64,000 bases of DNA from NCBI RefSeq assembly GCF_947568905.1, contig NC_079171.1:37262001-37326000 (forward strand), written 5' to 3'. Origin of the DNA: Ostrea edulis (lineage: Eukaryota). The notes under the pieces are model-generated. The model saw only the letters and a program-made list of their open reading frames with translations, was not told the origin of the DNA and did not search any database. The position numbers and the translations under genes are program-made. Of this stretch, positions 1 to 64,000 are shown piece after piece; the first letter of the stretch is position 1; every line of letters starts with the position of its first letter.

Positions 1-416
1 AAATTAGCCTTTCTAGTGATTTAAATAGTTATGGTTGGTCTACAGAATTGACCAACTCTGCATTGTATACATCAAGGTATGTGATGCAGAGAAATCTTGT
101 CACAAGCAAATAGTGAGTAAATTTATCTGTGTGGAAAGCATAAGGTTACTCAGCCCTACCAAATTTCCTGGTAAATGAATCAAATATCAGTTTGTCTCCC
201 TTGGCCTCACCGTCAGAGAAGAGATCAATCTGAGATGCCAAATCTGTCAAGGAAAATCCTTGATACCTTCCTGGTTTCAAATATACATTGTTTTACAAGT
301 ATAATTTTTACATTTTCTCAATATTCACATTTGAACATGAAAGGGGCATGGACACGATTTGGGCTTAAAGTTTTCTAATTTTATTTCCCATTTTCATGTA
401 TACAATGCTTAATTAT

Positions 417-525
417 GGTATTTCGAACGGTCAGCAAAATTTTTAATGTCATTTGTCAAGTTACAATCTATCTCCCATGTAACTCAACAAATGACATTAA
501 ATTCTTGCTGACCATTAGAAATACC
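417..525. repeat. Foldback (palindromic) MITE-like element
   Basis: Arms 417-465 (ggtatttcgaacggtcagcaaaatttttaatgtcatttgtcaagttaca) and 478-525 (tgtaactcaacaaatgacattaaattcttgctgaccattagaaatacc) are imperfect reverse complements around a 12-nt spacer. Confidence 0.75.
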
Positions 526-728
526 TTGGTTAGCAATGTAAACACTACAAATGTAGAAAATAAAGTTTGAAAATTTTCAGTTCAAATCATTTCCATGCCC
601 CTATAAAACCATTTTATTTTATTCAAGAAACCAGAAAAGTTTGCCCAATTTGACCTGAAATGCTGTATGGCTGCAGCAATGAGTCAAATTACATTATAGG
701 CTAATGAACAGATTCTCATATCCATTAG

Positions 729-965
729 AAGGACCTCCGTGGCAGAGTGGTTAGAGCATCGCGCTCAAATTCTCATCTCTGTCGGCGCGGGTTCGAATCC
801 CGCTCGCGCCGGCAAGTGAGAAAGTTTCCCAGTTTACTTTCGGAAGGTCGGTGGTCTCTTCCCAGGTGCATTGTGTCTGGGTTCTCTCTTCCACTAATAA
901 AAACAGATAACTGAAAAATTGGTGAGTGTGGTTGGTGAGTGTGGCGGAAAACATCAATCAATCAA
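729..965 (+). mobile_element. tRNA-derived SINE (central part resembles the mollusc Meta-type domain) with 13-bp TSD
   Basis: A-box-like tggcagagtggttaga, B-box ggttcgaatccc, (atca)n tail. Exact direct repeat tcatatccattag at 716-728 and 966-978. Confidence 0.9.
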
Positions 966-1462
966 TCATATCCATTAGTCAAGATAGCATTATGGGACTG
1001 TCTACAATTGTTAATTGAAAGCAAAAATGGAGGATATCTACATGTAAGAACTGGTTTTGCGAAATTTCATCTTACATAAATTCTCTTACACCAACATTAC
1101 CTGTTTATAGAAAATATAGCATGAATGAAAATTAGCTTAGAATAACTACATATTAAGCTCACCTGTCTGTCAGTTTACTATTGGATTTTTTAATGTTACA
1201 CATGAATTTATATCCTCCAATAAAATTAAAAACGCAAGTTTTAGCTTACATTAGTATGCAGATCAGAGTTGTTAATAGAATATTAATAAATCAACAAATA
1301 CATATTGTTGTCTGTTTAGTCATGAATGCATTGACTGTCCTGCCACTACAGACACTGGCGCAGAGCTGTTGGATATGGCTAAGCTCATCTGTCATTGCCA
1401 GTCTACTACATGCCTTAAGACCATTAAACTAAGACTTGACTTTTTATTCCTTATATTAACAA

Positions 1463-2117
1463 TAACCGTTTTTATTTACAATATATCTGTCGATTTGATA
1501 TATCCCTGTGAACTCGAGGTAGAAGACAACACAGTGTCCTCCATATCTGCTTCGTACTTGGATATTTTATTTTATATCAACGGCAAACTAACAACTCAAC
1601 TTGATGACAAATGGGATGATTTCAGCTTCTACGTGGTCAACTTCCCATATTTATGAAACAATATTCCATTATCACTTGCAAATGGCGTTAAATATCTCTC
1701 AACTGATTCGATACGCAAGAGCTTGTTCTGCGTATGATTAGTTTTTTTTTAAATCGAGACAGGCTGCCGACAGTTAATTTTACAGAATTCTCGTTTAACG
1801 TCAGCATTTCGCAGATCTTAAGGTCGTTATAATGAACGATTTTGCGAATACAACTTGTTATTAGGTCAACTGCTGTCTGACGTGTTTCATACCACTTGCA
1901 TTTCTTGGCACACTGATTCTGACTACGAATTACTGCGTTTATCTGGTCGGGAGATAGGGTTCAGGGTGGGTGTGATCGTTCGACAGGGGGATGCTTACTC
2001 CCCATAGGCACCTGATCCCACCTCTGGTATATCCAGGGGTCCGTGTTTACCCAACCAATTTTGTATTCCTTATAGGACCTATGAGATTGATCACTGTTCG
2101 TTATTTTCATCTTTCCG
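1463..2117 (+). mobile_element. 3' fragment of a Penelope-like retroelement (RT C-terminus plus 3' UTR)
   Basis: Degenerate reading IYPCELEVEDNTVSSISASYLDIL..NGKLTTQLDDKWDDFSFYVVNFPYL*NNIP..SQLIRYARACS is typical of the C-terminus of Penelope-like RTs. No GIY-YIG domain follows it. Confidence 0.7.
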
Positions 2118-2299
2118 TGTTGTTTCAAGGAATACAGTTGGATATTCAAAGATAATTTTGATTAGAGACAAATTCTGTCAGTCCAAATACAAGATTCCGT
2201 TTGTCCCTAAGAAGTAATGATCTACGCCATAGTGTTTCAATAATTTAGCTGGACTTGCAAATATCATTTTGAATATCAGCTAAAGATTAATTAACGAGT

Positions 2300-2570
2300 G
2301 TAATGTAAAACTTATACGGAACCAATTTTGGTGCACCAGATGTACATATCGGCAAATAATGTCTCTTCAGTGATGTTCAACCGAAACGTTTGAAATCCGA
2401 AATAACAATGGAGTTTTAGAGCTATTATAGGGAAAAACAGTGTGCCAAAAGGTGGAGTCAAATTCCTCTAAGGATAAGAGCTATGCGTGAGGAAGATAAT
2501 CGTAAATTTTGAGATGAATTTCTAAATTTTATAACAGCAATTGAATATACATGTAAGAAAATAAGGGACT
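2300..2570 (-). mobile_element. Retrozyme-like repeat, 5'-truncated copy; hammerhead motif at 2333-2376 has a mutated core
   Basis: Reverse complement reads acatca CTGAAGA gac attattt gcc GATA tgtaca TC tggtgc (GAAA changed to GATA). Confidence 0.8.
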
Positions 2571-3171
2571 GATACGAGAGCTGTTGAAAATTTCTGGTTG
2601 TCTGTGTCGATGAAGATCATATTATGTAGGAAAAATGGGGATAAATATTGAAATTGCGGGATCAGAAAAGAACTTTGGGGTGGATGACGATAAAAGAAGA
2701 ATTTTATAGCTATTTTGAATCGAAGTTTTGAGTAAAATTTGTTTCATCCCTTGTGTTTTTTTTTATTAGGGGATGGGATGGTGTAGACCTCCTGTTAGTG
2801 TTATTACAGACAAAGTTACTTTTTTTCAATCTGAATAAATTTTCTGATATGATACATGACATAGACGCTGACGACACCGAGAAATACAATCTTAGATACA
2901 ACATATCAAAATAAAACTCAAAATATTCAATATTTCATCAATATGAATGGAATTTTAAAAATATACAAGTGCAATCTAACATTCTGCAGGTGTTTTTATT
3001 GATGCAGGATTAGTCTGATGTATTTGGTGTTTCCGCGAATTCCAATTCCTACATATCCATAATTAAGACTGCGAAGTGTTTTGGGTCACAGAATTCGGAT
3101 AAAATACAATTTTGATTAGAACTTTTTTACTTTTTATAAACAGTAACAACTAGAAGATAAATGAATGCTGT

Positions 3172-3440
3172 GATTGTGTATTGTTTAACGCCCCGCTCCA
3201 TTCGGCAAATTTCGGTAGATTCCGGAATTGACCCAGGTGATCCGAATGGCCCCGCTCGAGAACATTTCACTTATATGGTGACGTCACCATTTTCAATGAA
3301 GGGCTCGACGCTTACGACCTTTTAGCAGGGATTAATCTTTATCGTACCACATATTCTGTGACACGGGACCTGGATTTTGTGGTCTCATTTGAAGGACCTT
3401 CCCATTTAATCGCCTCCTACGACAATGAGGACCGAGGCAG
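3172..3440 (-). mobile_element. SINE fragment of the same family as 30955-31277
   Basis: Reverse complement matches the 3' half of that SINE (ggtcccgtgtcacagaatatgtggtacgataaag ... ccatataagtgaaatgttctc ... gcgttaaacaatacacaatca). Confidence 0.7.
3199..3248. mobile_element. 50-bp micro-element with terminal inverted repeats and a target-site duplication
   Basis: cattcgg ... ccgaatg, flanked by gccccgctc at 3190-3198 and 3249-3257, inside a SINE. Confidence 0.7.
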
Positions 3441-4143
3441 ATGAAGACCAGTCCCATATTGAGAACCCTGTATGATCGTTATATTCTAATCCTGTTTCGG
3501 GATTTGTCAGTTTCAGTATGTATTAGTTCCCCTTTCGATTCTGTTCGTTTTTTGATAATTGCAGAATTGCATTACGGAAAGAGGATGGGATTCTTTAAAG
3601 ATTATTTAAACAACCACTATAGATTTTAGACACCATGACAATTTAACACATGTGAATGTTTGGTATTAATTTAATTGCTTTCTTGTTATTATTATATTTA
3701 TACCCTTACTGTGGTCTTCAACTACATTTAGATACATGGACGGCATTTTATCTACATATATCTATTACATCTAACAATACCAATTTTCATTATAGTCGAG
3801 TCGATATATCCTAGTGATCTCGAAATAAAAGACACAGTAAATTCTTTCATATATAAGTTTTGCATTATGACCCCCTGGGTTTAGGCCTCTGCTGGTGAAC
3901 TGTTAGTCCCTGAGGGTCTCTACAGCCCAGTAGCTAAGTACTTCGTTACTAGCTTGAAAATACGGATGTATATTTAATTGCTGTTATAAAATTTAGAAAT
4001 TCATTTGGAAATTAAGGATTATCTCCCTCATGCATAGCTCTTATCCTTGGACGAATTTGGCTCCACTTTTTTGGCACACTGTTTTTGGCTATATTTAGCT
4101 CCAAAACTTCATAGTTATTTCGGATTTCAAATATTTCGGTTGA

Positions 4144-4187
4144 GCATCACTGAAGAGACATTATTTGTCGAAATGTGCATCTGGTGC
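4144..4187 (+). ncRNA. Minimal type I hammerhead ribozyme motif
   Basis: gcatca (stem I) CTGAAGA gac-attattt-gtc (stem II) GAAA tgtgca (loopless stem III) TC tggtgc (stem I'). Predicted cleavage after 4181. Confidence 0.8.
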
Positions 4188-4494
4188 ATCAAAATTGGTA
4201 CCGTATAAGTTTTACATTATGACCCCTGGGTCGAGGCCTCTGCTGGTGGACTGTTAGTCCCCGAGGGTCTCTACAGCCCAGTAGAAAAGTACTTAATTAC
4301 TAGCTTGAAAATACGGATGTATATTTAATTGCTGTTATAAAATTTAGAAATTCATTTGGAAATTAAGGATTATCTCCCTCATGCATAGCTCTTATCCTTG
4401 GACGAATTTGGCTCCACTTTTTTGACACGCTGTTTTTGGCTATATTTAGCTCTAAAACTTCATAGTTATTTCGGATTTCAAACATTTCGGTTGA

Positions 4495-4538
4495 GCATCA
4501 CTGAAGAGACATTGTTTGTCGAAATGCGCATCTGGTGC
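4495..4538 (+). ncRNA. Minimal type I hammerhead ribozyme motif
   Basis: gcatca CTGAAGA gac-attgttt-gtc GAAA tgcgca (palindromic stem III) TC tggtgc. Predicted cleavage after 4532. Confidence 0.85.
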
Positions 4539-4563
4539 ATCAAAATTGGTACCGTATAAGTTT

Positions 4564-4706
4564 CCCAGTTCACTTTCGGAAGGTCGGTGGTCTCTTCCCA
4601 GCTACATTGTATCTGGGTTCTCTCTTCCACCAATAAAAACTGGGCGCCACCAAATAAGTTAAGAATTGGTGAGTGTGCAGAAAACATCAATCAATCAATC
4701 AATCAA
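4564..4706 (+). mobile_element. 3' half of the 729-965 SINE family
   Basis: cccagttcactttcggaaggtcggtggtctcttcccag ... aaaacatc(aatc)n matches 828-965. Confidence 0.85.
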
Positions 4707-6419
4707 ATGACTTTAGAAGAAAAAAAATATCAGCCAAGGTAACTTGCATGATGTTATCATATAATGTACATTAGCTGAGATTTGTTTCAGCAATTACTAA
4801 ATGATTTATCTGAAAAATTAGATTGTACAAAACATTAAAATGTGTTTTCTTATTCTTGTTACACATAAGTGACTCTGACATGTACAGGGAGTGACAGTAA
4901 GCCCCCAGACCCAAACTTATGCATATGATATTGAATAGGAGGAAACTACACCATTTACACATTAAATACTGATAGAAATACCCAGTATTCACTTTTATTT
5001 ACTTTGAATTTCCTTGTAGAAATAACCATATAGTAGAACTCTGCGTAGTGGAATTGAAACCCTTCAGCCAAATGTGCTAACCTCATGTGAAATTATTCAT
5101 AACCTTACTACCCAACTTAATTCTGAAAAAGCCTAAACAATATCATTATGTAAAGAGATAAAAGAAAATTGAGAAACAGTTAAAATGCTTTAACAAAAAT
5201 TTGAAAAGCACATTCAACAAAAAACAAAAAAAACAAAAAACAAAAAAAAAGAAACAAAACAAAACAAAATAAATAAACAAGTAACAGTGATGTTCCCAGT
5301 GTTACTAAATCTGAAAGTGGAAGGACAGAGTGAAGAAATCTAACTTCACAGGATTAACTACAAATGTTAAAGAAACTTGTACAAGACTCCTTTTCAATTT
5401 GTAATGAACGTGAAGATAAGGAGATTGATCTAGCTTGTAAGAATGTCTAACATACATCTGAATAAGGTGGTCAGAAAGCGTGATACACTTATGATGGCTT
5501 AGTCGTTTTTCGGGCAACATTGAATTTGCATGATTCCTAAATCCTCTTTTGTACCCTTATATGTTTTGTGGAATTCAGTACAATTAATAGTTGGTTTTCC
5601 TCTCACAGTTTCCAGTTTGGCTTATTACTGATAAAATGTTTCAGTTTCAGGCAGATGTTTAAATTTCCTCTTCTCTGGATTCCTCTCTGGAACTCGGTTT
5701 AGATAATAGATACATTGAATCAATATATTAATCAAATGAACAACTTAAATTTGGATTACATAGATGACCATTTTTTTTACTGCTAAATAATTACGAATGT
5801 ACTGTGAATTTTATGTGGAAAATGAAGACGCTTCCAGATTAAAAGAAATAGTATTTATGGTATTGTACATGTAGTTATAATTGTATCAATGGAATGTCCA
5901 TTTATCAATCAAAAACATTATCTTACCTGATGAAAAGAATATTTAACCTACAAATGTACATGTATACATATATTTTAAGTTATTAGTATCATTATTATTT
6001 TGGATGTCTGGTTTCCCTAAATGGTATAACATAAAATGCTCGGGGGATCCTGCCATCTACGCAAACAAACTGAAAAACGACCTGACCTGGACTTCTAGAA
6101 AGAAATTTAAGTCGAATCTTGGACTCAAGTCTGAGATTTTACTCAAATTTTGACTGCTTAAATAACAGAAAACTAAAAATTAAGTTTGAGATTTTTTCGA
6201 GAAATCGAGGTCATGGAATCGGGGGACTTGAAATTAAAATTTAATGGACTGTTTGCTTGTTTCATATAGTCAAAGCTATTGCTAATTTGTATTATTGTAT
6301 TAGATAGTTGAAATAAATGTTGATATATTGATTTAAAATTATTTTATTCAGTTTGATAATGACTGGAAAAAAAATGGCAGAGAAGTTTGAAATTTACATA
6401 GTTTCAAGTACCCATATCT

Positions 6420-6579
6420 TTGACATACATTTTTTGGCACGCTGTTTTTGGCTATATTTAGCTCTAAAACTTCATAGTTATTTCGGATTTCAAACATTTC
6501 GGTTGAACATCACTGAAGAGACATTATTTGTCGAAATGCGCATATGGTGCATCAAAATTGGTACCGTATAAGTTTTACA
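6420..6579 (+). mobile_element. Retrozyme-like repeat, 5'-truncated; hammerhead motif at 6507-6550
   Basis: acatca CTGAAGA gacattatttgtc GAAA tgcgca TA tggtgc, ending at ggtaccgtataagttttaca. Absent from the paralogous block. Confidence 0.8.
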
Positions 6580-7144
6580 CTAGATAGAAATATCACGGTG
6601 GGTGCTTGTGAACAGGACTTCCGGTAACCCCGCCCCATCCTCTTCTTGAATTTTTTTAAATATTCAATTCCTTGGGTATTTCGGATGTATTTTTTAAAAA
6701 AGATCAAATATGGATATGTACCTTCAGAGTACTGTTATTTCAATGGAAAACACAAATCTCACATATCAACATTTTTTTAAAATGTTAATCGCCGATCATA
6801 ATATATGAACCTAAGTTATAATCGGTGATGAGTCATTTTTAAAAATTGTCGGTTGAAATTCGAGTATCCCTTTGAAATACAAACACTCATGGTTTGTTGA
6901 TATAACTACCCAACAAGATCTAGGTCAAAACAAACTTTAAAACTATTTAAACAAGAGATATTGTATACAGGTATAGATGTCACACAGACATTTAATATAC
7001 AGCAATAGACTGAAGGTTGAAATAACAGGGAGGCATATTCTCACTGAAATCATTTAATTTTAAACTGAAAATCTATAACAGGATTCCGATACATAAAGAA
7101 AACACAGAGGCATATTGGAATTCCTCTTACCTATAAAAAGTCTG

Positions 7145-7271
7145 GACCCAGTTGCACAAATGTTAGTTAGCTTTAACTGGGAGTTAACTTGCCATTAACT
7201 TGAACATTTATATAGTGTTAATTTGAAGTTAACTGTCAGTTAAACTTAACAGACTTTTCTGCAACTGACCC
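7145..7271. mobile_element. MITE with CTG TSD (Harbinger-related type)
   Basis: ctg|gacccagttgcacaaa ... tttctgcaactgaccc|ctg; the TIR is imperfect. Confidence 0.6.
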
Positions 7272-7789
7272 CTGTTTACATGCATCACTTATATCATTAA
7301 CAAATTTGTTTTGACGTTTTTGAAAAGCACAGCAGTAAATATGAAATTGTTATTTGAATATTTCTTAGGAATTTTAAGTCTATGGAAACCAAGAAAATTA
7401 AGTTATCTTTTAATAATTATCATTAACAGTCATCGGTTTGTTTTCTTTATTAACTACCGCTTATATCAATACGATAGAATGATGCAACAATATGGCGTTT
7501 GATATGTATTCATTCAATACGCTCCTAGCAGTTTTTTTTTTTTTTTACATTTTGTACAGACTTTGGAAGGGTCAATTGGATTAGCTAAGTGTCAATTAAC
7601 ACCCTTGACAGCACAGGTAAACAATAGAAATTAAAGACACCACTCGTGTTTTTTCACACCTCCGCTTGATGATTTCCCACCTGGTCAGTTGGGCAGTCAA
7701 TTTGCACACCTGGACGATCTTGATCACTCTCGGGCCAAAATTTTCTTGTCTTCAAAAAGTGGCCGATATGTTAAGGGTAAATTACACAT

Positions 7790-7961
7790 GTTTGTTAACA
7801 AATGTATTTTAAAATGTGGCCGATGTCCGGTTCTCGGGGGTGGCCGGTTTTGTGAGACTTTCTTTGTAAGGAAATGTTAAGATTTCTGCCGGGACTTTGA
7901 AAATCGCCGATATTCAGGGAGAACCGGTTTTCTGAGGGGCCGGTTTGGAGAAGTTTCACTG
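7790..7961. mobile_element. pogo/Tc1-mariner-type MITE end
   Basis: Ends ccggtttggagaagtttcactg|ta, with ccggtttt sub-repeats. Homology to the paralogous block resumes at this TA. The left TIR was not found. Confidence 0.55.
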
Positions 7962-8126
7962 TATTTGGTATATCAATGCCTCATACATATCCCTCCATAT
8001 ATATTAATAATTCTACCATGTCTTTTGTTCGGACCTGTCAAAATCTTTAAAAAAAATCTTTAATTAAGATTCTCCGTTTTCATTGACAGCAAATTGCTTG
8101 TGTGATCCCGACATCAGACATCAGAA

Positions 8127-9288
8127 ATGCATCCCCGGCGCAGTGCTCAGGAAGTCCTATTGTTTGACCTCTGTGAAACTGTCCCCCTACAGAGGCATTG
8201 TGAACTATGTAAAATAAATAACTGTGTTAACTGCATGGAAAAACACATCTCGGTTTTGTCTAAACGACACAATGTGGTGAACTATTTACACAGAAAGTCT
8301 ACTCCTAACTACCCGAAATGTCCGAAACACAACGAACTGCCTGCGTCTCCTATGTTCAACAAAAGGTCACAAGATATCAGCTACTCTGGAAAAACTCAGT
8401 TTTAAAACACGAAATTTACAAAACGATTTGGAAGAATTGGAGACCAGAATTTATCCCCGATATGAAGAAATGGTGTCCAATGTCCAAACTGAGAAAGCTG
8501 AATTAGAAACACATTACGGGGAACTGAGAACAGCTGCCGACCAACAAGGATAAGTCTGGCACCGAGAAATCACCGCCATTGTCAATCAGCGGAAATCTGA
8601 TATTGAGGAGACGAAAAATAAACATTTATCTACCCTGAATAGAAATACAGAAGAAATCACACAGAGAATTACTGAACTCAAACAGATCATTTCCGACTTG
8701 AAATTACAAAATACTAGAATCCAATGACGTTTCCTTAACCTCTAGTTACATATCTAGGAATTCCGAGTTTAGAACATTACCGCCTAAAGTCCGATTTACA
8801 TCACCGAGTTTCTCTCCTCAGAATCAGCTTGATGAAATGTTTGGTTCTCTGTCTCCATTATCCAATCGCACAAAGGAACAAGGTTACCAAATGAATTCAC
8901 CAGAAGCTATGTCGTCTCCTTCAGTCAAACCACTACTTGATATCCGCGACTCACCGCCACCATAGACACTGATTATTCACCACTGAGCTGCCTCAATGAT
9001 GAACAAGTCTGGACATGTGGTGGGAATAACGAAATCATGAAGCTCTTAAACCTCCAGGGTAAACTACTAACATCGATACAAACCGAGTCGGATAATGCAC
9101 CACAAGACATAGCAGTCACACGTGATGGAGATCTTGTTTATACTGACACTACTAAAAGAACTGTAAACCTAGTGAAGAATTAACAAATACAGAACATGAT
9201 CACACTACAGGAGTGGACACCTTGCTTTGTCTGCAGTACCGCCTCTGATGATCTGGTTATCATGGACAGCGCCGATGAAACACAATCC

Positions 9289-9319
<31 letters not shown>

Positions 9320-9741
9320 CACAAACCATTCAGTTTGATGATCAGGGTCGTCCTCTTTATTCATCTGATTATAACTATAAATACATCTTTGAGAACAGGA
9401 ACCTGGATATTTGTGTGGCTGACAATGCAGCTAGAGCAGTAGTTGTGGTCAACCAGTCAGGAAATTTCCGATTTAGATACACTGGTCATCCCTCTAATAC
9501 CAAGGAATCATTTTATCCAATTGGCATCACTACAGACAGCCAAAGTCATATCATGACAGCAGACTTTAACAATGGCTGTATCCACATCCTAGATCAGGAT
9601 GGACAGTTCCTCCGTTACATTCAGAACAGTGATTTATACGGTCCATTCGGTTTATGTGTGGACATCAGAGACAACCTTTTTGTGGCTGAGTTATATACTG
9701 AAAAAGTGAAGAAAATCCAATATCTATCAACACATTGTTAG
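8127..9741 (+). pseudogene. B-box/coiled-coil/NHL TRIM-like pseudogene (copy 1)
   Basis: Collinear with 39661-41350 but has a deletion in B-box 2, in-frame TAA at 8551-8553 and 9181-9183, and several frameshifts. The NHL part (9196-9741) is still open: [65 protein letters not shown]. Confidence 0.9.
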
Positions 9742-10616
9742 TTACACTGTGTTACACCTACCCACACAGTGTTGATTACATATGATAAATATGTGGAAAG
9801 TGCTATTTACAACAGTGTGTTGATTACAACCACTTATTAATTACAGCTGTGTGTTAATTACAGTCCGGTGTTTGTGATTTGTAATGAACATGTTCTTGTG
9901 TTTGTGTGTTTAACTGATTGAACATAAGTTTCTCACTGCTGTTTTATAATTTTAGTGGAACTAATTTTTAACTTATTATCAATTTGACCATGTCACTAGT
10001 TATTCATATATTCCATATACAATCTCTCCTACACATGTGAATCACTGAACACAATTCAATAAATATAGATCAGATATTGGGATGTGAATTTCACTTTGTC
10101 AATATTTTGTGTGTAGTCTTGAATTATAGTACATCCACTACTGAATACTAACATACAGTATATGGGTATACTTGTTTTGATGTGATAAACTACTAATTGA
10201 TCATTAATCTGTTAATCATATATTTCAATGTTTAATTCTTAATGTATATATAGATACATATTTCTGATTTTGAATAGTTTATCTTTATCAGCTCACATGA
10301 ACCAAATCGATTTTTTGTCGTTGATTAATTATATCATTAAGCAAGCTTCCCCAGCTAGATAGGACAGATAACAGTTTAACCACTTTGATCGAGGCTTCCT
10401 TCCTAATAACAAACAAGAATTATTCAAACAAACAAAAATTGATTTTCAAAAGAAACAAAGAAAGGTAATTGATAAAGAAAATCAGCACAACCACTCACAC
10501 ACCAATCACGTGCCTAGTAAGACTAATATTCATAATAATAGGAGAACAGTACCTATTACATATGCATAAATCTTCTTCACAGCCTCACATCTGTAAGAAA
10601 AAGTAAATGAATAGTC

Positions 10617-10788
10617 ATGCAGAGCAGGAAGGCCTCTACCGAAGTTTCATGATCACCGCTGTGAAGATTCTCTCCAGTATTTATGTATAAAGTATTTAAA
10701 TAACATATCCTTCACTGCTATGTTGCGTCTCCATATCAGTGAAACATTCTCGAGTGGGACGTTCAACAAGATACAACCAATCAATCAA
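10617..10788 (+). mobile_element. SINE 3' fragment (paralogue at 44237-44428)
   Basis: ctccatatcagtgaaacattctcgagtgggacgttcaacaagatacaaccaatcaatc matches the tail of the 30955 SINE. Confidence 0.65.
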
Positions 10789-23289: not shown

Positions 23290-26200
23290 ATACATGTGTC
23301 AATGCTGGTAGATTTCTACAAGTTTTTGTACAATTAGATAAAACAGAATTTATTTTATCAAATGTGTATGCACCAACTAAGGATAACCCATCAGAACAGA
23401 ATGATTTTTTAAACAACATCTTAAAGCACTTAGAAGAAGAGAGTTCTCAGAATCTGATTCTAGGTGGCGACTTCAATATTACATTGAACCCAAATTTGGA
23501 TAAGAAAGGAGGTGTATTGAAGGAAAATCTAAATATAGAGACAATCTTATATCTTCATTAAAGGATTTAAACCTTGTAGATATATGGCGAGAACAAAATC
23601 CAAATGGTATGCTATTTACGTTTAGTCGGAAAAATCCTATAATATTATCAAGATTAGATTTTTTCTTAATTCCTGCTTTTCTTGCACCACTTTGTAAAAC
23701 CAGTATTAAACCATCCATAAAAACTGATCATAGTATAATTACTTTGAATATAAAGGGTAAAAGTTTCGAAGATAGAGGCCCCGGTTTTTGGAAATTTAAT
23801 TCATCCCTATTAGAAGATGAAGAGTTCGTGTTGAATACAAAACAAAACATTTTACAGCTAAAAGAGAAATATTTTTTTTATGAATGATAAACAACTAAAA
23901 TGGGACACCATAAAATGTGAACTCAGAGGGTTTATAGTAAAATTTTCAAAACTTAAAGCTCGCAAACTAAGAAAAGATGAAAAGAACATAGCTAAGGAAC
24001 TTGATGATCAAAAACGAAAAATGTCGGAAGATCCTACGGAAGAAAATGTAAATAAATATAATGAAATTAAAGAAAAGTTGGAATTGATAAATGAAAATAA
24101 AACAAGAGGTATTATTCTTCGATCAAAAGCAAAGTGGTATGAAGAAGGAGAAAAGTGTACTAAATATTTTCTCTCCTTAGAAAAAAGAAACTATAAAAAT
24201 AAATACATATCTACAATAACGTCAAATAAAGGGGTTTTGGATGGAAGAGAGAAAATATTAAAAGAAGAACAATCATTTTTTGAAAAGTTATAAACATCAG
24301 ATTTAGATTATTGTGACTATAAGAATTATATTGATCAATTTACTTACAATATGAATATTCAAAAACTTGAAAAAGAGGATTTCTTGTCTTGTGAAGGACC
24401 TATTACAGTTCATGAATGTGAAACTATACTAAACACTTTTAAATGCAATAAATCGTCTGGCACTATGGTTTCCAAATGGAATTTTATAAGTATTTTTGGA
24501 AAGAAATTTCAGAATTAATAATTGACAGCTTGAATGAAAGTATCCAAAAACACAAACTGTCCATAGATCAAAGAAAAAGCATCATAACTCTTGTACCTAA
24601 AAAAGATAAAGATAGGACTGTACTTAAAAACTGGAGACCAATATCACTTCTTAACTTTGACTACAAAATTTTATCAAAAGTACTTACTAGAAGAATTAAA
24701 AAGTTTTTACCTCAAACTGTAGACATTGATCAAACTGGATATATAGAGAATAGATTTATTGGAGAAAACATTAGAACTATTTCTGATCTTATACACTATA
24801 CAAGTCTAAAAAACATTCCTGGTTTAATTCTTTTAGTTGATTTTGAGAAGGCATTCGACACTGTAGAATGGAATTTCTTGGATAAAGTATTAGATACATT
24901 TGGGTTTGGAGAAAGTTTTAGACTCTGGGTTAAGATACTATACACAGATATCTCAAGCTGTGTTATAAACAACGGATTCTCAACCCCTTTTTTCAAAATA
25001 AGTAGAGGAGTCAGACAAGGTTGTACCCTTTCTCCATATCTTTTCATTCTTTGTGTTGAGTTACTTGCAATAAGAATAAGAGAAAACAAAAATGTTCATG
25101 GAATCAGAATTGGTGAAACAGAATTTAAGATAAGTCAACTAGCAGATGACACTACCTGCTTTTTAAGTGATGAGAAATCTGGAATTGAATTACTAAACAT
25201 CATTCAAAACATTGTTCTGGACTCAAAATTAATTTAGATAAAACAGAAGCAGTTTGGATTGGGAGTTGTAAAAATTTCAGACCAGGAATCTGACCTGTTA
25301 AGTGGTCAAAAGGTCATTTTTTTACATTAGGAATATGGTTTAGTTCAAATGGTGAAGAAGAAATGTTAAGAAAGAATTTTAATACAAAACTAGAAGAATT
25401 GAAATTAACATTAAATTTATGGAAAATGAGGAATCTAACTCTTATTGGTAAAATCCTACTAACAAAAACACTGGCAATCCCTAAACTCATTTATCAAGCA
25501 CAAGTTCTCCCTTTCTCATCAGAATTAATTAAAGAAGTAGAAAAAGAAATAAATGCCTTTATTTGGAATAATGAAAAGCCAAAAGTAAAAAGTACAGTAA
25601 GCAGTCAAAAAATTAGTAAAGGGGGTTTGAAAGTACCTAAATTTGATATACAGGTAAAATCATTAAGATTAGGCTGAGTAAAAAGAATTTTCACTAATAT
25701 AAAATCAAAATTAAGAAGCATAATTCAATTTTACTTGCAAGATATTGAATTAAATGACTTTATTATCTCTAGAGGATGCATGAATCATTTAGACATTGAT
25801 ACTTTTTTGCCAAAGTTTTACAGTGATATTTTTAGTACATGGAGAGAATTCAGACATATTGTAAATGTTGAACCAGTCGTTTTTAAAGAAAGTTTATGGT
25901 TTAATGACAGTATTAAAATTGACAATAAAGAGGATTTTTGGAAGAAGTGGTATGAAAGGGGTATTTTATATATTGGAGATATTGTAGATAGAGATAAAGA
26001 CTTCCTTAGCCATGAAAAATTAAGTGAAACACACAATTTAAACATATCTTTTTTTGAATACTATTGTTTAAGAAATGCAATACCCTACAGTTGGAGAAAG
26101 CATATTCGACAAAATGATAATTCTTTTATAAATAGAAACACGCTTATACTGAGTTTCAATGGTAATAGGAGTCCCATATCAAACATGACTTGTAAAGATT

Positions 26201-26814
26201 TTTACTGGATTGTGATGGAAAGTATAGCAGAATTACCAACATGTATACCAAAATGGGAAAATATTTTTGATTCAAAATTAATACAGCAAGAGTTAGAGAG
26301 TATTTACAAGTTACCTTTCACAATATCAATGGAAACATCATTACAATCTTTTCAATATAAATTAATTCACAGATTTTTAGCACACAACAAATTGCTGTAT
26401 GCAATGAAAATTAAAACATCATCTTCTTGTATATTATGTGGAAATTTAGATACAATAGAGCACAGGTTTTACTTTTGTGAATATGTTGGTACTTATTGGA
26501 AGCATTTCCAAACTTGGTGGAATAGATTAAACATTACTTATATAAATGATATCTCTTATCAAGACATAATATTTGGATTTTATGAAGAAAAGTGTGAAAG
26601 TCTGAATTATTGTATACTGCTTTCTAAATATTATATACAGTTTGTGTTTAATTCAGATACAGGGCACAGTGGTCCTTCTTTATATATTTTTTTGCAATTT
26701 TTGAGAAGAAAACTGTTTGTTAAAAAATCGATTTATTGTGGCAGAAGAAATCTTGATTATTATAACCAAGTATGCATATGGAAAACGATAGAAGACAAAA
26801 TAATTTCAATGTAA
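23290..26814 (+). pseudogene. LINE ORF2 (APE endonuclease, reverse transcriptase, Cys-rich C-terminus), disrupted
   Basis: NVYAP, GGDFN, SRLDFFL, TDH (APE); WRPISLLNFDYKIL, DFEKAFD, GVRQGCTLSP, QLADDT (RT); CILCGNLDTIEHRFYFC. Multiple stops and frameshifts; the start of the APE domain is missing. Confidence 0.9.
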
Positions 26815-27556
26815 GATGTATCTTCCTTAAATGAATAAGTTATGCATATTTCATGTACTAGTCTCTCTTTATCTTCAAAGTAATTGTACAATATTGCTAT
26901 TAATTTTCACACAGTGTTTAACATGTTTGTTGAAATATTGAAGTTGCATGTAACATCCTGTTTATATGATAATATATGTCCAAAAAGAGCCAATAAAAAA
27001 AAAGTATCTCATTTTGTGCCAGAATCAATGTTCACGAGTTTCATATTAACTCTTCTCATTTTCATCGATTTTTCTTCAAAAATAAGGCATTACACTTCAT
27101 AAAAAAATTCATTCATTTGAAATTTTGGTATGAATAAAGTAGTTTGTAAATGTTAACATCGTTCCCGATGATTATAGCAATTGCATTTCTTTTAATTCTT
27201 TCATATGTGAAGATAAATGATAAATCCCGGTTTTCGGTGATTTTTTTTAATATCAAAATGTACGATTTTGCCCTCAAAATACACGTTTCCCCTTTGTTTT
27301 GTGCTCTCGATTTTTTTTATATACGCTAGAGGATCCCTTGACTCACCGTTTGAAAACAAAAAAACATTTCTGTTGCAAATAGTTTGAGGTTACGCTATAT
27401 TTTTGGCTAGAATGACTAGACTATAACTAAGGTTTGTTACAACACGTGCATGTAAATGTGGTCTTGGGTATACTTACCGCAAAATGTAAGAGATTTTAAA
27501 AAGCGTTGGTGAACAGTGTCAAGCAATGCGTTCTTTTTTGCAGATCACCAACACAA

Positions 27557-28492
27557 ATGGCATCAGCTCTAGCATTTGCCCAGCACTACATTGAATGTGA
27601 AGAGTGTGAGAAATATCCAGCACAGTTCCTGTGTAAAACATGCCCGGGTCATCTATGCCATTCATGCAAGTCGGAGCACGAGAGGAGAAAAATAACCCAA
27701 ACTCACAAAATTATGTTCCTGTCCTCGGAGAAATGGGATATAATGGAACTTATGTATTGTTCAAAGCACAGAAACGAAAATCTGAAGGGTTACTGCTCTC
27801 CCTGCCAGACGCCAGTCTGTACCCAATGTATGATGGAAACTCATAACGGTCATAAAGTGAGAAATCTTACTACAGCCTACAACACAATCAAATATAAACT
27901 TCTAAAAGAAAAGGAGGAGATAGAAACAACACTTCTGCCGAAATATGAAGAACTATTAGCGAAGGAAAATGAAAAGCAGGCGGATATATCAAAGCGAGCT
28001 GTCGAAGTGCAAAAGCAAATGGAGGATCATACAGAGAATATTATCAAACGTTTAACCTCTATCAAAGAGGAAAAAGTACAGTTACTTCGACAGGAGAAGG
28101 AAAGGGCACTGACGTCAGTTGCAATCTCCAAAACTGAAATCGAAAAACGAATACAATCATTAAACGAAACCAAAACCCAAATATCAAACAACTTAGGGGA
28201 AAAGCCCGGGATTATATTTTTCAAAGCTACAAATGGCAACGCCTTAGATAAAATGCGTCGATATCCAAATTCAATTGAATACAAACTCGATAACTTTTAT
28301 CCCGGTGACATTGAACGAATAACAGAGAATATCGAATTTGGAAACGCCCCTACGTTTAAAATGGAGGGTCCGACGACAATAGAAAGTCAAAAATTACAAA
28401 TTGTTAAAATTAGACCTTTATATAAACCACCAAAGTATGGTTCCAGAGATAAGGTATATGGACGAAAGCCACGGGAAGAAAATTTTCCTTAA
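27557..28492 (+). CDS. Two-B-box + coiled-coil protein with no RING and no NHL (copy 1, 311 aa)
   Basis: Acceptor ttcttttttgcag just upstream, ATG at 27557. B-box1 CEEC..C..C..LC..C..EH and B-box2 CSKH..YC..C..PVC..C..H..H. Uninterrupted ORF. Confidence 0.8.
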   Translation: MASALAFAQHYIECEECEKYPAQFLCKTCPGHLCHSCKSEHERRKITQTHKIMFLSSEKWDIMELMYCSKHRNENLKGYCSPCQTPVCTQCMMETHNGHKVRNLTTAYNTIKYKLLKEKEEIETTLLPKYEELLAKENEKQADISKRAVEVQKQMEDHTENIIKRLTSIKEEKVQLLRQEKERALTSVAISKTEIEKRIQSLNETKTQISNNLGEKPGIIFFKATNGNALDKMRRYPNSIEYKLDNFYPGDIERITENIEFGNAPTFKMEGPTTIESQKLQIVKIRPLYKPPKYGSRDKVYGRKPREENFP

Positions 28493-29136
28493 TTCATTCG
28501 ATGTGTTGACGAATATGATGTCATTGGGTCACTACGTCCATTGATCAAAAAGTAAATGTGAGCATAACAAAGTGTCAAAGACATGACCCTAATTGACTTG
28601 CATTACAATGCAATGTGCCCAACACAGAATAAACTACCCAAATATAAACCCATTTTAAAGTGTTTATTCTGCAATGCACAATGTCCATATGTTCCACTCT
28701 AGGCAGCGCTACTGAAAGACAGGCCCCTTAAAATAGTCTGAATATTTTCAATTATTATCATTGCAAAGCTATATAATAGATATGTAAGCAGATATCGATG
28801 TAAAGGGATGTTTGTTTTGTTGTGTTTTTAATTATCGGTCATGATATTGTGTGATTGTTGATTTACATAAATTTATCTATATATGAAGATATGCGAAAAA
28901 GTGAAACTCTTACTTTGTAATTGATATGCAAGCATTTTTGTATTTATAGCCTCACATGCAGTGATGCAGTATATTAAAATTATTACTCCGTGAACAAATT
29001 GTCAGCAAAGGTCCCATTTTACAACCTCTGTACCTGTACTTTCAGTACCAGGATGGACAGCTCTATACCTCTGGTGCTGTATTGTCTGTTTAAGATAGAA
29101 CATTGGAATGCAAATGCAATTTGTTTACTTCTAAAT

Positions 29137-31420
29137 GTCACAGGTAGATAGTATCAATTTGTCCTTGGAAAATAATATATATATATCCTCATGTATTTTG
29201 TGCTTTGAGGTAGAGAAGCAGAGAGAGGTAGATAGTTGTTGGTAAGCTCTCCACTTGTACAGATTAGAATAAAAGTTATAAAATTAAAATTGATTTGTCT
29301 TCCAAAGATCTTAATATAACCTGAAAATAGGGTTACATAGATCATTTTGGTGCAGTGACCAGGACTTGGCGAAATACTCTAACAAAGCAAAAAGGGATTG
29401 TTTTGGTGGAAACAAAAGACACGACCAAGGAAGGAACTCTTTTCATGACTTAAGTAACTATCCTGAAATTGACATGGCACATGATCTTCAAAACCTGAGC
29501 ACAGGGTCCCTATTGGTAATTATAAAAAACCTAGAAAAGAAATGGAAGAATTAGAACAGAGATTAGAATCGATGGACAAAACTAGTGAAGAAGATCAGAA
29601 ACCTCTAGAACAAGAAGCCGATAAACCCAGTTTACTCTAAGTTCTCCACATTTAAAAAGAGATTCCGAAACATATCACAAAGAGCAAACATTTCTTAGCC
29701 ACCAAGAACCTGAGCACCGAGTCCCTAATGATGATGATGAAAAAGCCTTTTTTTTAGTCAGGTTAATACTATGGCCGCCGCATTATATGTGTCATTATCA
29801 TCCGGTTTGAAGGAGATCGCAAGAAATTTGAACAATGGATAAAAGAAATAGAAAGCAAAATCACGGAATTCCCATCACAAGAAAAGGGCAGTCAGCGATT
29901 ATATTAGGAGATATCTAGATGAAACAGAAGCCACTGAATAAGTACCGCGATTTAAGAGAAATGCTAATAAACAGATTTACAGAAATCACTGACTCCAACA
30001 CGTTTTAACTGTAATGCACAACATAATTCAAACGAAAGTGTAAAGTTGTTTGCGGAAAGGCTCCTACGGATCGCGGAAGACGCGTATTATAGATAAAACC
30101 TAACAGATAAGTTAGTTCAACAGCAGTTAGTAGATATCTTTTGTGACGGGCTGACATATGACTATTTGAGAATGAAAAGTCTTTATGATAACCCCCGAGA
30201 CTTAGAATCAGCAATTCAAGTAGATATAAGAGAATAAAATTTGAGACAGAGTTTGGCAATACGCGAATCAAATGTGTTCGATAATGCAATTAATTACAGA
30301 AGACAGACTTTCCGCTGTTGTGACACGTCACATTTCTTAAGAGATGGGTTTTATAACTATACTCCGAGAGGAACCTATGGAGGTGGACAACGCTCGTAAT
30401 TACAGGTGTTATAGATGTAAGAACTTGGGTCATACAGCAAGGTTTTGCCCCCAAAACAAACCTCAAAATATCAAACAACCAAATGGAAGACAGAATAAAC
30501 CAAGTAGAACAAACATCTCAAAACCGTACAGAACTGTCAAAAATTTGGACATGTTCAAGCAGATTGTCGAAGTCCGAGAAAGTTTGAAAGAACGTGGCAA
30601 ACTCGTGATAGACCGTTTACTCGTAAAGATAGATCTTACGGATATGAAAATGAAATTGTTCGTAGATCAACCGCAGACTGGACTCTTAACCCTCATTTTG
30701 AAGAGAAAAAGAAGTAGGAACACTAGGACGCTCTTCCTTTAAAGAAACCGAAAGGAAGATTAATAGACCTAATTTTGAAATAAATTTGATGAATATCCCT
30801 TGTAGTATATATATTTTTAAAATAAATAAACAAAAACATAGATCATTAGTAGATACTAGAGCAGCGGTGTCTTTGATTAATTAGAAAATGTATAAAAATT
30901 TACCCTTTCAATATAAACTTTCCAAAACAGATATACCTGCTCTCCATGCAGCTATCCGCCGCAGTGGTCTAGAGGTTGAGTGGAAAGTCGGGGTTCGAAT
31001 CCCGGCCGCGAAAGAACTAAGTCGTTAAGACAGGTAGTGACAGTTCCATCGCCAACCGTTCTTCATCAGATGTGAATGTCACTGGTCCTTGGAGATGACC
31101 TTTCACACGGATGTCCCGTGTCATAGTAGGTGTGGCACGCTAAAAAGCCCTCACTGCTCAATGGCCATATGTGCCGAGCATAGGTCTAAATTTGAAGCTC
31201 CTCACCAGTATCGGTGACCTCTCCATATGAGTGAAAAATTCTTGAGAAGGACGTTAAACAAGATACAATCAATCAATCTTCAAGCAGCTAATGGAACTTC
31301 CCTTGTAGCATTAGGCTGGGTGGACATTTCATTTAAGATAGCTGGACTCATTTTGAGCCAAAACAAATATGTGACTTGAGGACTCAATAGGAACATGTTT
31401 CGAGACTAGCTCACTAACAA
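29137..31420 (+). mobile_element. Degenerate Gypsy-like LTR retrotransposon remnant (putative LTR, PBS, gag, protease)
   Basis: PBS-like tggtgcagtgaccaggac at 29348-29365 (14/18 match to the complement of the tRNA-His 3' end). EPMEVD plus zinc knuckle CYRCKNLGHTARFC. Protease-like LVDTRAAVSLI..AANGTSL. No RT seen; LTR limits are tentative. Confidence 0.65.
30955..31277 (+). mobile_element. tRNA-derived SINE inserted in the Gypsy protease region
   Basis: cgcagtggtctagagg, ggttcgaatccc, (aatc)n tail. Diverged 13-bp TSD ctccatgcagcta (30942-30954) / cttcaagcagcta (31278-31290). Confidence 0.85.
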
Positions 31421-33089
31421 CCATTAGTTTATAGTTTAATCTTGGTTTAACCCTTTAACTGCCAGAAATTCTCGAGTTTTCCTTCAAAGCTGGTTAAAAA
31501 GTTTCAAATTGAAATTAAACCATTTTCTAGGCACATTTTCATAATATAACCTATACATGCGTACCGCATGATGCAACGTTTTCCGTCCTTTTTTTCGTGG
31601 AATATCTCCATCCAACGAAAGGATGATATATTCATTCCTTAACATTTAAATATGTAAAGCATTGAGTTTGAATGAATAAACATATGATTTGAGTTCAATT
31701 AAAGATTTATTCTTGAACTACATTATATGCCGCTTCGAAATTGGCGTAGTAATTTACGAAAGCATCAACTGAAAATCGGAAATGGCGGCTTCCACGAATT
31801 GTTTACGTTTGACTCACAAACGGGTTCCCTGTGAACTAAAAGGTGCAGGTTTGAAAGGATGCGTTAGAGATGAATCCTGTGAATAGAAAATTGCTAGAAC
31901 TTTGTTGAGTGGAACTGGCATTCACCTCAATGTTCGATGTCGGTACGAACGGTAAGTATGGGACATGTGTATGATGTGTCATGCGATCAGAGACCAGGCA
32001 AGTAAGGTTCTCTTGAGGTTTCTACGGTTTTCAGGGGGACGGGTGAGTGTTGCATAGGGTCTTGCAAGTTTTGCCAGTGAATTACTAGGGCATTGCTTTG
32101 ATGGTCACTGCAATCCCTGTTATAACTTCGTACGGACGCCTCGTTCCGGTGCCCACTCATGAACATAATATGTCGTAGTTCAAATCGTCGTCGTTAAGGG
32201 TTTGAATTGCAGTCGCTCTGAGACAGTGTGCAGTGTAATTTTGAGAGCATCCAGAATTTCTAGATATGTCAGACATGAATTTCGAAAACTGGTACGCTTT
32301 GACAGACTTTGCTTTGAACCACACTTTCTCTGATTGTGGAGACGCCATTGCAGCTTTGGAACAGTGATTAAATAATGATATGCCATTCTGGTCTGTGACA
32401 TGAAGAAGTTGTCATAGGGTGCGTACTGGACAATTGTCATACCCGGTTGAGTACATTCGCTTATCCTGTGGAACATCAGATGTGTCGAGACCACCCTGCC
32501 AATTCGTTTGCATGGTTTTATGGGAAATTACTCTGTCATTCTCATCATATAAAAACTCAAATGAGTTTGTCATCAGCTGTTGATGAAACTCAAGCCCCCG
32601 TGACACAAAATGGATCGAAATGTCGTACCAGACCCGATAACACAAAATGACGGGATTATCAATAGTGGAAAGGTAGTCAGAGATTTTCAGCAGGTCACTA
32701 CTGTTAACAACTGGCTTGTGCTGTGTAGGCCAGATTTCATATTTTGCTTCAATTTGCCATCAAGGATGGCATTTGCTGATTTGAAATTTATATCTCTAAC
32801 AATGTCAAAATTTCGACAATTATCATTCAGATGACTGTTAAGAGCTGAATTTATGGATTTTAGTGTGTTTTTGTGATACCCGTGAGGGTGTTTGCCCTTC
32901 TTGGGGTCAAATTTCAGTTGGACTTCAGCATAGAAGTGTCTCAACAGGCCACAGAGTTCCTCTTTTTCAACTTTATGCAGGTTAGTGTCAGTATTAAGCT
33001 TTCCCATGCTCCAATCTGGAAATCAATTTTGAATTGTTTATTTTGGGGTGTTCTCTCAGTTATTGTTTTATATATTTAACTATTCTTTA

Positions 33090-33365
33090 GTAGCTTAGTA
33101 CTTCGTCACTAGCTTGAAAATACGGATGTATATTTAATTGCTGTTCATTTCATTTCAAAATTAAGGATTATCTCCCTCGTGCATAGCTCTTATCCTTGGA
33201 CGAATTTGGCTCCACTTTTTTGGCACGCTGTTTTTTGGCTATACTTGGCTCCAAAACTTCATAGTTATTTTGGATTTCAAACATTTCGGTTGAGCATCAC
33301 TGAAGAGACATTATTTGTCGAAATGCGCATGTGGTGCATCAAAATTGGTACCGTATACGTTTTAC
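33090..33365 (+). mobile_element. Retrozyme-like repeat in the Crypton intron; hammerhead motif at 33294-33337 with AUG at the cleavage triplet
   Basis: gcatca CTGAAGA gacattatttgtc GAAA tgcgca TG tggtgc. Confidence 0.8.
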
Positions 33366-33428
33366 TTTAAGTATTCGTTAGCGAGACAGACAGAGGAATT
33401 TTATTTCATTTATTTTAACGAATGCATA

Positions 33429-33578
33429 NNNNNNNNNNNNNNNNNNNNNNNNNNNNNNNNNNNNNNNNNNNNNNNNNNNNNNNNNNNNNNNNNNNNNNNN
33501 NNNNNNNNNNNNNNNNNNNNNNNNNNNNNNNNNNNNNNNNNNNNNNNNNNNNNNNNNNNNNNNNNNNNNNNNNNNNNN
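33429..33578. other. Assembly gap (150 N)
   Basis: Run of N. Confidence 1.
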
Positions 33579-33872
33579 ACTCAGTAGCTAAGTACTTCGT
33601 TACTAGCTTGAAAATACGGATGTATATTTAATGCAAATTGCTGTTACAAAATTTAGAAATTCATTTCAAAATTAAGGATTATCTCCCTCACGCATAGCTC
33701 TTATCCTTGGACGAATTTGGATCCACTTTTTTGGCTCGCTGTCTTTGGCTATATTTAGCTCTAAAACTTCATAGCTATTTCGGATTTCAAAGATTTCGGT
33801 TGAGCATCACTGAAGAGACATTATTTGTCGAAATGCGCATGTGGTGCATCAAAATTGGTACCGTATAAGTTT

Positions 33873-33876
<4 letters not shown>
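33579..33876 (+). mobile_element. Retrozyme-like repeat in the Crypton intron; hammerhead motif at 33804-33847 with AUG at the cleavage triplet
   Basis: Same motif, ending ccgtataagttttaca and running directly into (TA)n. Confidence 0.8.

Positions 33877-33923
<47 letters not shown>
33877..33923. repeat. (TA)n microsatellite
   Basis: Direct reading. Confidence 0.95.
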
Positions 33924-33926
<3 letters not shown>

Positions 33927-34789
33927 AGTAAATTTGTTTGTATCACGTTACCTTGGAAAATCTTGACACCCCACTTTGTTTTGCTCTTTGTACCCTTGAG
34001 TTGAGGACCACTTTCGATTCCTTTTAATTCCTTCTCAGAGATTGTTTGAATCTTGGATTGGAAATGACGGGGTTTATGTTCTGGTGCCTTGGCCAAATCT
34101 CTAAGCGCCTCATCATTGGATGTAGAAGTATTTATGATTTCACAAATATTCTGACAATTTTCATCCTCGTCATCAAATTTATTAAAAAGAGAAAGAAGAG
34201 TTTTTTCATCAAAATCAGGTTTCATAACTTCACATTCAGGTTTGTCTTGAAAAATATCATCGAAAGTACCAATATCGAAATATCCTCCATTGGAATCCAT
34301 TTTCAGAAACTGCATAAGCAGACGGGTACGCACGTGTGTTATGTTTTTCCTTGAAATAATCATATTTATTTTATTTTATATAACTAATTGTTTATTTTAT
34401 CATTTATTTTTAATATGTTAATGTTTTGTTGAATGAATTTATTTGGATCGATAGAGTTATTTAATGCACAATAAAGGATCAGAAAATATATAATTCTGCA
34501 GTAAATACATCACAGTTATAAAAACAAATACCAATAACTGAGTATTAATTTCAGATGTATGCAATCTAAATAATCTACACATTAATTTTGGGAGAAAAGT
34601 ACAGAAAGGTCATGGTAGCTTAAAAGATTCTCAAGTTAAATACATGGATACTATAAATGCTATAAAATATAACAAGAGTATCATATCAACTATTTCATTC
34701 AAAATGTTTTAATGATATACATGTACATGTACATGCAAGCATACATTGAAATCCATACATAGTTATTCAGTGAAACACTCGGATGAGGT

Positions 34790-35105
34790 TAAATTCACTG
34801 GACACTTTCTTTTCCCGGTCCTATTTTGATGTACGGTTTTGGACACAACGGTTTTGGACAGGACTGTAGACTGTCTGAAGTGTCCTTACAGTGTGGCCTA
34901 ATTACCTGGTACAGGTACTACTGTCTAGCTGCATCAAGGCCTTTTAGTGCAAGTACTGGCGGCATGGTGGTGTTGTCTAAGAACAGCTGATTTCTCTTCA
35001 TGATGCTGACAAGTTTTTCCTCAGAACTGTTGCATTCCTTCGCAGAGACAATTCCTGGCTTGTTTGCAGATATTTGGAAATGGTGGTACTTTGAAATGGC
35101 TGGTA
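34790..35105 (-). pseudogene. C-terminal fragment of a DNA-transposon transposase (possibly Sola-like)
   Basis: PAISKYHHFQISANKPGIV..PPVLALKGLDAARQ*YLYQVIRPHC..SCPKP resembles the GL..RQWYLY..IR..C..CP.P C-terminal motif. The superfamily assignment is from memory. Confidence 0.5.
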
Positions 35106-35217
35106 TTTTTTAAAAAAAAATTCTATCAATATAAACAGACCAATTATAAAATACCACAGGTCTCTCCTGGTCTTTTATCAGCTAGGGAATGCTGTGCAGA
35201 TTCCTAATTGATCTGCT

Positions 35218-35666
35218 CTATGGAGAGCCAAAGAGTTCAATATTCTATCTTTGTAATTATGTATTTGTTGTTACTAAATGCGCAATTGGTTCAATGTAAA
35301 ATAGAAAAATGTTAATCGTTATCTTGACATTTGTAGTACATAACGGCATATTCGTTATTTGAATTGTGTAAGATGTAAAGGAATGTAATGTCTGTGTAGA
35401 TGCGTAAGAAGTGAATGCATTATTTATTCAATGTAAATTTGAAATTAGATCTTCGTCATCCATATTTGAGCATTTGCACATTGCAGTTGCGAGTTACAGT
35501 ACAATTTTTTGGTAATCCGTCCGATGATAGTTCAACATTCGAATTTGCTCATTCGTTTACTGCATTTCAGCATGTGTTCGTTGTTTTACCATTATGACGA
35601 CAGAGGGCGCGCGCTACATCGAATCTTTTGGGAAATAGACTATAGAATCATATTGGAGGACCAGTT
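35218..35666 (+). repeat. Left arm of a diverged ~450-bp inverted repeat (partner at 37254-37702)
   Basis: gacgacagagggcgcgcgctacatcgaatcttttgggaaatagact is the reverse complement of agtctgtttcccaaaagatacgatgtagcgcgtgccctctgtcgtc, and the similarity continues through the arm. Confidence 0.8.
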
Positions 35667-35829
35667 TATGTGACATTCCCTCGGAGCTATTATTTTCCCG
35701 GCCTTTCGAAGTCCGAGGTAAATCATTTTATTTTGTGCAAGGAAGATATTTTGATAAGCAAATTCATACCATATTTTTACTATGAGTTTCATTCCTTCTG
35801 TTTATCATAAGTAGAGTTTCTTCTCCGAC

Positions 35830-36193
35830 GATGTACTGATTAATAGAAAAATTCGATTATCTAATCGAAATGGCCCCCGGTTATAGATAATCTATTAAAA
35901 TTTTTGATAATCGATTAATCAAAATCTAACTTAAAGTAATTTATTCTCATGCTTTCTTGATTTATTTTCTGTGAATGTAGCTAATTCATAAGTATTGATT
36001 TGATAAATGAATCAAATGATAAAAAATACATCAAAAATGCATTTCAGAAATCACCCCAAATTTTTTACCAATTCATTCTTCATTCAATGAAAAAAAAATT
36101 AATACTTGAAATTAATCGATTATTAATCAATTATAGTGCGTCCGATTATACTGATAATCAATCATGAAAAAATATTCCGATGGTTCATCACTA
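35830..36193. mobile_element. Truncated hAT-like MITE
   Basis: Ends cgatggttcatcacta (TAGTGATG-type terminus) with many aatcgatt sub-repeats. The other end was not found. Confidence 0.4.
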
Positions 36194-37253
36194 CGACTGT
36201 TTACAAAGTTGAATACTATTCCCTAAAAGGGCAATTGTTACACTAAAAATGGAATTGTTACTCTTTTTTAGTCTAATTAACTGTATCATTGGGATTTTCA
36301 GTTGTTTTCCCTCTATTTTCGTGTTTGCTTTGAGTAAAACATTAAGTGCAAGAATACTTCTACATCCTCTAAATATTTAGAGTCTAGGAAGCGTATATTT
36401 TCATATATGTACAAGGACTCCATATGTGGCCAACAAGGTTTATAAATAACCTCTAACAGCTAGACTATCAAATAAAAAAATATTTCTTTCTATGATTTAA
36501 ACAGACAAAATGAGTGGTTTACAATAAAGAGGCTTGACAGAGGACAACTGGAACAATTTTTTTGACAAGAGAAAAACTATATCAAAATACCCATGGTAAT
36601 GTTGATTAATGATACATTTTTAACAAAAATAGGAGTTTTGAAATTGGGGTGTCTGAAATTGAGTTAGCTATCTTGTGGAGAGAAAAAGAAGGTGGTGATC
36701 AGATACGAAACAAGTGCTTGTGGAAATAATGTAAAATTCAAATCTATCCCCCCCCCACATTTTTTGCAAAGATAGACATAATAGACATATTAACCCCCCC
36801 CCCCCCCAAACGACGTAGAAACATTTTTGCTGGTTTACCCCCTCCCCCACTTTCCGACGCCTATGAAACAAGAATAGTTTTTGCGTGTTTTAGAATTCTT
36901 ACTCAATGTACATATTAACTATTCAATATTGTGAATTACGTATTTCAGTGACAGCAATGTAAAAATGGTGGGGAAGGGGCGCGAAAACGAAAATCAATCC
37001 CAATCAAAGCAAATATGTACCAGAGTTTTTGGTCTCGCACAAATAAATGTAACGTCCCTGGTGGTATGTTGTTACTAAATGGCATACACTGTTAAATCAA
37101 AGTAAGCTCATGGAAAAAAAATCAGTCCAGTCATCTATATTGATACTTACAACAATGTTCTACATCAAGTCTCTGATCAAACTACTTCAGCAGCACATTT
37201 TCAACGACTTTTAGCGCCAACCGGTTAATGTTGAGTGTGCTAGACCGAGTGTT

Positions 37254-37702
37254 AACTGGTCCTCCTATATGATTCTTTAGTCTGTTTCCCAAAAGATACG
37301 ATGTAGCGCGTGCCCTCTGTCGTCATAATGATAGAACAATTTACAAATGTTGAATTGCGCAAATGCGAATGTCGAACTAATATCGGACGGATTACCAAAA
37401 CACATTTACCACAACTCGCATAGGCTTAACAAACTACAATGTGCAAATGCTCAACTACGGATGACGAAGATCCAATTTCAAATTTACATTAAGTAAATAA
37501 TGCATACACTTGTTACGCATCTACACAAACATCTATTCCATTTACATCTTACGCAATTCAAATGAGGAATATACCGTTATGCACTACAGATGTCAAGATA
37601 ACGATTAACATTTTTCTATGTACATTGAATCGATGGCGCGTTTAGGAACAACAAATACATAATTACAAAGATATAATATTGAACCCTTTGGCTGTCCATA
37701 CT
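37254..37702 (-). repeat. Right arm of the inverted repeat
   Basis: See 35218-35666. Confidence 0.8.
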
Positions 37703-39357
37703 GCTCACAGATGATGCCACGTCATTAAGAGTCTGTGCTGTGAAATCTGGGCTAAATTTAGTGTGTCCTGCTTCCATTAAAGAGAATTCTGCCATTTACA
37801 CAAACAAACTGAAAACGACCTGGTCTGGACCTCTCGAAAGAAATTGAAGTCGAATCTTGGACTTAAGTCTGAGATTTTACTCAAATTTTGACTGCTCAAA
37901 TAACAGAAAATTCAAATTTAAGTTTGAGATTTTTTGAGAAATCCAGGCCATGGAATCGGGGGACTTGAACTTAAAATTTAATGGACAGCTTGCTTGTTTC
38001 GTATACTGAAATTAATTCCTTATTTGTATTATTGTATTAGATAGTTGAAATAAATGTTGATACATTGATTTAAAAGTATTTTATTCAGTTTGAGAATGAC
38101 TGGAGAAACAAAATGGCAGAAAAGTTTAAAAATTACATATTTTAAAATACCCATATCTTTAACATACATTAAGTGATCTAAATTTTTTTGTACCATTGTA
38201 ATCCTTGTGAAAGTATTTTTCTTTTGATATAAAAAACGTGTGATTTTACAACTTTTAAAATTTTCGCCTGCCATTGCTATGAAAGAGTATCGATGCTGAA
38301 TATCAATATAATTATAATATTATGTAAAAATTCTGGATTTTTCTGCATGCATTTTAATTTTGATTTGTTTTTTATTTAAACTAAGTAAATTTTAACTTAC
38401 CTGTAAATAGTGTACGGGTACTAGAACAAATCTTAAGCGTGATACCCTCACCAGTAATGACGACAGACCGGAAACGAGAGGCGTGGTGCGTCATCCATGA
38501 CTATTTACCATTCTAAAAAGGGTGGACAAAGTTTCGAGTTGCCGAAGCCACCCCTTCCCCTCTCCCAGCTGTGACAGTGTCGGACAAAATAATTTATTAG
38601 GGTTACCGTTACCGCCTGACTCTGTCAATGGATATGAAACAGTGTGAAAAAATTAAGGACAGTGTTTCGTTCAAAATTGGGACGTGTGATTTGCCGCACG
38701 TTTTGCAAAACGACAATCCGAGACTCGAACAATAGCGTCAGTGTCTCCCTTACTGACTGGTCGGACCCTCCATTTGCACTCATGGCAATAAAGGTACAAT
38801 AGTTTGATTTTATGTTGCATGTATAGGAAGTCTTGAAAAACGCATGTTGAAAGTTTGATAAACAATGTTTATGGAATGTGTAGATCTATAGAAATCACTA
38901 AATAGAGAAATCACGGTGGGTGCTTGTGAACCAGACTTCCGGTAACCCCGGCCCCATCCTCTTCTTGTATTTTTTAAATTTTCAATTCCTTGGGTATTTC
39001 GGATGTATATTTTTTTAAATATCAAATATGGATATGTACCTTCAGGGTGTTGTTATTTCAATGGAAAACACAAATCTCGCATATTAACATAATATATGAA
39101 CCTAAGTTATGATCGGTGAGGCGGCATTTTCAAAATATCGGTTGAAATTCGTGTATCCCATTGAAATACAAACACACATGGTTTGTTGATATAACTACCC
39201 AACAAGAACTAGGTCAAAACAAACTTTAAAACTATTTAAACAAGAGATATTATATACAGGTGTAGATGTCGCACAGGCATTTAATATGCAGCAATAGACT
39301 GAAGGTCGAAATAACGGGGAGGCCATGTTGGATTTGTTGGATTTTCAGGTTAGACAG

Positions 39358-39360
<3 letters not shown>

Positions 39361-39417
<57 letters not shown>
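39361..39417. repeat. (TA)n microsatellite
   Basis: Direct reading. Confidence 0.95.
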
Positions 39418-39420
<3 letters not shown>

Positions 39421-39660
39421 CATTCATTTCGATATTTGGGTGATCAATGAGATAGATCTGCTTACATTGATAATAATTTCAAATAATTATAAATGGGGAG
39501 GGAGAGGATGATTATTTGGTATATCAATGCCTCATACATATCCCTCCATATATATTATTAATTCTACCATGTCTTTTGTTCGGACCTGTCAAAATCTTTA
39601 AAAAAAACTTTAATTAAGATTCCCCGTTTTTATTGACAGTAAACTGGTCGTGTGATCCCG

Positions 39661-41350
39661 ACATCAGAAATGCATCCCCGGCACAGTGCGCAGGAAGTCC
39701 TATTGTGTGACCTCTGTGAAACTGTCCCCCTACAGAGTCATTGTGAAATATGTAACATAAACCTCTGTGTTAACAGCATGGGGAAACACATCTCGGATTT
39801 GTCTAAACGACACAATGTGGTGCACTATTTACACAGAAAGTGTACTCCTAACTACCCGAAATGTCCGAAACACACCGAAAAACGCTGTGAACTTCACTGC
39901 GAGAAATGTGAAATTCCTATCTGTTCTGCCTGCGTCTCCTCTGATGAACATGAAGGTCACAAGTTATCAGATATTCTGGAAAAACTCAGCTTTAAAACAC
40001 GAAATTTACAAAAAGATTTAGAAGAATTGGAGACCAGAATTTATCCCCAATATGAAGAAATGGTGTCCAATGTCCAAACTGAGAAAGCTGAGTTAGAAAC
40101 AAATTACGGGAAACTGAGAACAGCTGTCGACCAACAAGGAGAAGTCTGGCACCGAGAAATCACCGCCATTGTCAATCAGCGGAAATCTGATATTGAGGAG
40201 ATGAAAAATAAACATCTATCTACCCTGAATAGCAATACAGAAGAAATCACACAGAGAATTACTGAACTCAAACATATCATTTCCAACTTGAAATCAATAC
40301 TAGAATCCAATGACGTCTCCTTAACTTCTAGTTACATATCTAGTAATTCCGAGTTTAGAATATTACCGCCAAAAGTCCGAGTTACATCACCGAGTTTCTA
40401 TCCTCAGAAAATAAATAAAGATCAGCTTAATGAAATGTTTGGTTCTCTGTCGCCATTATATATTAACACAAAAGAACAAGGTTACCAAAATGAAGTCACC
40501 AGAAGCTATGTCATCTCCTCCAGTCAAACCACTACTTGATAAACCGCGACTCGCCGCCACCATAGACACTGATTATTCACCACTCAGTGTTAGCTGCCTC
40601 AGTGATGAACAAGTCTGGACATGTGGCAAGAATAACGAAACCATGAAGCTCTTAAACCTCCAGGGTAAATTACTAACATCTATACAAACCGAGTCGGACA
40701 ATGCACCACAAGACATAACAGTCACACGTGACGGAGATCTTGTTTATACTGACACTACTAAAAGAACTGTTAACCTAGTGAAAAATAAACAAATACAGAA
40801 CGTGATCTCACTACAGGAGTGGACACCTTGCTTTGTCTGCAGTACCGCCTCTGATGATCTCCTGGTTATCATGGACAGCACCGATGAAACACAATCCAAA
40901 GTTGTGCGTTACTCTGGCTCCACAGATACACAGACCATTCAGTTTGATGATCAGGGTCGTCCTCTATATTCATCTGATTATAACTATAAATACATCTGTG
41001 AGAACAGGAACCTGGATATTTGTGTGGCTGACTATGCAGCTAGAGCAGTAGTTGTGATCAACCAGTCAGGAAATTTCCGATTTAGATACACTGGTCATCC
41101 CTCTAATACCAAGGAATCATTCTATCCAATTGGCATCACTACAGACAGCCAGGGTCATATCATGACAGCAGACTTTAACAATGGCTGTATCCACATCCTA
41201 GATCAGGACGGACAGTTCCTCCGTTACATTCAGAACTGTGATTTATACGGTCCATTCGGTTTATGTGTGGACATCAGAGACAACCTTTTTGTGGCTGAGT
41301 TATATACTGCTAAAGTAAAGAAAATCCAATATCTATCAACACATTGTTAG
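39661..41350 (+). pseudogene. B-box/coiled-coil/NHL TRIM-like gene (copy 2), split by one frameshift
   Basis: B-boxes CDLC..CEIC..LC and CPKH..CELHCEKC..ICSAC..H.GH, coiled coil, then the NHL beta-propeller. One extra A in caaaatg (40486-40492) relative to copy 1. Could be an assembly error, although B-box1 also has Cys changed to Ser at 39775-39777. Confidence 0.8.
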
Positions 41351-41857
41351 TTACACTGTGTTACACCTACCCACACAGTGTTGATTACATATGATAAATA
41401 TGCGCGAAGTGTTATTTACAGCAGTGTGTTGATTACAACCACTGGTTAATTACAGCTGTGTGTTAATTACAGTCCGGTGTTTGTGATTTGTAATGAACAT
41501 GTTCTTGTGTTTGTGTGTTTAACTGATTGAACATTAGTTGAACATTAGTTTCTCACTATTGTTTTATAATTTTAGTGGAACTAATTTTAACATACTTATT
41601 ACTAATTTCACCATGTTACTACATGTAGTTATTCATCTATTCCATTTTCAATCTTTCCAACAAATATGCATCGCTGAACACAATTTAATGAATGTAGATC
41701 AGCTATTGTGAAGTACCTAGGGATTTCACTTTTGTGTGTAGTCTTGAATTATAGTACATCCACTACTGAGTACTAACATGTATGTGTATACTTGTCTTAG
41801 AGTGCTAAACTACTAATCGATCATTAGTCTGTTAATCATATATTCCAATATGTTTAA

Positions 41858-43557
41858 AGGAAACGTAGGGTATAAAAAAATAATTTCACATTTCAAGTAC
41901 TAAATATTTAGTAATTAAGTCCATTGGTTATTTCCATTTGATTGTAATCTGTTGTGTAGAAATCGGCTATTAGATATAGCTACACATCATCTGCTGGAGG
42001 CTGCCATTTTGCAAGATAAAGTTATCGGTCTTTAAGATATTTCCCACAATCCCATCTGCTTATGACGTATACCGGGCAATTTCCTCTCAGTGAAAGGAGC
42101 TGATCATGTCTGACTGCAAATGATATCAATATGAGCCTGATTATAATGAAGAGGAATTATTAGCAGCTTCAAATGAAAACACCAGTGAATTGGGATGGAT
42201 TGATGAAAACGACGCTCTTAATTCTTAAACTTTTAATTTTGTATTCTTTATACAGTTCATTATCTTCACTTCTTCATTCTTCACTTGAACATTTCTTAGC
42301 ACATATGATGGACAATGACTGGGCAATTCTATCTGTATATGTTGCACAAAGTTGATTTATTCTTCAATATGGATTGAGAGTGGGATATTTTTGCCACTAT
42401 TCATGTCTTCATTGAGCTGAAAATATAAAAATGAAATCAAACCATTACTTTATAACTTAAATAATGAAATTTCATGAAAACGCATGTACATGTATTTCAC
42501 ACAACAAAGAGTTTATTTTTCATAGTAGTTTTCTCTCTTCCTGATTTATTAGTACATCTGTTTACAAGAGAATATTGCAATGTGAACCTGTATACAGCAC
42601 AAATCAGTTGATTATCACTACACCCCTGCACTAATTACCACGTAAATGTCAAGACTTCAAAGATTAACTGCAAAGGGGGAATTCAAATGACCTTGGTTGT
42701 AAAACTTTGTTAATCTTTTAGAGAAATGCATCAAATTACCTGTTTCCTAAGATGCTGATAGTCCAGGTTGGTCAATAGGTTTTGCATATGAGTTTTTCAT
42801 TCGTTTCCAAAAGAAAATGGATTAGCTGAAAAATGAAAAATATTCATAATGACTAATTAATTATTTATATAAACTATACTTCAAATATACTATACTTCAT
42901 TTGTTTACTTGTACATTTTCAATTTCTTTAAAAAACAATAGTATAGGCCGGGGCTAATACAAAATGTGCTAGTGCAGGGGATGATTTTTGAAAGTATTAC
43001 ATGGATCCCGCTTTTCCTTTTCTTCATCTTTTTGAGCTATTTTCTCTTATTTCCTTAGGCTTCCTGCCATCAAATATTTTAGTTACTGCATGCATCTTCT
43101 TTTTAATAGGTTTTAATGTGTATCTCAATATCTTAATTTAATTAGATATTAAATTAACTTTGAATATTTCATATTTAGCTTGTACAAAATGTTCACTGGA
43201 TAAGGATATTAAAATAAACTGAATTAGATTAGATTAGAAAATTATTGCATAAGTAAAAGTTTGTTGTAAATAAACTCTGGTTATTTACACATTAAGAATT
43301 ATTAGTATTTACCAAGTAAAAAGCAAATATAATTTATACTTACCCTGATATCCTCATTCAAAGAATCTTTCTCAAAATGCCGTTCAAAACATTCATTCCC
43401 AAGGTTATGTATCCGAATTCTTGCACAATGTTCATAGTTTTTGGGGAGATCAGGGATGCTAAAAGGTAGATACATGTATTCCTTTTCCTTTGACCACGGT
43501 GCCAAATTTCGATTGAACTTCCGACATTTAAATTATAGATATTCTGTAACCCATTTA

Positions 43558-43600
<43 letters not shown>

Positions 43601-43860
43601 CCGATGTGTGAGGGCCTGTCCCGAGACACAGATTATTCTAACTAACCCATTTAGTGCTATAGGCACAGCAGTTGCAATTAATTGCCGCATACACGTCATC
43701 AGCCGCCATGATGAGATTCTCCCATTCAGCTCAGTTTTCAGTGTAAATGACAGATTAAATCTTGTTTTCAACAGCAATTATTTTTTCTATGCTTGATTTT
43801 GTTGTCTGCATGGTACCAGTTTTCACATATCAAAATTTGATTTTTGACCCTACGTTCCCT
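41858..43860. mobile_element. Second non-autonomous Kolobok-type element, present only in duplication copy 2
   Basis: TTAA at 41854-41857 and 43861-43864; TIR aggaaacgtagggt / accctacgttccct. A single TTAA marks the empty site near 10226-10232. YQYEPDYNEEELL on + near 42125 and a THAP-like remnant on - (about 43320-43705). Confidence 0.8.
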
Positions 43861-46723
43861 TTAATTCTAAATGTATATATAAATAGATAAACATGATTTA
43901 GAGTACAGTTTTACTTTATTACTGAGTACTTACTTAGATATATAGTATCATAAAAGAGAGTGACCCCAAACGTCCAGTTTGACCACTTTGATCGAGGCTT
44001 CCTTCCAAATAACAAACAAGAATTATTTAAACAACCAAAAATTGATTTTGAAAAAAACAAACAAAGAGAGGTAATTGATAAAGAAAAACTGCACAACCAC
44101 TCGCACATCAATCACACGACTAGCAAAAAGATTAATGTTCAAAATAATAGGAAAACAGTGCCTATTATATATGCATAAATATGTTCTACAGCCTCACATC
44201 TGTATACCTAAGACAAAGTAAATGAATAGTCATGCAGAGCAGGAAGGCATCTACCGAAGTTTCATGATCACCGCTGTGAAGATTGTCTCCAGGGTGGGGT
44301 CAAAATTGGAATAAATATTGTTTATGTATAAAGTATTTAAATAACATCTCCTTTACTGCTATACTGCGTCTCTATATGAGTGAAAAATTCTCGAGCGGGA
44401 CGTTCAACAAGATACAACCAATCAATCAATACTGCTATGCTGTGGGAATTTCGTTGTTTAAATATTTTGCATGAAATAATTTCAGTTCAGTTAAAAATTA
44501 TTTGAATAAAAAGAATTGTTTAAACAGGTCTGAATGTTGTATTAGACTCAAGGCTTTTATAAGTGTGATCTTCATTCCCGCCAAATGTCAGTATTCAAAA
44601 CAGATTAATAGGGGTGGGGACAAGACTAGGCTTTCATGATGTGCCAAAAATCGAGAGCATGCTTTATTTCCAGTATTCGTGTTTATTACAAATGAAGACC
44701 AAATATGTACGTATTGGATACAATGAATATATACAAAAATCAACGGGGTTCGAAATGACTGCTACCTAACATGGCTACGCCAACAAACGAATTAATTTGA
44801 AGTTTTAATAAATGTTTACACAGAAGTATATGCTAGTAATCTTTTGATATTTTAAGATGACGATGCAAGAATGCAGCGATTTGAGGCTTCAAATCTGAGC
44901 AGATTTTTCTGCGTCGTAAATCGAAAGTTTCGATATGGGCTATAGATCTGTAGCTCTCTGGTCTGTAAATATAATTCTAAATTGTCCGTACGTGTAGCAG
45001 GCGTTGTGTCCTTCCCGATTGTGTTTGTGAATGAATGAAGCTGAATAAAAGCTTTATGGATTTTTATGATAAAAGAAAATGCAAAACTCCTGCATAATTA
45101 CTTGCATTCGATTTATCATGATGCAGTGACCTTTTGTAAGGTTTAAACCTGAATCAAGGTATCTGTGTGAGTTAAAATTTTACACCTAGGTATATGCATG
45201 CAAAAATGACATGAATTAATATCTAATAACCTTGTATTTTTATTTTAATAATTGTTTGATATATGTAAAAAGTTCAGATGGTTTGAAACTTAACAGGCTT
45301 ACCGTAATATATAAACACCGAGAAATGAATAATACATATATTTCATGCTATCGTGCTTCCGTACAATACGCAGGTTTTTGGGAGTTGATTTTATCAACTT
45401 CTCTAATACTATGCAATAACTCGGCTCAAAGTGGTGTGAACCTGAGTACTTCTTTACAAACATATGTAATGTTCAGCGCTTGCAGCAAATAGTTCGTAAA
45501 CCGTTTACGTATTACACGTTTAAATGCACAATTTCTGTAAAAGTTACTTTTCTACCGTCGATCAATTGAGTATGTTAATTGAAAACAATATAAATATCAC
45601 TAGAAATGAAATCTAATGTCAACAGCGATATTTCCCAAAATTAAAAAAATCCTACATGCAGACTATCAGTGATCATACTTTACAACAGGTTAAACACACG
45701 TGCCTTGCGAACTGAAAGTGGGCCTACACAAAAGTCGGTGTCTTTGAAAATGCGGTTTCTGCGTATTCTATAGCAATTGAGTGGACCTTTCAAATTCAAA
45801 GATACATATCCATGTTTACACACGTGTCCACAATCGGAAAAGCAAACGACAGTAACTGATCAAATTAAAGCTAACCAAAAATAGCGTGAATCGACATATT
45901 CAATGCTAAAGTTTGAAGAATTGAATGTCTATGGAAAACCCCCCAAATATTTTGTTGTTTTCAAGAAAAAATGTCGTAAATATGAAAATCAAACAACACG
46001 CCATATAATTTCAGGGTTTTTTTAAATACACATTTCCCCATATGCATGGACCGCGACCAAGTTCTTAAAGAAAAAACGTCAACTGATTGAAATATAGAGC
46101 ACGTATGTTACGGCACGTTTGGTGGCCTCGGCACGTTCAGTCGCCGACGACCAGTTGTGCCGCACGTATCGTCGCCGGGCGACCGAATGTGCCGTGAGGG
46201 TGGACACGGATGGTCGTCAATTTTAGGCCATACCCGAGCACGAATGATTGCCACCCAAGCTCACAGTCCGAAACCCCAACTTTGTTTTTATCTTCCCTCT
46301 CCTCCAACACATATTCTCCTTCCTTCTCTTTATCCCATCTAATCCTCCTCCCTCTTCTCCACATTCTTCTTTTTGTTCTGGTTTGATCAAATCGAACAAC
46401 AAGTCTTTTGAAATGATGGCTAAAATCTAAGGGAGATGTTGCGCTTTCTGGTAGTCTTCTATGAGTAATCAGATGTCATTGGACGTCCCCTACAAAATTC
46501 ACAGCATATTCTATTCCGATTCGAAACATCCCTTCAAGCCTTTGGTACGTTTTGCGTGTGCAGAGGAGAGGCTAATTTTGCATTTCATAAAGGTGGCGTA
46601 AAAGTGTAAAACCAGAAGCGGAGAGAGTGCACAAAAACAACATGGATATACCCACAAAACTGTAGTATTCCTCTATAGACGCCTACTCTTCAACATGTCA
46701 GAGATATCCCCGCGCTGCCCTTA

Positions 46724-46900
46724 NNNNNNNNNNNNNNNNNNNNNNNNNNNNNNNNNNNNNNNNNNNNNNNNNNNNNNNNNNNNNNNNNNNNNNNNNNNNN
46801 NNNNNNNNNNNNNNNNNNNNNNNNNNNNNNNNNNNNNNNNNNNNNNNNNNNNNNNNNNNNNNNNNNNNNNNNNNNNNNNNNNNNNNNNNNNNNNNNNNNN
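46724..46900. other. Assembly gap (177 N)
   Basis: Run of N at the position homologous to 14175-14336. Confidence 1.
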
Positions 46901-49238
46901 TACCTTATAAGATAATGGCTCCATTTTGAAAGAGCAGCATTCATATATAAAAAGTGCTTAATTCAGACCTATGAATTTGCAAATTGCTTACTCCACCTTT
47001 TCAATTTGATGTATACTTTGTGAAATATCCGATTTTGCAGGCTTTTTGGTACATCTTACTTTCAGGCTTATCGCTAGTGCAATAGTTGGCCTAAAATATC
47101 TTTTAAAATTTTGTTGAGCATAGTACTTAAGGTTCTTTTTTTTTTTTTTTTTTTTTTTTTACATGAAGTCAATATACTAAGTAGTAAATATCTGTTCATA
47201 AATATTATGTTAATTAGAATTAGAATTATGTTCACCGTGTTGTTTATGCCGAATCTAAAGATTTCATTTTCTTATCAAACCATATATTGTAGTACTTGCT
47301 TTGTATTTCACTTTGTGTGCTATGTGTATTTGTACCCTCATACTTATCAGGATGTATTGCACGTCATATTTATATTCATTCCGCTTTAAAGATATCTTAT
47401 ATAATTTATGAAATATTTTCTATTTTATTTTATTAAGATGTCTCATAATTTACAGTTTATAAGATGAAAGGTGAAGATAACGAACAATGATCAATCTCAC
47501 AACTCCTATAAGCAATACAAAATAGATAGTTGGTCAAACACGGACCCCTGGATATACCAGAGATAGGATCAGCTGCCCAGGACGAATAAGCATCCCCCGT
47601 CGACCGGTCAAACCCGCCGTGGACCCTATATCTTGATCAGGTAAACAGAATTATCCAAAGTCAAAATCAGTGTGCCAAGAACGGCCAAACAATCGGCATG
47701 AACCACGTCAGACAGCATAGATTGGAAAAGTGAAATACAATCCAGACAGCTGTTAACTTACCAGTGTCTATATGTATGTAGGCATAAACAATTACACTTT
47801 GACTGTTAAAGATACAAAATAAGTTTATGAATTTGAGTGTAGTTCTATTTCTTTTAATTTTATAATAATTCTCAATCCCAGAAGTATCTGGTGCACAACT
47901 CCCATCAATACTTTTTGTACTTTGATTAAAATGTGCAGGTCAGCCGCTGACAGTAAAAGCCAGTCGTGCTCGCAAAAGGTCCATTACACGTATTCAAAGG
48001 AAGCTATTCCGGTTAAATTCGACATTTAATTAAATGTTCCGAGTCACTAAAATAATTTTCATTATTTTCTTTGTTATTTACTTTCGTTGTTATTCGTGTT
48101 ACCAAAATAAAGCACACCCATAACAGAAGTTGTTAAAACGTCCTCTGGATCACACTTGTTAACATAATCAGGTATAGTTTCTACTGGTATTGTACTGTGT
48201 TTCACAAATTACTTTTATAGAATAGCTACAATATGTAGATGGATGAAAGTTTTGAGTTATATGTATTTAGAAAGGAATGACAACAACAACGTTTAAGAGA
48301 CAAGTCAGATCACACAGTAATTTCCGCCATATTGAGATCCTTGTTTGAGAGCAATACGAATATGAGTCATGTGTTGAGTCTTATTATTTCAACTATGCAT
48401 TGGTTCCGTTTTCATGTTTTTATGATGACAGCATTACATTGCGTAGTATGAAAAGAGGGTGAGAGACGTTTAAGATTTTTAACAACTTGCAGATGAAATT
48501 GATAGTGGTTTATTAAATAATCACCGGAATATGATGTCCATCTCGGTGTCAAGCATGTAAATATTTGAATTTGAATCTGAAAGCGCAAAAGAGCTTTTTG
48601 ATAGCCTTATGTATTCCGTCTGTCTGAGCGTATTTCTATTCGTAAAACCCCGTGGGGATACGAGTTAGAATAAGTCCTCAGTACCTATTGCTTGTCATTC
48701 TCTGACCAGAGGGTGCGTTGCGCAAGCTTCACATACTCCTCTGTCAACGGCTTGGAATCACGTGACAATATAATCACATGATATAAAGTATCATTCTCGG
48801 TTTCCTTTCCCTTTAAAAGTTCTGGCAACAAGTGATACATCAGGCTTTTTCATAACCCACTGACACTTTAATAAGTACTTATTTACCATTTACCTATTCG
48901 TCTCTTATTTCACAAGTTTTATCGTATTTTTGCAGCATTTCTTCCTTTTGATTCCATGTTTACATTTAAATGTCCACCACGTGTATGTCTTACATTCATA
49001 CGCATATTACGAAGTAGTCCAAATTCATGATCAGAAAACGACGATTTTAAACAAATTACAGTAAACATCAATTTAATTGGCGGATCGCCGAATTTTTGAG
49101 TGAAAGGAGCATTAGCCAATCAGAGAACCCCATTTACACGCGCTTTCTGAAGATAAGGACGCGCCGCCATTTTGCCCGACAACAAGGAAAAGTCATCATT
49201 TTATCGGATTGTTTACATTGGTTTATGACAACGCAATT

Positions 49239-50645
49239 ATGGTGAAACGTTGCTGTTGGGGCACTTGTAACACTGATAGCAGTTATTCAGATCGGCTTCA
49301 AGGAGGGATAGTGTTCATTCCTTTTCCAAAACCTGGAAGAAACTTGGAAAAAGCCAAGAGGTGGATATGTTTGTATGGTCGTCACCATTATCAGTTAAAT
49401 GAAGATATACTCAAAAAGAGAGGGAAAGCGAAGCATTTATACGTGTGTTCAAAGGTAATATGCTCACCGATACTTGTAACGCTCATTAAAATATCATTAA
49501 ACTCGTAAATAGAAAGTACAAAGGGGACATAGCTGCAGATCTGGTATCCATGCAGGTAAAGTGCTACATGTAGGTGATATGAAATGCAAATGAATACGGA
49601 GGTATATCAAAATATTGGTGATTATGTTATATAATCAAAACTCCTTTATGGAAATCCATGCAGTTAAATACGACCTGATCTGATGACTACATATAGCATG
49701 GAAGGATTCAGGATTTTAACAGGGGGATAAAAATTTTGGCAAAATAACCATTCTATTGGTATTCATTTTGTTTTTATTTTAAGCTTCTGTCATGTATAAG
49801 CTTAATTTTTGTGAAACCTTTTAAACATCTTAGACAGTAGAATTTGATCACTAAAACTTGAAAAATCAAATTATGAGGAAAATCTGGAATCAGTCCCTTT
49901 ACTGTACATGTACACAATCACTGTGACAGTAGATTCAGGTCTTCTATAATCATGTAACACGGATACTGAAACATGTACATACATATTCTACAACAATGCC
50001 AACCAGAATTTTTTTTAGCAAATTGCACTACATATGCACATACCTTTATTTAATGCATAATGTCCGACTGCTTTCTTGATTTCATTATATTGTTTAGTAA
50101 TCATTTTTGTTATTATAAAATTGGATGGTTTAATTGTTACAATATTTAAAAGATAAATTTGATGTTCTTAATGTGTTCCTTTTTTCAATTATTAGCATTT
50201 TGTCAATGGCCAGCCATCTGAGATGCATCGTGATCCAGTGTCTGCAGTCAGTTATGATGCAGTGACACCAGCTCGAAAACCACCCACCAAAAGAGGGTCA
50301 AGTTCAGAAACGAGAACTACATCTAAGCGACATATTTTGATGGACACTAGTACTGATATGTAAGTTGTCTTTGGGTCTAAAACGTATGGGATTATAAGGA
50401 AAAAAATTGCAGTTTACAGGGCAAATATAGGGATTTTACAGCAGATTTATAGGAATAAATAGGGTTTTTATTAAAGAATTTGTATAAAAGTTTATTGTTT
50501 CTGCATATTATCTTTCTGGAAAAGAAACAATATTAAACATAAACAAAGACAAAATCCTTTCAGATTTCCATCCAACAGATAGGTTTTATACAATGATCAT
50601 AGTTATTTTCTTCATAACAATCTAATTAGATATCAATCTAGCATC

Positions 50646-50694
<49 letters not shown>

Positions 50695-53551
50695 ATTTTT
50701 GAAAATAGGACTGTCATTTTCTTGGATATATAGGGCTTTTTAGGAATATTTATAATGACTTGTAGGGAAAATATAAGAACCTTTTGAGTTTACTTATAGG
50801 AATAAATAGGGACTTGACACCCTGAATTATAACTATATATATAGTATTGCATGATACATTTGCAAGATAAAGCATTTTGAAGTAAATATCCTCACATTTA
50901 AAAAAAATGGCAATGCATGTACAGTGTACTATATTTAAGCAAAACCTTTACCCAGTCTGACAAAAATTTCATCTTTAAGAAAATATTTGTAAGGAATGTG
51001 TTTCTTTGTAATCCATATCAAAGGAATCAACACAACGAAGCTGGTAGTGATGTGTTAAAGGCATCATCTGAAATTCAACATGTTTCAACGACTGCACCTA
51101 CAAGTTCTCAAGCATCAGCAACAAAAAATGTTAACCAAATTCTTCCTGGTAATTATGTTCTATGATTCAATATAAAGGAGCAGTATTTTCAAATGACATG
51201 ATATCTATGCACCAAAATAAAAAATATACTCTACTGAAAGTGTAAAAAGAACTTTAGTCAACTGAATTTGAATTATTAGTACATTTATATACAAATTTAA
51301 GTGTTTGACAGCAAACAGAATTTCATCTCCAAGACTCTCTACATATATCTACCATACAAAGATATTAATGACCTGTAAACAAATCTTTCTGTCACACTGA
51401 GTCAGTGTTTATTTATTTCCTTCTTGTCATGAGGGGAGGAGGCTTATTATGTCTGGTACAAACACATTCTTGTTTTCATAGTTGGTGTGGTAAATCGACA
51501 TCATACATGTAGATCAGAATCATATTTGTGGATAAATGGCTCAAAATGTTGGACATAAAACTTAGCTAGTTTCTGAACTAAGACATCCATAGTAGACTTG
51601 TTTGGATAAACTCCTTCTACATATAAGTCTTGTTTGGTATATGTAATGAAGTCACAAAATGGAGCTCCGGTGACTAGAAGCTGTCCTTGGACTTGATACC
51701 AGTGGGAATGCTCATGTTTTAAGCTGAAAGTGTCACCATTTCTTTGGAGGAAGAAATAATTTCTTGTTTCACATGCTTCACTGATGGTCTTGTCTCTGAC
51801 AGAGTAAGGATATTTAATTTCAATCAAGCCACTTTCCGACTTATCACACTGTGCCATCAGGAGTTGCACCTAGAAATGGTAGTTCTGTGTTTACAATCAA
51901 ACCTATATCATGAAGGTGGTGTCCCGTTTTCTTAATGTATATTTGGTTGGCAATGTGTTCATTCGCTTTACCATGTGATGTAGCAGAAGATGTGAAATCA
52001 TTCTTTTGAAATGTGTTCTTTAAACATTTCTGGTTTACGTCTTTCAGACTTTGAGATCTTGTTGCTTTTTCCAAATTAATTACATCACTCTGTGTCAAAT
52101 TCAGCTCAGTCCATTCATATGTAAGGTTTTGAATGCATTCAAGGTCAATGCAGGTATGAGGGGCTTTTGGGAACACAGTACTTCCACAGTTTTCTGCTGC
52201 ACGGGGTTTTGTAATAGGTAAAATCAATGGTGCCTGAAATTATGCGATAATAAATACATTGCGATAATAAATACATTGCAATGATATACATGCCATACAA
52301 TGTTGAAGGTTATGTTTAGGATCTCCAATGAGTTGTGATCGGATTTGACTTTCATGGAAAAAGTGTGTTTTCTATCGGGATCCATGTTGAGTTGTATATA
52401 AATCATGTCTAATGAAAAACAATTCAAGATTCTTTTTATCATATATGTTTTACATTATTGTACTAACCATGAATACTAAAAAAAGACAAGAAATAATATT
52501 AAATTTTCCAAATATATTGCAGGTTGTAATCCACTTGAAACACTGGCCATTATTGCTGACAATACTGCATTAACTGAAGAGAAGGAAAAACTGCTCCGAA
52601 TTAATTTTGAGCTGAAACAACAAAATTCAGGACGATTTGGATATAAAAAACTGAAGGACATTGATTATCAGTATTATACGAGGTTTTCTAAAGACCGGTT
52701 CAATGTTTTATACTCACTTTTAGTACCAACAGAAGAAGATCCTATTATATGGAGTAAAACTCTTAAAGGTTCAAAATCGTTGTCAACAAAGGATCAGCTC
52801 TTGCTTGTTTTGATAAAACTGAGACAAAACTTTGACTTTAAACATATTTCATATTTGTTTGATATATATGTGCAAGACTGCAGTGCAATATTCACCCACT
52901 GGATTAATTTCATGTTTTTCAGACTAGGTAGTGTAGATATATGGCCTCATCGTTGAAAACATGCCTGAAAATTATAAGAAAGATTTTCCAGGCACTTTCA
53001 TCATTATTGACTATACGGAGTTAAAAGTACAAAAGCCCAGTTCTCTCAATCGACAGAGTCAATGTTATTCTGACTATAAGTCATGCACAACTTTGAAAGG
53101 ACTTGTGGGCATAGATCCAAGGGGCTCTGTAATATTTTCTTCCATGTTATTCTCTGGATCAGTATCTGGTAAAGTTATTACACAGGAGTGTGGCTTCCTT
53201 AAAGTATTGTCAGACTTTAAACAATGTGGGAAATTACAAAATGGTGATGGAGTTATGGTGGACAAAGGGTTTAATATTGAAAAGGAAATCGAAGCTATTG
53301 GTCTTCGGCTAAACATTCCACCTTTTGCGTCATGTGCAACACAGACGAAAGCTGCAGGGGTAACAGAAACTGTCAAAATAGCCAAACATCGTGTGCATGT
53401 TGAACGGGCTATTGCTCGTATAAAACAGTTCAAAATACGGTCAGGCAAAATGAGTCTTTCTCGTTTTAGTATTGTTGATCAGTTATGGTTAACTTGTTGT
53501 GTATTGACCAATTGTATGCCATATTTTATTCAAGATAATGAAAACTGTTAA
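49239..53551 (+). pseudogene. THAP-HTH-DDE (DDE_Tnp_4-like) transposase, 4 exons
   Basis: Exons 49239-49454, 50196-50359, 51024-51148 and 52523-53551, all GT-AG, with intron phases 0, 2 and 1 consistent. THAP CCWGTC..FP..W..VCSK|HF; DQLLLVLIKLRQN; IIDYTE; MVDKGF; RVHVERAI. Frameshift near 52950. Confidence 0.85.
50648..50691. repeat. (CT)n microsatellite
   Basis: Direct reading. Confidence 0.95.
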
Positions 53552-53820
53552 ACTTCATTCACTAATTTTTGTTGTTGTAAATTTTCATAATATCAACGAG
53601 GTTTTCCTACAAATGGATTTTTTTAAATGAATCGATTGCATATGAAAAATGTAATAATCTTTGATATTTACTGTATAATGCTACACCAAAGAAATTTGAT
53701 ATGGATGAAAAGTGGAAGATATGTGCAACAATATTTTGAAATTGAAAACTTTAAAATTTACTTCATTTAGTCACAATATGCAGTTTTAGTAGAAAGCAAT
53801 CTGACAAAAAAAATTTAAAA

Positions 53821-53888
53821 CCTCTGCTGGACTCGAACCCTTGATCTACAGATCAACACTCGGTATGCTAAGCTACTCAGCTAGGCGA
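53821..53888 (-). other. tRNA-like sequence (pseudo-tRNA or SINE head)
   Basis: Reverse complement gcctagctgagtagcttagc ... ggttcgagtccagcagagg has A- and B-box-like motifs; a clean cloverleaf could not be built. Confidence 0.5.
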
Positions 53889-54326
53889 TGATGTTTGAAA
53901 TGAAAAGACAAATATTACTGATATTCATATTTCATTCCATGTTTTAAAAGGAAGTCAGTCATTATGATACTGTGGAGTACCTCCTTAAAAAGTTTAATTC
54001 GTATATTTTGTCTGAATAAAGTTTGTAACTTACATGATACCTGAAAGGAGATCCTATGCAATGAGCACCGAATAGAGTGTTGATCCTGGATACCAGATAG
54101 GAAATTGGGGCTTGTTTAAACTTTTTCAGGATTTCCATATCCATTTCACCGATTTCAGTTTTCCTGAAAATTGTAGAAAAATAATTTTGAATGACCATTT
54201 AAAAGAACTTTATGTTGTAACAAGTGTTCTGTGCCAAACACTTGGGCGGGACTTGGCAGCAGTGTGGTTTGAAGTCTTTTAGCTGAGACCTAATTACCAC
54301 ACCTGTAAAAACGTGTTAGAGGCCAG

Positions 54327-54532
54327 GGGCCCGTTTTACAAAACAACTTGCGACAAAGTCGCAAGTCTTAAATTGTATTATACAGTTATTACTTTAAATG
54401 AATGAATTAAAACTTTTCTAAGGCTAAATCTTCAATATTTTCTTTAAAAAATATTTTGCATTCGGAGTGAATGATTTACAATAAAGTTGAAAATTTTGTC
54501 GTAAGTCTGAAGTTCTTTTGTAAAACGAACCC
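54327..54532. mobile_element. MITE with CWG-type flanks, in a YqaJ intron
   Basis: cag|gggcccgttttacaaaacaactt ... aagttcttttgtaaaacgaaccc|ctg. Confidence 0.65.
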
Positions 54533-55585
54533 CTGGTGTCCCTGTATGTGCTTTACAACTAAGTGAGTCTTTTCTGCTGAAACGCCTTAATTTGGCCAAA
54601 ACATTGGCCACGTGTATATCTAATTTAAAGACTGTCTCCATGTGAGTGAAATGTAGAATGACAATCAGTCATGCAAAACAATTAGAAAACAATGAGGAGA
54701 AAAATTGATTGAAAGATGTACACTTTTTTTTACCGTGTGTCAACAAAAGAAGCCACAATTGGCTTTCTTTTTCTGTTTAGGTTTGATGGGTTGGAAATGA
54801 TCATCCGGGACACTGGTTCTGGTTGAATCTTGTCACCTCTTGGCTTATCCCACTGTTGGGGTAGGGAAGTTGATGACAGCATTGAGGGAATTTTAACAAA
54901 ACCAGAAATCTTCCACTGCTCCAGAATCATAATAACAGCTAGGACGTGTGCACATTGACCTGCCTCCCTGTAATATGTACACAACATGGAAAAAAATCCC
55001 CACACCAAATTTGCATAATATACATTTAACAAATTAACAATAGCATTATAATACTACATGTACCCCAATACAAAACTATTTCACACATATGTTTAGTATA
55101 ATTATCTAAACGGGCTTTTGAGAAAGGTGTGTACCTATATTTGGTAAAGAAATTGAATCATAGTTACACTGACCTGGAATGTGCACTCTTTAGTTAGCAA
55201 ATAACTGGAAACACAAACATTGGTAAAATGCACCGCGTTACTAAAAGGAACAAAAATACAACAAATGAAATTTGAAAAAAAAAATAAGGACAACACTGAG
55301 CAACATTAATGAAATATGACAAAACTTTTCCGAGTGAAGTTGTTTACAAACGCTCTCTATTTATGCCTGATGCACGCATGTACGTAGATCTATATGCTTC
55401 AAGAACAATAATTTAAATAAACAAAAACGTAAAATTGAAATTATAAACAAGTGAAAACTGTTTCAATAACTCAAAATAACCTTACACACACCCAGCTTTG
55501 CAACTGCAATGTGCATCATCTAATTTCTTCTTTTCAAAGTTGACATCAATGTTGATCTTGTGTGGGTCCTCTGTTTTTCTCTGAC

Positions 55586-58500
55586 TCCTTCTTCTTCTTC
55601 CATTTTGGTACATTACCGCTCTTGGCGTAAACTCGTACCGGCGCATGAGGTGCAAAGATGACTGTACAGGTGCAGGTTAAAAACAACATATTTACAGTGC
55701 AGTTAAAAACGACCGGTAGGTTTAACGTCTGATGGTGGTGTTCTGTATCTGGAACTTGAAGTTCTCCACAGATGTTGCACATACTGCTTCGGATGGTAAA
55801 GCATTCCAAATACGAATTCTATCAGGGAAGAAAGATTTCTGGTATATAAGAGTCCTTGCATACGGTACCATGAAGCTGATGTTGTTGCCTCTCAGCGAGT
55901 TGGTCGGTACCAGGATAGGTGATGAAGGTATGTCTATCAACTGGTTGACTACCTTGTACATCATTACTGCCTTAGCTTGAGCTCTGCTAGTTGTCCGGTA
56001 ATCAAAATTTACCATGCGGGCAGCTCTCCGTTGCACCATCTCCAGTTTCTGGATGTTGGCGGCAGTGTAAGGGTCCCATATTACGCTGGCGTACTCTGTG
56101 ACTGGCCGGACCAGGGTTGTATAGCAGAGTGCCTTGGTGTTACGTGGACACTGCTGTATGTTCCTCCGCAAAAAGGCAAGGGTGTTATTTGCCTTTTTTG
56201 CAACCTGATCAACATGGTGGTTCCACTTCAGGCTCTTGTGTATATGGACCCCAAGATATTTTGCTGAATCCACTACTTCGAGGGTATGACCATGGATATG
56301 GTATTGGTGGCTTATGATCTTCCTCTTGTTGGTAATGTTCTGGATCTGGCACTTCTTGGGGTGGAATTCCATGAGCCAGTCAGCCTCCCACTTTTGTAAA
56401 CTGATCAGATCCTCCTGAAGCTGGATGGCATCAGCGGAACATCTGATGTGTTTGTACAGAGCACAATCGTCAGCAAATAGTCGGACCGTTGAACCCTCTG
56501 ATACTGCCTCCGGTAGGTCATTTATGAACAGCAGAAAGAGCAACGGGCCAAGGACACTCCCCTGGGGCACGCCAGACTGGACTGGTGCATCACTGGAAGT
56601 TACCCCTTCCAGGAGTACCTACTGTGTTTGCTCACCCAGGAAGTCCCCTATCCACTGACTAATGTTGTGACGGATGCCGTAGTACTTGATCTTGTAGAGA
56701 AGGCGTCTGTGTGGAACTTTATCGAAGGCCTTCGAAAAGTTCAGCAGTATTAGATTTGTCTGGTTCCGGTTGTCGATGTTCATAGCAAGGTCTTGAATTG
56801 TAATTATGAGCTGGCTTTCACAAGATCTTCGTTTGCGGAAGCCATGCTGAGCATCATGGAGGATGTTGTGTGTATCTAGATGTCGCATGATGCTACTGCA
56901 TACTATGTGTTCCAGCATCTTACATGTTACTGAGGTGATAATTCTTTGCTTTACTCTTCTCCCCTTTTTTGAAGATCGGTACCACATTGGCTGTCTTCCA
57001 TTCCTTTGGTATTGTTCCCCGATCTAATGATGCTTGGAAGAAGAGTTGCAGCATGGGTACTATTTGTTTAACCGTCTCCTTCAGTAGTCGACATGATATC
57101 TTGCCTGGTCCAGTTGCTTTGTGTATTTGTAGGTTGGTCAAGATCTTGTAAACCCCCTCTTCTCCTACATTAATGGCAGGCATGTCTTTGTGTGGACTTA
57201 GTCCCTTGTCTGCTATTGTGTCCTCTCGTTCATCCTTGTTAAAAACAGAGGAGAACTGAGAGTTTAGAGTATCTGCCTTCTTACTGCTCTCAGACTGTGT
57301 CATTCCCTTGGTGTCCTCTAAGTGCTACTCCAGCACTGTCGGTTCTTAACAAAACTCCAGAATCTTTTTGGATTTGATGACGAATCTGGGCTGATGATGT
57401 TGGTAAAGAAAGAGTTGTACGCTGTTCTACAAGTTCTTCGTGACAGCTCTTTGAGATGTTTATGACGCTTGATGTCTTTAACATTTCCTGTTCTTCGTGC
57501 CTTCCGAAAGCTTTTCTTTTTCCTCCTCGATACTCTCTTCACTTCTTGTGTTATCCACAGCTCTGAGAATCTATTGGATGTCAATTTAGATGGTAAGTGC
57601 TGTTCTTGTATGGCCAGTAGTCGCTCTTTGATGAAAGTCCACATAGTTTCGATAGGGCTTGTGGTGTTAAATGTCGAGCAGAATTCTGTGGTTAGTGCCT
57701 CACTGTCCTTCTGTATGGCATCCATATTGGCTTTATTCCATAGGAGGATTTTGCGGGCAACTGGCTTATTCCTTCGTGTGGGCACACTGGCTGCGATCTG
57801 CACAATATCGTGATCTCCAATACCAGGGGCCGGGGAGCATTTATCCACCAAGGTTGGGCGGTTGGTAAGGAATAGATCAAGGGTGGTGTTATGTCGAGTG
57901 GGGAAACCCACCATTTGTTCGAAGCCACAGTGGTTTACACAATCCAGGAATTTCTGGTTTACTAGTACTTGATTGGAATTTCCTTCAATGCTCTGTGTGG
58001 TCCAGTTAATGTCCAGAAGGTTAAGGTCACCTCCTACCCAGAATGCTGCTTTCCGATATTTTGCTGTGATTGATTCTAGGGATGTGCACAAACGCTCCAT
58101 TTGGTCAGCCGATGAACTTGGAGGTCTGTAAAGCGCACCAGTGATCAGCCGGTTTCCCTTCTCCAAGGTAACTGAAGCATAGACCGATTTAGTATCGCTT
58201 TCTATGTTAATGCGTTCACTTATGATGTCAGTCTTCACAGCAATCAGAACTCCACCACCGAGAGCGTCCCTTCTATCCTTCCTTTATACGTTGTAGGATG
58301 AGGGAAAATCTCAGGGCTATATACGGACTCTGTCAGTTATTTTTCTGTTCCAATAATAATGTTGGGATTACAGGAATCAATGATGTTCAGTAGGTGCGGT
58401 TTTTTGTTTTTAATGCTCTGAAAGTTTATATTCAGGATGACAAATTTATTCCATGAGTGAGTGACGTTCATTGTGTCACGGTTCTTTGTAGCCTTTGGTG

Positions 58501-59065
58501 AGGAACTAGCTACGGGTGAACCAATTGAGTCATTTTCACTTTCTATGCTGCTAAATGAGGTAACTGTGTCCATATGAAGTGAATCAAAGAAACTGGAAGT
58601 AAACTGTGGCATACCACATGTTACACAATGTCATGCCACATTGTTCAAACAGTTATACATCTGCGAGTCCATATTCATACAATCCGCATGATACCATAAG
58701 TTACAATCATCGCATGCCACACCTCTTTGTTTCCATGTTACCGCCTTATGACATATTTGACAGGGGTACTTTGGAAGACGTGGACCAGGATTACTCTCTA
58801 CGTCCGACGAACACGTGAGAATGATGAAACTTAAGTATAAAAGTGTATGCATTTTAACTCGTTTGATGTTTGGGAAGACGGGTACATGTAAATACCTCAG
58901 GCCTCCGAGTCCTCTATTCGCTGCTATGCTACTGATACAATCCCTCCATAATTCACTTACAGTCTTATTTTCACTGTGTTCTGTCCTTACATTTGAAGAT
59001 CTCACTACTACAAGGATCAGAAACAGAAAGTAGAAGTTCACACTTACTGTCGTTGTTTACTTTCG
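55586..59065 (-). mobile_element. CR1/L2-group non-LTR retrotransposon (2A-like peptide, PHD, APE, RT), degenerate
   Basis: DVESNPGP; PHD C..C..C..C..WYH..C; GALYRPP, GGDLN, LDLFLT, DH (APE); FSKAFDKVPH, PQGSVLGPLLF, LFADD (RT); SFFP..IRIWNALP; (GAA)n tail near 55588-55601. Boundaries are tentative. Confidence 0.88.
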
Positions 59066-59859
59066 CTCTGACCGGAAGTTGTAAACCACATAGCAAAATT
59101 TACAAGAGGGGATAAGATCTAAATTTAGACTTAAAACACAGGTGTAGGTAAGTTCCAAGTCTGTTCCTATTGATAATAATGCAACCTGATGCGCCCCCAA
59201 CTTCATAGAAATTAGAAAATTTTAGTTTAGAGTACCGCTGAACGCGGGAAGTCGTCTTTGCACCGCACATGCGCAAAAGTTCAAAGGAAATAACTGCTAT
59301 ATACTTCGGCTTTTATTAGCATATCTTCGCGTTCTTGTGTATATAATTTGACTGATTTAACATAAGAATCCTTCATAAACACGAGAGCTCGTTGTTTTTG
59401 CCGAAGGGATGGTGTATGTAACATGTGTGATGCAGAAAAGTCGTCTTTGATGTCATTTAACGACATAATCCGCGCCATGTTGTTTATGCGTCGAATGTTG
59501 GGCTAGTTACCGTCGTCATGGTGGGTAGGGCTTACACGAAAATCGGTGATCGGCCAATTGCACCAAAATATATCATAATATGACTGAATATTTAGTTCAA
59601 AAATAAATGTTGAATAATAGAAACTTTTACAAGATTTCTGTAAAAAGCTGTTGACGGAGGTGTAGTGCGAGGAGGGCACGGGACTCTGGGTGTATCATGC
59701 TTGTTTGTAGGCAGGGTAAGACTAAATGTGGCGTCAGGTCTATGTTATGACGTATGTCACAATACGATTGTGACATAGGTGGATCATTTAGTTTTATGCA
59801 ATAAATATTTCCTTTATACAAACTATGTATACAAATGTTGATTTAGTAAATTAATATAA

Positions 59860-59957
59860 ATATAAGAAATGAACATCGGGTTTCACATAATTGGCCTCAA
59901 ATCCAGATTCGTTCATATTGACCACGATCACTCAAAAGTGATGTTCATTTCTTAAAT
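59860..59957. mobile_element. ~98-bp MITE-like element
   Basis: atataagaaatgaacatc (59860-59877) / gatgttcatttcttaaat (59940-59957), 17 of 18 bases inverted-match. Confidence 0.6.
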
Positions 59958-60009
59958 AACTTTGGAGTTTGATCCAATTTTAAGAAAACCTAACCTATTC
60001 GATATTTCC

Positions 60010-60345
60010 TGAAATATTTCCTGAATTATTTGAGGTATGGCTTTCATACTTTGTCTATGGATTCGTATTGCAAGACCTTTCATATTATAGCATGATCTAT
60101 GACCTTGACCTCAGAACAAACCTGAACTTTCTCAGAACCGTAAGGTCATGCTAGTCATATTACCTATGTTGTGTGAATTCATGTTCGAATATGTTGACGT
60201 GACCAGTTGGGGCTAGGTTAAACCCACCATATATGGTGTCAATTTTTCATGGGAATTGAAATTATTTTTAAAGAAAAAATCAAAACAGTCGTACAACAGC
60301 AAGGCCAAGCCAATTCAAGTGAGCGATGTGGCCCATGGGCATTGA
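60010..60345 (+). mobile_element. Helentron-like 3' fragment
   Basis: Ends caagtgagcgatgtggcccatgggc, a hairpin terminus typical of bivalve HINE-type repeats. Confidence 0.5.
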
Positions 60346-60702
60346 TTTTTGCATTGCTTTTGTATTACTTGACCCATGGGTGTAAAATGCAAGACCAATA
60401 TGAAAACGTATTCATTTGAGAAAATGTCGTCATAATTTTTTTCCATATAATAGCGGAAAAAAGAAACTGTGCATTATTTAATATATGAAAAAATAATAAA
60501 GAATAACAATGAACAAATTTTATTTTTGTACTACTGTTACATGTAACAAATCTATTCGTTACAACATTTCATAATCCATTAATGTTAACGTCGAATAATT
60601 CAGCACACTCGAAAGACACTGGTATTCGAATTTGAATTAACAAAGTTAATAACGCGTGTGACCATCATTTACATTAACGCACGCTTCACAACGGCGCATC
60701 AT

Positions 60703-61638
60703 TTATGCTACTAAAGTGTTCAGAAATGCTTGAGGGATGTTGTAACAGATGTTGCTTAAAGCCTGGCCTAAGTCAGCCAATGTCACTGGCTGATTTTGTA
60801 AACGGCGTAGACGTCGTTCCATTTCATCCCAGATGTGCTCGATCGGCGATAAATCGGCAAGACATCCACATTCTGTTGAACAAAAAAGTCCCTGACTACA
60901 CGTGGAACATGTGACCTTGCGTTGTCTTGCTGCAGTGATGTGATTTTGCTTTCTCTGTAGGAAGGGTATCACATGGCGCTGAATAATTTCGTCTCGATAG
61001 CGTACGCCGGTAAGATTTCCATTGACAAATTGTAGAGGGGTCCTTCCATGTACTGTTATTCCACCCCACACCATAACGTTACCTCCACCGAATTGTTGAC
61101 GCTGCACAACACAAGCGTCCTGGTACCCCTCCCCAACTCGACCATACACTCTACAACGGCCGTCACTGATATACAAATGAAATCTGGATTCATCAAATAA
61201 CAAACTATTGGCCCAGTCCTATATTCTGAATCATAGATGTCGTCTGCACCACGCTAGTCTAGCGATACCATGACGTTGAAACAGTGTTGGGCGAACCACT
61301 AAACGTCTAGGTCTGATGTTGTGCTCGCACAGACGATTACACACAGTTCTTGGACTAATTGGTCGAAGTCCAGAAATGCTACGAGCAGTCAAACTTGCTG
61401 TCTGGAAATTATTTCTCAGGTGCACAAGTCTAATGTGGTTGTCTTGTCGACTTGACGTCACACGAGGACGCCCAGAACGTGGTCGACTCCGAGTGTTACC
61501 AGATTGTTGGAAACGTCTCCATAATGACTGGATGGTGTTCTGATGAACTCCAAAGTGTCTTGCTACGATATTTTGTGCCATTCCAGCTTGAAGCATCTCA
61601 ACAGAACGATTACGTTGGTTTTAGCTGAGTCGTGACAT
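60703..61638 (-). pseudogene. Tc1-family transposase, disrupted
   Basis: ATG at 61638 followed by an early stop; HTH ARHFGVH..RSGRPRVT; FDESRF; GGGNVMVWGGI; DLSPIEHIWDEM. Frameshifts present; TIRs not resolved. Confidence 0.85.
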
Positions 61639-62173
61639 GGCAGAAAGTTAAATTTTATCAAAACTAAAGTCCAAACAAACCTTTTACACTTCTTACTCCA
61701 AACAATAGTGGCCAGTAAAACTCATGCGTACGAACATTTCAATAAACAGCATGTGTTCACTAACCATGAAAAAGTCCGTGTATCTGAGTGGGGTACTATC
61801 CGATATGGTTCAAAACCATCACCTTTATCGATTGTATAGATTTTATCAATATAAACAATAAATATAGAAAAATCATACTAAATTTTATAATGCACAGTTT
61901 CTTTTTTCCACTACTATATTGAGAGTGTTTATCTTCTGAAGGGATATCCTTGTGGTTTTGTACGAACATACATATTTGCAAGCATTCCTCATGATGAGAA
62001 TAAGCGAATCAGACACTTGGCTTGCGAATATGACGAACGGAATTAAGTTAGGTTTGTTACGACGCGTCCTTGTAGTTGTGGTCTTGGGTACACTTGTCCC
62101 AAACTGCAAAATAATTTTTTAAAAAGTTGATTAACTGTGACAAATTACTTCTTTTTGCAGATCATCAACACAA

Positions 62174-63079
62174 ATGGCAACAGCTATATCGTTTGCCCAG
62201 CACTACATTGAATGTGAAAACTGTGAGGAAAATCCAGCACAGTTCCTGTGTAAAACATGTTCAGGTCATCTGTGTGACGCATGTAAGGCAGAGCATGAAA
62301 GGCGAAAAATAACCCGGAATCACGAAGTCATACACCTGACCTCAGAGAAAGGGGATATAATGGAACGGTTGTATTGTTCAAAGCACAGAAACGAAAAGCT
62401 GAAGTGTTACTGCTCTCCCTGCCAGACTCCAGTATGTACCCACTGTCTGTTGGAAACTCATAATTGTCATGAAGTGGAAAATCTGGCTATTGTCTACAGC
62501 AGAATCCAAGACGAACTTCTAAAAGACAAGAAGGAGATAGAACTAACACTTCTGCCGAAATATAAAGAAATGTTAGCGAAGGAAACTGAAAAGGAAGCGA
62601 ATATATCAAAGCGAATTGACGAAGTGGAAAAACAAATAGAGGATCATACAGACAATATAATCAAACGATTCACAGCAATCAAAGAGAATTGGGTACAAGA
62701 CCTTCGACAAGAGAAGGAAAAGGCACAAAAGTCGGTTGCGAAATCCAAAACTGAAATCGAGAGACGAATAAAAGCATTAAACGAAATTAAAACCCAAATA
62801 TCAAACAACTTAGGTGCAAGGCCAGGGATTATATTTTTCAAAGCTACAGATGACAACAGCTTATACAAAATGCGACGATTTCCAAATGCAATTGAATACA
62901 AACTCGGTAACTTTTCTCCCGGTGACATTGATCAAATAACACGGGATATTGACTTTGGGAAAGTCCCTACATATAATATGAGGAGTTTATCACAATATGG
63001 TCTCTTGTTGTCATCTCACCATGACATATTCCAGAAAAGCAATCCCTTTTTTAGGGCATTTTTCCTAGATGAAAAGTAA
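62174..63079 (+). CDS. Two-B-box + coiled-coil protein with no RING and no NHL (copy 2, 301 aa)
   Basis: Acceptor cttctttttgcag, ATG at 62174. Uninterrupted ORF paralogous to 27557-28492. Confidence 0.8.
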   Translation: MATAISFAQHYIECENCEENPAQFLCKTCSGHLCDACKAEHERRKITRNHEVIHLTSEKGDIMERLYCSKHRNEKLKCYCSPCQTPVCTHCLLETHNCHEVENLAIVYSRIQDELLKDKKEIELTLLPKYKEMLAKETEKEANISKRIDEVEKQIEDHTDNIIKRFTAIKENWVQDLRQEKEKAQKSVAKSKTEIERRIKALNEIKTQISNNLGARPGIIFFKATDDNSLYKMRRFPNAIEYKLGNFSPGDIDQITRDIDFGKVPTYNMRSLSQYGLLLSSHHDIFQKSNPFFRAFFLDEK

Positions 63080-63381
63080 TTTTAGATGGTGATATTTGAT
63101 TAAACAAATGCAATGATTATATATTGTTAGTTTAGTGGCAAACTGTAAGAACTTTCTTTGCAACGATAACGTTTTCATCAAATGAAATTTCGCCTTTATT
63201 TTCTTGCTGAATAATACGCCATTTTCATTTTCCGGCGGACTTAAGGCAAAGACCATACGTTGAAATTTAAATTGCTTTGAAAAATTTTTTTTTGGCAGAT
63301 GTTTTCCAAGATCACTTGACTGACAAAAATCAGTAATGTACTTTTACTCAAAAACTATAAAAGGATTTCAAAATCATGGTT

Positions 63382-63384
63382 TAT

Positions 63385-63441
<57 letters not shown>
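63382..63441. repeat. (TA)n microsatellite
   Basis: Direct reading. Confidence 0.95.
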
Positions 63442-63444
<3 letters not shown>

Positions 63445-64000
63445 TGACATACATTTATTAATGGTAAATATCTGTTGAACACTCACCTCAAACTGTTTCA
63501 AGTTAAGTATGACAGTTTTCTTTCTTTACAGAAGGTCAAAGTATGGTATATTTTTCGAAATATTTCTCACATGTAACCTTCGTTACTGATTTCTTGACAT
63601 GATAATATATTAAGATATACATTAATTGTCCATGTATTATTCCCTAACTTGTATTGGAATTAACTGAGCATATATATTTTGTTGATTTGCGAAAGACAAT
63701 AAATACAAGAAGAAAATATTTAATCAACACAACAAGAAATTATCCGCTGTAAATGTCAGTAACAAGATTTTAAAAACGCAAGATAAACGACTAGATACCA
63801 CTTTCAATATCTTTGAAATGGCAGAAAATAAAATTGATTAACAAATATTCTCGAACAGTTCAATATTTATAAATTATGAAAACAAAAAACTAACAATAGA
63901 TATAGAACTATATTTTTTCTGTATGTAAATGAAATAGCGATATAATTATGTAACGTATGTTTCAACACTTACACAACAGTACATCTATAAAAATATTATC

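What the first reader, a model, noticed from the sequence alone, without database searches (positions are those of the whole stretch)
51024..54163. ISL2EU transposase and YqaJ genes are reciprocally interleaved on opposite strands
Seen: the last YqaJ exon (52233-51501, minus) lies inside transposase intron 3 (51149-52522), and the DDE exon (52523-53551, plus) lies inside the last YqaJ intron (54033-52234). Splice sites are canonical and phases match on both strands (CCT G|gt..ag|GT TGT; TAT CAT|gt..ag|GCA CCA). A single inversion cannot produce this order. Established: ISL2EU elements encode these two proteins in opposite orientation. Inference: the interlock makes the genes hard to separate by deletion and forces overlapping convergent transcription, a possible self-regulation mechanism. 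I do not recall this layout being described.
Basis: partly seen in the sequence, partly recalled or inferred. Interest (0 to 1): 0.85.

Follow-up and report, generated by a model that had tools for sequence, protein, structure and literature searches.

The report
Interleaved two-gene ISL2EU transposon, dead copy
This oyster DNA holds a broken copy of a known jumping gene (ISL2EU) whose two genes really are threaded through each other on opposite strands, and the same odd layout is shared by a whole branch of this transposon family in molluscs and bony fishes, while another branch keeps the plain side-by-side layout.

Summary
On the plus strand lie a THAP exon, two small exons, then an HTH+DDE exon. 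On the minus strand lie SWIM-like exons, then a YqaJ exon. Each gene's last, catalytic exon sits in the other gene's last intron.

RNA-like contigs from a sister species show all three transposase splice joints, including 51148>52523. No DNA run shows them. The YqaJ junction 54034>52233 was not listed among the reads. Support for it comes from a conserved GT..AG junction in 10 loci, from RefSeq models, and from one Logan contig with the exons joined.

It is not a copy-specific rearrangement. The same order occurs in nine named species (limpet, chiton, clam, mussel, scallops, rock oyster, two teleosts) and in many metagenome contigs. Other ISL2EU relatives have the plain tail-to-tail order. On a transposase tree the two layouts fall on opposite sides of one branch (100/100).

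The window copy (49079-59555) is dead: it has an 11-nt deletion in the DDE exon, a 2-nt deletion in the YqaJ exon, and a LINE in YqaJ exon 1.

The proposed self-regulation is untested. The held papers describe only "two ORFs". The scan had already noted other ISL2EU copies in this genome, but not this layout.

The parts
49075..49091 (+). Left end: AATT flank (49075-49078) and candidate terminal inverted repeat GGCGGATCGCCGA starting at 49079
   Evidence: a 17-nt inverted match (15/17) to 59543-59559. It starts with GG and is flanked by AATT on both sides, as published for ISL2EU (PMC4482050). AATT-flanked TIRs occur at the same relative position in Alosa L005 and Argopecten L007. Weak on statistics alone.
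49239..49454 (+). Transposase exon 1 (THAP zinc finger, ATG at 49239)
   Evidence: Pfam THAP. tblastn finds it upstream of the YqaJ exon in 7 other loci. RNA-like joint 49452>50194 (GT..AG, cut +2) in X19 and X20. Splicing restores the C-x2-H of the THAP finger (CSK|HF).
50196..50359 (+). Transposase exon 2 (linker)
   Evidence: Joints 49452>50194 and 50359>51024 in X19/X20 contigs. The frame is open.
51024..51148 (+). Transposase exon 3 (linker)
   Evidence: Joints 50359>51024 and 51147>52522 (cut +1) in X19/X20, absent from DNA runs. The frame is open.
51501..52233 (-). YqaJ gene, last exon (exonuclease domain), lying inside transposase intron 3. Frameshifted by a 2-nt deletion after 51844.
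   Evidence: Pfam YqaJ. The ATPDG and EIKYP motifs are present (translations). Other copies have CA inserted after 51844. Acceptor TTTCAG|GCACCA is conserved in 10 loci. Exon depth exceeds intron depth in X19/X20.
52234..52522 (.). Central spacer between the two back-to-back 3' splice sites
   Evidence: The spacer is 50-575 nt in other layout-A loci. X1 DNA contig 52043-52533 bridges it.
52523..53551 (+). Transposase exon 4 (HTH_Tnp_4 + DDE_Tnp_4), lying inside the last YqaJ intron. Frameshifted by an 11-nt deletion after 52953.
   Evidence: Pfam. Other copies carry 11 more nt at 52953/52954. Translation runs into stops after ...DIWPHR. The acceptor (pyrimidine tract, CAG, phase 1) is conserved in 11 loci.
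53678..53988 (.). High-copy SINE-like insertion between the DDE exon and YqaJ exon 3 (not part of the family's plan)
   Evidence: word depth reaches 53,737 against about 33 beside it, and loose ends pile up at 53677/53678 and 53988/53989. ARAGORN calls no tRNA here.
54034..54163 (-). YqaJ gene exon 3
   Evidence: tblastn to spliced RefSeq models P0115 and P0127. Donor TATCAT|GTAAGT is conserved in 10 loci. Acceptor TTTTCAG|GAAAAC.
54734..54970 (-). YqaJ gene exon 2 (second half of a SWIM-like CxC...CxH finger)
   Evidence: X19/X20 contigs of 821 and 768 nt match only 54728-54974 and continue on both sides with sequence that is not the adjacent intron.
55492..55601 (-). YqaJ gene exon 1, 3' part (first half of the SWIM-like finger), cut off from its 5' part by a LINE
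   Evidence: tblastn with P0187, P0148 and P0137. In Patella L001 the two parts form one exon. Donor GG|GTGTGT read from the sequence.
55602..59292 (-). LINE fragment (reverse transcriptase and endonuclease ORFs) inserted into YqaJ exon 1. Boundaries approximate.
   Evidence: ORFs at 55722-56570 and 57318-58238 on the minus strand have RT/endonuclease-like translations. The exon-1 halves lie on either side.
59293..59478 (-). YqaJ gene exon 1, 5' part (ATG at 59478)
   Evidence: tblastn with residues 1-62 of P0187, E 2e-08.
59543..59559 (-). Right end: candidate terminal inverted repeat ending at 59555, with AATT flank (59556-59559)
   Evidence: as for the left end.

Best explanation
Window 49079-59555 is a decayed copy of an ISL2EU-type (PHIS superfamily) cut-and-paste DNA transposon in an oyster genome.

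It belongs to a large branch of that family, found in molluscs and teleost fishes, whose two genes are built as reciprocally interleaved, inward-facing units:
- The transposase gene starts beside the left end with its THAP exon.
- The nuclease gene starts beside the right end with its SWIM-like exons.
- Each gene ends with its catalytic exon (HTH+DDE, or YqaJ exonuclease) past the centre of the element, inside the last intron of the other gene.
- The two catalytic exons therefore sit head-to-head, each behind its own 3' splice site.

Shown:
- the order itself;
- its conservation;
- its confinement to one side of one branch of the transposase tree;
- use of the three transposase junctions in RNA-like contigs;
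- conserved GT..AG junctions for the nuclease gene.

Inferred:
- Both proteins can be made only from spliced RNA.
- Each primary transcript runs antisense through the partner's catalytic exon.
- A deletion in the centre removes both catalytic domains at once.
- My estimate is about 60% that the layout is a frozen rearrangement. On this reading it arose once from a plain tail-to-tail two-ORF ancestor, and it persists because no single step undoes it without killing a gene.
- My estimate is about 20% that the antisense overlap has been put to use for self-limitation.

This particular copy cannot work. It has an 11-nt deletion in the DDE exon, a 2-nt deletion in the YqaJ exon, and a LINE in YqaJ exon 1.
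For: - Domains.
- Spliced frame and splice sites.
- RNA-like joints 49452>50194, 50359>51024 and 51147>52522 in X19/X20 but not in DNA runs X1/X23, with exon depth well above intron depth only in X19/X20.
- Same order by tblastn in Patella caerulea, Mercenaria mercenaria, Fundulus heteroclitus, Alosa alosa, Liolophura sinensis, Argopecten irradians, Saccostrea echinata, Mytilus galloprovincialis and Pecten maximus; names.
- Annotated YqaJ genes spanning the annotated DDE gene on the other strand. Annotated YqaJ genes overlapping an annotated THAP gene on the other strand.
- Exact exon ends of RefSeq models.
- The E3|E4 junction (phase 0, GT..AG) is conserved in 10 loci, with the DDE exon always inside the 1138-2144-nt intron.
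- The DDE-exon acceptor is conserved in 11 loci.
- A 1305-nt Logan contig has E2-E3-E4 joined and no DDE exon between them.
- Among 88 loci, 25 are interleaved, 9 partly so and 19 plain.
- One change of layout on the tree, across a branch with support 100/100.
- Plain-layout relatives have uninterrupted THAP-HTH-DDE and YqaJ ORFs.
- Lesions of the window copy.
Against: - X19 and X20 are labelled RNA only as a guess, and they come from another organism than the window's.
- The joint 54034>52233 was not listed for any run.
- The library type of the run behind L091 is unknown to me, so that contig could be a processed copy.
- The tree is unrooted, so which layout came first is not shown.
- Most metagenome loci come from unknown organisms, and several are near-duplicates, so row counts overstate independence.
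- Four rows with very long branches were left out of the careful tree.
- The TIR match in the window is short (15/17).
- Nothing here measures antisense RNA, small RNAs or transposition.
Confidence: 0.85

Rival explanations
1. The interleaving is adaptive. Convergent transcription of each gene through the other's catalytic exon gives transcriptional interference or double-stranded RNA. This limits the element's own activity, or couples the dosage of the two proteins, and that is why the clade keeps the layout.
For: - The layout is kept across proteins down to about 36-50% identity within the clade.
- In compact copies the transposase stop lies only 29-219 nt from YqaJ exon 3. In 3 of 7 loci checked, the first AATAAA/ATTAAA comes only after that exon, so even mature mRNAs may overlap.
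Against: - There are no strand-specific or small-RNA data.
- Conservation is equally expected if the order simply cannot be undone in one step.
- Plain-layout relatives also persist in several lineages.
Confidence: 0.2
2. The order is peculiar to this copy: a local rearrangement, a nested insertion of one element into another, or a misassembly.
For: This copy is heavily damaged and carries LINE, SINE-like and MITE-like insertions. It also lies in a segment specific to one copy of a segmental duplication.
Against: - The same order occurs in nine named species and many metagenome contigs.
- An independent DNA contig bridges 52043-52533, and raw-read depth is even across the region.
- One pair of AATT-flanked inverted repeats encloses both genes here and in Alosa and Argopecten.
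Confidence: 0.02
3. The gene models are wrong. On this view the THAP exons and the DDE exon are separate genes, the SWIM exons and the YqaJ exon are separate genes, and so there is no true interleaving, only four neighbouring ORFs.
For: Several public annotations call the DDE exon as a gene of its own.
Against: - RNA-like contigs join exons 2, 3 and 4 of the transposase (one contig); a separate RNA-like contig carries the exon 1>2 joint.
- The spliced frame is open, and splicing completes the THAP finger.
- RefSeq models and a Logan contig join E2-E3-E4.
- In plain-layout relatives, THAP-HTH-DDE is one ORF and SWIM-YqaJ is one ORF.
Confidence: 0.03

Closest known systems
ISL2EU elements as described in the literature (PHIS superfamily; PMC4482050, PMC4122938, PMC9179366)
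   Same: A THAP-HTH-DDE transposase plus a second gene with a YqaJ exonuclease domain. TIRs start with GG and the target is AATT. The size of about 4.8 kb matches the compact Alosa copy of 4764 bp.
   Different: These papers speak only of 'two ORFs'. The plain-layout loci found here fit that picture. This clade instead has split genes with exons interleaved on opposite strands.
PIF/Harbinger two-gene transposons (transposase plus Myb/SANT protein)
   Same: A related DDE_Tnp_4 transposase and a second, separately transcribed gene needed in trans (per PMC4482050, PMC9179366).
   Different: The partner is a Myb-like DNA-binding protein, not a nuclease. The duplication is TWA. No interleaving is reported in the papers read.
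Interleaved or nested gene pairs in animal genomes (own knowledge, not checked here)
   Same: Exons of one gene lie in introns of another gene on the opposite strand.
   Different: Those are host genes at single loci. Here the arrangement sits inside a mobile element and is copied with it across species.
Drosophila P element (own knowledge, not checked here)
   Same: A THAP-domain transposase whose production depends on splicing. Internally deleted copies leave THAP-only products.
   Different: It has one gene, an unrelated catalytic domain and no partner gene threaded through its introns.

Membership tests
ISL2EU (PHIS superfamily DNA transposons) | Transposase with a DDE_Tnp_4-type catalytic domain preceded by an HTH | tested here: met
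   HTH_Tnp_4 at 1.2e-15 and DDE_Tnp_4 at 3.5e-35. The D (IIDYTE), D (VMVDKGF) and E (HVERAI) motifs are readable.
ISL2EU (PHIS superfamily DNA transposons) | THAP zinc finger at the N-terminus of the transposase | tested here: met
   THAP at E 6.4e-4, below Pfam's cut-off on the unspliced ORF. The spliced product completes the C2CH finger. The exon-1>2 joint lies on a separate contig, and one contig joins exons 2-3-4 (the DDE exon).
ISL2EU (PHIS superfamily DNA transposons) | [quoted passage not shown] | tested here: met
   YqaJ at 30.3 bits against a cut-off of 22. Full-length relatives hit YqaJ and Viral_alk_exo.
ISL2EU (PHIS superfamily DNA transposons) | TIRs beginning with GG; AT duplication within an A|AT|T target | tested here: inconclusive
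   GGCGGATCGCCGA at 49079 and its imperfect inverse ending at 59555, both flanked by AATT. The match is short (15/17, not significant alone). No empty site was available to prove the duplication.
ISL2EU (PHIS superfamily DNA transposons) | Placement with curated ISL2EU consensus sequences (Repbase/Dfam) | not testable with these tools
   No Repbase or Dfam copy is on hand.
Interleaved-layout clade of ISL2EU (defined here) | Order THAP(+) / YqaJ exon(-) / HTH-DDE exon(+) / upstream nuclease exons(-), with conserved splice junctions | tested here: met
   In the tree, the window groups with Saccostrea echinata L008 and scaffold L002 inside the layout-A side.

The most novel reading that the evidence does not exclude
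The reciprocal interleaving is a selected 'interlock' that arose once. It forces each gene's primary transcript to run antisense through the other's catalytic exon. In compact copies it also puts the transposase 3' UTR over nuclease exon 3. The element would thereby make its own double-stranded RNA and throttle itself. This built-in restraint would have helped the clade spread between molluscs and teleosts.
Probability: 0.15. Interest if true: 0.75.

Novelty: new variant of a known kind. Interest (0 to 1): 0.55.

Why it matters
ISL2EU elements are described as simple two-ORF transposons, and the role of their nuclease gene is unknown.

This work shows that a whole branch of the family, including the fish and mollusc elements, carries the two genes threaded through each other. 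The splice sites are conserved, and a sister set keeps the plain layout.

Three things follow:
1. Annotators gain a correct gene model. Public annotations now split these genes or fuse them to host genes.
2. There is a natural paired comparison, interleaved against plain, for asking whether antisense overlap regulates a DNA transposon.
3. It is a clear case of a multi-step rearrangement fixed inside a mobile element.

It does not open a major question by itself, and the copy in this window is dead.

Tried and rejected
1. Other copies inside the window: none. Self-BLAST found only a segmental duplication that stops at 48599.
2. A tRNA gene in the tRNA-like stretch at 53820-53890: ARAGORN found none. 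Read depth shows a high-copy SINE-like insert instead.
I used conserved junctions, RefSeq models and a Logan contig instead.
4. Rooting the tree with distant metagenome hits (L076, L078, L080): their ORFs are too degenerate. L076 sits on a 1.93 branch. The polarity of the change stays an inference.
5. Bao et al. 2009 on new transposon superfamilies: not held.
6. Searches for ISL2EU with 'intron', with 'antisense', and for YqaJ with 'SWIM' found no description of the layout.
7. treekit.origins gave no organism names for these loci.
8. Copy number from read depth: not calibrated, because the whole laid stretch lies inside the element.
Full report
**What is in the window.**
- Plus strand. The ORF at 49239 onward carries a THAP finger. 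The exon 52523-53551 carries HTH_Tnp_4 (1.2e-15) and DDE_Tnp_4 (3.5e-35).
- Minus strand. The exon 52233-51501 carries a YqaJ exonuclease domain (30.3 bits, cut-off 22). Further right, exons at 54163-54034, 54970-54734 and 55601-55492 match the N-terminal part of spliced YqaJ proteins of other animals, including a SWIM-like CxC...CxH finger that is split by an intron.
- Layout. The YqaJ exon lies between transposase exon 3 (51024-51148) and the DDE exon. The DDE exon lies between the YqaJ exon and the next nuclease exon.
- Splice sites. They are canonical and in phase: CCTG|GTAATT...TTGCAG|GT, and TATCAT|GTAAGT...TTTCAG|GCACCA.
- Reading frame. Joined at the junctions, the transposase frame is open from ATG 49239 through three junctions. 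Splicing also completes the THAP C2CH finger (CSK|HF).

**Reads.** I laid four runs on 49200-55199.
- Two runs of another organism (X19 and X20, labelled RNA only as a guess) contain contigs with the joints 49452>50194, 50359>51024 and 51147>52522. All three are GT..AG. A single 1447-nt contig runs exon 2, exon 3 and the DDE exon in one piece.
- The DNA runs of the window's own organism (X1 contigs, X23 raw reads) show none of these joints.
- In X19/X20 the exons are many times deeper than the introns. In the DNA runs depth is flat outside repeats. So the transposase intron that holds the YqaJ exon is removed in RNA, as predicted.
- An X1 DNA contig spans 52043-52533. It confirms independently that the two catalytic exons abut head-to-head.
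- The joint 54034>52233 was not among those listed. X19/X20 contigs do cover nuclease exon 2 alone (54728-54974) and run on into unrelated sequence on both sides. The YqaJ exon is also deeper than its flanks.

**State of this copy.**
- Most other copies carry 11 more nt after 52953 and CA after 51844. These two deletions are the frameshifts seen in the DDE and YqaJ exons.
- The first nuclease exon is one piece in Patella. Here it is split into 59478-59293 and 55601-55492 by a LINE fragment on the minus strand.
- A high-copy SINE-like insert (53678-53988) and other repeats sit in the introns.
- A candidate pair of terminal inverted repeats is GGCGGATCGCCGA at 49079 and its imperfect inverse ending at 59555. 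Both are flanked by AATT. This fits the published ISL2EU ends (GG start, A|AT|T target; PMC4482050).
- AATT-flanked repeats stand at the same relative places in Alosa (a 4764-bp element) and Argopecten.
- The copy therefore spans 49079-59555 and is dead.

**Relatives.** A protein search with the DDE piece found relatives in molluscs and teleosts. I fetched the DNA around several of them and mapped the window's exon translations by tblastn.
- The order THAP(+), YqaJ exon(-), HTH-DDE exon(+), E3(-), E2(-), E1(-) appears in Patella caerulea, Mercenaria mercenaria, Fundulus heteroclitus, Alosa alosa, Liolophura sinensis, Argopecten irradians, Saccostrea echinata, Mytilus galloprovincialis and Pecten maximus (names).
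- In Patella, Mercenaria and Argopecten the public annotation already has a minus-strand gene (YqaJ by Pfam in the latter two) that spans the DDE gene. In Saccostrea and Pecten a THAP gene overlaps the YqaJ gene on the other strand.
- The RefSeq models of Mytilus and Saccostrea place the intron at the same codon as here, with GT..AG.
- Across the window and nine loci, the E3 exon ends ...TAY CAT|GTRWG and the YqaJ exon starts after YAG|. The intron is phase 0 and 1138-2144 nt long, and it always contains the DDE exon.
- The acceptor of the DDE exon (pyrimidine tract, CAG, phase 1) is conserved in 11 loci.
- A 1305-nt Logan contig (SRR8489874) has E2, E3 and the YqaJ exon directly joined. I read this as a spliced RNA, although I could not see that run's library type.

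**Two layouts.** A scan of metagenome contigs with a DDE alignment gave 79 more loci. Mapping all exon classes on all 88 loci then held (L001-L088) gave these counts:

| Layout | Loci |
|---|---|
| Interleaved | 25 |
| DDE exon followed directly by E3/E2 with no room for the YqaJ exon (partial evidence for interleaving) | 9 |
| Plain tail-to-tail (DDE+, then YqaJ-, E2-, E1-) | 19 |
| Too short to tell | 35 |

- In the plain loci the genes are uninterrupted ORFs. THAP+HTH+DDE is 490-508 aa and YqaJ is 457-855 aa.
- One plain copy lies in a 535-kb contig.
- A maximum-likelihood tree of the HTH-DDE proteins (62 rows; four rows with very long branches left out) puts all 28 interleaved or partly interleaved rows on one side of a branch with support 100/100. 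All 18 plain rows fall on the other side. That is one change of layout. The quick tree with all 66 rows agrees.
- The tree is unrooted. I take the plain layout as older because interleaving needs introns, and because the plain form matches the general two-ORF plan of the superfamily. This is inference.

**How it likely works.**
- Established from the papers: the transposase cuts and pastes the element, and the nuclease's role is unknown (PMC4482050).
- Shown here: in this clade each gene begins next to its own end of the element. Each reads inward and finishes beyond the centre, so each primary transcript must cross the partner's catalytic exon in antisense and be spliced.
- Inferred: neither protein can come from unspliced RNA, and a central deletion removes both catalytic domains while leaving both zinc-finger exons.
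- Inferred for compact copies: the transposase 3' UTR probably overlaps nuclease exon 3. The stop lies 29-219 nt from E3. In 3 of 7 loci the first polyadenylation hexamer comes only after E3.
- Going from the plain to the interleaved order needs a swap of two neighbouring segments without inversion. That means either one internal translocation, or a duplication followed by two losses. Defective intermediates could survive because intact copies supply the proteins in trans. This is speculation.
- I see no evidence that the layout is selected for regulation. Its persistence is equally explained by the lack of any one-step way back.

**What is known.**
- Three papers that treat ISL2EU describe 'two ORFs', THAP-HTH-DDE and YqaJ, AT duplications and GG termini. 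None mentions interleaving. Further searches found nothing.
- I could not consult Repbase or Dfam. Their consensus annotations may show the order implicitly.
- Earlier notes of this scan name the genome as flat oyster. They list other ISL2EU copies described as two genes 'facing' each other, and one follow-up judged such a copy ordinary. I did not check those notes.

**Verdict.**
It is the standard architecture of a whole clade, and it contrasts with a plain-layout sister set.
- The interpretation as a self-regulating interlock is untested.
- The window copy itself is a dead member.
- I rate it a new variant of a known kind, of moderate interest.

Noticed in passing
window 6047-16068 vs 37786-48599, and 27424-28363 vs 62044-62980: This is a segmental duplication (82-93% identity). 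Its two copies differ in the middle: 16069-27423 against 48600-62043. The ISL2EU copy and its LINE lie in the segment specific to the second copy.
   Followed up: partly
window 53678-53988; also 49859-49901, 50400-50599 and about 54200-54560: These are very high-copy short repeats inside the element's introns. Word depth reaches 53,737 against about 33 beside them. The first has a tRNA-like stretch, but ARAGORN calls no tRNA.
   Followed up: partly
window 52233-52100 (minus), first ~44 residues of the YqaJ exon: A small cysteine-bearing segment just before the YqaJ domain weakly matches Pfam HYR_4C (E 0.0023). It also hits long proteins that carry it in arrays, for example P0117 with 1044 aa and 13 stretches.
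   Followed up: no
L005 (Alosa alosa) vs L003 (Mercenaria mercenaria) vs L004 (Fundulus heteroclitus): The shad's HTH-DDE protein is 69% identical to the clam's but only 49% identical to the killifish's. The shad's groups with the clam's on the tree (100/97); the killifish's has only a poorly supported place near the scallop's. This fits horizontal transfer or old lineage sorting between molluscs and teleosts.
   Followed up: partly
P0148 / P0241 (Syngnathoides biaculeatus RefSeq): Models named 'syntaxin-binding protein 1b isoform X4/X1' contain a complete SWIM-YqaJ protein of this transposon family. This is probably a chimeric annotation or an exonised element.
   Followed up: no
window 51078-51099: The RNA-like contigs of organism B lack 22 nt of transposase exon 3 that all DNA reads of the window's organism have. 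That difference would shift the reading frame of the expressed copy.
   Followed up: no
window 49160-49175 and 59470-59485: Both ends carry a CGCCAT-type motif within about 100 nt of the terminal repeat, close to each gene's start. On the left it reads GCCGCCATTTTG. On the right, read inward, it is AACATGGCG. I read it by eye only and did not test it.
   Followed up: no
window 55722-58238 (minus): The LINE fragment has long open RT and endonuclease-like ORFs (282 and 306 aa). It is inserted in the nuclease gene's first exon.
   Followed up: no
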